Source: Klebsormidium nitens (taxonomy: Eukaryota; Plantae; Klebsormidiophyceae). Taken from it: a stretch of 64,000 nt of DNA. This document shows positions 1 to 64,000 of this stretch, in pieces. Every line of letters begins with the position of its first letter. Position 1 is the stretch's first letter. A model generated the notes under the pieces. That model searched no databases. It saw only the letters and a program-made list of their open reading frames with translations, and was not told the DNA's origin. The translations under genes and the position numbers were made by a program. Location: assembly GCA_000708835.1 (NCBI GenBank), contig DF237401.1, positions 1 through 64,000 on the forward strand, in the 5' to 3' direction.

Positions 1-347
1 TTACTGAAGCCGATCCATCCGGGATATTACGCCGTCTTGCAGACAGCTACGCAGTGCGTCGTTGAGACGTAACCACCGCCGTTTCGCTAACTCGCGGTCA
101 ACGAAATCCTGTCGAGAACGAGGTTAGGCTTAACCAGTCGTAATCGTTACAACTACACGTTCTTGTTGCAAGCGCACGCGTCAAGCACGTCCTCCTCGTC
201 AGGATCCCTTTCGACTTCTTAAATCAGCGGACCCCGTTCGTTTAGTCTGACAAACTCAGCATTTAAGTCCAATGTCTGACCTGTAGGTAGATTCACCTTC
301 GAAAGGTAGCGGGCCTGAAACAAGACACTTGTTTCTTTCCTTCAGGT

Positions 348-1260
348 ATTGGCGGCGATGCTGCAAGCGCGCTGCTCTCGATCCTGAACGACTGGGGGAT
401 GTACCTGCCCAAGGTATGGAGCTGAAGCAGGGATCCTTTTCTTGAAGACAACGCCGTGATGCGGACAGTCCCCGCAGACTCTGGGAGGTGGGCATACGTG
501 GCAAAGGCGATGACGCAATGTTTAAACCCCTGGGTTTAGCATCGTACCATGTTGAGCAAATCAAGAAGTTGGAAAAAGGTCAGGACTTTCCTCGCCCTGG
601 GGAAAACCTGCGTACTGGGCAGTGCCGCGAAGTATGATGAATGCATTGCAAGCCATATGTCTCGTAGCTTTCAGGAGGCTTGCATTCGTCCGCAATCATT
701 CCTTTGTGTCTATACTTGTCCTGGGCAGACTAACTTTATCATCGTGATGACGATCAGTTTCAAAAAGTGTGTTGGAGGCGACCTGGGAGCATCTTTCGAA
801 GTCGAAAGTGTAGTCCGTCAGCGGTCACGGTAATATGACCCGCTTGGGCACAGCGGAACCTCCGACCCGCGAACACTCCTTAATCATTTCAAGTTTTACT
901 TGATCCACTTCAGACCCCCCGACTCTCGTATGGCTGTCGACCTGCTTGTAATTTTGAGTCAAGCCCTGCAGATTGCCCGCCTAAGAGTTCGCAATTCAGT
1001 CTCCTCAGCTTTGAACGCTTCGCTGGAAGCATCTTCTCTTTAGGGTCATTGACTAGTCGCTTCCTTATTGTTCTTCTGCAGGTAGATGTGCCAGGCGACG
1101 ATTCGAATGAGGAATCGCCGCTCTGGTCTCATCACGCTGCAGTCCGACTTCAGCTTGTTCTATTATGCGTCTGGGCGTTCGGGCTGAGTTCGTGCTTGAC
1201 CTCAAGCGCTGGCGGGAATCTTCTTTCACTGAAGACTTTCATTACTGGCAATCTGAGGGT
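348..1260 (+). CDS. Probable internal/3' exons of an unidentified gene entering from the left edge
   Basis: Candidate AG/GT-bounded open segments: ~348-414 (GIGGDAASALLSILNDWGMYLPK|gtatgg), ~729-830 (TNFIIVMTISFKKCVGG..|gtaata), ~1143-1259 (MRLGVRAEFVLDLKRWRESSFTEDFHYWQSE|gtgagg). No family recognised; phases not fully reconciled. Confidence 0.3.
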
Positions 1261-2469
1261 GAGGCGCAGACATCTTCCGCTTTCTAAGTGCGCCACTCTC
1301 GTCGTGACCGTCCAAAGGTATTGCCGCTTTAGAAGGGTCTACTTAATTTGAACCAGACATGGAATAGATCTTGGCTCCCTAACCAGGCTATGCCTATCAA
1401 CACAGCATGGCTGCTAGAATGACTTCGACAACAGATTAACATCCGCATCGGGGAGAGGTGCGCAGAATCAGCGGGCTCTCGCCCGTCCCTATTGCAGTGG
1501 CACTTTTCTGCCCGTTGACTCGGATTTGGTGCTGCGGAATGAGCTTTCTGCTTGGGTGTTGATTCAGTCGAGAAGCATGTCAACTTCGATTAGAGGCTAG
1601 GGACTCCGTGGCAGTCTGCTTTGCGAAGGATGAACCAAAGTCTGTTGTCATCTTTGCTTGCGTCAATCCGGTCGTTCAAGTGTTACACGAAGGGGGAATG
1701 TGTCCAGAGTTCAATTCTGTTAAGTAAACAGCGCATAAGCTTCAGGAGGGAGTTTGCTCTCAAGTTGTCTAGGTGCACTGGCGATTGGCATTTCTAGAGC
1801 GGACCCCTTCCTTTGCAGATGGACATCTCGCACTTTACTTCTTACCTCCTTGGATGAAAAAGCAAGCTTTGACTTCGATTCGACATAACAAACCGATTTG
1901 TGTGCAGGTTTGTTTCAAATCAATGAGCTAGCGTTTCCTGCCCTTCTGCAATGCAATACAGCTTGAATATCCAACTAGTCGACAAGAGTGGAATTTTTGG
2001 TAGAGTCTATGATATGCGCTTCGAATAATTGAGCCCAATACACTAGTAGGTGATAGTTTCATTGCACTTCATATGGTCGTTGTGAGGCTCTTGCATGGCA
2101 TAAACTATTTTGATTTGTGCCTGAGCTTCAGTAGTATGATCGAAAGGTTATAATTTATGTTTGTTTACTCCACTAAGGGAAAGCTGATTGATGCATAAAC
2201 ATCATAATACATCTAAGTAGTATAGGTTGTTTGCGAGTACCTGTATGAGTATTTTATTTCAAGTCGAAGTATACTGGCATCATGGGCAACAAGTGCATTG
2301 TTGAAATACCAAGATGTGTACCCTTTGTAGTAAGCCATCGTGGAAGCTGAGTTGTACAAAAGTAGCAGGCGATACTATATGTCTCGATTACATCAGTTAT
2401 TGCCTGCGGTAAAAGATGTCAAATCACCATGACGTGACTAGTGGTCATGAGTAAAAACTTCCGTTATCT

Positions 2470-2610
2470 CTAGGGGGTCGCCTCTGGCGACCCATCCCTG
2501 CCTTTGGCAGGGGATGGGGTCGCCTTCGGCCACCCCATCCCATGAAGTTTTTGCCGGTGAGGGCCGCCAGGGCGTGGCGGGGGCGTGGCGGAACGGCACG
2601 CGCCCACTAG
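2470..2610. repeat. 141-bp GC-rich triple-hairpin element with CTAG ends (MITE-like)
   Basis: Hairpins GGGTCGCC-tct-GGCGACCC (2475-2493), ATCCCTGCC-ttt-GGCAGGGGAT (2494-2515) and GGGATGGGGTCGCC-ttc-GGCCACCCCATCCC (2511-2541). Ends ctaggggg / cccactag are inverted with 1 mismatch. Confidence 0.55.
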
Positions 2611-3863
2611 CACTGAGCAGGCACGCACTGAAACTTTCAGTTAAAGCGACCGTGACAATGTCGGCCCGCTCTCAACACGTGTGCCTTGGATCAAGTTCAA
2701 TAGCCTCAGCGTATCGTAACTATGAATAGAACAAAATACGTACGTACGCATACGTAGTATTTGCTTCAGACTCTTCCTCCCGAGCATGCTTACAAGACTA
2801 CTAGCACATGTGCTAAATGAATGATCCTGCAATGCGTTGGATATTTGCTACACCGCATTAAGGCAAACTTCATGTTCACGAGTTAAGTCTATGTTGCATA
2901 TATGCTAGAGACCTTGTAGCAGCTTGTCGCTGAAGCAGATCAGTCGGAAAGAGGGCGTATTCATACTCATCTGCATTGAGCGATCCATATCAGAAATGCA
3001 TTTATGAAGTTCTGTTGCTGCAATTCGAATGTGCTGAACTCGGGGCGAATGTTGCGAACGAGGTCCCAACTTTAAGGACGCTGCAAAACTCACACTGGTT
3101 CCTTCAACCCCAAAGCCCTGTCGAATGCCATGATGTGCTTCACATCTGCTCCATAAGGAACGTTACCTGGCTAGCAGCCGTTCATCAACTTGAAGAGCTT
3201 ATGGGGCCGATCCTGCTCAACGCAACCCTTGTATCTTTCTGAAGCAAAAGCTTCCATAGACCAGATACTAAGGAAGACGCTATATACCCTTGGATGCAAG
3301 ATCACAGTGAAACATTGGCGAAGCAATCAGTAAGCCCAGGACCTTGAACATCGTTGGACTTTGTAGGCCACGCTTTACTCGCTACTGAACAATTAAGTGC
3401 CAAAAGGGTGCCATGTGAGCCCTTGGGAAGGGCTCCTGACGCGGAGCAGGTAGATCGAAGCTCTGTACTAACCTAGAGTATATACGAGTCTACTGGCGAG
3501 CGCCGGCCCGACCGCCAGATGGTACGGCCGCAATCGAGCCAGCAGAAGCTGCACCGCAGATGGCGGCAGCATTCCCAGCTGCTGAAAGAACTGCAGCAGT
3601 CAAAGTGAGCACAATTCAGGGGCGTTACAAGGACAGCGTGTACTCTTCAAGGTACTCGCGGTTCATCTCTTACCAGAAGGGACGCAGCGTCCACGAAAGA
3701 ACCATTTCATCACGATAAGCGCACGTGCTTGATCTCTAAAGCAAACATTTGTCAAGGGCCACTCACATCGAGCGGACTTGCGACTAAATCAAACGACATG
3801 CAGAACACACGGTGCTGCCAAACTACTGTAAGTAGTGCTCGTTCCGACAGCCCAGCATCTTCC

Positions 3864-6800
3864 TCAAGCGCTGCCGACAAATTGCCTCACCCTAAACGGG
3901 ATGATTGTGCCCCCTAGCAGCAGCGGCACTCCGCCCAGCTCCTCCACGGTCGCCGCCCCAGGGCCTTCCCAGCCGCCGCCCTCCTCGCCGTCGTCGGTAT
4001 CAGACTCGGACAGGTCACTGAGATCCAGGCTGAGCCCCTCACTTGGATCCCCGTTTGTCATCCCCGGGTCCTGCTCATGATCACTGCCATCCCCCGGCGC
4101 CTCTTCATCGCTGTTGCCTCTTTCAAGCCAGTCGCCGCCAGAATCTTCGGAGCTGTGCACGCGTTCCCTGTCCTCCATGTGCCGCTCCCCTCGATGTTCC
4201 GGCGACCCCGGCTGGATCTCAGCTCCCGGCCTCGAATGGACCCCTTGCGCCTCCTCAGACGGCCCTTCTCCCCTGGTGCGAAGAAGTTCGGGTTCGGCCT
4301 CACGGCGCGCTGTGCCCGTTGCCATCCGCGCAGCCTGCCCGCTTCTGCTGCTCTCAAGCGGCGCGGTTAGTACCGTGGCTCGAGACTGCGACTCGACGGC
4401 GTTTTCTGCGAGACCTGTACCCGGTGAGGCTGCGATCTCTCGGACTCGCAGTTGGGCCTGCCCGCCAGTTTGGCAGAGGTCGGAGTAGGCCTGCCGGTCC
4501 AGCAGGTCCTTTGCGGCACTGTGAGGCTGCCACGTGTAGTGCAGCGGGCAAAGCAGCTGGGAGGGGGAGTAGGCCGCCTTGTACCGCATCTGGTGGACGG
4601 GACAGGAGGGGACGAGGTCAGCAGGAGGATGCGAAGGGCCTGACTAAAGTCAAGCTGATGCGGACAATTGTTCGGCAAATCGAGAAGACGGCTGGAAGTC
4701 GATCGGGGCTTGAAGATTGAGAAAGCGACTTTCTGCTCCAGCATGGATTATGAAGACACCCACACGTCAATTACTTGGATATACTGTCAAATTGCAGAGA
4801 CAGCAGGATTGCGGATCAGAGAGGCGGCTCGCTTGGCCGCACCTTGGCGCAGTTGTGGATGTAGAAGCCGAGGTAGTAGTAGTGCAGCGAGGGGCAGGCC
4901 CGCTGCGCAGCGCGCACCCACTCAATCTCCTTGAGCGCCGACAGCTTGCCGAGCGAGAGCGGGGCGAGGTCGGGGTCCCAGAAGAGGTACACGCTGCTCA
5001 GGCACTGCGGTAGAACGTCCACCACGCCCACCGCCACCAGCCGCCCTGCAGCACAGCGGGAAAGAGAGGGAGGAAAGTCAGAAGGAGCCAAGAGGCCAAA
5101 GCACTGGACGAGCGAGCCCTTGAGAGGGCGAGGCCAATTCCCCCACATGGCTCATGGCGACGTATGGTATCGACAGCGACTTCGACTGGGCTTCGACTCG
5201 CCGCGAATTTCGGCCCTTAGAAAATGAGTCTCGCCCAATCGCAAGGTCGCCGAAACGACATGGCGCTCGACGCCCCTGATTGTCACGTTCGTGCAATAGA
5301 TGATAAAATGACAAGTCAGATGGAAAAACAAGTCAACGATGTCTTGAAGAATTCAATTCAGTTCGCAGCGGAGACACGCAACATGACTACTGGGAGGAGT
5401 CGTGGCAACCACGTGCTACGTACGACGACAATCGGTCTCTCACGACAGTGTCATGAACCTCAAAGGTGACGTTTCGCGAAACCGCTGCTGCCACAAAAAT
5501 CTCACCATCGATGCGGTACTGCTGGTGGAACGACCCAAAGCCGCCAAAGGACGCGTCCCCATCGGCGCGAGAGGAGGCTGCGTGCGGGGGTGGCACCAGC
5601 GGCGAGTCGACGAGGAAGCGGCGGTAGGAGCTCTCGCTGACCTCGTGGGGGGCGTCGTTGTGCACGCGAACCTGGTACTTGCGGTACAGCAGGAACTCCT
5701 GGACAGAAAAGAGAGAGACGCTCAGGCGGCGGACAGGCGTATGCTATTTCCAGCGCGAAAGCCAGAGGGTTCAGCGACAACCACAAGGGGGCAATGCACC
5801 CAAGCATTCTTGCGGGCAAACCCCTTTTCATTAGAAAGAGAAAGTTACGCAGCCAGGTAGAAACGAATAAACATGTCCAGGTTCTTGCTGGCAAGTCTGC
5901 ACCTCCGATCCATAATTACGTTGGCGCCTTGGATTGCAGCTTACAACTCCCCTCGCTTCGAGCTTTGTCCTTTTCAATGAAGGCGAAGGGCCCCCACTTT
6001 GACGACAGGGACGATTATTGGTGGCAATGTCTTCACGCAACTGTCAACCTAAAAGTCAAGGCGCTCTAGGACATTTTGCAGGCGCCCCTCTTTGCCCACC
6101 TCTTTGTCGAACTTGGCTCTACTCATTCGCATTTCGAACCGTTTCCTTCTCTCGAGCTGGCCCTCCGCTTCCGCTCCTCGCTGGCCCTGCTCCCCCGGGT
6201 CTCCTCGTCCTGAAGTGCTTGCAGGGTTGCCAGTGCTCTGTTTAGCGGACCTGGTCCCGTCCGGCACCCCCGCTTCCTCGTCCCTGAGCCTCTCAGCGGA
6301 CGCATAGAAGTTGAGGTGCCCCCGGCACGCTTCCGCCCTCCAATCCGCGTCTGCCGACCTTGCTCTCCTTAGCCTATCTGCCACTGCTTCCGCAATCGCC
6401 TCAGGACCGCTGGCAGCAAGACCAGGTCTGTTCCCTTCACCATTCCCAGTACTTGAATCCGGACATCCGTTTGCAGGCAGACCCCTTTCTGCTCCACCCT
6501 CTCGTTGCGCCTCTGCCGCCCCCTGCTTGCGAGCCCCCTCCTTTGCTGTGTGCGCAGCAAGCACAAACGCAATGTTGCATGAGTACAACAGCTCCTCCGC
6601 TGACTTGTCCCCTCCCTCCTGCTTCCGCTTGTCCAACTTTCTCCGCACCTTCTGCGGCACTTCCCTAACCGACGCAAGAACGGGGCAGGGCACGCCCAGC
6701 AGCTGAGCAACAGAGTCTTCAATCAGTGTCCCGATCTGTTTTGCTGGCGATATGCTCCCCGGCTTTTGTGAGCTGTCCGTTTGAGGGCCCCCTGCTTCCG

Positions 6801-8394
6801 ACCTGTCGGGGTGCGGGGTTGGGGGTTCGACCAACTGCGAGATAGGCGCCTCGGAGGGTTTCTTTTCGATATCTAGTAGACTACCAAGGCCACGACTCCC
6901 GCTTTCAAGATGGTAGGATGGGGTTTGCCTGCCCCCATCAGCTGGCAAGCTCTCCACCGGTTTGCCCGCAGACTCTCGCCCCAGAAGTCCTGGATTTTCA
7001 AGGTCCCGCTTCCCTCTTCTTACACCACCAGACTGCAACCCTCCAGCTCCGCTTTCCTCAGCCGTCCTATCTCCTGCGGCTTTTCCACCCGTCCTGTCCT
7101 TTGAAGAGTGAGTAATCTCCAGATCGCCACTCAAGTACCTGTAACATTAAACAGGAGTACATAAGTCCTTGACCTTCTCTTGCTGCTTAAACGAAGAAAT
7201 CAAAGACATTCGAGATTGTAGGCAGATAGGAATGCATTGGTAGGATGGATTCTCTTTTCATTTCTCTTGTCAAATGAATCCTAGCAATGCAATCGTTGTT
7301 CCACGTGTTGTTGATAATCGCAATCTAGGAGAGTGTCGTTGGCAACCCTGGTGTCCCTCCCTACGAATTTTGCATCCCTGGCTGGACCCTCAACAAAAAA
7401 AGCATCCCCACAACATAAGGACAAATGTACCCCTTTTCCACATTGTATGCCGGCATACCTTTCCAAACGGCGCAGGACTGCCCTCTGCTCTTTGTTGATT
7501 GCAAAATCATTCACGTCCAGCCGGATAGTGTACGGAGGGCAGCACGTGCGGTCCATGGCAGGCTTGTACAAGAAGTTGCCAGACCTTCGCCAGCCACGGT
7601 TGATAAGCTCTGCACAGCCACACTTGCTTATAACTGCACTAGACTTTTAGTCAGGAGTTCTCCTAGCTTCGTACTGCTCTCGAAAGGCCAACGACATGTG
7701 CTTCAAGTCAAAGACACCTTAAGCGAGTCCCGGCAATCAAGACTGGAATACATTTATATGCAGGGCTCTAGCTGAACATGCCTGGCTGGCCAGCTGTTAT
7801 AAACCAGCAACCAAAAAAATCTTTTGTGTGCGCCTCTCTCACCTTGATAGTCATCCACAGACATTTGACGCGCGTACATGCCTGGATAAAAGAAGGGCAT
7901 GCGAGTCAAGGAGCGGGAAGACGTTCAACAAAGGAAAGCAGAGACATGAGGGTGCTGCTTCTTTGTTCTGAACCGTTTGCCAACCTTTTGCCCACCCTCA
8001 ACCACTCGGCCCCCAGGCAAATTCCCACAGAAAAAGCGGACAAAAAGCTGCTCAGAAATAAGCATCAGAAGAGGCAGGTTTCAGAATTATTCAGGGAAGG
8101 CAAGATGCTTAGAATCGGAGTGTCTGAGCTATCCACTTACTCCAGAACCCTTGTTAGAAAAGCGAGCCATCCATGGATAACGGACCTCAAAACCCTCCTG
8201 GAGAAAGTCAACACAGCTGCAGAGAAGACCCGAGCTCTCAGTGCCACACTTAGGTTCCCAACTGAAACATTTTAAGTCATCCATCTACGCTGCTGCTGCC
8301 ACTCACCATGGGAGATGCTTGTCCTGCTGCCGCTGTGGCAGTAGCCGCAAGTGGACTTGTACAAGCCCTGGTCGTCCACTACACTCTGCGCCAT
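3864..8394 (-). CDS. ATE1: Arginyl-tRNA--protein transferase (N-degron/N-end rule arginyltransferase), 7 exons, 812 aa
   Basis: Exons 8394-8307, 7881-7843, 7609-7459, 7138-6100, 5698-5506, 5045-4843, 4589-3864; all GT-AG and phase-consistent. Motifs [112 protein letters not shown]. Confidence 0.95.
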
Positions 8395-9779
8395 GCTTCC
8401 GAGTCACCTGGCACCTCACACACAAGTGCAGCCAGCTGAAGCTGCGCAGGGTGGCAGCACAATGGAAGATTTTTGGCAAACCCCTAGTGGCTAAAATTGC
8501 CTTTTGTGCGCTGGTGAGAGCTCCTGGCACGAAGTATTTAGCTAGGAACTCCGCGCTTCCACTTCGAGGCACTCAACGAAAAGGGAGCTCTTCAATATTG
8601 TGCAGATTTGACAACTCTTCGTATGAGGAGGGTGATTGATCGCTGTGGGATGTTGCTTCCACCTGCACAATATCCTAGGACCCCTGGCAGAGCCAAATTT
8701 CTTAGAGGACTTCTTCCAACCTCCCCAGCTCTAGCTCAGATGGACCAGGCAGCAGAATGCGTGGTTGTGCCTAGGAAGCGTACCCTACTCTGCAGACGCC
8801 ATTCGATGCAAGCAACCTTTTCTGTTGAGCAAGCTAGCGCTGGCAACGGGCCATGGCAACATACCCGCCAGCGGACAACTGGACCACGATGATGACGTAA
8901 GAAAGTTTCTAGTGAGGTCGGGTAGGCACTCCCCCAGGTTTCCGATCGCACGGCTAATGCAGGCTTATGTGGCTATCATCTGACTCATCGGACGGCAGAC
9001 ATATGCAAGCCCAGACTTTCGATCGCCAGTCGACATTTGAGACGGCCAGCTAATTAGATTCATCCCCGCTCTAGTAAAGCCCTTGTGGAGCATACAGGAG
9101 AAGCTTGCGAGTCTGCGCGCGTGGCCTTGGGCGCGCCAATGTGTTCTTCAATTGAACCACACGGACTCACACTGACAGCCCGGGGCCACAAGCTCGGACG
9201 ACAATATATCAATGTTTGTTGATCTGGACTCTGCTCTGGAACATGCATCGTACCTCGTTCAAACTTGTGCATGGTGCTGATCACATGACTTCATGGTTGT
9301 CGCTGAGAATCCGGCCCTGCTGGAAGCCAGATTGTCCTCGAGACCCTATCATTGCTAGCAAGTTGCTTCGTTGGAGCTCGCCGGACAGTTTGCGAGATGG
9401 TAAGACTTGAATCTATTATGCAGAGGACGGAAATGTCGAGGATAAAATCCGTGAAAGGGGTAGAACAATCGCAGCACTGGTTCTCTCGGACAACCTCCAA
9501 GCCGACAAGCCGTCTGCGACTGAGGTCTGGCTTTGCATCTTGCTGACCTCGTCTCTTCGTCCATCTTGGTGGCTTGCAGCGCAAAGATTTGATGCGCCTT
9601 TGGTTTCAGCGCTTGCGAAAGCACCTGTTCGCCAACTCCCCACGCGCAGGTCCTCTCTTACCTCCGAAGCTTGTCCGAGTCTGCAATCAACTCGCCGGAG
9701 CTAGCCAGGGCAAGAAGCTAGCTGTCGCTGACGTTGAGGGAAAAGAAGCAGTCCGCTGATCGACGTGCGAGCAGCCAGC

Positions 9780-12700
9780 ATGGCGCGTTCCCCGACGTAC
9801 GACCCTGCTGCGGGCATGGGCGGGCTGTCCATTTCGGAGGGCGAGGGCGTGTCGTCCAAGGCGGCGCGCTTCCCCGTGCGGCCCAGCCCGGGCACAATCG
9901 GGCGAAGGGCCAACCTGTTCGCCAACCACTTCTTCGCCAGGTTCAAGCCGGAGCTGGAGCTGCACCACTACGACGTGAGGAACATAAGGTTTTTGGACTG
10001 GGTAGCCGTCGCGCATGTTGGGAAGGAGAAGAAAGTGGCTTTTTGCAAGGAAAGCATGGTGCACGCAAGAAGCAGTCAAGCCTGGGCCTTTGCAAACCTG
10101 AGAGGCGCTTCCGAAAGCAGCATGCACTGAACCCTTCGAAGGGGTTGTCAGAACCAGAGAGTTCAACTGGTGCATGGTCCTTTCGTAGGACGGGTGCACG
10201 TCCGAGGAAAGATTTCAGTATGGTGTTGCCCATTCTTCCTTCAGCATTGAGCAGTGTTGCAACGGAGGGAAAATTTTGGAAGCTTTTGGTCTTGCTTAAA
10301 AACGCAATGCAGTATCTGTGGGTGTACTCCATTTTGAGACAGGCCGTCAGTGAGGACAAACGGGTGATTGATGTCTCGAGTCAGCACTTGTGTTTGAGAA
10401 AGTATAGACTGTGCTTTCGAAGTTTCATGAGTCTCTCTCTAAGAATCTCGGAGGGAAGTCTCCTTGGATTCTCAATGGTTACATAAAAGGTTGAATGTCC
10501 TAAAAGAAAGCCCCTCTGTTCCAGACTCAGAAAGAAAACGTACTCTGAAGGTCCTAAGGCTTTGAATTTTATTCCGCTCGTGCATGCCGGCAGAACCCCT
10601 TGAAAATTTTCTTACGAAACAGCATACTTGAGGCTTTCGAAGTAGTTAGTTTCGTTTCCGCCCAATCATTATGACGACCTTGTCAAAGAATGTGTTCGAG
10701 GTCAGTGAAGTGCGGGCTGTGTTGTTCCGCAGGTGTCGCTGACCCCTGAGGTGACGTCACGCGGCGTGCGCCGTGCTGTGATCCGCGAGCTGGTTATACA
10801 GTACCAGCACACAGAGCTGGGCCGCAAGCTGCCCGTCTACGATGGCAACAAGGTGAGCGCCACGCAGGCTTTTCCACTTTCATAACACCTGTGCGAGAGA
10901 CCTGATTCCGCGAAAATTTTCCCAAACTTCAGAAGCCGTACGTTCCCCTTCATGGGAACTTTCAAGTAAGGACAAGTCTATCAGACATTTTGAAATTTGG
11001 CGATTTGGAGGCCACGTCCCCACTAGGAAGAAAATCCCCTTCAATTTTGCCACTTCTAACAAAGTGTAGAGAGATATCGAAAAGCTCGCAGCTCCGAATT
11101 GCTTTTTACTGGTTTGGCTTCATAAGTCGCAATGCAGATTCTGTTCAGCAAGTGAAGCACGGTTACTGACTCCGTGCTACGTGCCTGGTCCGCAGAGCCT
11201 GTACACGGCGGGCCCGCTGCCGTTCCAGAACAAGACGTTCGACATCCAGCTGCCCGAGGAGGATGAAGGGCCCCGCGCAGGCGGAGCACCGTGAGTGGGA
11301 CCATCAAGCTGACAAGTTAACAGTTTCTTTTACTCCAATAAGTTCTCGTGCTTTACAATCCTTGGTGCGGATTCGTTGGCTTTGCTAAAAGCAGGATCCA
11401 GTCCAAAAAGATACCTCTGAACTTCTTTCTGAAAGGTTCTCGTGAGGTTTTTGAACGGCCACTTCTTTCTGTAAGGTTCTTGTGAGCTTTGTGAGCGGCC
11501 TTCTGAATTTTGCAAATGACAGTGAAAGCCCTATCTTCTGACTGTGGGGATCCCGGTCCCTCTGTTCTGCGTCGTCAACGGGATCAAAGCTGCTTTCCTT
11601 GGGGTGCTGGCAGCGCGCGCGGGCGCGAGGAGCGCCGTTTCAAGGTGGTGATAAAGATTGCTGCGCGCGTGGACCTGTTCCGCCTGGACGAGTACCTGGC
11701 GGGCCGCCTGCCCGAGGCGCCGCAGGAGGCGCTGCAGGCGCTCGACATCGTGCTGCGCGAGCAGGCCACCATCAGGTAAAGCGTCGCAACGCCGCAGCGG
11801 GCCAACCGCTGCCCGCGGGGGACAGATGCCGCCGTTCTAGTTCACTTGGCAACTGTTCTGGAAAGTCTGCCAAGCTGTGCCTCACGTGAAGTAGAGAAGA
11901 AGAGGCGAAATGACGGTCAAAAATGAATTCCCTTGCTGCAGCTCCCGCTGTAGCAACCGAAACCTTAATTCTCCGCTCTGACATTGCAAGTAGGTCGCAA
12001 CCGTTGAGGTTTGGATGAGGCTCCTGCTTTCTCTCCGATTCGCCCGTTTCACCGAGCCTTTTCTCTGCTGCGTCCAGGGACGTCCCCGTGGCCCGGTCCT
12101 TCTTCCACTCGGAGCTGGGCACTCGGCAGCTGGGCGGCGGCCTGGTCGCGTGGCGCGGCTACTACCAGTCCCTGCGCCCCACGCAGAGCGGCCTCTCCCT
12201 CAACTTGGGTACGAGAGCGGAGCATACCGATAAAGGAACCTCTTCCGGCAAGCCCGGCTTGCTGCAGCAATGCGCGAGAGCAATTGGCAGCATCCAAACC
12301 ATCCTAATTGCTTCCGAGGATATACATTTTGGAATTGTTTCAAAGCCAAGCGCGTTTCTTCCTTCCTTTGCTCACCCGCCTCCGCTGTCCTGCTTCCAGA
12401 CACGCTGTCGACGGCTTTCTACGAGCCGGTGGACCTGGTGGAGTTCACGTCGCGCATGCTCAACCGCAACGTCCGCCAAGTCCGCGCGCCGCTCAACGAC
12501 GCCGATCGAGTCCGGGTGAGCGCGCGCACTGTGGCGCACATCCTGCACAGAAAATGGTCGAGAAGAGAATAGAAGCTTTCACGACCAGGCAATGCCAAGT
12601 CTTCTGCTGCTTCCTCTGTCAAACCAAGAAAGCGCAGTGTTAAAGTCGATTGAGAGATTGAGATTAGTTTTGGTCGCCATCGTAAAAGGACCCCGGTCCG

Positions 12701-15700
12701 GCTTGGTTCTGGTCTGGTGAACCTGTGTAACTCGATTCGTATGGTGGTGCATGCAGCTGAAGAAGACGCTGGTGGGCGTCAAGGTGGAGGTGACGCACCG
12801 TGGCGACGAGCGTCGCAAGTACCGCATCTCCGGGATCACCAACCAGCCCATCAGCCAACTCAGGCAAGACGCCCAACTACAGCTACTCTGCCGCTCTTTC
12901 GCAGACTCCTGTCTATTTCGCTTTCTTTGAAAACGCTTGCGCTGGGTTGCGAGCTGTCGCAGAGAAGCGAGTTCTCTGAGTCGGGTCTGGATTCCCCTTC
13001 CACTTGCCTCTTGCTGAGCCCCCGGGTGTGCCGTGCTCGCGCAGCTTCCCGATCGAGGGCCGCCAGACGAGCGTGGTGGATTACTTCCGGCAGCAGTACA
13101 ACTACGAGATCAAGTTCGACTGGCTGCCCGCCGTCACCGTGGGCCAGCAAAAGTCGTCCTACCTGCCCTTCGAGGTCTGCGTCATCGTGCCCGGCCAGGT
13201 GCGCGCGCGTACAAGCACCTTCCAGGCAGCCGTGGGAAAAGCGAGCGCTCAAGTCACAGCGTCGAGCCTTCTGATTGTGCACCTTCAGCAAGACAAGACC
13301 ATGGTTGTGCTGCGGCTTTTACAATGCTCTTAAGTGACGCACTTCAAGACAACAGCTACTTCTGATCGATATATGCTGTGACAGCAGCCGGTCTTCTTCT
13401 TCTGGCTGCTGACTTCGCCTGTGCTCTGCTGTTGCTTGTGTCCAGCGCTACTCCAAGAAGCTGTCGGACAAGCAGGTCACGGAGCTGCTGCGCGCCACGT
13501 GCCAGAGGCCGCACGAGAGGATGGGCGAGATCCAAAAGGTCAGAATGCGCAATGGCCAACCACCTACTGAACAGCGGGGATTGTGGAATGGCCTGCCTGG
13601 TCGTTCCTTATGATACAAGTGAGAGGAGGAAAGTCCCTGTATGAATACATAAAACTGCAAAAGCTCAGGACGAACTGCGACTTGCGCCATGATTAGATCT
13701 TCCTTCCGCAATCTGACGATTGAAGACTGGCTGCCTTGCATTCTGACTCTGCCGTTCGTTTTGGGCAGATCGTGGACCGCAACAACTACAACAACGACCC
13801 GTACGTCAAGGAGTTCGGGCTGCACGTCAACCCCAAGATGGCCAACTTCGACGGCCGCATCCTTAACCCGCCCAAGGTGAACGACAACCTGCATCCTTGA
13901 ATCCGGCGGAAAGGTCCTGATCGGGTTCGTGGAGTAAGCTGTCCATTCAACCGAGAAGAAAGGAGCTGACTGCTATCGTTGTGAATATGCTTGCGTGTGA
14001 GTTCGCGTCCGACTCAGACGTAGCATTGCCTAACTTCAAGGAAATCCCGCTTTATTCTTTTTCGTCGTTCCCCTTGCTGTTCATCGTCTTCTGTTTCTGT
14101 CGTGACGTTTCGTTTTACGCTTGCCGTCTTTCTGCAGCTGGTGTTCGGGCGGAATGCGGAGGTGATGCCGGTGATGGGCACGTGGAACATGGCCGGCAAG
14201 GTAAGTTGTGCTTCGAGAGGTTGAATTTAATGTGATTCTTTCTCCCTGTCTCACTACGGTGTCACGCTCTCACGCGCACTCGTACCCACCTACAATAAAA
14301 CCGTCCAGATCTTGCTTCGGCTGCTCTCGAGTGATACTCACAGAGTCCCTTGTTGCGCCTGACGTCACGCTTCGTTCTTTCTCGGCTGTGGTGCAGCAAC
14401 TGGTGACGGGCAGCCAGTGCCCGACGTGGGTGCTCATCAACTTCTCCCCCGCGCGCTGGGTGGACCCGGGGACCGCCAACCGCTTCGCCACCGCGCTCGC
14501 CAACACCTGCAACCAGCTGGGCATCGTAAGGCCCTCAAAAATCTTTCTGGATTTGGCTGTCATGATTATTCTGGTGGATGTTAGCAACTTTTTGAAGCCG
14601 TCAAACTCAAAGGCCAGTATTGAGTTCAGGGGTCTACAATCTCCATGTCTGCTTTGATCAGTTACAGGATGAGCACGTTGCGTCACTCTTACGAACACGC
14701 CTTGCGTTTCCACTGCACCTGGCTGATGCGATCTCCCGCGCTGACGTCACGCAGCAAATGGCGCGGCAGCCGGCGACGGGGACGGTGGCGGCGGACCGCG
14801 CGCTGCGCGACCCGGACCAGCTGGCATCCACGCTGCGCGGGGTGTGCGACGACCTGCGCAGCCGCAACGGGAAGATGCCGGACCTCCTCGTCTGCATCCT
14901 GCCCGACATCGGGCCCTTCTACGGTCAGCAACGCGGGCCCTGCGCAACCATTGGCTAGACTTCGCGGGCTGCTTTTCAGTCGTCAAAATTTGAGCTGGAA
15001 CCGCATATTGCAGGGCCCGAATCTTGATTTGCAACTGTGAAAAAAGGTGCTTCACCTTTCCCATAGAAGATGGAGGCTGGCAGAAGTCCCGTACCGTACA
15101 AGAATCGGTCCGTAAAGACAGTGGACAAAATTCAAATCTAAGTTCCTATGATGTGAAGCCTCCTTGATTGCAAAGAGCGATCTCAATCGCACTCTTCCAG
15201 AACATCGGGAAATCACACCAGGAAAGAACCTGATATTGAGATCTTTTTGTTCGTTGACTTCGTACTTAACGAACCGGGACTCTGAGCGCGCGGGTATGCA
15301 TACAGGCGACATCAAGAAGGTGTGCGAGACGGAGATTGGCGTGCTGTCGCAGTGCGTGCTGAGCAAGCACGTGGGCAAGTGCCAGGCGCAGTACCTCTCC
15401 AACGTGGCGCTCAAAATCAATCTAAAGGTGACGGCCCCCCCTAACGGACTTGCCTTCGCGCTGGCTGCAGGTCAATCGATCTACACCCTAATGCTTGCAT
15501 ATAAAGTATCTGGAACATGGTGGTAATCCGAAACTGGCAAATGATCCGTTAAATGACGAAGCAAGCGCTCCGATCTGCCGAGATGCATCTTCCTTCGTTT
15601 CTGCAGCCACCATTTTCGCATATTTGCATCTGGAGGTTAAGAAGCCAGTTTCTCGTGCGCAATTTATCTTTGGTTTTTCGGCGCGCAGCTGGGCGGCCGC

Positions 15701-18274
15701 AACTTCTTGATGGCGGACGAGTACGCGAAGAAGCTGCCCATGGTGTCCGACAAGCCGACCATCGTCTTCGGGGCGGGGCTCACGCACGCGCACCCGGGGG
15801 AGGAGTCCGCCTCCATGTCCGCGGTGCGCGCGCGCCATCTGTCACCTGAGACACCTTTCCGTTTTGCCGGGATCCCGTTTGTTGAAATTTTTCCCACGAA
15901 AATGTTGGAAATTTGTCTTTGTAATTCCAAGTTTTGTGTGCGTATGATTACCCAAAGCTCTTGTTTCACGAATCCAAGAGGATAGCAATGGTCAATGGTC
16001 AATGGTCAATGGTCAGAAGATCTTTGTTCTGCCGGTTGTTTTCCATCTTCCAGCATGCCCAATCGCACCCTTTTCAACCGCTTCCCCGCCGTCTCTTCGC
16101 AGGTGGTAGGCAGCGTGGACTGGCCGTACGTAAACCGGTACCAGTGCCGCGTGAGCAGCCAGCCCGCGCGGCTGGAAATCCTGCAGGACCTGTACACGTG
16201 CAAGCGCACCGCGGGCGGCCAGATGCAGCACGGCGGGGTCATCCGCGAGCTGCTCATCGCCTTCTACCAGGCCACCGGCCAGAAGCCCGCGCGCGTCATC
16301 TTCTTCCGGTCAGCCCGCGTCAGCCGGTTCCAATATCCGACGTTTCGGCTCTCTGAGCTGGCAATAACTGATTTTGCGTGCTGCTCGAAGGCAGCCCTCA
16401 GGCCTGCCGTTCAGAAGTGCGGTTCTTAAGAAGCAAGTTGTGCATACCATTGAACACCACGAAAGCTTCAAGAATGTCAAGACGGAACGGATCTTAACGG
16501 TATATCTTTTCCATCGACCGGCTGTTCTTTGCGTGCAGGGACGGTGTGAGCGAGGGACAGTTCCAGCACGTGCTTATGTATGAGCTGGACGCGATCCGCA
16601 GGGTAAGACGGCTTCGCTTCGAAACGAGACTGGACTGTTTGCAACGTGCAGGGGGCTCGTCTGATCGAAAACATCTTGAATCCGTGGCGGGGCATCACGC
16701 GTATGAGATGCTGAGGAACTTTTGGAGGTCACTGAGAGCAATGAGCGCTTTTGATACGTCTCTGTTGTACGTCCTCAATCCTTCGTTAGATCCTATTACA
16801 ATTGACACGTCACAGGAGGCACTTAAAATCCTTTGATACTATCTTTAAAAGCTGTCGAATCGAACTTCGGCGCTCTTCTGCAGGCGTGCGCGAGTCTGGA
16901 GGCTGGGTATCAGCCGACGGTGACCTGGATCGTGGTCCAGAAGCGGCACCACCTGCGCCTCTTCCCGGGCGACCAGAACAAGGACCGCAGCGGCAACACC
17001 GTGCCCGGTAAATATCGTTGAAAGGACATATTTCTTGTTGGGGAAAGAAGTCTATGCTTTTCTGCTCAACTTCTGATCATCTTTTCCTCCTGTTGAACAA
17101 TCTGGCCTGTCTCTGTCTGCACGTTTGAGGTGATTCACTCTGAACCCCTGACCTTTAAGGGTTCGAGCATCGTTGCGTCGTCTTCTGCCGCGCTCACCAG
17201 TACCCAGACGCCCACTTTGCCGCGACCCTTCCCCCGCTGACTCGTGCTGCCTCCCGTGTGCGCGCGCAGGCACGGTGGTGGACACGACGGTGTGCCATGT
17301 GCGCGAGTGGGACTACTATTTGTGCAGCCACGCGGGCATCCAGGGCACGAGCCGGCCGACGCACTACCACGTGCTGGCGGACGAGAACGGCTTCAGCACG
17401 GACCAGCTGCAGAACATCACCAACAGCCTCTGCTACACCTACCAGCGCTGCACGCGCTCCGTCTCCATCGGTCAGCGCCGCGACCCAGCGCCTTTCGGTC
17501 GCATTCTAGACTCTTTGTGCTTCATCTTCCGACGGAGAATATGTTGTCTTTTCTTGTCACCGAGCAGTAAGTCTACGGCATCTTTGGAAGTGATGAAAAC
17601 CGAGTGCGGCTCGGTAATTGCGGCTCGATCAGTGGAGCGCCGCGATCGGCGCGGCTTGCTGAGCCCATCCCTGGTTGGCTGATGCGTTTCTGTCCAGCTT
17701 CTGAGAACAAGTCAGGGGCTTGGGTGCAAGCTTTAGTTATGGGAGTTTGAGCTCAGAATATAATACGTGGTCGAGAGCTCAACGCCCCTCATTAGGCGAA
17801 AGCCTGAAGACATCATCATTCAGTGATCGTTTGATTCTGAAGTATCCATCCTTCTCCGAGTTTAGCCGAGAAGGTTTTCGTGGCGCGAGATCGTCTTGCA
17901 CCATCTAGATTTCTAGGAAGGTCCTGCGAGAGACCAACAAAATCCTCACATCAACAGCTTCTGCACTCTTCTGCCATTAAGCCTTATCTTCTTGGCCTCA
18001 CGATCGTTGTGGCGAGCATACGTATCCATGCATTTGTTTCAGTGGCTTCTTTCTGGTGCGCGCAGTCCCGCCGGTGTACTACGCAGGCCTGGGCGCTTTC
18101 AGGGCCAAGTTTTACCTGGAAGGCGGAGAAAGCAGTGGCGGAGAAAGCAGCAGCGGCATCAGCGCTACGGGGGGCGCCCCCAGCGCGCGCACGAGCACCG
18201 GCAGAAGCTCGCGCGCGCCCGCGCCCATGCCGCCGCTCAAGGAAAACATCAAGAAGACAATGTTTTTCTGCTGA
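9780..18274 (+). CDS. AGO: Argonaute (N, PAZ, MID, PIWI; AGO1/5/10-like), 20 exons, 900 aa, predicted slicer-inactive
   Basis: Exons 9780-9974, 10733-10852, 11196-11290, 11614-11775, 12078-12208, 12400-12515, 12757-12863, 13045-13198, 13446-13538, 13769-13876, 14138-14200, 14397-14525, 14755-14923, 15306-15427, 15689-15823, 16103-16308, 16539-16602, 16884-17007, 17270-17470, 18066-18274; total 2703 nt, in frame. Motifs [111 protein letters not shown]-terminal MFFC. Subclade is by resemblance only. Confidence 0.96.
12864..13044 (+). other. Non-canonical GC-AG intron in the AGO PAZ region
   Basis: AG|GCAAGA donor at 12864 and gcgcag| acceptor at 13044 give the in-frame QPISQLSFPIEG. Confidence 0.8.
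15986..16013 (+). repeat. Intronic minisatellite (CAATGGT)x4
   Basis: Four perfect 7-bp copies in AGO intron 15. Confidence 0.9.
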
Positions 18275-19491
18275 GGAGAGTCACGGGAGGACCTCGGTCA
18301 AACGGTTTAGGAAAAGTTTGATGGGCTGTTTATGGAGAAAGAAGCTGATCAAGGATGAAAGGCTGGCATGGCAAGCAACGGATTACGCGGCGTGTGCCCT
18401 TTGTTGACCGGTCGGCCAGATGAATGAACCCACCGTAGCTGAGGTGAGTGTAGATCGTAACAAGTGAAAACGGGAGTCTGGGAGGGATTCTACTGGTACG
18501 TTGGTTTATATGCTTAATCGGAACTAGTTTCGATGGACTAGAAGCGAGTAGAAAATGGTGATTGGGTATGTGGGCCGTGAGAAGATCAGGCTTAACGAAG
18601 CAGGTGTACAGTTAGCCGCTGATTGAGTGGAAAGTTGAGGACACACGAGCTCGTACTGTGACTGGTCTTGTATACTAGATAACTTTGCCTGCAACATGTA
18701 CATATTCCGCTTCTCTTTGAAGTCAGCAATTATAAATAGGTTCTTTGACGCGGGGAAGCATCGTGGACCGTTGGTTGAGGCTCCTCGACTAAGCAGCCAG
18801 CCCATTGAGGTGCAGTTATGGCTGCCACTTACTTTCAGTGTCAATGCTGTGGAAAAGGTTGAGAGTCAAGCCATACCTTCGCTTAAATAGATGAGTATTC
18901 TCATGCAGCTGGATGCACCGCAAATTCATGCTCTGCGGGAATGCAGATGATCCGATGGAGTTCACTGCTTGGCAGGTTTGGCTCTTGAATAGCCGCCCCT
19001 TGTTCTGGCAGCGAGAGTATGGATGCAAGCAGTCGTGAAAAAGCAGAGCTTACCTCGTGTATTCTTGAATGCATGTAAATCGTTCGCCGGCGCTGATCCT
19101 AAAAGCTTGTGGCGGTTGTATACGTGTACCTGAACTTGACTATAATATAATCAGTTCTTTGAACGCTCAGCAAAGGTTTTGCAAGAACCTTCGTGGCTGA
19201 ACAACGGCTCAGGTAATGCAGAAACTGATAAAAGAGGATTGTAAGTTCTCCGATCAGAGTCTCGAAGTCCCTTTTGGCATTGTCTTGCCCTGGTCGTGTT
19301 GCGTGCGACGAGCAAGGCCTTGTTCACGCGGCAATTCTGAGGCGGGCCGGTGCGGCCGTCGGATGTGCCACGTGACAGCATCGGACGGCAGGACCTGGGT
19401 CCGCTCCACCTGCCCACAAAATGTGCGGCACAGGGTTGGACGCCTTTATATGGACAAAGAAGCCGCACTTCTGCAACGCCAGAGGCGTACA

Positions 19492-20452
19492 AGGGCTGAG
19501 CCTTAGGTCAGGGCCGCGCCCTGTGATAGGTCGGTAGCTGTAGGTTCCGGGCTGTGCCCGGTAGTCAGACCGTGTCTGCTCAGGGCCGAGCCCTGCTCAA
19601 AACACAAACACTTTTGCTGCTCTTCTTGAAATCCTTTTGTACCTCCATACAAGGATAGAGTTCTGAACAGTTGGTGCCGTCTTGCAGAGTTCTCGTCTAT
19701 CCTGGATATTCAATTGATCGAGATACTTTCAAGCGAACAGAGCCTCGTCACTTGTCTGCATAATTTGACACCTGTCTCCTGAGTGTTCTAGCACAATTCC
19801 GCTGGCTTCGTGGTTTGCTTTTGTTCAAAGCTAGGACACACATATGCATTGATGATGCAAGAAGCCAGGGAGATTGATTTCTTGATGCACGAGGATGAAC
19901 ATCGACGGGCCCTAACATAATGCAGCAGGACAGCAAAGCCCCGGCCTGCTCCATTGCGCTAGTATCCTGGGCGCTGCTCAAAAGGGAATTCTCTTTGGTG
20001 CAGCGGCAGCCCTGAAGAAGTGCACATCCTGTGCTAAGAGTAGGGTCCAATATCAAAGCCCTGAGGATTTTGGTTTTGCTCGGGTCTGCTCGGGGAGATG
20101 GAAGAATTTTGCGGTCGACTAAGCATACCATCTGTCAGAACGGGTGGCTCGTGAGAACGAGACTCGCAGCCAATGGAAAGCAGATGCATTCGAGAATCTC
20201 TTGAGCAGGACATAGCTTGCCGGGCAAAGGCGCTTGCGTAAGCTTACGAAAAATCAGTTTGATTAAGGGTCTGCTTGAGTGTGCCCTGCTTAACAAGTGA
20301 GGCGGGCAAATGAGGTTTGAGAAAAGGGGCAGATGGTGTGTGAGAGGGTGGGAACAGGCCGGCTCTACCCTGGTGAGGGAGGCACTCCTGAGCAGGGCTC
20401 TGCCAGCTGGCAGCCGGGGGTTTTCCCCTTATCTATACAGGGCTCAGCCCTG
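19492..20452. repeat. Pair of inverted, palindrome-rich short repeats (possible ~0.95-kb non-autonomous element)
   Basis: GAGCCCTGCTCA (19588-19599) is the perfect reverse complement of 20389-20400. CAGGGC-N3-GCCCTG palindromes occur at 19509, 19581 and 20438; CCGGGC-TGT-GCCCGG near 19547. Confidence 0.45.
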
Positions 20453-22023
20453 CATTAGGAAGCTTTGCTTAGACGCCTCTGGCGTTGATTAGCTTGTGCT
20501 GGGAAACGAGCGTTGCATATGCCCTCAGAGAATGCGTCTTCAGGCTCGTGGGACTGGTTGTTCCAGAAGATCTTTGCCGTTCAGTCATGCCTGCAAATGG
20601 CAGGTCTGACGGCTCAATCAATACGACGCGCCCGCAAATGCGAGGACCGCTGCTCAAAAAAGAGGTTCAAGACAACGGAACCCCGTCTGCTGAGAAGGAG
20701 AAGAGGCGAAGCAGGGCAGGATGTTGGTGGCAGGAAGTTCTTAAAAAAGAAAATGTTCGGCTTATAATCCGAGCAGCCTCTTGTACGAGCTTGGGCTCTC
20801 GTTGATGCCCAGCGGACATGTCCCGCAAGATTTGACGCTCGAATCGAGTTCTTTTAGATGACGTAGTATTGTGGGCGCATCGAGGAGACTCTCTGCAGCT
20901 GGATCTACAAGCAAGTACGCACTCAGCCGCATTCGAAGTCAGTTTGTGAGTTAGCTTTATCAACTTTAGTGACCTGATTCAAGTGCTGAGGGAAGCGTCT
21001 TGGAAGTGCTTCACACGTCTTAAATTCTCCGGTTTCTTTTTGATAAATAATCTATGAAGGTACGGTCCGGAAGAAACAACGCATAATAGGTCAGGACTAC
21101 AGCGGACCATGTGCTTTGAGGACCCGCGATTCTGTCACATGCAGCTGCCTGCTTCGCCGTTTCGTCGCGCAGGGTATCAAGTGCAACATATTTATCTACG
21201 ACACTCAACTGATTTCGGCCCAGGCTGAGGCACCAGTCGAAAAGGCGATCCTACCGCTAAACGTTTCCATGCTATTAGAGGCAATCGAGCCAGCTGTTCC
21301 ACTCAGAAATGCCACCTCAGATGATCGACTATAAGATGATTTTGGGAAATCAGACATTTGATTTGTGGTAGAACGGTGGTTAGAAATGGTCATGTAAACC
21401 ATGGCGGCAGATTATTGCACGCCTTCAGATGAAGACCGCGCCAGCACTGCGATCCACCTCACTTCTGAATGTACGGTGCATTCTGCACATTACTTTCCGT
21501 ACCTTACCGCCCCCGCCATGCGGAGAGCGAGTGGTGGCAAATTTGACGCCCGAGCCGGGTCAAAGTGTTGAGTATGACTTTCGGCCCGTGCGAAAAGCGT
21601 GAGAAGATATCACATCTTGAGGTATGTAGAGGTTCAGGAAATTGTACAAGTCAAATCATTAAAACCTACTGTACCTCCAATGGCTTTTGAGGCAAACATG
21701 ATGTAAAGGCGCGCGTTGTATCGCGAGCGCGACTGCTCCACATGCGTTGATCAAAATGTAGAGGGTCCCGATGCATTTTCACACTACCTCTGCGTCCTAT
21801 CACATCATTTGACTATTCAATGGGCCGATTTTAACCTGACACAGGTCACAGCATTCAAATGAGCACAATTGCTCGTAACTTCCAACGACATGTCAACCTC
21901 AACCTTACCACGTTTCCATCACTGCCGGCTTCACCCGTCTGCGCGGATCTGTACAACCGTCCTTTTAACTACTGCAATCAAACCCAATGCTCAGGGCTTT
22001 CTCGAGCCCCGCCACCCGGTGCG

Positions 22024-25000
22024 CTAGTCCTCGTCCTCGTCTTCCTCTTCCGCGTGCAGCGCCCGCTTGGCGGTTTCGAAGACGACCCAGGAGAGGCCGG
22101 CGACGGGCACGACCTGCGCCACCTGCGCGCCGACGCCCTTGTACAGCCCGGCCACGCCCTCCGTGCGCACCACGCCGCGCACCGCCTCCACCACGTTGCG
22201 GTACGCCGCGTTGGCCGCCTTGCCCGTCTCCACCGCGGGCAGCACGCTCACGCTCACCTGCGGGAATACCGGGACAAACGTGAACAACGCGCAGAGGAAA
22301 AATCGAGGATTCAAGGAGGATTTGCGAAGGCAACGGCGGCAGCAATTGGCAGGCTCTGCTTCGCCTGATCTGAGCAGCAGAATGAGGTTCCTGCATTTAC
22401 TGTCTTGATTGAGAGGCGATAAAGATGGGTCTCGAATCATCAACGCTGAAAACCGTTCAACGCGTCCCCTTATGAACCTCTTCACCCTTAAGACATCGAT
22501 GAACTCTTGAGCAATTTGAGATGCACAGGCCATCGTCAGGCAATACAAGATGCCGTCATAAAAAGTCACTTGGGGTTGCGGCGCGAGTACAGCAGCGGCG
22601 GACCGCCACCAGATTAGTGCGTACCTGCTTGCGGGCGACCTCGAGCGGATAGGTCGCCAGCTGGCTGACCGCCCCCGCCGTGGCGCCGAAGAGGAGGGTG
22701 TACCCAGCGGGGACCTGCACGCACGGGCAGAACAGACACTTCGATTGAGTTCTACCGATAAACAACCTAGACTGAGATTGCTCACACAGAAGCAGGCCAA
22801 GTAACAGTTGCGAGTGTGACGGCAGCTTCTGTCAGCGACAGATTACACTGGCAGCGGCGGCGCGCTCACGTGCTTGCGGCCTGTCCTCTTGCGGTAGCGC
22901 TCCTTGAGCGTGTCGTAGGTGTAGTAGTTGACGGCGGACTGCGGCACGATGCCCAGCAGCGCGGGCACCACGCCACGGTATAGCGCGGGGAGGCCGCCCT
23001 CGTGGAGCATCACCTCCCGGAGCGCGTCGCCGAAACCCTTGTACTTCTCGGGCTGCATAAGACAAGAGGGCGTGAGGGTCAGCCTGGGTTAGCATGAACG
23101 TAGTAACGGATGTCGTGAAGTCCTGGCTAGCAGTGTTGCTTTCCAAAGCCTATGGCCAAGACGTTGACACCGCTGGTATCGTTAACGTAGATGTCTTAGT
23201 ACGGTGTGCTTCATTCAGTCGAACCAAGAGAACAATCGGCTTTACGAGCCCATGCCTCATAACTGTTTCCATTCGATTCATTGTGCCATGTCATTGGTCA
23301 AAACCGCCTGGGATGGCACGAGCACCTATGAAGAAAAGCTTCAACTGGAATTGAACGACCAGATTTCTTCGCTCTTCTTGCACCATCCGAAGCTGCTCCC
23401 TTGAGCTGCCGCACTAGCCCCCAAGATGCATTGCAAGGAAGCGGTTGGGGAAAGCGCCCAGAGGAAAGGCGACAACAGAAGATGCGAAACTGCACCTTAA
23501 GCAACACTCTCCGCTCACCATGACGAGGACGCGGTCCTTGAGCGTCTCGAAGGGGTACGCGACCAGCGTGTTGGCCAGCCCCGCGGCCATGCCCGCCCAC
23601 GTGGACTCTGGCACCTGGCGCGGCAGCTTATCCAGCAGCGGGATCTGGTGGTCGCCGGGCCGCCCGCGCCGCTTCAGCTTGGCCTTCACCTTCTCGTACG
23701 TCACCAGCTGCACCAAAGAGGGATTGTACAGTTTACAAAGAGAAGTCGAGAAAGGACGAAGCAAGAGATTGCTGCAGAGGCAGGACACTGAGAGTCGACG
23801 AATGGCTAGCTTGAGTGAGGCCTCTGGTTGGGCGGCAGAAGAGAGCGAAGGACAACAAAATCCAACTAATTTTGTAGGATTATGAAGCTCCGAAAATAGG
23901 CCAGGCGATTTTTGGATCCACAAGGTGGCTGTCTCGATGTTGCGGATTTAGATGTTCATCGATGGACGACCTCAGTTTTTCACCGTGATGGAGTTTGCCA
24001 AGCAACAGGAATCAACGGAAAAGTACAGGAAGCTGAACAATCGATTTGTGGTCAGCCTTTTCATAATGTGAATTCAAAAGCGCTACTCTCGCTGGGGGCG
24101 CACCTCGACCGACTTGGTGAGCGCGACCCTAAGAACATTGATGCCGAAGGAGCCGGTGGTCTGCTTGATCGGCCAGTTGCGACCGCTCTTGCGGTTGAGC
24201 GTCTTGACCACTTCCTTCACGTTGTCCCCCGCTCGGCCCCCCAGCAGCTTAGTCCGCACCACTTCCAGGGGCGTGGCCGCGGTTTGGGCAATCGCACCTG
24301 CACACAACAGGCACGGCGAGCTTGAAGGCTTGCTGATCGACAGAGTAGAAACCATGTGAACAGACGTAGAAACAGCTGCGAGTGCCAGCAATTCCTTGCC
24401 TGGAACACGCTTCGAAGTACGAACAACACCCGGAAGAAGCCTTGTCGACAGCTCGTGGTAAATGGCAAAACGACAAGACTAGCACCCAACAAACACAATT
24501 CTGGGACGAGAGACTCGAAAGAGGAGCAGCTATCCCACCTGCAATCCCGCCTGCCAGTAGCTCCTTGACAGTCTTGCTGTGGATGCTGATGAAGGGCGTC
24601 TCCACGCGTTTTACTGTCACGCGCACGTCGTCACCCACCACGTCACGCGTCCGCTCCAGTGCGTGCTTCGCACCCTGCGCCACCTCCTGCAATCATTTAA
24701 TGGGCCTCAGTGCCGCTCAATGGAAATCCAATGCTTGCGGGCAGGGCGGCAGAATTGATAATATGAGGCGGCTTCTTTGCTGGTCAATTGGACTATACCA
24801 ATAACAGATTCAAAATACTCCACCGATCTCACAAACGTGGAAGAGAAAGTCACCCGTATCGGAGAAAATCAGAAAACATTCCGAGCGAACCTCTCACGAA
24901 ACGTTGAAGCACCGATAGGATGTGCGGAACATTGGTACAGAAAGGGCCTGAAAACCTGGAGCCCTACCTCAGCTGTGCCCTCAACATAGCCAGCCGTGTA

Positions 25001-26411
25001 TCCTGCGCCCTCCACTACTTTATCAGCGGCCCGGTCCAGCTTAGCCCCCAGCCCCCTCCCCGCTTCTTTGGCTTCCTGCGCAGTCCCGCTGACCACCCCT
25101 TTTGCGGCCCCCACACCCTCTGCTATCTTGTCCGTCCCCTCGTCCGCTTTCCTGCCCAGCCACCAGACTGGCTTGGCTGCGGTCCTCTTTGCTTCCTCCG
25201 CCTTTCTTGTGGCCGCTTCCCTCGTCCTCTCTGCATCCTCCTCCAAATCTTCAGCAGTCTCCTCGACCCTTCCCTTCAATTTCTGTCCTTTCTCGCCCAC
25301 TTTATCCTTCACCTCCCCCAGCTTCTCTTTACTCCTCTCCGCCGCGCCCTTCACCTTCTGTGCCCCCCGCTGCGCAGCCTCTTGTGCCTGCTCCGCTTTC
25401 TCTGCGGCGGCTCGCTTGGCATCGTCCGCCTTCTCCGCTGCCGTCTGCTCCGCAGCATGAATGTTGGACCACATCTTCTGGGCGGTCTCCTCCGCCGCCC
25501 GGTCTGCTTTCTCTCTCTTCTCCCACCACTTGCCCTTCACTTCCTGCTTGGCATGCTGGCTCTGCTCTTCCACCGTCTCCTCCGCGCGCCGCGCCTTTTC
25601 CTTGACGCCTTCCTTGATCTGCCAGGCCTTGTCCCTCACCGTGTCAATCGTGCCGCTCGCCCGCTCTGCTACAGCATTGGCCCCTCTTTCAGTCCCGCGC
25701 TTGAGCCTGCTGCCTGTATCGGACGCCTTCTCAGCAACTGCGCACATGCACCAAAGACCCGCACTAATCAGGCACCATCAGAGGGGCATATACAGAAAGG
25801 AACTGCAGTGGCGCTAGGCCTGCAAGTCCCATGATGGAAGGGTGCCGTGGCTGGGACATCAGCGTGTATGGCAGGTCAGCATTTTAAAACAGTGTTTGAA
25901 GCAGCTACAGACTTTCGACAGGTCTAAAAACAGTATCAGAGTGGTTAACAATGCAAGCAAGGGCACTTATCATGACTTCCTGCCCTCAGCTTTCCTTCAT
26001 GCACAATCAGTCAGTCGAATTCAAAAACGCCATGACCAAGATACCCCTGCACCGAAGACCAACTGTAGAAAGTCCTGAACAGCCAGTGCTTGTCGTCCAC
26101 CCTCAGCATTGCCTTTTCACGTCTCTGCTGACTCTTCCAAGTGCGCGTTGTGCCCCACCTTCGTCCGCATGCTGCTCCCCCCTCTGCCTGCCGCGCTCTG
26201 CCGCACCGCCTGCCTTTCCCTTGAGGTGCTCCAGCTGCTCCTTGACGCCCCGTGCCTGCTCGTCTGCCTTCTCCTTGACGTGCCCTGCCTCGTGCTGCAG
26301 CGCTCCCTGCACTTCTTCCCGCGTCTCCTGCAGCTCCTCCCACGCGCGCTGTCCGTTGCGCTCCGCCTGCTCGTGCTGGCCCGACCCGCGGCCGATCCCA
26401 AAGAGCCCCAT
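22024..26411 (-). CDS. Fusion protein: N-terminal LEA-like (group 3/LEA_4-type 11-mer) region plus SLC25 mitochondrial-carrier domain (BT1/Brittle1-like adenine nucleotide carrier), 8 exons, 686 aa
   Basis: Exons 26411-26159, 25737-24968, 24686-24539, 24297-24104, 23707-23519, 23052-22870, 22714-22625, 22257-22024; all GT-AG, total 2061 nt in frame. Carrier signatures PLEVVRTKL, PFETLKDRV, PLEVARKQ, plus LYRGVVPALLGIVP and LYKGVG. The first 341 aa are K/E/A/Q/R/G-rich with 11-aa periodicity. The carrier part is near-certain; the fusion junction is predicted. Confidence 0.8.
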
Positions 26412-26652
26412 CGTTCAGGAGCTGGTGGCCTCGGCTTCTGCAGGCCTCGAACGCAGCTGGGCTCCGCTTTCGATCAGCGCCAACTGGGATGGCGATGACT
26501 GGGCCAGTCTGTCAGCGGTGCTTACGAACAGCTCGACAGCTAGCGCAAAGGCAGAACGAGCATGACCAGCTGGGGGTTGACGCCCAGGGTGGCAGCCAAA
26601 GCAGCCATAGCAGAGCAGCTGGCAGCTAGAGCTACCTGGCTCCGAACTGGAG

Positions 26653-26742
26653 GCCGACGCGATCATGCATGCATAATGCGCCTTCACCACGTCTTGACAA
26701 GTGGCAGTCTGACTTGGTCAGCCGAAAACATGCTGACGTGTC
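26653..26742. promoter_or_regulatory. DRE core + RY repeat + ABRE/G-box-like cluster in the bidirectional promoter of the LEA-carrier and BCKDH genes
   Basis: GCCGAC 26653-26658; CATGCATGCAT 26664-26674; ACGTGG (minus strand) 26687-26692; ACGTGTC 26736-26742. All lie 240-330 bp upstream of the ATG at 26411. Confidence 0.5.
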
Positions 26743-27038
26743 AACCGCTGACATGCTGGTAAAGTTGCAACTTGGCAACTTGCAACACTCAGGAGTCGGG
26801 TGCGTTCAGCCGGCGCAAAATGGCGGTTGTCCGCCTGCGCCGGCGCAATTACGTGATGGCATGCTCTTCCTCGAGCCAGCTCACAAAAATTGTAGCGCAT
26901 GTGTAAACTTCTGATTTCTAGGGTTGCAAGTAGTGACCACTCTCCACTTCTAATGCTAGTCGAAGTGGGCCATTATACTCTTGAGTATGCATTGAAGCGT
27001 CCTGACACTATTTGCGCTGCAACTTTCTTGTTTGAACA

Positions 27039-30000
27039 ATGGCTGCAAGCTGGTGTGTTCCCCTCGCCGGCGGTGGCCGCTGCTTGTCTGCTGGCAGGTG
27101 GCTGGAGCTGTGCAGATGGGCCCGCTGCTTCTCCTCTGCCCCGTGCAGCAGTCAGTCAAGGACGATTCTGAAGAGTATTCATGTAGCTTTGGAAACAGAT
27201 GCAGCTTCTGCTGTGGATGTCGGTGGTCCGAAGTGCTCACAAGAGGCTGCAACTGGGTTGCATTCGAGTTGTCCTCAGGGGTTTGTGTCTAGTCAGGCAG
27301 GCAGGTGGTGGTCCTCCCGGCAGATGAGCAGCCATGCCACAGCAGCTACTGGCAAGGAGGGGCACGGCGCTGGGGTGAGCAAGCACAGCAAATTGGGCAC
27401 CAATTGGTGCAGTTGTCAAGACAGAAAGTGTATCAGACGAAAGGATCAAAGCGCTTTGTTTCAGAAAGGTCTACACTTCATTTCGAAGTCAATCCTGCAA
27501 TTGTGCCCCTTCAGTTGAGAGCTTGCTCTGGAGATGTATCTTTTTTCGAAGGTGGCTGGTTCAAGATTCACATTTTTGTCTCCGAGCCGCAGCTGACATC
27601 TTGATTGGCGTCTGCCTTTCGAAAGACGCAGCCATTTTGAACCAACAGATGCCACCATTCACCTTGTTTAGTGCCTCTTTGTTTCCCTTCGTTTCCAGGT
27701 CCTAGACTTCCCGGGTGCACGATTTTCTTTTGTGAACGAGCTGCACGTGGTGCCGGAATCGACGCCTACCCCCATCCCTTGCTATCGGGTGCTGGACGAG
27801 CTGGGCCAGCTCATCCCCGGGGCAAAGTACACCCAGGTCAGCTCGGGGGCGCTCTTGCCTCTCACCAGCACGGCAGGACCTTGGACCTCCTTTGAGGCCC
27901 CTAGCTGGAGTGATGCTGTCTTGTCATTTGCCCATCGCCCAGTCCAAGTGCTTCAAGTGGACTTCTGACATATAAGTTGGCCTTCTCTCAAACGGTGCGC
28001 ACCGCGCGCCAGTGCATGGTCTCCAGAAAGCTAGGTGGTTCAGTGGTCTGACTATGCCCGCTCGGTGTTGGCTGCCAGGTGTCGGAGGAGCTGGCGGTGG
28101 CCATGTACCGCAAGATGGCGGTGCTCCAGTCCATGGACCTCGTCTTCTATGACGCGCAGCGCCAGGGCCGCTTCAGCTTCTACATGACCACCGCTGGCGA
28201 AGAGGCCATCAACATTGCGTCTGGGGCTGCCCTCTCTGACCTGGACACCATCTTTGCGCAGGTGGGACCACTTCTGGTCCAGGAGCTTGGCGAACCTTCA
28301 TTACCTTTGAGTTGAGAAGTTTGTTCTGTAGTTTTGGATCGTCCCAAGACGATCGAAGCCGCATCTCAGGTCGGTTTTACTCGCTGCAATCGGCACGAGC
28401 TCCGGTTGAAGCCCCAGTTTCACTTTGTGGCCGCAGTATCGCGAGCCTGGCGTGCTGCTGTGGCGCGGCTTCTCCATGCTCCAGTTTGCCCACCAGTGCT
28501 TTGCCACCTCAGGGGACCTGGGCAAGGGCCGCCAGATGCCCGTCCACTACGGCTCCAAGGAGCACCGCTTTCACACCATCTCCTCCCCGCTCGCGTGAGT
28601 CGCTCTCACTTTCTGGTCGGTGGGGGGTAACCTCATGTGCCGACTTGTAGCTGTGTAAAGACCCGGCTCATCTTAAGATTTTCAAATGGATAAGCAAGCT
28701 TTTCGGAAGCTCTCAAAGCGTCTGCAAAACAGGTCAGACACGGCCTGCTTAGCGGAACGATCTGAAACAAGGTCTTGGTTTCTCTTAATCCTGTTTATGT
28801 GGAATATTTATAACCGTCTTAGATGCCTTTCAATGTGACCGTCTGCGCTGAGTGCTTTTGTTGGGTGCTCGCCGAAGCCCACATCCTCCAAACACGTAGT
28901 TTGCCTTTTTCGGCAAAACTGAACATCGCCTTCTTGCTCAGGACTCAAATCCCGCATGCTGTTGGCGCCGCATACCACGTCAAAATGTCCCCCGAGGATG
29001 CGTGCGTGGTGACGTACTTTGGGGAGGGCGCTGCCAGTGAAGGCGACTTCCATGGCGCCATCAACTTTGCGGCCACCCTCGAGGTGCCCGTCATCTTTGT
29101 CTGCCGCAACAATGGCTGGGCCATCAGCACGCCCGCACGCGAGCAGTATCGAGGTGAGGGGACTGCTTCCATCGTCGAAGAATAGCGCCCGAGAGATGCA
29201 GCTGCCCCGATGATGCGTGCACTGACCTGGCTTTGCTGGAAGGGCGGGCTGCAGCTCTGCCTAGAGCATGAGAGGTTCATCCATCAACAATAGAGGGTTG
29301 AAGAAGGTGGAATCCAATTGTCACAGCTGAATGCAGCAGGTCATGCTTCGCCGCGGTCCCAGTACAGTACGGTCCCTTTCCTCAAGTAGACTTGCGTAAC
29401 TTATATCACCATGAGCGGACCGGAGGCTCTCGGCTTATTGAAACTTGCAAAGTTCATGGGGTGCTCAGGTTGACAGCCCTCCTCCCAACAACTGCAGGGG
29501 ACGGTATCGCGGGGCGGGGCCAGGCATACGGCGTCCGGTCACTTCGCGTTGACGGCAACGACACGTTGGCCATGTACAGTGCGATGAAGGCCGCCCGAGA
29601 GATGGCGGTCACCGAGGAGCGGCCCATCCTGCTCGAGGTGCGGTTCGCCGCAGCTGGTCAACGCTCTCAGCCTGCTACAGTCCTCTGGTCTGTTTTCGAG
29701 CACAAAAAAAAGTATGTCGAAATGAATGATCACAGTCTTATCCATCCCGATTCTGACCAGTATCAGGGGGCTTTCGGCTGACGAAGTCGATTGATAACGA
29801 CCGAGGAAAAGCAGCCAGCCCTTTGCATCAGCTTCTCAGTCGTGTCTGATGACAACTCCTGACGAGGTGTCAATTCCTCCGACTTCGGGCTGTCTCCGGT
29901 TGGCTGAAGTGCGAGGCCCAAGCCGTCGAAGTTGACTGGCCCTCGCAGACGACGTTGCACTTCTCGCTGCAGGCCATGACTTACCGGACGGGCCACCACA

Positions 30001-30611
30001 GCACGTCGGACGACTCGTCGCGGTACCGCGGGGCGGCGGAGATCCAGCACTGGAAGCTGCAGCGGGACCCCGTGGCGCGATTCCGGCGGTGGCTGCAGGG
30101 GCAGGGCTGGTGGGACGACGCCCGCGAGGAGGAGCTCAGGAAGAGCGCGCGAGCGGAGGTGGGGCGCGCCAACTTGAACAGCCCAGCGGCTTAGCGCTGT
30201 GGGCTGGAAGGGTTCGTCGTTGAATTTCAGGAACGAGGGGGTCCGGGGAAGAATGCAGACTGCAACAGGCGTGCTAGCATGGCGTCGACCTTTTCGCAAG
30301 AGTCTATCTTCTTTGACGAGGTGGCTGCACGCCCCAACCTGTTCAAGCCGATCATTGTAGATGCGACGGTCACCACTTACGTCCTTGCGTAAGATTGGCA
30401 ACGCGAGATACACATCTAAGCTGTCCGAGTATCTGTGTAGGTGATTGCGGCCTTGGACACGGCGGAGGCTACTGACAAGGCGCCCCTGCGTGACCTGTTC
30501 ACGGACGTGTACGATGCGGCCCCGCCCAACCTGGTGGAACAGGAGCGGCAAGTCCGAGCCCACGTGGCAAAGCACAGGGCCGACTATCCGGACAATGTGC
30601 CACTCGACTGA
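27039..30611 (+). CDS. BCKDHA: Branched-chain 2-oxoacid dehydrogenase E1 alpha subunit (mitochondrial)
   Basis: Exons from 27699: [15 protein letters not shown]; [15 protein letters not shown]; [31 protein letters not shown]; [34 protein letters not shown]; RVDGND; [12 protein letters not shown]; ends PDNVPLD* at 30611. The N-terminal transit-peptide exon (ATG 27039) is uncertain. Confidence 0.93.
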
Positions 30612-31683
30612 CCGCTCAGGCTCGGGACAGGTATGTACATAGAGCTAGAGACCCTGCGGGAAGGTAGCGACCAGCAACCGGAGTTCGTGCGTAGTACACA
30701 AGTGCGTTGAGTAGCATGGGAATGCGTAAGGGCAGACAAGCTAGAGCAACGAGTATAATCGACCGTCACTGACATCCTATTGCAGGAGATTGGTCAACAT
30801 GAGCGTGCAATGATCATGTTAGGAAGCTGCAAGCACGGGTAGCAGCTCGATGGTCGGGGCTTGGACAAAAAATGCCATTGCAGTCAGACATACGTTTCAA
30901 CTTTAGTGCCGCGCCACAGTCTCTAGAATCCGGCCGCTAGCATGGCACAACCTAGTACGTCCCATGCTTTGCAATGCAGTATAGCAGATGAGTGCCTCGA
31001 GATGTTCAGTATTTGTGTAACGCTGCAACGCTGCAATATGCATGTTCAATATTGCTGACATGTTTCTGAAGAACAAATTCCTGATTGGACATATGTACGC
31101 GGGCGCTCCTATGAATCAGCTCTGCGGCTGACAATATTAATGGCCGGGTTGTTTGATAGAGCTCACGCAGCATGTACCGCCGTGCATCAAAAGTCGTTTA
31201 GATGGACTTGACTTTTGCCCGGGTGCATCATGGAACAGGCTGTCGTTCTACTAGACTCTGCCCAGATGCAAACAGATTCGACCAATGATTGTGAAGATGT
31301 ACTGTTTCACCAAATTAAAGCTCTGTGATTGGCATGCTGTGAAGCATGTGCGCGCGTGCAAGCCAGTCTGACCACGACTATGTCGAACCGCAACTTAGGT
31401 AGGATTAGATGACGCTAAAGCTGGACCAGAATAACCTTTGATATGCGGCCATCGTGCAGTATTTACAGGGTTTAAAAGGACCGAAACTACCTGGCCCAGG
31501 ATCCCAATATGAACATACTATGAGGAGCTGGGCCGTGTAAGGACCAGCTATACATTCTGCTCTACAAGCTACATCCTACAGAACTAACGCGTCCTCGTCA
31601 ACGAGATTCGTCGAGGCTACTGAACTCCGAGATGTTGAGGATATGCTTACAGAGATGGTAACATCTCCACGGCGCCCACCGCT

Positions 31684-33608
31684 CTAAGCTACATGCCGGG
31701 CCTGCAAAGCCTCTGCCTCCCGCTTTCGAAGTAGGGTCGAGCTCACCTTTTCAGTGGACATGCTGTCTCCAACAAGATCAACAACGACCACCTGCAGAGG
31801 GGTCTGGGGAAGTCAGAGTAGTCCCCGCAGATCAAAAGATGCAGTAAAGCATGGTGCGAATTGTGCATTCCAAGATCCTCTCAAGATTCTCAGTTGATGC
31901 AGATCCTGTCCAACAAGCAGCACGTAGCACCTTGGGCATGTAGCTATCTTCTGTTTAGCTTCATTTGGCAAGGTGGTACAATAAGAGACATTGCAAAGCA
32001 ATCAATCCGTTTAAGATGAACATCCAATGGATTCCACCTGACAAAGCCGAAATGACGGACGTAGAAACGGCTCACATGCAATGTCGAAAGGCCCTTTTCA
32101 GCTCGCTTCTGATTGACTGCGTGCCCTCCTTTCTCAGTCTCTTTACTGCAAAGGCAGGGGCAAAGAATGAGTCTTCTGCAGTCTACTGCCCAAAGAAGGG
32201 CGCCTCGCTGGCTTTGACTACCCGGACAATATCCTCAGAAGTTGCAGTTGAGGAGGAAGAATGGTCATACTGTATGTGCTCCTGTCGGCGAATCCGTAGA
32301 TGGAGATCTACAAAGCGAGATGGAATCCTACAGAGCCAGGTCCAAGACTCCTCCGCAGACTACATGGTTACATCCTTCCTCACCTGACCACAATGGCCCC
32401 AAGTCCTTCGTCAACGATAGAAGGCCCATAAGGATCCACCAGTGGTTCTGTTTGCACCAAAAGGCTGCTCTTTATCGACTGTGCTGCAATAAACGAGAGC
32501 TTGAACTTCTGTTTGGCCTCTTGGACCACGTTTACAGAGGATTTTTGCACCCTTCCCACCACCTTAGGCTTTCGATGTTTCTCACACATGTTCCTTCGGT
32601 TTGATAGTAATCTACTTTAGCGAGAATGTCACTCGTTTGGGGCAACATGCAGTTGCGATGGAGGCTGTGAAGGCAAGGAGATGAAAACATGACCGGGCAT
32701 GGAGACTGGAAGCACGTGCCTTGATGTATCTTTCAACGCTTTGTCGGCGTGTTTCCAAGGGCTCAATCAACTTGGCATACTGCAAGAACGTCGGTCGTGT
32801 CAGTGGCAAGTTCCTCCCCCGGGGGGCATTCGACGGTATTCTCCGAGGCCTAGTGTCTGCACTGGCTGGCTCCGAGCTAATCTGGGAAGAATGGTTGCTG
32901 AGCAACAACACAACACGCTCGTTTAACTTGGGCCAAAAGAATCATAAGCAAGGGCAATGAAACAAGAAAGACTGTCTGGTCCTCACCTCTTTATTCTCCA
33001 AGAGAGGCCCTGTACTGACACCCACAACGACGCGCTCTGTTGCAACGTTGGCAGCAGCCTGTCAACAGCAAGAACACTAGGGCTGAACGAATTGAACGAA
33101 CTCTGTTTGAAATTTGAGCTAGTGTAAATAAGCACTGCATTTCAACGATGCTTTGCGGCAACCTTGTGGACCAAAAGAACATCAGAAGCTTTTCTTGTGG
33201 GCAGGTGCGCGTACAAGTGAAAAGATCAACTCTTAGATCATCCAACTGCTTTAACATTAGCCAAAAAGCAGGTTTATGAACGGAGCAAGGCGCACCTTAA
33301 GAGCAGAGGGTCTGCCTTGAAAGTTTCGCGATGCCATACCTTGAGAAGAGCTCGATGACCATCGTGCAGATGATCAAAAGTACCTCCCAGCACAACAGCT
33401 CGAAAAGTGTTTGTTTCTCCAGAATCGAGGTTGGAATCCACCATGACGATGCTGAACGTCGCTGCAGCAAATCAAGAGGACGGCGAACCACCACCACGGC
33501 ATGCAAACTCCTCTGGATCAGTGGATGCCTACCTTGCTCAGGCTGCACTCTCGAGTCCAATGCCGTATAGCATCGCATGCGTCTCCCCTGCCAGCCCTGG
33601 ATGGACAT
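31684..33608 (-). CDS. COAD: Phosphopantetheine adenylyltransferase (CoA biosynthesis), 7 exons, ~200 aa
   Basis: Exons 33608-33533, 33461-33340, 33058-32987, 32779-32720, 32478-32384, 32145-32076, 31791-31684; total 603 nt. Motifs [19 protein letters not shown] (HxGH), [60 protein letters not shown]. Exon 1/start codon is less certain. Confidence 0.92.
32479..32719 (-). other. GC-AG intron in PPAT
   Basis: AAG|GCACGT donor at 32719 joins YIK to SIKS in phase 0. Confidence 0.75.
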
Positions 33609-33791
33609 TGGACTCCCGACCAACCTTTCGAGACCCAGCCCTTCTGTGAAAATGAACAGCGCTCTCTTTTAGACGGTCCGAATTGCCCGATGGGTTGAGA
33701 CTGGACATATCTGGCCGTCCCTCTTGGGCAACGAAAATGATTCAACGGGGGTCCTAAGTTTGTGGGAGTCTGCCGGCCCGGGGTTCCGTCG

Positions 33792-33929
33792 GTACCTGCA
33801 AACGTACCGCTTCATACTGTACGGTAGTCCAAGGCTGACTTTGAAATTCCGCCCTTCGAGCTTGCATTATTTAGGGTTCCGAAAGTCGGGGCCTGCATAG
33901 GTACCGGTACTACATAGGTACCTAGGTAC
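33792..33929. promoter_or_regulatory. GTAC cluster (7 copies in 138 bp) including the palindrome GTACCTAGGTAC
   Basis: GTAC at 33792, 33804, 33819, 33901, 33907, 33918 and 33926, upstream of PPAT. Confidence 0.4.
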
Positions 33930-36900
33930 ATTATAGCCCAGTGCCACTTGCATAAAAACCAACTGTACAGGCTGCGGCGGCGCTGGCCTGAAGAAACACA
34001 CAGCTGTTTCCTGTTGCTGTACAGAAGAGCTCACCGTTGAGTCACGGAATTACGTACGGCTTCTCCATTCCTGCCGCGAACCGTTTATTGGCGGGCTCGC
34101 TCATCAATGCAACCGCCTACCAACTTTTGCCAACTGTCCACATTGCTGCCAGAGATGCTGTAGGTATCACCTGCTGGCGTCAGGCTTGGCGCCACCATGG
34201 CCGTGGCTTGAGCGGCCGTTCGCTCCCCCTCTAGCTCCTCTTGGTTCGATCAACATGGTGGTGTCCTTGGCGGACAGGGGAGAGTGCAAAGATCAGCTGC
34301 CTGAGCCGCTGCACATTGCTCCCCTTTGACAACTCTCGACCCCATCTGAGGTAAGCTGCACCCTCACGAAGTCTGCGGGATGCCCCCCTCGTCTCAGTAT
34401 CATATTCGTATTCCTCTCTAGTGTCAGTGGTGTTGGGCTCGAAATTGTTCCACCAATCTGGAAAACTTGGGTTTTGATTTCTGGCGCTTCCGGTCAGCGT
34501 GTCTTATGGGCAAGGTTCTCAATTACGTAGCGCAGAACCACTTGGTTAAGGTCTTTCTGAGTGTTGAAAATGCAGACCTTTAACCAATGGCGCATTCTGT
34601 CTGATAAGAGTTTGCGGTCAGTAAACAGCTGAATATTCCCCTATTCCATGACTGGTCATATCTGCAAAATTGAAATCTGTCTGGCCAAGCCGGAGTCTTC
34701 TAGACTCTAGTAAAAAGTATTGGACCAAAATGCAGTAGATCTTCTCATTTCCTTCAAAATGTGGACTTTAGATCATAGTCAAGATCCATTCACATACCAA
34801 CTGTCAATCCAAGCAGCTTTGACCTGCATGACCACTGTTTTCTGTTGAGTCTGACCAAACATTGTTGACAACAGCCATACTTTCGTGCAAAGTATGGATT
34901 TGGGCATGGTGGTTAGAATTGTGCAACTCTCGTCCAGGTGATGATGTTGCAGGAAGATGTTCTGCCACATCCTTGGTGAGGACACCAAGGATATCACCTT
35001 GGCTTCGCAATAGGCTTTCTCTAGGTCCCAGTATCTGGTCCAAAGTGGCATGAATTGGTTGCTCGCCTTTGAGCCACTTTTGCCTTTCTGTTGTCACCAG
35101 CCAGATGGAATTGGGTATCTTTGGCATCGAAAATGTTACAAAACCCAGTGTCCACGCCGTTAACATGCGTTGCACTAGGTTGCAAGTATATAGATCCATC
35201 TCCTAGTTGTTCTGAGACCTTATTCACAGCCCCTGTCTTTTGTGCAGGTCTCAAGGTGGTCCCTCCTGGTCATTTGCATCATGCAGGGTGCTTTCAAGCC
35301 ACTCTGGCTTGAAAATCGGACCGCGGTACCGAACCGGTAATCCCTGCGGCCAGCTCCAAAACTGGCGCTCCTAGAGGATGTCTGATCAAGGCTCACAGGG
35401 CAGTGTCTCTGGGAGTGGTTACGATGGAGCATTCGCCGACTCCCTCCTGCGCAGCTGTGACGAGGAAGCTGCTTCCCTGCAACATGTGCTGGGGGGCCCT
35501 CTACAAGTATCAGGCTGGACTTTGGGAGCCAGGCTTGGGGAAATGCAGCCAGGTGTGAATCTCAGCGCTCCCCCATGATTAATCGGATACAGTTGCATTA
35601 GGAGAAGGATGTTCTCTTGGAGCGCTCTTTCATGGCTTGGGTGTTTGCAGTGGTGAATCGAGGGATCCTCTCCTCCGCCCAATCTCCTTGAAATGCTCGC
35701 TCCAGGAGTTCAGAACAGTTGGTGAATCTACTTTGAATAGATGCCACTGATGCGCACTAAAGTGCAGTGCCACTGCAGCGATCCTCAAGCTCAGGCAGGA
35801 CTTGCCTCTCTCCCCTTGGATTGCCAGTGTGCAGGCGTCTCACCGGTGTGCGCTGTTTTTTGAAGCAGGTGGTGCAGATACTCTGCTGTTGCCCAGAGGA
35901 GCTGTGAATGCTGGGGTGCTGCCGCAGCATGGTGGGGTCGGCCAATTTGCAGAGACAAGTGGGCAGGAACCTTTGGCTTATGTAAGCATGACATCAGCAT
36001 TGCAGAATTGGACTGCAAGGTCTTCGGTTTTTCTTGTCACGAACCCACTCTGTATCTTGCTTTTCAGGGCTGCAGGCTCAATGACAGGCAAGGTAGAACT
36101 TTGCTATGAAGTAGACTGTGTTCCTTGCCAGGCTGCTGACAGCGATCATGAAAGACAATGGACTCTCAGCTCCCAGCGTGGAATCAGGGTTCTTATCTGA
36201 AATGCAGAGTTAGAAAGGAGCCCGGTGTTTCCTGTGAAAGGCTGTCCTTCAAAGCCATCTCTGTGTCCTCATGCCAGGTCCGCCAGTCGACGGCTAGCCA
36301 ACTTCAGCCGGGACCTTGCGATCCAGCTTTCTTCTCCACCGGCAGTCCCGACGTTCACTGGGCCAGCACGTCGAGCAATCATGCGTCCCAGGGCTTGGGG
36401 CCCGTTAAGCAGCTTTCCTTTGGGCCTGCCTTAATCCACGCAAACCTGCCCCTAGAAACAACCCCTCAGAGCTGGCTCCAGCCGGAGAAACACCTTCGGA
36501 CGAGCCACAAAGCAGATCTGGCAGCAACGCCCCTCTCCCAAAACCAGTTGCGCAGTCCTTCCTTGGATCTTGGCTGGAGCCTGCAATATGGCTCTTTCTC
36601 TCAGGCTCAGCGCTACAACCCAGTCCGGCAACACCTCGTTGCTCCAAAGACAGGCGTGGCCACAAGCCCTGAGAACCGGATCCCCATTTGGCAGCACGAG
36701 GGTTCACATGTCCAAAGTGCAGCCTTTACAGGTAGGAACGTGTGTACAAGCATGTTTCATGTGCTTCTGAACAGTGACATAAGGTCCACTGGACGTTCAA
36801 AAGACCCCCTATTTGAGTCCCACGAAATTTGCAGACCAGTTGCTCAGCATCACCTGACTGGGACGGTGCCACATCCTGTGTGTCTGGATAGTGTTGCAGA

Positions 36901-37708
36901 GCAGTCAGGGTTTTGTAGGATCACCACTCTCGAAAATTTGGCAAGACGTTTCTTAAAACCTCTCTTCTGGCACTGTGTATTGTAACATGGGCTTAAGAAG
37001 CAAACTGAAAGAGGGGTTGTGAGAAAGCTGGTAGAGCCAATTGCTGTAAACGTCGATCCAATAATACACACGAAGGGTTGGTTTCTCTTGTGCAGACGTG
37101 CGGGGGGAGCAGACTCCAAGGTCTGCCCCACAAACGCCTATCCAGAAGGACAACATAGCAGCAGGGAGGCAGCCCCAACATGCCAAGCCAAGTCTGTCCA
37201 GCGCTCCACAGGGGCGTCACTACATGAGCGCAACATCTCTGAGCTTCCAGGGGCACCCATCTCAGGTGAGCAGTTTCACGGGAACTTTGCACCAATGTGT
37301 TCAATCATCCTGTCATGTAGTCAATCAAAGGCTCACCCTTTTTCCTGGGGTGCAAGGGTACAACTCAGGTAGGGGTGCAAACATATAGCCCCTGAGTTCC
37401 TGGCTAGTTGAAGGGTCTGAAGGTGTTCCTTTTCTTGCAAAGGACGGTGTTTTCAACTGCATCAGGTACTCCTTTTTGCTGGCTGAAAGCACCCAATTGT
37501 CTCGTGTAGTCAAAGTGATCTTTGTGCCTTTTTCACTGAGCAACAACCGGCTTCCTCTGTCGCTTTCGAAGCTAAAGCAAACAAAAGTGGTCTCTACCTC
37601 TCAGTGCATGGTACATAGCCCTTGCCCTTACCTTCTCGCTGTGTTCCTTTGGTTGCCCCCTTGCCCATCCTGTCCTTTTCTGACCTTGTTCGATCCCCTT
37701 TCGTCCAG

Positions 37709-40700
37709 GTGTCCCTGCAGCCCCTGCGCGACCAAGCCGAGCACCTGCTGCGCAACCGCCTGGTCCATCAGTCCGCCCACCGCTTTGAGGGCGGGCGCAT
37801 CGGCCGGCGGTGGGAAAAGCAGGAGAACCGCGAGAAGAAGCTGCATGCGCAATCTCCTGGGCCACTGCCCCTCAGCTCTCCACCACCCCTGGCACCGGAC
37901 CTCCACTCGCTGCCCCGTCGGCAGCAGGCCCCTCCCCGTCCCCCTGGCCTGCGACTAAACGCCCTCTTCCAGGACAGCACTCCCGCCATCCCTAAGCCGC
38001 ACCACGCTAACCTGGCCGTCAAGCAGGCACACGCGACAGAGTTGCGCTACTCTTCACCGGAAGTGACGCGACAGGGGCCCCCCGTGCCTCAGTTCAGCCA
38101 AAGGTCAGATCGCAGAGCTCCGCTGGCGCAAACTGGGGTGCCTGCAGGTGACGCGCTGTGGCAGTCTGGGGTCAGCTCGCTCCAAAACCAGCAGGGGCCG
38201 GGGCACTCCGCTCATTGGCAGCCAGCGGAAGAATCACTGTGGAGCAGACAGCAGGCACCCGTCGTGACGGTCATTGGCGCGAAGGAAGGGCAGGGTCCGG
38301 CTCTGAATCTAGGAGACCGCTCTCACAACTATGTGGGTGGTCAGCACTCACAGCGGTTGGTTAGCGGCCAGGACATGGACGTCGGCCCGCACTGGCACGC
38401 CGTAGCAGGAAGGTCCGATAGGGGGCCCAACCCGGACTTGGCGCATGTGGCAGGCGCGATGCACAGCCAAATGCAGCCGAGCACCCATCCAGCCCCCCAG
38501 ATCCCCCACGTCCCCCAGGAAAGGGGTCAGAAGGACTCGTTCGGAGCGGACACGCCAGCCACGCGGGCCCTCCAGTCGCAGTTGTCGAGCACACAGCGAG
38601 CTCTCGGCGGGGCCAAGCATGGTGTCTGGCGCAGTACTCACCCTGCAGGCACGGTAGAGGACCTGTCGGGGCCGGAGCAACGGAGCCCTGTTCAAAACAC
38701 GGGGGCCCTGGACACGGCCGAATCGTCCGCTGAGCACGTGCCATCCCAAGCGACCCGGCAGCGGGGCCGAGCGCCGAGGAAGGCGGTCCGAAAGACGACG
38801 CAAGGGGGGACGCCCGAGAAAGTCGAGCTTGTTGGCGGACATGCTGCTGTGCCGGAGAGCAGCTTGCCTTTGAGGACAGGGGCGCCGCAGGGGTGGCTGG
38901 GGTACTCAGACGGAACGGGCGTACTAGGGATAGAGTCGCACCACGAGTTGTTCCCGAAGGACGACTGGGAGGTGAAGCCGGTCGGCGAGCAAGGCCTCGA
39001 GGCAATCGCGGAAGCGGCGGAGTACGAGGCTGTGGACCAGTATCCAATGGGCAGGTTTTCGAGGGCGAGCGCGAAGTTTGACCAGGCGTTGGGGTTCGAG
39101 AACGTGGACGAGTTCGGGAACGAGGTGTCGGAGGGCAAGAAGAGGCCGCGCGGCGAAGCAGAGAGCGAGACGGAAAGAGCTGCATATGTATCCAGTGTCG
39201 AAGGTCAGGCAGCCTCAGTGTTTATCGTCTCCTGATAGTTTCTCTTGAACTTGACTCGCGAGGCCATTCAGCGGGCAGCAACGTCACCGACGGCTCTTTG
39301 TCTTTCCCATCTGCGCCGGGACTTTGATTTGGTGTGAGAAACTTGAGCAGGAGTGCCCCTGGCTGATGGCAGGTCGTTCTTCGGTCAGAATGCTTACGAG
39401 GAAAGCCTGACGTCACTTTTCTTCCCTGCAGCTCTGAGTGGGACCAACGCTGCTGCTCGAAGCCGGATTGCCTGCGAATTGGAGAAGCAGGCAATCATTC
39501 TTGCCCTGGAGGAAGGTAAGAAAGCGCTATTAGGTCCTCGTTTGAGACGGGGACGGTCTCGTTTGCATTACGGGTGCGTTCGTCGTGTCGCTTAGCCCTT
39601 CTGGAGATTCTAGATGTTTCTCTCTCTCACACTGCAGTGGCTGGTCAAGCGCTTGTTTCGCTGGTCAAGCGCGTCTTCCGTTGTCCGTTGTGCCTTTCCT
39701 GACGGTCTGCTTGGTCCACATGGGCCTGGCTACTTGCACCTCGTACCTAGTTCGGAACCCCTTGTACAGATTCGACGGGTCCAGAGCTTCCATTTAATTG
39801 GCCCCCGAGTTCCCGAGCTGACGTCAGTGAGTCTGTGCACGGTGCAGGCCACGTGGTGAAGCGCATCAAGCTGATGGGCATCCTCAGCGGCTCTGCTCCT
39901 CGAGCAGCTCCCGAGCCTGCTGCGTCCTTACCCTCTGGCGCCGTCTGCCCTCATGCGGGCCCGGGGCCAGCACGAGGCGATGCAGACGTGGTGTCCGAGA
40001 ACGGAGGCCCTTTTCTGACTGGGCCTCCTGTGAGTGGGACGGAGATGCCGGGCTTGCAGCCTGTTGTAACTTACAACGACGTCACAGGAGCCCCAAGGAC
40101 TGGGCGGGATACTGTGAACGGAGGGGACGGATCAGAGGGGCATGTGGGGCCCCCGCAAAAGCCGCTAACCTCCGCAGTGCCTACAGCCGGGGCTCCTTTC
40201 TCTGCATCGGCACAGCAAGACGCGACCCCCTTCGATCGCGCTTCTGGCCACTTTGCGGTCCCGAGCGATCCTGGTCAGCCGACCGCACACTTCTTTGCGG
40301 ACGTCCAGGACGCCATGTCGGACAGCGAAGACAAGGAGAACATCCGGCCCAAGGAGGACACGGCAGCCAGTGACGACATGGACTTCGAGACGGACCTGGA
40401 CCAGTCGCCGCCGCAACAAGAGCAGAGCGGCAACGCGTCGCCGGTGCTGCTCACCCCCTCAATCGGCGAAGGGCTGGCCCACTCCGTCGGCAACGTGGTT
40501 CTGTCCTACGGAGCAGGAGCAGCCGGGAGCTTTGCCGAAGGCATGGTGCTGCAGAGGCCCGTCACAAGTCCGCTCGGCTCGAGCGAGGAGATGGGGGAGG
40601 ACGATCCTTTGTTGGCGCTGCAACCTGCAGCCAAACGTCACAAGGCCGCTCACCTTCCCCAGCCGGTGGCGCCCAGCACCCCTGCTGAGGTAGCCACCAA

Positions 40701-41217
40701 TGCTGCCTCCGTGTTTGGTGCCAGCCCACCTGCCGACGCGTGGGAGAAGCACGACAGCCCACCCCTTCGCTCGAAGGTGGTCAAGTGTCTCGTGAGCCAC
40801 CCCCTGACGCCCCCCAAATCGTCCTTCCCGTCCTTCCCGAGCCCCGCCCACCAGACCTTGCCCGTCGTCACCCGTCGGTCGTCTGTCTCCTCACGAACCC
40901 CCTCACCCCCCGGCGTCAAAGCAGGAGGGGTCCCCTCCCCCAAGTCGTCCCCCGACAGGATGAGGCCCGCGCTTTGCTCCGCCCCTTACAACCTGGGGTC
41001 GCCCACCAAGAGCCGGGAGGGGCGAGGCCCCTTCTCGTCCCCTCAGAAGACGTCGCCAGGGAGGAAGACGATCCCGTCCCCCGCGAAGAGCCGGAACTCG
41101 ACCGCGAGCCCGCCTAAGAAGGGCAGCAAGGGGTCGGGCCCCTCGTCGAGCAGCTCACGAAGCATGGGCCCGTCTCCACCGAAGTCGAGCCCCGCGAAAA
41201 TGGCAAGGTTGATCTGA
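37709..41217 (+). CDS. Hypothetical, largely low-complexity/disordered protein (S/P-rich C-terminus); further 5' exons likely at ~35250-37000
   Basis: Long high-GC ORFs 37622-39235 and 39835-41217 are joinable via a small exon ~39432-39514 (ALSGTNAAARSRIACELEKQAIILALEEG) with phase-1 GT-AG junctions to HVVKRIKLMGIL. No family recognised. Confidence 0.6.
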
Positions 41218-41587
41218 CGAGGTGTTAGCTGAATCGCAATCGCAGATATCTGTAGAAGGTAGCAGCGTTGTCGAAAGAAGCCCAGATGAATGTTGAACGA
41301 GCGCCAACCCTAGTTCCTTTAATAAGGAGTAGAATCGCAATCGTCAGCCGAAGGCTGTACGAACCTCGCTTAGGCTAAGTATCAGCCTAGGGAAAGTGGC
41401 ACTCAGAGCGCCTCTAGTGTTACTCTATGCCCAGGATCAGCTCACCAGCGAGAGTAAACGTGTTGGCCTAGGGTTTTTCAAGCTTGCAGTCTAAAATAAG
41501 TTGCGTTGCAAGTGGACCGTATATGCTTGATGGAACCTCGTATGCGTTTGAAGCGCTGAGGCCATTGCGTCATACTGGCAACGCTCA

Positions 41588-41741
41588 CTTGCACTAGAAG
41601 CCGCTTGCACTAAGTCACATAGCTCCCGGGCAGCCAAACTAATATCCTAACCGCGAACAAATCACGCTGCGCACCAGTACCCACCCTAACCCCACCCGTC
41701 CCCCGAGTGCTTATCTTAGTGCAGGCTGCTCTTAGTGCAAG
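41588..41741. repeat. ~155-bp MITE-like element with doubled inverted termini
   Basis: Left CTTGCACTAG (41588-97) + GCTTGCACTAAG (41603-14); right CTTAGTGCAG (41715-24) + CTTAGTGCAAGC (41731-42), which are reverse complements. Confidence 0.45.
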
Positions 41742-42806
41742 CTAGCGTCGCCGAACTCATCATGCTTTGATGACTCATGGATGCCCGCCCAAAATATGCG
41801 ATGGTGACCCCCAATACGCCTTGAAGAAAGGCAGCATGCGAGGAACATGTGGGTGTATGGCAATCGTTAGACTCTTATAACAGTCATTGCTGCACGCATT
41901 GAGCCAGCAGACACATATACGCATAGGATATGCATTGTACGCATAGCTATAAGACACTCAGAATAGGAAGTCAGATCTAAAGTACTCAACTAGCGCGCGT
42001 GGCTGCAGTATATTTGCGCGCGAGACTACGTGCACATGCAGCTTCATGATTGTGCATAACCATGTAAAGCTATTATCACATTTATTTGACAACACGAAAC
42101 AAGCTATCATTTCACTGATTCGATGCGTGCAGGGTAATGTTCGTTGCTTTGCTCAAAAGGTTATGTAAGAAATGCTCCCGCGATGTTCATCGAGAAGTGA
42201 GTCAAGCCACGCTGCAGCTCGAAAATTGCTAGGAAATACGTACATTCAGCATTTAGTACATGGATGAGGTGTCCTTGCCATACTTGTAGCTATAGCTGAG
42301 CTAGCTGCAGGTTGCTTTGGGACATTGGAAAAACCACACCAGGTCGAAACCATAATCTGTGATAGCTCACACGTAGCGCTAAGCTGCTTCTTGAGTTGTG
42401 CACCAGACAGGGAAACTTTTGGCAGCTGTACTTGGACACAGCACCATGGCACGATGCCCCTGTAATCGGCCTCGAGACTTGCAGCGTCGAGGTTACACGA
42501 CCCCCAGAATCAACAAGGGTACGAACTTCTCTTAGCCAGTCTGGCAGGGTCGCTGGAACGGCCTATCCATTATATATTATAAAAACAAAGCTTGCAAGGC
42601 AGTACACAGTGACAAGTAGACGTGGCCTATCTGTTCCTACTAGGGCAAATAGAGCATAAACATCGTCCTCGATTTGAGTCATCCGGAGAAAGAAAACCCG
42701 ACTTTATTTGAGCAGCACTTTTTGTCACACCCCCCACGGCGAAGTCACAACGATGCAAACGTGCTGGGAGCCACCAACCCTTGAGCGAGCAACTGAAAGA
42801 GACCGC

Positions 42807-45892
<3,086 letters not shown>

Positions 45893-46683
45893 TTTGCAAC
45901 TTCCAATGAACACAACCTGTCGCACGTAGCGGTCTTTTACCAGTCAAGGTTCGCCCACGTCTCACATCCAGGCAACTGCGATGCGATGCAATGTATCGCC
46001 TGCAGCCCTTGCCGGCTCCGCAATGTGATTATGTTCTACACAGCGCAGACCGAAAAGTGACGTTTCTCTCTGCTTGAACTCCCGTCTGCTATTGAATGTG
46101 GTTTTCCACACAAGATAACGAATCTACAGTGCTCATAGAAAATGACTTGGAGACAATGCAAGTCTAAGACCCTCGGTTCCAACCCCTAGCTTGCTGCTTT
46201 GGACTCTTCAGCTCAAGCCTGAGCACACGGCAAACCCTGCACAAGATTCTCCCAACCTCAAATCTTACTGTTGTGATCTCGGGTGAAAATAGACAGGACT
46301 AGGCAACCTAGCAAACCCGCGCCATTTGTGGCGAGATTGGGCTCCGGATCTGGATAATGGGAGCTGACGGAAGAGCTGGCAGCTGCCCTCCAAGTCTCCA
46401 GCTCAAGAACTCCTCCAACCGCTCAACGGACCAAGTTGTAAGATAAGAGCTCCACAGAAGACCTGGCTGGCGGCCCCCGCACAGTGCTTTATAACACAAT
46501 CCTGGACAATGCTCCTTGCCCCGCAACTTCAACTTCAAGTTCACGGGTGCAGCGTGCTACCGTAAAGTCTTACATACCTACGTCTACCTACTTCGGATTG
46601 TCTACGGATTTCTTGCTTTTATAGGTCCTATATTTGAAAGACTCGGACGGTCCGATGAATTTCATCGACGGTTGGCGAGAACT

Positions 46684-46890
46684 CGTACCTGCACGAGGGT
46701 AGCACTGGGTACTTGGTACATACTACCATCGGTACATACCTAGGTAGTGAGTACAGGCGGCGGCACTGCAGTGACTGCACAGTGCAGGCAGTGCGGTACA
46801 AACCAGTGGTAAATGCCGGCCGGCCGCTCCGAGCTCTTAGGCTTCTTAGCCTAGTCCTAGGTACATTTGTCATAATACATACCTAGGTAC
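46684..46890. promoter_or_regulatory. Second GTAC/CCTAGGTA cluster with a duplicated 14-mer
   Basis: TACATACCTAGGTA at 46733-46746 and 46876-46889; about 7 GTAC in ~210 bp upstream of ROP. Confidence 0.4.
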
Positions 46891-48029
46891 TTACTATTAG
46901 TGCGTGCCCAAGTGCCTTGACATTGTGGGCTGTCCAAAGCACGTGCACAAATGCCTAAAAAGAGACTTTTAGAGACAATCTCAAGGCTCGAGCTACTGGG
47001 TATGTACATTCGAACTTCGCTCATGTGCCACAAATGGCTCCTGCACGACTCCAATGGCTTTCAAATCGAATATTTTGTACAATTGAGTCGCTAAGGATTG
47101 TCCTATTTGATTTAGATGTCATAGTCCGGGCCCTTCTCTTCATGTCTTTTTGAGCCTGTAGCCTACCTAGAAGTTAAATTAACAAGTGTGATTCAACAAT
47201 ACCATGGCTGATAATTTCTTCGATCTTGCATACCACTCCGTACGATACAGCCATGCCCACTCAACCACCATCTTTGTCATGTTCTAGGGGTCTTCTGTCT
47301 AGTCTCCGTGTGACCAACTACGTCATTGGGCCTTCCATATGTACACCGTCGGCATACGGTGTCCGTGATTGTTACTCTCGCCTCTGGTTGCCAATTTGCA
47401 CCGTTGTTCTATCTCGATCAGATGCACATTTGCAGTACACTTAAACACCTTCTATCCATACTTCAAGACTCTTTTGCTGCCCTGACCGGATACACGGTTT
47501 AGAGTTTTCGTCTGCAACGTTGCTAAGAAGGCAACACAACTTTCAAATCGGGAACCTTTCAGAAGATTGCTTCGACATGGCAATCTGGATTGCACTGCCT
47601 GGATATGCTGAGGTCATGCAAGTTTGTCATACATTGGACACACTTGTAAGGTTTTAGGCTTAACTGGATGTGTTGGAAAGTCATAAACAAATACAAACTT
47701 CAAAGGTGGATATTCTTATTGCATCATGTGCCGACCCTACTATTTACTTTGACAGCAGTTGATGCCCCTTTGAATATCAGGGCAGTCTTTAGTGTTTGCA
47801 CGATGCCAGGTCGACAACCCATGTCAGGGACTATTTACGGAAAGTGAGCACTCCGTCTCGAGATTGAGATAGGTTTCTCTCATACTTTAAATGCTCAACA
47901 TTCTTGAGAACAATTGCAACCAAATAACGACCACCAAGCGTCGACCTATGGCAAGTCCGTCAACTCCGTCAATCAGTGACCAACAACTCTAACTGCGCCT
48001 TCCCCCTTTGCATTCGGCCAGGTTCCCAT

Positions 48030-51000
48030 TCAAACTGTCAAGTGATTTGCAAAGTCGTGCATCCCCACTTTCGCAGCTCGAGCACTAAGCTTTTGAAGGG
48101 CACCTGCTTGAATCTGCCTCACTCTTTCCCGCGTGCAGCCATACCTGCAATATAAGTCGCAGTCCGCCTTGTTCAATAGATGCTTGAAGCAGCCAACAGC
48201 ATCAGATGCAGTTTCAAACGACGAACCTCGAACCGACGACAGGAGTGTCCCAGACACAAGAATATTTCCGAACTAGAGTTTGATACCCACGCCTGATGTG
48301 ACTACATCAAAGCCAAATCGTCAATAAGCACATGTAAGCAAGCAAATAAGTATCTATAAGCCCCCACAGTCTTCAAGAGTCCAGTCCAAACAGCCCCGAA
48401 ATCCAACTCAAAATTCAGCAGCCACCTGTCGTGCTTCTTACTCACTTATGGCCCAAGATCTCAAATGCTAGACCCGTCCCTTCGTATTCCCCCAGTCCAA
48501 AGCCATGGTTGACGATGTCCCGCTCCCTGGAGTCTAAGCAACCGAGCAGCCGGTGGACCTCCTTTTCCTTGAAGCGGTTCTCCGCTTCGAGGCGGGGGTT
48601 CGCCTCAGGTGACGGGTCGTGCACCATCTGCAACCCGAGGTTGAGAGTCACGATGACAGGCAGGAGAAAGCGGCTGTTGCAATATCCACCATGAACACAA
48701 CGGGTTTACAGGAATCGGATGAGCAGAAGGCTGATAAGGGCCGGAGATGCTCATAGTGACAGGTGCCAACAGGCAGGGCAACCTCCACAAGTAACTCCAA
48801 TTTTGTTGCCATCCACGTCACAATAATGCATGTCTCATTTGTTTGCAACTCAAAGAACATGACCGGTCCAAAATCCCTCATCAATATGCATTTAAAAACG
48901 AGCCTGGCCTCACCGAACCAAAAGTCCACTCTCTGGCATCAGAGTCGGGGAACCTGGAGCCCATGCTTGCGTCCCAGGAAAACATTCTCTGGCTCATCTG
49001 CAGGAGTGCCCAAGAAGGGTCAGTGGACCTGGTGTGCAGTTGACCGTCAACACTAGACTGCGCTGAGCTTGCAGCCTTCCTTCAAAAGTATTGGGTGCTC
49101 AGACACCAACTTTTCACCATGCATCAAACGGAGACTATGAGCGGCGTCGCAATATGCAAACGCGGTGGCAAGAACTGATTCGCCGGGGTGGTTGATGAAT
49201 TTGATATCAAATGTTCTAGTCTGAAATTCAATCCGCGTGCACAAACACACCGAGTTCGAATCGTACTTAGAAACAGAAGATTGCGACAGCTGACGAGTAC
49301 TCTATGAGAGTCGAGTAATCTGTAATAGTTGCAGGAAAGTAGATCACTTACGGCCACAAGGCAGCTTTTGACCTTGACTTGAGGGATCTTCAACTCCTGA
49401 GCAATGTACTGCATGCCAAGAAATCAAGGTGAGCAGCATACCAACAATTTTATTTCCAACAGCTGCTCCATATCATAAATAGTTACACTTCCACGCAAGG
49501 AGAAGAATCTCGGCCAGTTTCTCCATCAAACCTGCAGCTCTGTCAACCCAGTTGTCCAATTACTGAATTACAATCGATAGGTTCTTCTCGTGGACAGCCT
49601 CCTTGCATCGAGCAGCCAAGCAAAGCTAGCCAGGCTCATACACTCGTTGCTCCACCCTGTCTGATCTCAGAGCGCAACAGTGTTTGAATTTCAGCTTGAC
49701 CTGTGCTTGCGATTCACAGCAAGGGCCTGACAAATCTGCGGTGTGTGCATCAGCAAACTATCAAGTAAGCCCAGTATAACATCTTATCTGCGCCCAGACT
49801 GGCGTGCGGAAGAAACCGGGGCAACTTTCTCAAAAGCACATCCTGCCCTATGCTGCACAGACTGATATAATTCTCTAAAACAGGCGTACCATAAGCCATA
49901 ATCTCACCTCCGGAGTCAAATCCTTTGATGTCTTTCCTGACTCCCGAATTAGGCGTCGGATGCGGGAAATGGCCTCGTGCATATGTACAGGCATCTTGAT
50001 TGTCCGCGAGCTGTCGGCAATTGCCCGGGTGCAAGCCTGCAGAAGATGCCCTATGTTAGAAGCATAGTTTCTTTGATGTTTCAGAGGTTACACATTTGTA
50101 ATGTCCTCGCTCGCCAACAGCATTGCCAAGATCTACTAAGAGATGGCTGATCAGTTGTAAACCAAAAAATTGTGAAGCATCGCCCCGAACCAGGTGAATT
50201 GCCATCGCCATTACAATCGATCTTTTCAGATTCTCCTGAGAAGACAAGCCTTAAGAATTGAAAATCCTGCAGCCGCATACCTGTCGAATCCACCAATGGG
50301 TGTAGGTTGACAGCTTGTACCCTCGTTTATATTCAAACCTCTCAATACCCCTCATCAACCCAAGGGTGCCCTCCTGCAACCAGCGAAGTGTCTATGTTTA
50401 GAACCTTTGATGTTGTAAGCAAAGCAAATCTTGATGAGAAGGATTGACTTCCACCTACCAAGCCACAGGTTACTGGTCTCCAACCCCATCAGCTCTAGAT
50501 TGCAGAAGCATAAATTTGTGATCACTTTGTGAAAACAACCGGATTCAAGCTTCCCAAAACCGACTGCTCAGTCACCTGGGACAAACCCCGCAACACGCAG
50601 TCCAGAATCAAATGATGCACTTTATCAAGCACAACGGCTGGCACTCAAAAGAGCGCAAGCTTCAGGCGATTAGCAGCAAGCCAGTTTCAAGCTGTTCGCA
50701 GATATCTGGTCCCAGTTCCTGCACTTACCTGAATAAGGTCTACTAGCGGAAGCCCAAAAGAAGCGTAATTCTTGGCCACTGAGATCACAAGTCTCAAGTT
50801 GGAGACGACCAGCTTTTCTTTCGCACTCTCAGCATGTCGGACCCGCCTGACCAGCTCCCCCATGTCATCGGCCAGCTCCACATGGACTGCCCACTCTTCT
50901 AGGGTTGCCTCCCTCTCCAGCGCATGCTCCAGCCTGGGAATTGTGCAAGTGCCCGGTGAGTCTGAGTCACCCCTAAAGTTCCTGCCGGCAAAGTCATACC

Positions 51001-51964
51001 AACAAGGCCCAACAAGTCACGCGATATGCAGGCTTGTGTCAAGAGACCCTTGGAATGACAAGCCAACCGATTGGGCAGGCTGGCATTTGCCACACTTGAC
51101 GAAGGATTTCTTGTAGGCATTGACCAGATGCAATATTAACCAAGAGCGCGAAGCCTACCTCTCCTTTGCAGCTTGCAGCTGCTGCCCGATGTAAACCTTT
51201 TTGCACAAGTGCTTCTCCTCCTCCGGCGTCAGCAGCTGGTGCGTGTTTAGACATTCCTCAAATAGCGAGAGGCTCTCGTCCAACCCCGCCTCCGCCCTTT
51301 GCTGCGCAACTGCAGCCGCCCTCCGTGCAGCCTCACTGGAGGAGCTCCTAACCCCACTGAACTCGGGCACTGGGTCCCCCTGCGCAGTAAACCGCTCCTT
51401 CCGAGTCTGCAGCCGTCTCCTCCGTGCGGGCCCGGACATGTTTGAACTGCTCGGCCGTATTCTTGGTTGAACTGGCTTTGCTGGTTTCTTCACTCTGGCC
51501 CGAGCCTCTCTTGCGCCGGCTTCTGTACAGGGCGCCTCCTCCTGCGCCTCCTCCTGCGCCTCAAACTCCCTGCCTGACGTTGATGGCAGCAACCCCTCGT
51601 CCTCCTCCACAGAAGGAAGGGCCCACTGCGTCTCCAGCAAGGTCCTCTTCAGCTCCAACATGTCCAGCTCCGCTAAATCCAACGTAGAGGCCACCGCCGA
51701 TGTGCCAGCAGCCACAACCCTCGCCGTGACTCTGTCCCCACGCTTCGCTTTGAGAGTGCTACCGGCATTGCTGGCAACTGATTTGACACACAGCACCGTT
51801 GGAGGACTCGTCACAACCTCCTGTGTCCCCCGTGCCTGAACGCAGGGAATTGGCAGAAAGGACTCCTTGGCATTTGCAAGTCCTTGAGGACCCTGCCCCA
51901 GTCCTGCACCAAGAAACGTGTTCGAACGCACAAGGGTTCCTTTGCAGGAGATGAGGGAGGCCAT
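48030..51964 (-). CDS. Nuclear-encoded plastid RNA polymerase sigma-70 factor
   Basis: Transit-like N-terminus [14 protein letters not shown]; region 1.2 [10 protein letters not shown]; [22 protein letters not shown]|[31 protein letters not shown]|[21 protein letters not shown]; region 4 [24 protein letters not shown] subtype not assigned. Confidence 0.93.
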
Positions 51965-52597
51965 TCTTACCCAACGAGAGCAAAATCCCACACAACAAAC
52001 CACTCGATGGAATCAGGTACCGCCGAGTTGGAACAATGAGGTCCCGTACTCCCCAGCTTGTTAGCTGCTTTCACAAAGCAGTCTCGGAAACTGACACCTT
52101 CACCGCCCTGCCTGATGCTCTTTATCCAGGCACCAGAAGCCCTAGAGCGCAGCCAATTGCGAGACGCAACGGCATCCAACCAGCAACGTCAAGTGATGCA
52201 AGCTCCGCTGGGAGCTTGACCTAGAGCTGCAGTCCGACCCTGGGCCTCCGACCCTCGAGACTGCAGGCTCAGCAAAGTTTCTGGTCTAGATTTTCGAAGG
52301 AGAAGATTCTTCGCACTTTTTGCTCGTATTGCTCTGTACGCGCTTCGCCTTCTGGCTACTTTTGGCCGTCAGATCGTAGCATCGGACCGCGAAGATGGCA
52401 TGAAAAGCCGTACAACCCTACAGCACCTTTATAACTCATGCGTACTGGCCGTGCTTTTTGAGTAGCAAATCAAAGCTCTCCCTTTTACCAGCGTGGCAGA
52501 CCTGTGCTATCCAATTTGGCAGATCTTTTTGTGAGCATTCCAGCGTTCTGGGATCGACGCGCGTGGCTGCGCGAGCAGTCGCAATGTGAAGCGCCAC

Positions 52598-52621
52598 CCG
52601 GCCGCCCGGCCGCCCGGCCGC
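52598..52621 (+). repeat. (CCGGCCGC)x3 tandem in the sigma/TON1 bidirectional promoter
   Basis: Three perfect 8-bp copies. Confidence 0.7.
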
Positions 52622-52988
52622 GGTGGAGACGGCCACACGCGCACCAGCCTAGGCTCTGCCATGCTCTGCCACCACCTATACCGTATGTAGCCTTAGGTAC
52701 ATTGCTAGCTGGAGCCGGAAGCAGAGCTGCAATTTGTTCCTGGGGCCGTAGCAGACAATGCAATGCGGGCTGGAGCAAGGCGCAGCTCTTCTGCAAGACT
52801 GCAAGTAGAAAAGCGCATGGTGCCTAGCTAGATTCTGGTTTGGTGGTGCAATTTCATTTGTGGCCGGAAGCACTGACCAGTTTGTCTTCAGGAAATCTGC
52901 GCTTATTAGCAGGTTCCCGACCTCCTGAATTTGTGTAGGAGAAGCTAAGTTGTGAGATCTGCATAGTTGAGCGTGGATTGAGTAAACC

Positions 52989-55900
52989 ATGATGGCAGAC
53001 TATGATCGAGAAATCGAGGATCTGAAAGCACTCGTCACAAAGGCGCTTGAGAAGAAAGGCGTCCTATCTAAAATCCGAGTAAGGCCCAATCTGGACTCAA
53101 TATAGAAGATGTGAATCTATGCCTGTGGGATAGCAAGTCCCTCTCCATGCCATGGTACCCTTAAAAACAACGGAAATCTTAGGACCCCTACAAGCAGGCC
53201 ATGGTCAAGCACATGGTAATGCTGTGGCTGGTAACTCGTGTGGACAGTGCTCAATGCCACATTTGTCTAGCATGAACTCAATGCAAATCTTCCAGATAGC
53301 AACGTGTGTTGAAGTGGACATTCACCTTCTAACTGAACATGGTGTACATTGTCTTTCTGCTGCTGGTAAGTTACATACGTCCTGAGTTGCATACCTAAGC
53401 GTCCCGCCATGATAGCCACAATTCAGCCCCAGAGACTTTGCGGTCCATTTGTTGTCTTCACAGGCGCAGCTCCGAGCTAGTGTTTTCCAAGCAATAGAGG
53501 AGCAGGATAAGGTGTCAGAAGAGAACGGGGAAGAGACGGCCATCGTGGGCGGCTGCAGTAAGCAGGCTAAGGAGTTACACAACACTCCGTCAGGTGAGAA
53601 GCAGCCTTCAGGGTGCTCGGTAGGTGTGCTCCAGTGCAGCTGTTGGGGTCCACAACAAGACACATGGGTTGGGCTGACTTGGTAGCAAATGCTGTGTTTG
53701 ATAACTGGCACCTTCATAGAGAGCCGACGCGCATCTCAGTGCTGTTGCTGCTTTGTGTAGGCGTCACTTTTCAATTACGCAGTCAAAGCGGCGCTGATTC
53801 CAAATAAGCTCTGAAGTTGCGAGTTTGGAATGTGCGTATGCGGCCAGAGCGGAACTCATCCTTCCTGAATGGAGCACGCATACAAGTACCTCCATGCAAG
53901 CTGAAACGCAACCCCAAGTTAGATTAGGTTCTTGACTGCGCCATGTATGTATCTGAAGGTAGTTTGAGACCTCACTTCATTGTCTGTGCAGGGCGGTTGT
54001 TGTCTGGCCTCATTTTGGAGTACTTTGAATGGGCGGAGCTGGACCATACTGTCCAGATCTACCTTCCGGAAGCCAACCTAACTGATAGCGGCGCAAGTCG
54101 CGCGCAACTCGCAGACTCACTGGGCCTAGGACATGCGGCCAAAAGCAACGAACGACCCCTCTTACTAGAGCTCATTGAAGCGAGGGTAAGCGAGCCTGGC
54201 CAACGCAGAGGTTTTCTACTTTATTTCCTTGTTGTCAAATACCAGCTGGCGACAAGAGACAAGGAGCTTGGCTGAGCGGCCTCAATTGGTTCTGCTTCAT
54301 CCCCGAAGCCGCAGTACTATCGGACTCAACATGAATGGGGCATAGCGTGTATAAGCCCAAACCAACCTGTGGTATGGACCGCAGATCGAGATTGGTATGG
54401 CTCTCGTAAGGCTCCTCATAAAGGTTTGACCTTGAGTGCAGCAAGACGTCAACTGTGAGAAGGAGATTGCATAAGGGCGGCCAGGGGTTTTGGTAATGAA
54501 TTAATCAAAGTGGACGCGCATTGGGGCACCATTCTTGCCTGCTTCATTGGAACACTGAGAGGAATTGGCTCGTGATTGCTGTGCAGCGGTCGCAGGACGC
54601 CCCGCGCTCGTCATCCCCCACCACCAACTCCTTTGCACCACCCACCTCGTCCAGCAGACTATCTGCAGCGGAGACAATGGCGGCTACATCTCCTTACGGC
54701 TCGTCTCCTTATGGCCCTACGCCCTCAGGCACAGGCAGGACGCGAGATGGCGCGCCGGATACCAACGAGCACAGCCGACCGCAAAGCCCTGCCAAGAGGT
54801 GGGACCAGCAGACCTGCAAACATCAAAAAAGTCAACATAGATACCATTCTCCACTCTCTGCTTTGCATCTAGCGTATTGATGTCGAGTATGGGTTTGCTT
54901 TATCAGGTCACCGCGACTTGAGAGGATCCTACTTGCCCTCCATATTGTGCCGTTGATTCGTATAACCCTTGACCTTTGATAACCAGAACCGCCAGGTATC
55001 ATAGTTTCACTGTAGAATTTCTTTGCTTTTGACGATGCATTGACTTTATGAGCCATAGGACTCGGCATACTGAAAAAGTTGACCTCTGGAAGATTGTTGA
55101 AGGTTCTTACTCGAGACTTAGAATAATGACCTGTCGTCTGGGCCAAGGGTTCAAACAGTCAAGGCTTCCTATGGGTGTCTTCCTTTAGATGCGCCGCCTG
55201 CTCTGACAAGCCCAACCTTTTCTGCTAGCCACAGGTACGAGTCTCCTCCGTCCCCTAGTAAAGTCCCCACTGCCGCCGCCTTCTTCACCAGCTCCATCCT
55301 GGCAAGCGAAATCTCGCCGGGTAAACCTGGTGAGTCGCCAGTTCAGGAAGGGGGGTCGCGAGGTGCCTCTGGCTCGTTTGGCTCGCTCAACAGGTGTAGC
55401 AAAGCTGTGATTGTAAGTTCGAGGCGCTCATCAGCCCCATACGACGCTCGATCAGCCGCAAACCTTATCTGCTTTCTAGACAAGAAGAATCCCCTTGCGA
55501 GGCATCCTCCTGGCGAACATGGAGGGTTTTGCGTGGACAGTACGCACGATGAACCCGTCTCTGCTTTCAAAATCTCATTCTGGGCTCGATCTGCAATTCA
55601 CCTTCTACCGCAGTTTCACATTCTCTCGCCTCTCCCATCCCGCCTCTTGCCGGATTGATATCTTCCCCCTCGCAATTCCGTCTCCCTCCCCGCTCACACT
55701 TCCCCCCTCTGCCCCAACCACAGCCAGCCCCGCCGCGGCTTTCTCCGATCCGCCCACGAGCTCCCCCCGTGAAGCGGACCAGCGGAGCTTGCTGGGCGCC
55801 CTCCCCCCCCTGCACAAGCAAGCCTTGCCCGCGCTCGGAAGCAGGCGGTACGCCGGTCTCGCACCGCTGCGGGCCAGCCAGGACGAGCCGGCCACTGCGG

Positions 55901-57046
55901 GTCACGGCGCATCGGGGCAGGCACCGTCGTCAGAAGAAACATGTAAGTGCGAGGCAGCCACGTTGATCCCTGGCTTGCCAAACTGCAGTGCTAGGCGGCT
56001 TGAAAAGTTGCAGCAGTCGGTGTGACGACTGGGTCGGGAGCATGGGTTTAGTTCGAAACGAACTTGCGCACCGAGGCTCACATGTTCGAGTCGCCGCAAC
56101 TCGAAAAAGGTGGCGATCGATGTGGTCTCCGACCACCTGCTCGTTGAAATCCTTGATTTGACATCCCAATACATATACTTGCCTGATATGCATGTCCTGC
56201 AGTCGTAAAGACGGTTTTAATGAATGTTTTACGAAAGGTCCTACACGAACATAGATGCTTCTGCATGGTATTTTTGTCGAGAGTGTCGACCAAAAACAGC
56301 TCTTGCCGCTGCAACACACATCCACAACACCGTCGTTGTGTTGAGGAAGCAGGCATCTGTCCCCCGTGCTCACGCGGGGGACTTTTTTGAACCCTCTGTC
56401 CGGATTCGCAGCCTCTCCCGTGATCACGAGCGCCAGGACGCGCCGGTCGAGCAGCGAGTCGGAAGACAGCCCCAGGGGAAGCCCCGGGCGGCAGCTAGAC
56501 AGGCCCGCCACGCCCAGCGAAGAAAGGTGAGCCCCCGAGGGAGCACTCCTTTACAAGTCCGTTGGATCTTGCCCAGGGTCTTTCTGAGGGACGCTTCTGG
56601 GGGACGGGAGTTTCTGGTGTTTCACACGGGCGGGAGAAGAAGGCTGGCGGAGATTGGGAGCGGAGGACTCGGAAACAATGAAGCTGTCTGAATTGTTCGA
56701 TGATTTGCTGCATGCGGGTTTCCTTGGGGCCGAGAGGACAGCCCAGGGTCAGCCTTTTCTTTCCACAAAAATTCATTGGTCCGATCAGCTTGCGAGCATT
56801 TCAAAACGCGTTTTGAGAAGACGGTCTCACGTTCGATCGGACCCAAAGTCCTTTCGAATTTGACTATCCTTCTTTTGGGCATCTTTGGCGTCTGGGTTCG
56901 GCTTGGGCGTTGGGTGTTGCAAAGAAAGGAACCCAACGCCTTGGATAGACTTCCGCTTTTAGCTTATTGGAAACAGTTGTGTTGGCAGGGACATTTCGGA
57001 AGAGATCGAGGAGGAAGAGCTCTCTGTGGAGGCGAGTGACCTCTCG
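52989..57046 (+). CDS. TON1: TONNEAU1/FOP(CEP43)-family LisH protein; 3' end unresolved (continues past 57046)
   Basis: MMADYDREIEDLKALVTKALEKKGVLSKIR|AQLRASVFQAIEEQD..LHNTPSG|RLLSGLILEYFEWAELDHTVQIYLPEANL..PLLLELIE, then S/P-rich exons, LLGALPPL and an acidic exon 56989-57046. Confidence 0.85.
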
Positions 57047-57415
57047 GTAGGCAGCCAACCGCAGGCGAAGTCTAACGAGCCGCTTGTCCGAAAGTGAGTC
57101 ATGCTGCATGGGGCCCCTGCTCGCTTATTAGGAGTCATTGTTCAAAGCGAAACCTAGGGGTATTTGCAAACGACCGACCTTTGTGTTTACAGACCGTTTG
57201 GACTAAGTCGAACGGTATGTGCTTTGTGTTGCAAGAACACGTCAACGATTATTATCAAAGTCAGCCAGGTATACTTGGCGAGGTTCCTCTTTATAATGCA
57301 TGCAGCGGTTCTGGAACTTAAACTTGAATCCAGGTGAGCGTTGGTTGCGAGGTTCTGAGGTCTCCGAAGCAGCCAAAAGCCAACGCGCTTTAGCCAAGTC
57401 TTTCGCCCCTGATTT

Positions 57416-57447
57416 CGGTGCAACCGATAGCCGGTGCAACCGATAGC
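57416..57447 (+). repeat. Perfect 16-bp tandem duplication CGGTGCAACCGATAGC
   Basis: Two adjacent identical copies. Confidence 0.9.
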
Positions 57448-59052
57448 CCTGGCCTGTGATACATTCGAACATGAAGACGAACGGATGCCAGGTAGTCAAG
57501 TTTTAGCTGGAGTGGCGGTTGCGATTGTACCTGGGGGCATGCAGAGAAGCCGACGACATTCATATGCCCACTCCAGTGCCGCCTATGATCATGCAAAATC
57601 TGGTCTGGAATGTGGCATAATCTATGCGCAATAGAACGGCTAGCACCCCTTCTTGTGATTGGCGGTCTCGAGCAATGCCGTGAAGAATGTTCGGTGCTCG
57701 CAAATCATCATTTTAACAGCGGCCTAGGCAGAGCAATACGGAGTCGCGGATCTGGCAAAGTTATGATCGTAAGTTCAGCCCGGCACTAGACTGAGCAGAC
57801 TTGATGTACCTATAAGAAAGATACTTAGGACGGCCAGGGCGCGCTGCCGAGCTCCAGTGGAATTCCAAAAGCTTTTGTTGATTGCACGAAGTAGGCTGGT
57901 GGGGTGCAGACACTTGCTGCACAACGTCACGATATTTTTTTGGACGCGCAAGTGACATCATCGCATTCAATCATGACGTATACAGTACTGCCGCCTCATG
58001 GCGCAGGTGTGGGCCCGCCCGTACATGGAGATGAATCCATGAATTAACCGCGCTGTAAGTTGCGCGCTGGCCCGCATTTGGCTAGCTATCATGCAGACAT
58101 GTCGAAGATGAGCTAGCATGGCCGGCCCATGGCGGCACAAACACGCTTGCGGATATCGTAAATACATGTACCGAGGCGTCGGAAGTAATCTACCTTATAT
58201 ACACAACAACGTTTCATGTGCATGCAACCGTTGCCTTGATATGATGCTCGATTCTGCGAAAAACCATATATGCATGACAGGGTGTTTATCTCATTGACAT
58301 CTTGGCTTCTGGAAACGGTTCATTTTGCGATCGAGCATTGAACATGTTCGTCCGACGGATCTGACAAATAAAGCCGGCCAGGTCCGCCGCACTTAATGGG
58401 TCCCGCACCGCTCCGTTTTCAACAATGTCTGTATCACTTTGCAAGCACACACGCAGATATTGCTATGTCGGCGGCGGGTCGAATCAATCTCTCAAGCAAC
58501 TTGGGCGCTGGCATGCGAGCTTCCGACAATAAGAGCCGCGCTTCTCCTGGCTGAAACCTTTTTGATGGCAGACTTCTCTGCCGTTGGGACACTCAAAGTT
58601 CGTTGAAGTATCATGATTCTAATGACTAGCGGCCTGCAACGGCACACGCTTTCCACCCCAATCCACGCTTTGGTCGCAAGATTTCTATAATGACCGAGAC
58701 CGGATGAGGCCCGGCTGGATCGAATCGATTGGATTGTGAGCTACAGTACAAATAGCAAGATCGGTTCCGTGTAGACTGGGGATTCGACCCTTCCGATCCA
58801 AGAGCCTGGAGAAAGGCTGCAGTTGTAAGGTCCGCTATACCGGCCCAGGCTCCGCACGTGCGGCACTATCGAAACCCACCAGGGTAAAGAAGATGAATTC
58901 TTCCTGAAGTTGGAGGATTCACCTCTTGAAAGAACTCAACATGCAGATCAGTATCGATTATAGCATCGCAATGCTTCACAAAAGCTGCACAAGGAACCTG
59001 CTTTGCTGACCCCCGTCTTTCTCTAGCCTACTCTATCTCCGTCCTCTCCCTC

Positions 59053-62000
59053 TCATCTGCTGCTGGCCCCCTTATACGACGACCGCCAGGGCCCCTTGGT
59101 CGCTCTCTCGGGGGAGCCCAGAAGCGACGGCCCCTTCTCGCTCATCGAGTACGACGCCGCGCGCCCGGACACCGACTGGTGCCGCCGCTTGACCACCTCC
59201 GGGCCGCCCTTTGATGGCGTCATGCTGGGCGTCACCTTCCCGGTGCTGGCCGCCCGCGAAACCCGGCGGTTCTGCGCGCCATACTTGTGCTTGTACGCCT
59301 GGAACGCGGCCGCTAGCGTCTGCTCCTTCCCGTACGCGCCGTCGTCTTCCTCAGCGTCCGTGTCGCTCGTGATCAGCGCGTCGTCGGTCGCCGCCTGCTC
59401 CGTTCCGCCGTTCGCTTCCGTTCCGCTGTTCCAGCTGCGGGTGCTCGACTGGTCAAAGCTGACCTCAGACGCGAGGCCCCCGGGCAGGCTCTCAATCCTG
59501 CTGGCCGGGCTGTCCATGTTCTTCGGTTCGGGGGCGAGCCACGCTGGCAGAGTTGGCATGTTCTGCTCCGCTCGAGTGGCGCTTTCCGCCCGGCTGGGAC
59601 GGGCGGAACGGCCCTTACCGGCGGCTTCCTCGTAGTAGATCTCCGTGTCCTGCCGCTCCAATTCGAACTTGCTCGCTTTTGCAACTTGGGCATGCTCCTC
59701 GGAAGCCACGTGTACGTTCCTGATTGGCTCCATCTTCACGACCGCCTCGCTCTCCTTCTCCGCTTGCTGGACCTCGAAGGCGGCAGCCGCGGGTGCCTTC
59801 GTCGCGCTCCGCTTTCGGCGTTCTGCCCGGAGCTTCTCGTAGCTCACGATCTGGCTCATCACCTTCTCCATGCTCGCGAGCTTGGGCGCCAGCCGGTCCT
59901 CGATCGCGCGCGCGCCCGCGACCTCCACGTCATGCTTGCTGATCACCCGGATCTCCGCCCACGTCGTCTCTACCTTGGGCGCGCCGCTCTTCGCGTTCGC
60001 CGCGGCGGCGAACGGGTTCGGGGTGCCGTGGCCGCTGCTGACGTCATGGCTGACGTCGACCTTCTTGTCCTGGACGTCCGCCCCGCGGCCGCCCCCAAGG
60101 AGCTGCTCCACAGCGGTCCGTTTCGCGGGCGCTTGCGACGCTAGTGGTGCCACGTCATCATCCTGCACGTGCACGGTCAAGCCCCCCGCTCCCGCCCGGT
60201 ACGACACGGTCCGGCTCTTGCCCGCCTTTCCGGACTGGGCTTCCGACCCCTGGTGCGAACCGGGGCCAGTCGGTGGCAGCGTCGCTTCTCCAGAACGAGA
60301 GTTCCCCCTCGCTGAACCTGAGCTGATTCGCCGGGTGTTAACGGGCCCGCTGTTTTGGGTCTGCTTGACGCCCTCCTCTTCGACGTCCCCGTTGGAACCG
60401 TCCTCGTCTTCCTTACCCCCCGCCTTAACCAGCTCTTTCAGCTCCCTTAACCGCCGCAACTCCCGGTCAATCGCTTTCCGATCTTCCGCCAGCGTCGTGT
60501 CTTTCTCCACTGCGCCCCGGCCCACCTCTTCTAGCTGGCGCCTCAGCCGCTTCATCATCGAACGGCAGGGCTTGCCCGCCTGCTGGGAATCGACGGTCAG
60601 GTACGCTTCGGCCAGGTTTGCGGCCAGCCAGCCGCCGCCCACCAGAGTGCGCAGCTTGGAAAGTTGCACCTCTAGTTCGCCCACTCTGAGGGCAGTCGAA
60701 CGGTCCCCGGCCTCAGAGCGGAGTGCGGCTAGCTCCTTCTTCAGAAGCTCCAGCTCCTGCGGAGATTGTGCAATTCGAGTCTGAAATACAATCTTGCACA
60801 TCAAGGCGTCCGCTCTGCTTCGATTGAAGAAGATTCATGGATGCAAGCCTTGTGGGGATGCTTCATAAAACCCGCAGATAGATATCGCTCACAGATTGCC
60901 AGTGTGAGATCGGTCATTACGACGTAAACGAGACTCTCCCGAATTGCAGGTCGAAGTATCGGTTCAGGCGCTCAGTTACACCATTGCGAAGTTCAATTCT
61001 CTGCGGAAGTTTTGCAATATGAAGGAAGCAAACGTAATTTCGCCCCGTCTTTCCAAACGCCACCTGTTTCGTTAAAGCATAATCTCACAACATCTTTTTC
61101 AGAAAATTTCCGGGCTTCCGCGCCGTTCAGAAGATGAAGAATCAACAGATAAAAGCGAGAGTGTTGCTCATCACGCGCACCTGTGCGGCCTGCCCATTCC
61201 TGCGACTTTCGCGTCCTTCCGACTGAATGTCTGCCTGCCCTTTGCGCTCGGCGGCCGCGTTCGGGTCTCCGCTGCGCGCGGCCGCCACCTCCAATCGAAC
61301 CGCCAGGGTTTGCGCTTGCAATCTGAATCCAGAAGGGCTGGATTTAAGAATTTGTCTTACTATGATTGAGACTCGTTCCGACTGATCCACACAAAACAAT
61401 TCTGCTTCTCGAGCGTTCGAAGAAAGCCAGAAAATTTGTGTCAAGACCTGAAAAAGTGGTAGAAAGAGATTTTGAAACGACCCCAGTGCATCGATGCTCG
61501 CAAAGCTTTCTGAACAACGATGGGCCACACGTCTGGGCTGGACAACTCAAGACTCAGCAACGAAAACGTTTTTCTGGAGACCAGCGACTGAGTTGCGTAT
61601 AGAATCTTGATTTCCTGTCTTTCTATCAAAGCGTCAGCTATACATCCGGTTTTCACCTGAGGTCGGCGATCTCGTCCTGCAGCTTCTGCTTTTCGGTCTC
61701 GTGCGCGCCCTTCTCCTGCTCAAACGCTTCCTCCACCGCGCGCAGGCTTGTCAGCATTTCTCCGCTCTTCCGATCATATTCCGCCAGCAGTTCCGCCCGT
61801 ACGTCGGTGAGATCCTTCCGCTCTTTTTCCAGGCGTTCCGTTCCGTTCCGCTTCTCCTCCTCAAGCGCCTTGGCCGCAAGGGCGCCCGCGGCAGCGGCGT
61901 CGGCGAGCTGCTCGCGCATTTTCGCGAGCTCGTACTCGGACTCGGCCGCCCTCTTCGCTTGGGCGTCCGCCTGCGATTGAGAGACCAAGTGTCATCTCCC

Positions 62001-63901
62001 GAGTTTTCATTTCCACGTTTGCATAAATTGCAAGAGAAAGTCCGTTGGGTTAGGAATTAGCTTCATAAACGAAGAGGATTGGATGGGAAGTACGTTGGGC
62101 TTTGGCCCGCTAATTGAGCATTTCTCGCCAAGCATAGCATCTTCGCGTGGTCGTTGCAGGTGAAAAGATTTCAACATCTTCATCTCGTTCGAAGGGTACG
62201 TAGAGAAGGGCGCCATGGTGACCGCCATCTGCGGCAAGCACGGCGCTCTCCATCAGCGGAAAAGAGGATATGAGACGAGCTCGTGGCATCGGGTTTGAGG
62301 GCTTTGGCGGCGCCCACCTGCGCGACGGCGGCCTTGAGGTCGCGCTCCACTTTGAGCCAGCGGTCCTGCACGTCCGCCTGCTGCCGGTTGACCCGCGCCT
62401 CCATTTCGTCGCGCTGCTGCTTCAGCAACCCCTCGTACGCGTTCGTCAGCTCAACCCTGCGCGCACCGCGAAACACAAGACTCAGAGCGGCTGTTAAGAA
62501 TTTTCCGCAGGGCTTTCAGACTGGGCCACGGAACTCAAGCTTGTTCCTCTTCGTTTGGGTGCGAGCTTTCCTGGTTCCTGCCAGGCTTTGGATACGTTTC
62601 GTGTCTGATTTCTAGGTGGCTCCATCCGCATCAGCGCGCCGTTTCGTGCCAGCAAATGCGAGGATTCATGTCCAAGTAATTCACAGCACCCGTGAATTCG
62701 TGCTCGCAGCTTTAAGCGCCAGAACGCGCCATGGGGATTTCATTGCAGACGGCCGCACCTGCGTGCCTCGGTCTCTTGGTCTTTAGCATCCAGCTGGCGC
62801 TGCATCTGCTTCTCGAAGCGGCGCGACTCGTGCAGCAGGGCCGCCTCCACGATGCGCGCCACCGAGGTCTGGTCCTCCTCGGCATCCTGAGAAGCACAAA
62901 AGCAAGATGAGTGCTAAAACGCAAGGTAACAGGTTCAATCCTGGCGGAGTCGACTTGTTGAATGCACGCAACACAACCACGCAGAAACGGATCAACGATC
63001 TTAGAGACGAGGATTTCGCAAATGCAGACCCTGGAGGGCCACTTAGAACCAGAAACGAAACAACAGGCTTACACATCAAGGACCAAGTGGATCGACAAAA
63101 CTACATGAAGCTGTCTACATGGACTAGGAATCGGTGTTCCCTAGCAGTGCTGCTTTGGGTCCGCATCCACCAGATATTGGCCTTGAGAAACAGCTTCAGA
63201 AAGTCCCTCGATTGGTTCTGTAAGACTACGTCCGCGCCCGGATGGGAAGTACGTAAATAGAGACCTACAGAGAGCCAAAAAGGCGACGCACCTGCAGCCT
63301 CTGAGTCAGGTCGTGCACGGTCTTCTCCAGTGCGGTCGCCTTGGCAGGAGGAGACGGTGTCGTCCCCGGTCGAGCCGTAAACACGACGTTACTCTCAGAC
63401 TGCCGCCGGTCCCTGCAAGCCAATGGGAACACTTAAGAGCCTGCAGGCTTCTCTAACAATGAGTAATCTGTCAGCACATCCTCAGCATAAGGTTCCTCGT
63501 TGATTGACAAAGCCACTCTTTAGAGCGCCTTAGCAAGTGCAGCTTCTCAGGGACAAATGTAACCCAACTTTTACCCCAGAAGATACCAAAGTAGATTGGC
63601 CAATGATCCGCCAGGGCAAGATGAAACGAGAGAAGTTTGAGACAGAGCATTCAGGTATGCCACTATGTCGACGCTCCTGCCCCTCTCACCTAGCCACGGG
63701 TGTGTTCTGCAGCTCAGCCACCTTCTCCTCAAATCGCGCCAGCTCCGCATCCCGCTCCGTGAGCAGCTGCAGGTGGTACTCGAAGTTCTCCTGCAGCTTG
63801 GCCAGCTTGCGATTGGCCTGCGCGACCTCCTCCTCCTTGGCGCGCAGCATCGCCTCGCACCGCCGCACGCGGTACTCTCCCAACTCGGAACGCTCCTTCT
63901 C
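59053..63901 (-). CDS. Large coiled-coil protein, CCDC57-like (5' end lies beyond the window)
   Basis: Exon from 63901 KLAKLQENFEYHLQLLTERDAELARFE resembles the CCDC57 N-terminal motif as recalled (LQEDFxYNLxxLxERDxEL). Further heptad-rich exons at ~63290-63415, 62760-62890, 62280-62460, 61660-61980, 61200-61310; terminal ORF 60804-59053. Confidence 0.7.
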
Positions 63902-64000
63902 CTGTAAGAAGAGGGGAGTTCGCATTTAAGGAAGCAGGGGCTGGGCTACTTTTCTAAAAGTGAAGGCGAAAAGGCGGTGTCTGGACGATGGGTGATGCAG

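What the first reader, a model, noticed from the sequence alone, without database searches (positions are those of the whole stretch)
15767..18097. Intact Argonaute with both outer catalytic residues replaced by Gly (G-E-D-G tetrad): predicted slicer-dead AGO
Seen: PIWI motif 1 reads [15 protein letters not shown] (GGG at 15776-15778) where slicing AGOs have GADVTH. The C-terminal motif reads [13 protein letters not shown] (GGC at 18086-18088) instead of YYAHLAAFRA. Glu (16175, RLEIL) and Asp (16540, RDGVSEG) are retained, and the His of the usual QxHRxE loop is Ala (QPARLE). Each change needs at least 2 nt substitutions, so sequencing error is unlikely. The 900-aa ORF, PAZ and MID 5'-phosphate residues (Y..K..Q..K) are intact, so this is not a pseudogene. 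Established: the DEDH/D tetrad coordinates Mg2+ for slicing. Inference: a specialised non-slicing AGO of the normally slicing AGO1/5/10-like group in an alga, which might act by translational repression, guide sequestration (decoy) or effector recruitment.
Basis: partly seen in the sequence, partly recalled or inferred. Interest (0 to 1): 0.85.

Follow-up and report, generated by a model that had tools for sequence, protein, structure and literature searches.

The report
Slicer-dead Argonaute conserved in Klebsormidium
A real, expressed and strongly conserved Argonaute gene of a Klebsormidium-type green alga has glycine at two of the four residues needed to cut RNA, so it probably silences by binding rather than slicing; the literature had already noted this loss in passing.

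Summary
A 20-exon, 893-aa Argonaute gene (window 9780-18271, + strand) reads G-E-D-G where slicing Argonautes read D-E-D-H/D: GGG 15776-78, GAA 16175-77, GAC 16540-42, GGC 18086-88.

It is neither an artefact nor a pseudogene.
- Spliced RNA contigs from two studies confirm four introns and the His-to-Gly codon.
- Three other Klebsormidium-like assemblies carry the same G-E-D-G, with synonymous differences in both Gly codons.
- dN/dS is 0.07-0.12 at dS up to 0.46. Exons are 89% identical and introns 53%.

The MID 5'-phosphate residues, the PAZ domain, the C-terminal MFFC and the key GW-pocket residues are all kept.

Relatives in Mesostigma, Chlorokybus, Closterium and land plants have DEDH/DEDD, so the loss is derived.

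The best reading is a guide-binding, non-slicing effector that acts by recruitment, steric block or sequestration. Slicing itself was not tested.

Novelty is modest. bioRxiv 10.1101/2022.01.18.476847 already states that the algal AGO1/5/10-like clade (K. nitens, Interfilum, Chara) lacks the DDH triad. It gives no per-protein detail and infers the opposite polarity.

The scan had noted this same stretch once before, in an overlapping window (s1-277718), not on other DNA. I could not retrieve the K. nitens paralogues.

The parts
9780..18274 (+). Whole coding span of the Argonaute gene: 20 exons, 893 aa, stop TGA 18272-18274
   Evidence: Own protein-to-genome spliced alignment against P0014. Four junctions are confirmed by RNA contigs. 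The 5' end (ATG 9780) is not confirmed by RNA.
9780..9974 (+). Exon 1: start codon and beginning of the N domain (…[19 protein letters not shown]…)
   Evidence: The same start is seen in L002.
10733..10852 (+). Exon 2 (N domain)
11196..11269 (+). Exon 3 (N domain); GC donor
11614..11775 (+). Exon 4 (end of ArgoN)
   Evidence: Pfam ArgoN E=1.6e-8
12078..12208 (+). Exon 5 (linker L1)
   Evidence: The orthologous ORF in L002 hits ArgoL1.
12400..12515 (+). Exon 6
12757..12863 (+). Exon 7 (PAZ, first part); GC donor
13045..13198 (+). Exon 8 (PAZ core)
   Evidence: Pfam PAZ E=2.2e-11
13446..13538 (+). Exon 9
13769..13876 (+). Exon 10 (linker L2)
   Evidence: The orthologous ORFs hit ArgoL2.
14138..14200 (+). 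Exon 11
   Evidence: same size in L001, L002 and L004
14397..14525 (+). Exon 12 (MID, first part)
14755..14923 (+). Exon 13 (MID; ends …LPDIGPFY, the 5'-phosphate Tyr)
   Evidence: RNA contig X9 covers 14762-14922 and joins to 15305
15306..15427 (+). Exon 14 (MID: DIKK…SQC…ALKINLK, the Lys/Gln/Lys/Lys of the 5'-phosphate pocket)
   Evidence: Best PDB match is the AtAGO1 MID domain 4g0p, E=5e-13. RNA joint 14922/15305.
15689..15823 (+). Exon 15 (PIWI start; [13 protein letters not shown])
   Evidence: Aligns to AtAGO10 680-721. RNA joint 15822/16102.
15776..15778 (+). GGG = Gly611 at the position of the first catalytic Asp
   Evidence: The codon is GGC (Gly) in L001, L002 and L004. Not covered by RNA contigs.
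16103..16308 (+). Exon 16 (PIWI; VDWPY, glutamate-finger loop [16 protein letters not shown])
   Evidence: RNA contig X26 covers 16102-16309 with no differences. Aligned to AtAGO10 727-793.
16175..16177 (+). GAA = Glu651, retained glutamate finger
   Evidence: GAG in the relatives.
16539..16602 (+). Exon 17 (PIWI; RDGVSEGQF…AIRR)
   Evidence: Pfam Piwi. The loose end of RNA contig X26 reads GACGGTGTGAGCGAGGG, which joins 16309 to 16540.
16540..16542 (+). GAC = Asp696, retained second catalytic Asp
16884..17007 (+). Exon 18 (PIWI; ACASLEAGY…[11 protein letters not shown])
   Evidence: Pfam Piwi. Aligned to HsAgo2 690-728 and to AtAGO10.
17270..17470 (+). Exon 19 (PIWI core; [22 protein letters not shown]…CTRSVSI)
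   Evidence: Pfam Piwi E=1e-26. PDB AtAGO10 E=1e-30. RNA contigs X13 and X9.
18066..18271 (+). Exon 20 (PIWI end; [17 protein letters not shown], Gly/Ser-rich tail, C-terminal MFFC)
   Evidence: RNA joint 17469/18065. Contigs X9 and X25 cover it with no differences. Aligned to AtAGO10 929-988.
18086..18088 (+). GGC = Gly832 at the position of the catalytic His
   Evidence: Present in two RNA contigs. GGG (Gly) in L001, L002 and L004.

Best explanation
This is a functional Argonaute of the plant AGO1/5/10-like group in a Klebsormidium-type streptophyte alga. An earlier scan note names the organism as K. nitens; I did not verify that.

The protein keeps the parts that hold a small-RNA guide: the PAZ domain, the MID 5'-phosphate pocket and the C-terminal carboxylate motif. 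It also keeps the PIWI fold. It has glycine at two of the four metal-binding residues of the RNase-H-like active site (G-E-D-G instead of D-E-D-H).

It should therefore bind a guide and a target but be unable to cut the target by the canonical two-metal mechanism. Its output would then be slicer-independent. The most likely route is recruitment of partners through its intact tryptophan (GW/WG) pockets. Steric or translational block and sequestration of small RNAs are alternatives.

Shown here: the sequence state, splicing, expression, conservation and purifying selection. Inferred: loss of slicing, guide loading and the downstream route.
For: Codons and motifs.

Gene model and expression: a complete 20-exon CDS without stops. 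Spliced RNA contigs from four runs of two studies confirm four junctions and the Glu, Asp and His-to-Gly codons.

Conservation: the orthologous loci L001, L002/L003 and L004 come from three other assemblies. All read G-E-D-G, and both Gly codons differ synonymously from the window. The 25-residue stretches around the four sites are nearly invariant.

Selection: dN/dS is 0.067-0.123, with bootstrap upper bounds of 0.16 or less, at dS 0.2-0.46. Exon identity is 0.89 against intron identity 0.53.

Retained functional residues: the MID exon matches the AtAGO1 MID domain best and keeps K, Q, K, K. The equivalents of HsAgo2 K660, L694, R688, F653 and AtAGO1 W785 are all present (residue list from bioRxiv 10.1101/2025.10.18.683247; alignments).

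Specificity of the change: only 6 of 93 near-invariant family columns differ, and two of those lie in the first catalytic motif.

Established knowledge: the DEDH/D tetrad coordinates the catalytic Mg2+ ions, and mutating any of its residues abolishes slicing in Argonautes that have been studied.
Against: - No biochemical test exists. Slicing loss, guide loading and partner binding are all inferences.
- The first Gly codon (15776-78) is not covered by RNA contigs.
- Expression looks low, with contig depths of 2-6.
- The Glu finger and the second Asp are retained and conserved. That could mean a residual or altered activity, although both also have structural roles.
- My trees leave the position relative to land-plant AGO1/5/10 unresolved.
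- I could not retrieve the other five K. nitens AGOs. 'Specialised paralogue beside slicing-competent ones' therefore rests on the literature (the AGO4/6-like proteins have a DDD triad) and on an unchecked scan note (s1-327067).
Confidence: 0.8

Rival explanations
1. The non-slicing state is ancestral. On this view the algal AGO1/5/10-like proteins never had the triad, and land plants gained slicing later. This is the reading given in bioRxiv 10.1101/2022.01.18.476847.
For: The paper's text says that the algal clade (K. nitens, Interfilum, Chara) lacks DDH while land-plant clades have it.
Against: Relatives from earlier-branching streptophytes carry the full tetrad: Mesostigma P0073/P0076 and Chlorokybus P0087/P0140. 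So do Zygnematophyceae (Closterium P0005 DEDH; P0019/P0015 DEDD), the AGO4 clade and an insect AGO2. On either tree a single change on the Klebsormidium stem explains the data. DEDH is the eukaryote-wide ancestral state (established knowledge).
Confidence: 0.07
2. The protein is still a nuclease. It would use the retained Glu and Asp with other residues, or a single-metal mechanism.
For: Glu651 and Asp696 and their surrounding motifs are invariant across the four taxa.
Against: Both replaced positions are Gly, which has no side chain to bind metal. No new acidic residue or His appears next to either site: [12 protein letters not shown] matches the usual GADVTHPxPGED apart from the Gly, and the other site reads [10 protein letters not shown]. 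Single tetrad mutations abolish slicing in AGOs that have been studied (established knowledge).
Confidence: 0.05
3. It is a decaying or neutrally drifting duplicate, that is, a young pseudogene that is still transcribed.
For: Two catalytic residues are lost, and RNA contig depth is low.
Against: The CDS is intact in four taxa. dN/dS is 0.07-0.12, with upper bootstrap bounds of 0.16 or less, at dS up to 0.46. Introns have diverged to 53-63% identity while exons stay at 89-96%. Both Gly codons changed synonymously only.
Confidence: 0.03
4. It is an assembly or sequencing artefact at the two codons.
For: None, beyond the lack of RNA coverage at 15776-78.
Against: Each K. nitens codon differs from Asp or His codons at two bases. 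Two RNA contigs read GGC at 18086-88. Three independent assemblies (Logan SRR23617307, Logan SRR14092360, JGI 3300060284/5) encode Gly at both sites.
Confidence: 0.01

Closest known systems
Arabidopsis AGO10 / AGO1 (solved structures 7sva; MID domain 4g0p)
   Same: It has the same N-PAZ-MID-PIWI architecture. AGO10 and AGO1 are the best solved-structure matches for every PIWI and MID exon. It keeps the 5'-phosphate pocket, the self-filling Trp of pocket 2, GW pockets 1 and 3, and a C-terminal MF(F/Y)C.
   Different: The tetrad is G-E-D-G instead of D-E-D-H. The glutamate-finger loop reads QPARLE instead of QAHRQE. The N-terminal extension is short. The loop before the 5'-phosphate Tyr is different and one residue shorter. 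The basic residue of AtAGO1 at R834 is Gln here.
K. nitens / Interfilum / Chara 'AGO1/5/10-like' ('Proto-AGO') proteins of bioRxiv 10.1101/2022.01.18.476847
   Same: This is almost certainly one of the four K. nitens proteins listed there (GWHPBAVF003502, 009449, 010558, 020766). The paper states that this algal clade lacks the DDH triad.
   Different: The paper gives no per-protein residues in its text. It does not mention G-E-D-G, selection or expression, and it infers that slicing was gained later. I could not tell which of the four accessions this gene is.
Naturally slicer-deficient Argonautes (human AGO1 DEDR, human AGO4 DEGR, many nematode WAGOs, a monocot AGO18 subclade)
   Same: In these proteins guide binding is kept, tetrad residues are lost, and the output goes through partners or steric effects. 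The human and nematode cases are established knowledge; the AGO18 subclade is.
   Different: Here both outer residues are lost together, and both are Gly. The protein sits in a lineage whose land-plant relatives depend on slicing. No partner or small-RNA cargo is known.

Membership tests
Eukaryotic Argonaute (AGO clade) | N, L1, PAZ, L2, MID and PIWI domains in that order | tested here: met
   Pfam ArgoN, PAZ and Piwi hit exon pieces. ArgoL1, ArgoL2 and PAZ hit ORFs of the orthologous loci. It aligns over 831-871 residues to full-length AGOs at 49-50% identity.
Eukaryotic Argonaute (AGO clade) | MID 5'-phosphate pocket (Tyr, Lys, Gln, Lys, Lys) and a C-terminal carboxylate motif | tested here: met
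   …PFYGDIKK…SQC…ALKINLK… aligns residue for residue with the AtAGO1 MID domain 4g0p. The C-terminus MFFC aligns with MFYC of AtAGO10. The roles of these residues come from established structural knowledge.
Slicing-competent Argonaute | PIWI catalytic tetrad Asp-Glu-Asp-His/Asp | tested here: not met
   Gly611, Glu651, Asp696 and Gly832 align with AtAGO10 D709, E750, D795 and H935. The state is conserved in four taxa.
Slicing-competent Argonaute | Guide-directed cleavage of a complementary target | not testable with these tools
   This needs an in vitro slicer assay or degradome data.
Plant AGO1/5/10 clade | Phylogenetic placement with land-plant AGO1/5/10 rather than AGO4/6/9 or AGO2/3/7 | tested here: inconclusive
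   It is separated from AGO4/6 (SH-aLRT 98). By path length and identity its nearest relatives are AGO1/5-type proteins and environmental AGO1-like transcripts at 50-57%. The backbone is a polytomy. Published trees place the K. nitens proteins as AGO1/5/10-like. No AGO2/3/7 sequence was included in my trees.
GW/WG-binding Argonautes | Key residues of Trp pockets 1 and 3 (HsAgo2 K660, L694, R688; AtAGO1 K839, L873, R867) | tested here: met
   The residue list is from bioRxiv 10.1101/2025.10.18.683247. The Kn equivalents lie in QKPARV, ASLEAGY and AIRRAC (alignments; the AIRRAC position was counted from the DGVSEGQF motif). Binding itself was not tested.
Expressed, selected gene (not a pseudogene) | Intact CDS, spliced transcripts, dN/dS well below 1 | tested here: met

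The most novel reading that the evidence does not exclude
The loss of slicing may not be confined to one paralogue. It could characterise the AGO1-lineage effectors of Klebsormidiophyceae, and perhaps Chara, as a whole. Post-transcriptional silencing in these early multicellular streptophytes would then run in a slicing-independent, GW-partner-dependent mode resembling animal miRISC. The intact Trp pockets fit this reading, as do the GW-rich proteins that the scan noted elsewhere in this genome.
Probability: 0.15. Interest if true: 0.65.

Novelty: new member of a known kind. Interest (0 to 1): 0.35.

Why it matters
Land-plant AGO1 works mainly by slicing, whereas animal miRNA Argonautes work mainly by recruiting GW182. 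Here an AGO1-like protein in an early-branching multicellular streptophyte has lost slicing. It keeps its guide-binding pockets and GW pockets under strong selection. That makes it a natural test case for slicer-independent silencing in the green lineage.

The finding also corrects a published inference. The tetrad is present in Mesostigma, Chlorokybus and Closterium relatives, so the Klebsormidium state is a loss. Slicing in land plants was therefore inherited, not gained.

Catalytically inactive Argonaute paralogues are common in eukaryotes, and the missing triad in this clade is already in print. The finding is therefore useful but not very surprising.

Tried and rejected
**Attempts to retrieve the annotated K. 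nitens protein, its paralogues and deeper orthologues**
- The spliced protein cannot be passed to the tools by reference, so I searched by exon.
- The search for homologous proteins with the last exon found no candidates.
- A scaffold alignment (Chlorokybus and Closterium proteins plus window and L002 exon rows, A4) gave 7 hits, none from Klebsormidium.
- The ORF holding the Glu exon recovered only P0001-P0003 again.
- The single metagenome scan, run with the conserved PIWI exon, returned 80 AGO contigs, none a Klebsormidium orthologue or identifiable paralogue (best 79% identity to the query exon). I used them only as a background survey.
- Two algal-looking fragments (P0072, P0121) led to short soil-metagenome contigs that carried no useful information.
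- Cluster look-ups of 30 representatives named only angiosperms, Closterium, Chlorokybus, Mesostigma, Chara AGO4/6-like and Wollemia.

**Other steps that led nowhere**
- Two trees left the backbone unresolved.
- I made no structure prediction, because no reference exists for the spliced protein.
- I rejected a weak upstream 'exon' at 9579-9678 from the first spliced alignment as spurious. It has no AG acceptor and no conservation, and the Met at 9780 is shared with L002.
- There is no second AGO and no alternative Asp- or His-encoding exon in the window.

- Read laying was given 5,951 letters.
Full report
**What is in the sequence**

The window holds one Argonaute gene, on the + strand. Stop-free pieces between about 9.7 and 18.3 kb hit Pfam ArgoN, PAZ and Piwi.

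I wrote a protein-to-genome spliced aligner and guided it with a full-length AGO5-type protein (P0014). It gave 20 coding exons from ATG 9780 to TGA 18272-74, encoding 893 residues. All introns are GT/GC..AG.

- GGG 15776-78, in FGAGLTH;
- GAA 16175-77, in ARLEIL;
- GAC 16540-42, in FRDGVSEG;
- GGC 18086-88, in YYAGLGAF.

Exon-wise alignment to the solved Arabidopsis AGO10 (7sva) places them on Asp709, Glu750, Asp795 and His935, counted from the printed alignments. The glutamate-finger loop is QPARLE, against AQAHRQE in AGO10.

**Is it real and expressed?**

I laid Logan contigs of four RNA runs of the same organism label, from two studies, on 12450-18400. They give:
- spliced joints 14922/15305, 15822/16102 and 17469/18065;
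- a loose end that joins 16309 to 16540.

All four agree with the model. Spliced joints show that these contigs derive from RNA.

The contigs cover the Glu codon, the second Asp codon and, in two contigs, the GGC at the His position, with no differing letters. They do not cover 15776-78, and their depth is low (2-6).

**Is it conserved?**

A search of 1.84 billion cluster representatives with the Glu exon found three near-identical ORF fragments (P0001-P0003). Their contigs are orthologous genomic loci from other assemblies:
- L001, from Logan SRR23617307;
- L002/L003, from JGI metagenomes 3300060284/5, holding the complete gene;
- L004, from Logan SRR14092360.

L001 also carries a mitochondrial-carrier ORF downstream of the AGO gene. 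An earlier scan note (s1-344068) reports a carrier gene in the window at 22024-26411, so synteny is possible; I did not align the two regions.

Spliced alignment with the window protein gave the same exon structure in each. All read G-E-D-G. The first Gly codon is GGC in the relatives and GGG in the window. The last is GGG in the relatives and GGC in the window. Both glycines have therefore been kept through synonymous change.

| Measure | Value |
|---|---|
| Pairwise dN/dS | 0.067-0.123 |
| Bootstrap upper bounds on dN/dS | 0.16 or less |
| dS | 0.2-0.46 |
| dN/dS in the PIWI part | 0.05-0.11 |
| Exon identity, window vs L002 | 0.89 |
| Intron identity, window vs L002 | 0.53 |

The 25-residue stretches around the four sites are almost invariant. 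This excludes a pseudogene, neutral drift and assembly error.

**What is kept and what is changed**

The MID exon matches the Arabidopsis AGO1 MID domain best (4g0p, E=5e-13). It keeps the Lys, Gln, Lys and Lys of the 5'-phosphate pocket, and the Tyr sits at the end of the preceding exon. The PAZ domain and the C-terminal MFFC are present.

I took the key residues of the tryptophan pockets from bioRxiv 10.1101/2025.10.18.683247: HsAgo2 K660 and L694 for pocket 1, F653 for pocket 2, R688 for pocket 3, and AtAGO1 W785, which self-fills pocket 2. All have their equivalents here, in QKPARV, ASLEAGY, AFYQ, AIRRAC and VDWPY.

In an alignment with 18 diverse AGOs, 93 columns are near-invariant. The Klebsormidium proteins differ at only six of them:
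- D611G and the adjacent V612L;
- T740L, in QKRHH-T-RLF;
- P768V and F773Y, in CH-P-xEFD-F;
- L589M.

His832 was not counted there because the Closterium proteins have Asp at that position. The protein is therefore a well-preserved Argonaute with a targeted loss in the catalytic centre.

**How unusual, and which direction of change?**

Among the 125 representatives, essentially every full-length protein is DEDH or DEDD. Among 80 environmental AGO contigs, 52 are DEDH and 1 is DEDD. A few have single variants, and none has Gly at the first Asp or at the His.

The named relatives with an intact tetrad are:
- Mesostigma (P0073, P0076);
- Chlorokybus (P0087, P0140);
- Closterium (P0005 DEDH; P0019 and P0015 DEDD);
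- the Chara AGO4/6-like protein (P0086);
- land-plant AGO1/5/MEL1-type proteins and AGO4.

In two ML trees the Klebsormidium G-E-D-G proteins form a tight clade on a stem of about 0.5. They are separated from AGO4/6 (SH-aLRT 98), and their nearest relatives by path are AGO1/5-type proteins. The backbone is unresolved. On either tree one change on the Klebsormidium stem explains the data, so the state is derived.

**Literature**

bioRxiv 10.1101/2022.01.18.476847 analysed 196 green-plant genomes. It lists four AGO1/5/10-like and two AGO4/6-like proteins in K. nitens, each with an Interfilum orthologue. It states that the algal clade (K. nitens, Interfilum, Chara) is the exception to the DDH triad in AGO1/5/10/18. 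It also states that the algal AGO4/6-like proteins have DDD.

It concludes that land plants evolved cleavage ability after the split from algae. The DEDH tetrads in Mesostigma, Chlorokybus and Closterium argue against that conclusion.

No paper I could find gives the G-E-D-G state, its selection, its expression or any biochemistry. The bare fact is therefore in print, and the characterisation is not.

**Mechanism**

It is established that the tetrad binds the two catalytic Mg2+ ions. Glycine cannot do this, and no new acidic or His residue appears beside either site. The most likely reading (0.8) is a guide-loaded, target-binding, non-slicing effector.

The downstream route is inferred. Partner recruitment through Trp pockets 1 and 3 is favoured, because those residues are kept. 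GW-rich candidates also exist in this genome: the literature reports AGO hooks on the K. nitens Pol V-like subunit, and unchecked scan notes mention others. Steric or translational block and AGO10-like sequestration remain possible.

The rivals are weaker. An ancestral non-slicing state gets 0.07, residual non-canonical nuclease activity 0.05, a decaying duplicate 0.03 and an artefact 0.01.

**Limits**

- The organism name (K. nitens) comes from an earlier scan note and fits the literature, but I did not verify it.
- I could not retrieve the annotated protein, the other paralogues or the Chara proteins. I therefore cannot say which of the four published accessions this is. That slicing-competent paralogues exist rests on the paper and on an unchecked scan note (s1-327067).
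- No structure was predicted.
- The 5' end of the model has no RNA support.

**Verdict**

The gene is a conserved, expressed, predicted slicer-dead Argonaute. It is a new, better-documented member of a known kind (catalytically inactive AGO paralogues), and the bare loss is already noted in the literature. Interest is 0.35.

Noticed in passing
L002:11940-12124 and L004:4747-4921, versus window 18066-18271: The two more distant orthologues split the last coding exon with an extra GT..AG intron of about 180 nt inside the Gly/Ser-rich C-terminal tail. The window and L001 have a single 206-nt exon. This is an intron gain or loss within the genus. It might instead be an artefact of the aligner bridging an indel.
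   Followed up: no
window 14890-14923 and 15306-15330: The MID loop before the 5'-phosphate Tyr reads [10 protein letters not shown]. From memory, Arabidopsis AGO1 has LPDNNGSLYGD there, including the Asn linked to 5'-U preference. The Klebsormidium loop is one residue shorter and has no Asn, so its 5'-nucleotide preference may differ.
   Followed up: no
window 16953-16955, 17299-17301 and 17314-17316 (residues 740, 768, 773): Three further near-invariant PIWI positions are changed in all Klebsormidium orthologues examined: QKRHH-T-RLF to L, CH-P-xEFDF to V, and EFD-F to Y. They may be secondary adjustments after the loss of catalysis. They were not mapped on a structure.
   Followed up: partly
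window 15340-15377: RNA contig X9 record 4 stops at 15360 and continues with 17 letters that fold back on the local inverted repeat GCTCAGC…GCTGAGC. This looks like an assembly artefact, not a splice variant.
   Followed up: no
window 18060-18065: RNA contig X25 starts 6 nt upstream of the last acceptor (18066). It is either unspliced RNA or a minor alternative acceptor, at depth about 2.
   Followed up: no
P0073, P0076, P0087, P0140, P0005, P0019, P0015 (not in the window): AGO relatives in Mesostigma, Chlorokybus and Closterium carry DEDH or DEDD. This contradicts the published inference that cleavage ability of the AGO1/5/10 group arose only after the algae/land-plant split.
   Followed up: partly
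L042, L044, L043, L072, L079, L083 (environmental AGO contigs): A few environmental AGO contigs show single tetrad variants under a quick local alignment: DEGH twice, DQDH, DSDH, D-NH and H-DR. Some may be alignment slips. They were not checked.
   Followed up: no

Follow-up and report, generated by a model that had tools for sequence, protein, structure and literature searches.

Does the LEA-like repeat at this locus belong to the same protein as the mitochondrial carrier encoded just downstream and, if so, what might such a protein do? The window, a stretch of 64,000 nucleotides of Klebsormidium nitens contig DF237401.1, holds an eight-exon gene on the minus strand (26411..22024) which, in the model we read from the sequence, encodes 686 residues in 2061 nt of coding sequence. 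All seven introns are canonical (GT..AG), and an in-frame TGA at 26417-26415 lies two codons 5′ of the ATG; the 5′UTR holds a 7-codon uORF (26563-26540). Exon 2 ends in ..GYVEGTAE at the boundary GAG/GTAGGG (24968/24967), and the first base of exon 3 is 24686, after ..TTGCAG; both borders are in phase 0. The initial annotation, which joined a LEA-like exon to a carrier exon in phase 0 across a 281-bp intron, was thus exact in all its coordinates, and the sequence also agrees that the carrier exon has no ATG of its own, as no in-frame Met precedes ELLAGGIAG in exon 3. M174, the sole Met from residue 2 to helix 3, is not kept in relatives. Retention of intron 2 would stop the frame after 33 codons (TGA at 24869). 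The features are collected in Table 1.

Table 1. Features of the arm-carrier gene, with positions in the window and the evidence for each
Feature	Position	Strand	Evidence
5′UTR	26412..26606	-	RNA contigs extend to 26527-26606; sequence read
Exon 1: start codon and arm residues 1-84 (MGLFGIG...), ends in phase 1	26159..26411	-	Gene model, RNA, relatives
Exon 2: arm residues 85-341, A/E/K/G-rich amphipathic 11-mer repeat with Trp motifs	24968..25737	-	Sequence, periodicity, dN/dS
Intron 2, arm/carrier, 281 nt, GT..AG, phase 0	24687..24967	-	RNA joint in 4 runs
Exon 3: linker (EVAQGAKH..GDDVRVTVKRVETPFISIHSKTVKELL) and beginning of carrier helix 1	24539..24686	-	Sequence, relatives
Exon 4: helix 1 signature PLEVVRTK, altered matrix loop 1, helix 2 with contact-point-I Arg447	24104..24297	-	Sequence, BT1 comparison
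Exon 5: helix 2 end (YEKVK), loop, helix 3 with PFETLKDR	23519..23707	-	Sequence, BT1 comparison
Exon 6: matrix loop 2, helix 4 with contact-point-II Gly552-Ile553, YDTLK	22870..23052	-	Pfam Mito_carr 40.1 bits
Exon 7: helix 5 with PLEVARKQ	22625..22714	-	Pfam Mito_carr 24.8 bits
Exon 8: matrix loop 3 with 7-aa insertion, helix 6 with Gln657 (contact point III), FETAK, acidic tail, stop	22024..22257	-	Pfam Mito_carr 46 bits
3′UTR	21682..22023	-	RNA contig ends at 21682-21771

RNA across 24968-24686, which had been proposed as a check of the fusion, was found. Single spliced contigs of 2490-2539 nt span the 5′UTR to the 3′UTR in runs X1, X3 and X8 and, together with overlapping contigs from X11, cover all seven joints (four runs from four studies); contig depth is not comparable from run to run. 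The arm/carrier joint at 24685/24967 reads ‘skips 281’ in all four runs, and no contig lying within intron 2 was found in any of them. Because the contigs lack all seven GT..AG introns, their source can only be RNA. We conclude that one gene and one mRNA encode an arm of 341 residues and a 40-residue linker, N-terminal to a six-helix SLC25 carrier.

The same design is found in related algae. Syntenic loci in at least three of them have the same exons and phases and an intact ORF, synteny is collinear over 19 kb, and the arm/carrier junction itself was found in L001, L002, L003 and L004. The orthologues in L001 (684 residues) and L002 (695 residues) are both intact and have the same phases, with indels in the arm that remain in frame. 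Exon 1 is 88% identical to that of L001 and 52% identical to that of L002 at the amino acid level; against L002, the arm as a whole is 61% and the carrier 84% identical. The dN/dS ratio, calculated with two relatives, is 0.11-0.15 for the arm, with values of 0.11 and 0.14 for the arm as a whole, and 0.11 and 0.22 for the carrier, and a linker motif, GDD[VL]RV.VKRVETPF[IL]SI, is strongly conserved. Thus, the whole fused design is kept under purifying selection in related algae. An artefact, whether two wrongly joined genes, one LEA-like and one for the carrier, or a functionless read-through chimera, could find room in the fact that assembled contigs are blind to transcript ends and rare isoforms, and the ‘RNA?’ label on the runs is a guess. 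The spliced joint in four runs from four studies, a carrier devoid of a start codon, and a junction, phases and ORF kept in at least three related taxa at dS values of up to 1.8, with the low dN/dS of the arm, already contradict this explanation, which we regard as extremely unlikely. That the in-frame fusion is a real gene, as first suggested, is borne out.

What kind of protein is the arm? It is rich in A, E, K and G, lacks Cys and contains hardly any Pro. The 11-mer periodicity noticed earlier in the N-terminal 341 residues is evident: the BLOSUM self-similarity of the arm at offset 11 is 0.315, whereas 200 shuffles never gave more than 0.097 at any offset, and the remaining top offsets (4, 18, 22, 25, 29, 33, 36, 40 and 44) match an 11/3 helix. 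Taken as a helix, the arm has a mean hydrophobic moment of 0.38, and shuffled sequences give 0.20±0.02 (z 8.5; none of 500 shuffles was as high); the hydropathy Fourier spectrum of the whole arm gave no excess over shuffles. An AF2 model has helices at residues 2-143, 153-225 and 229-255, at low confidence (pLDDT 54.7). The arm also has seven or eight conserved Trp residues, with the Trp motifs KAW, KWWEK and KPVWWLGRKAD, the last an invariant block; so many conserved Trp are unusual in LEA proteins. Its N-terminus (MGLFGIGRGSGQHEQAERNG...) becomes acidic early, with acidic residues from residue 14, and by inspection no N-terminal presequence is present. N-myristoylation at Gly2 was rejected, as the motif is unmet and the site is not conserved.

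The arm had been described as LEA-like, and Pfam was among the checks suggested. LEA_4 (PF02987) did not match the K. nitens arm at E≤1; the L002 arm gave nothing either, and that of L001 scored 14 bits (E 0.048), where the cutoff is 51.1. The best Pfam match to the arm was Apolipoprotein A1/A4/E (E 2.8e-9, 37 bits, below the 90-bit cutoff), and YtxH scored 20 bits, below its cutoff of 37.5. No EF-hand family was found at E≤1 in exons 1-3, and no other regulatory domain was detected in the arm with Pfam. Among clusters of language-model features, the closest to the arm carry LEA_4 (0.86), which we take as a lead only, and a perilipin-4-like cluster is also among the neighbours (0.76). A phmmer search with arm exon 2 against 1.84 billion representatives returned two weak bacterial matches of the DUF3618/YtxH type, due to composition alone; it also missed the arm ORFs of the relatives, so the blank is no proof of an orphan arm. 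Neither arm exon 2 nor exon 8 had a match in scans of metagenomes.

Like the group-3 LEA proteins, such as pea LEAM and the tardigrade HeLEA1 and RvLEAM, the arm is A/E/K/G-rich, poor in Pro and free of Cys, repeats with a period of 11 residues and is predicted to form a long amphipathic helix. Unlike them, it falls below the LEA_4 threshold, has seven or eight conserved Trp, and is tied by a covalent link to a membrane protein, whereas LEA proteins are soluble; moreover, the mitochondrial group-3 LEA proteins are found in the matrix, whereas the K. nitens arm would be on the intermembrane-space side. Since it fails Pfam LEA_4, the arm is LEA-like in chemistry only and not a shown member of the family: its composition, periodicity and amphipathic character are of the group-3 LEA type, and family membership is not supported. 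Exchangeable apolipoproteins, apolipophorin III, perilipin and YtxH resemble the arm in helical periodicity and in their sub-threshold Pfam matches, but the arm scores far under the cutoffs, and the likeness lies in the physics of the repeat, with descent not shown.

The identity of the carrier is clearer. Of the three Mito_carr repeats (PF00153) expected from the initial annotation, all are present: exon 6 scores 40.1 bits, exon 7 24.8 and exon 8 46 (the cutoff is 22.3), and exons 4 and 5 give partial matches. The P-x-[DE]-x-x-[KR] signature is found in all three odd helices (PLEVVR, PFETLK, PLEVAR) and [FY]-[DE]-x-x-[KR] in all three even ones (YEKVK, YDTLK, FETAK), and both sets are kept in L001 and L002. 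In a word-index search, the best named matches to a profile of all carrier exons were annotated ‘adenine nucleotide transporter BT1’; exon 8 by itself matched one fungal carrier. Residues 374-686 are 37-40% identical to BT1 proteins (E 1e-60 to 1e-67), and in a tree the carrier falls within the BT1 clade (support 100/99), together with BT1 of K. nitens, Closterium, Selaginella and seed plants. The tree did not sample the BTL subfamilies explicitly, and the carrier branch is very long (3.1 substitutions per site), which makes the exact place within the clade uncertain. We conclude that the carrier is, as its BT1-like label implied, a BT1 relative, namely a fast-evolved paralogue within the streptophyte BT1 (Brittle1/pANT1) clade. 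When P0006, the canonical BT1-like protein of K. nitens, served as scaffold for a hybrid profile, BT1 orthologues flooded the search, with no protein of 680-700 residues among the best 120 matches. In the fusion, 380 residues of arm and linker stand where BT1 has its transit-peptide region, and the arm showed no similarity to what precedes the carrier domain in BT1 proteins, the extension of P0006 included.

These observations suggest to us that the protein is a neofunctionalised BT1 paralogue in which the transit peptide was swapped for a tethered, membrane-active and drying-responsive amphipathic arm in mitochondria, a reading to which, taken whole, we give about an even chance (roughly 0.5). 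A BT1 duplicate would have shed its N-terminal plastid transit peptide and acquired the arm. Carrier N-termini face the intermembrane space. Targeting of BT1 depends on the N-terminal extension, and AtBT1 deprived of it goes to mitochondria (PMC3355725). From this and the orientation of carriers, the most likely site of the fusion protein would be the inner membrane of mitochondria, its arm on the intermembrane-space side. One soluble group-3 LEA protein of mitochondria undergoes a disorder-to-helix transition by which it binds to mimics of the inner membrane (PMC10808001), and proteins of this type are our model for the folding of the arm. The hydrated arm would be largely disordered and, upon water loss or at high ionic strength, could fold into long amphipathic helices on acidic membrane surfaces, with the carrier serving as its membrane anchor. 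The arm may then have a protective role for both membrane and carrier, or alter the activity of the carrier according to the state of hydration. A bolder version, in which the transporter is equipped with a LEA-type protectant or hydration sensor that shields the carrier and the bilayer around it or switches transport with hydration, as part of a wider tethering habit in Klebsormidium, is tentative and, on balance, rather unlikely.

The arm could alternatively be a coiled-coil or oligomerisation module, or be cleaved after import. A long helical or coiled-coil domain that serves, in the intermembrane space, for carrier dimerisation or the docking of partner proteins, unrelated to drying, has precedents at the N-termini of AGC and APC, where domains regulate or dimerise the carrier (PMC4250520, PMC11539162). 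AGC (aralar/citrin) and APC/SCaMC also have a large N-terminal domain on a complete carrier on the intermembrane-space side, the side predicted here, but theirs are folded EF-hand calcium sensors (PMC4250520, PMC11539162), and the arm is a low-complexity helical repeat in which no folded domain was detected. The very long unbroken helices of the low-confidence AF2 model would suit such a domain; the conserved Trp motifs and the invariant KPVWWLGRKAD suggest specific contacts over bulk protection, and the arm dN/dS is low for mere filler. However, there is no detected EF-hand or other regulatory domain, the composition and 11/3 periodicity suit amphipathic helices on a membrane surface and not heptad coiled coils, and, judged by identity to L002, evolution of the arm has outpaced that of the carrier. 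We consider a regulatory or assembly function unlikely, if worth keeping in view.

Piggy-back import, in which the internal targeting signals of the carrier would bring in a LEA-like protein and cleavage of the linker would then set the protectant free and leave an ordinary carrier, would account for an arm in which no presequence is evident, for the strong conservation of the linker motif and for a carrier that, lacking an in-frame Met, is not translatable alone. No cleavage motif was identified, however, and we know of no precedent among SLC25 proteins for such import with cleavage; this course of events seems improbable. It is very unlikely that the arm faces the cytosol and, in the manner of apolipoproteins or perilipin, tethers a carrier of a single-membrane organelle or contact site to lipid droplets or another membrane. 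The best Pfam match, the perilipin-4-like feature neighbour and the strong hydrophobic moment point that way, but the two matches are sub-threshold and typical of the cross-matches of any 11-mer amphipathic repeat, and the carrier N-terminus faces the intermembrane space in double-membrane organelles. BT1-clade carriers, moreover, are known in plastid envelopes and mitochondria, not in peroxisomes or lipid droplets (PMC3355725).

The locus has a bearing on LEA biology. A literature search found no published description of a LEA-SLC25 fusion, in line with the initial annotation, which knew of none. The protection of membranes and proteins on drying is attributed to LEA-type proteins, and how they find their clients is still debated, since they are soluble and bind weakly. 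Here, a natural, expressed and conserved gene fixes a LEA-like repeat to a defined membrane protein, a one-to-one client pair, in a streptophyte alga of a lineage used for studying plant adaptation to land.

What the carrier transports is a separate matter. In plants, BT1/pANT1 proteins are adenine nucleotide and ADP-glucose carriers of plastids and mitochondria. Like BT1/pANT1 proteins (AtBT1, ZmBT1 and P0006), with which it shares three Mito_carr repeats, the fused carrier retains both salt-bridge networks as well as Arg at contact point I and Gly-[IV] at contact point II. Unlike them, it has insertions in the first and third matrix loops, and of the 142 columns with a conservation of at least 95% in BT1 it keeps just 78; the H1 Arg, contact-III Lys, H4 Tyr, H2 Pro, GLFRGN motif and H5 Gln brace are all replaced. 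The H1 position, Arg in 141 of 141 BT1-clade proteins, is Gln395, and contact point III, Lys in the same 141 of 141, is Gln657; both are also Gln in L001 and L002. With both networks intact, the carrier probably still transports something. Adenine-nucleotide transport is doubtful given the loss of two residues that are invariant in 141 BT1 proteins; thus, of the proposed BT1-type adenine nucleotide carrier, the clade holds and the substrate is in question. As both of these invariant basic binding-site residues are now Gln, a substrate less anionic than ATP, ADP or AMP is probable. The binding site of this BT1 duplicate would then have been rebuilt once the fusion had arisen, and for that reason the gene may reveal a new SLC25 substrate specificity.

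The fused gene, rebuilt from the window sequence, comprises eight exons on the minus strand, with a coding sequence of 2061 nt for 686 aa and GT..AG borders at all seven introns. A TGA lies in frame two codons 5' of the start ATG at 26411. The initial annotation had described an in-frame fusion of an N-terminal LEA-like arm (341 aa; exons 1-2 of the present model) to a BT1-like carrier, and the junction was exactly as proposed: GAG/GTAGGG at 24968/24967 and TTGCAG/GAG at 24687/24686, with phase 0 on both sides of a 281-nt intron. Moreover, exon 3 contains no in-frame Met, so that the carrier exon indeed lacks a start of its own.

Exons of the fused gene and its conserved neighbours
Feature	Window position	Strand	Position in L001	Remark
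Exon 1	26411-26159	-		sequence-derived model
Exon 2	25737-24968	-		sequence-derived model
Exon 3	24686-24539	-		sequence-derived model
Exon 4	24297-24104	-		sequence-derived model
Exon 5	23707-23519	-		sequence-derived model
Exon 6	23052-22870	-		sequence-derived model
Exon 7	22714-22625	-		sequence-derived model
Exon 8	22257-22024	-		sequence-derived model
Upstream neighbour	27032-32082		1-5326	collinear
Downstream neighbour	13469-18280		11948-16525	collinear

Searching sequencing runs with a 4.5-kb stretch found 30-55% of the sampled words in 20 runs; as the 2.06-kb coding sequence alone makes up 46% of that stretch, the upper shares are consistent with spliced RNA. Contigs of four runs from four studies (X1, X3, X8 and X11) were then compared with the locus. 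Single contigs of 2519, 2490 and 2539 nt (X1, X3 and X8, respectively) extended from 26527-26606 to 21682-21771 and lacked all seven introns, and X11 showed the same splice joints spread over overlapping contigs. The arm-carrier joint (24685/24967, skipping 281 nt) was found in all four runs; its borders, CT..AC on the plus strand, read GT..AG on the minus strand. No contig lay inside this intron in any of the four. Introns 1 and 7 left faint unspliced traces in X1 and X3 (25845-26116 and 22251-22608), at a depth of 3-4 as against 44-800 for the mRNA contig, which are probably pre-mRNA or DNA. Contigs from which seven canonical introns are missing can only originate from RNA. We conclude that the fusion transcript is real; the contig data leave room for rare isoforms. 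The 5'UTR covered by the RNA contigs also holds a 7-codon upstream ORF, ATG..TAG (26540-26563, minus strand).

Short ORF products, 60-98% identical to the gene model, were recovered with the carrier-exon profile of the window; their contigs represent orthologous loci in related algae. L001 (Logan, 18.7 kb) matches the window in its eight exons, phases and splice sites and encodes an intact protein of 684 aa, with 88% identity in the arm and 95% in the carrier. L002 (a JGI metagenome contig of 34.9 kb) encodes an intact 695 aa (arm 61%, carrier 84%); it has 9 additional nt in exon 1 and 24 in exon 2, both of which keep the frame. Two further Logan contigs, L003 and L004, cover the arm end and exons 3-4, with the phase-0 junction of the window between them, so far as their partial arm and carrier extend. 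The window and L001 are collinear over about 19 kb, with an E1_dh-type (2-oxoacid dehydrogenase E1) gene upstream and an Argonaute/Piwi gene downstream. By the Nei-Gojobori method, applied separately to arm and carrier, dN/dS was 0.11 for both against L001 (arm dS 0.54), and 0.14 and 0.22, respectively, against L002 (arm dS 1.84). The arm is thus a coding region under selection, and its join to the carrier is older than the split of the window taxon from these relatives.

The arm is rich in A (18%), E (16%), G (11%), K (11%) and R (8%); Cys is absent, Pro occurs once and Trp seven times. Its self-similarity peaks at offsets 4, 11, 18, 22, 25, 29, 33, 36, 40 and 44, and the 11-mer periodicity noted initially was borne out (0.315 at offset 11; shuffled sequences reached at most 0.097). 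The mean helical hydrophobic moment was 0.38 versus 0.20 in shuffles (z 8.5), and was similar in L001 and L002. On a four-sequence alignment of the arm, AF2 predicted three long helices, with the low confidence (pLDDT 54.7, pTM 0.26) that repeats of the conditionally folding type usually show. Pfam returned only sub-threshold matches, to Apolipoprotein (37 bits, cutoff 90) and YtxH; LEA_4 did not match the arm of the window or L002, and reached 14 bits in L001 (cutoff 51.1). Language-model features placed the arm nearest to LEA_4-bearing clusters at 0.86, which, under the 0.9 level, is a lead only. The conserved motifs KAW, KWWEK, KPVWWLGRKAD and GYTAGYVEGTA are atypical of LEA proteins. Hence the arm is LEA-like in physical type, by periodicity and amphipathicity, with no demonstrated membership of LEA_4. 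A phmmer search with the arm (exon 2) among 1.84 billion representatives gave two weak compositional matches only, and metagenome scans with exon 2 and with exon 8 gave none. As the same phmmer search missed the relatives' arm ORFs, which the contig collection lists as called genes (L001 6685-7425, L002 6262-7209), its blank supports no orphan claim; blanks from this library are unreliable for low-complexity queries of this kind.

The top named matches of the exon profile were land-plant proteins annotated as 'adenine nucleotide transporter BT1, chloroplastic/mitochondrial', together with P0006, a 451-aa K. nitens carrier. Residues 374-686 of the model align to these with 37-40% identity (E 1e-60 to 1e-67). 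P0006 shares 60-71% identity with plant BT1 proteins and is therefore the canonical BT1 orthologue. A maximum-likelihood tree grouped the fused carriers of the window, L001 and L002 in one 100/100 clade, on a branch of 3.1 substitutions per site, inside the 100/99-supported BT1 clade, which agrees with the proposed BT1-like identity, subject to a long-branch caveat. Assignment of the window to Klebsormidium nitens is consistent with this streptophyte placement, with the K. nitens paralogue P0006 and with the occurrence of identical sequence in runs filed under two organism labels.

We compared the fused clade (window, L001 and L002) with 141 BT1-clade proteins, contact points being assigned to columns by what we take to be the published scheme, anchored on motifs. 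Only 78 of the 142 columns at least 95% conserved in the BT1 clade are retained. The matrix and cytoplasmic salt-bridge networks of the BT1 clade are kept, as are Arg at contact point I (Arg447) and Gly-[VI] at contact point II (Gly552-Ile553), and the scaffold, judged by its residues, looks transport-competent. Four residues present in 141/141 BT1 proteins are replaced: the H1 Arg (Gln395), the contact point III Lys (Gln657), the H4 Tyr (Gln556) and the H5 Gln brace (Ser611). The H2 Pro (140/141) is Leu or Ile, and the conserved GLFRGN motif is replaced; all replacements are common to the three proteins. With two positive charges gone from the binding site, the adenine-nucleotide transport initially suggested for this carrier is doubtful.

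The locus yields one mRNA with one ORF, joining a conserved, selected arm to a carrier that derives from BT1 and has a remodelled binding site. It would have arisen by duplication of a BT1 gene, the arm then taking the place of the transit-peptide region. The N-termini of carriers face the intermembrane space. AtBT1 without its extension goes to mitochondria (PMC3355725). On these two grounds, the carrier would most likely reside in the inner membrane and its arm lie in the intermembrane space. Among soluble group-3 LEA proteins, a mitochondrial one uses a disorder-to-helix transition to bind acidic membranes modelled on the inner membrane, and it also changes membrane properties (PMC10808001). 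By analogy, the tethered arm would bind likewise, at very high local concentration, and would protect the bilayer or the carrier, or modulate transport with hydration. The arm may instead serve regulation or dimerisation, like the N-terminal domains of AGC/APC carriers, or may face the cytosol as a tether to lipid surfaces; the fusion may also exist for piggy-back import of the arm, with later cleavage in the conserved linker. Full-text literature searches found no SLC25 carrier described as bearing an arm of LEA type or of amphipathic 11-mers, in line with the initial annotation, which knew of no LEA-SLC25 fusion. To our knowledge, the N-terminal carrier domains known so far are EF-hand sensors, whereas the window carrier has an LEA-like amphipathic 11-mer arm. 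The fusion exists, is expressed and has been kept in close relatives; any function for it is putative.

P0006 itself has a short charged helix right before the carrier domain (residues 119-162), which resembles YtxH weakly (E 0.02) and shows no detectable similarity to the arm. P0101, a 551-aa BT1-like protein of another streptophyte alga, Closterium sp. NIES-64, carries a 256-aa N-terminal extension that is S/T/A-rich and bears no relation to the arm. Algal BT1-type carriers may thus often have long extensions.
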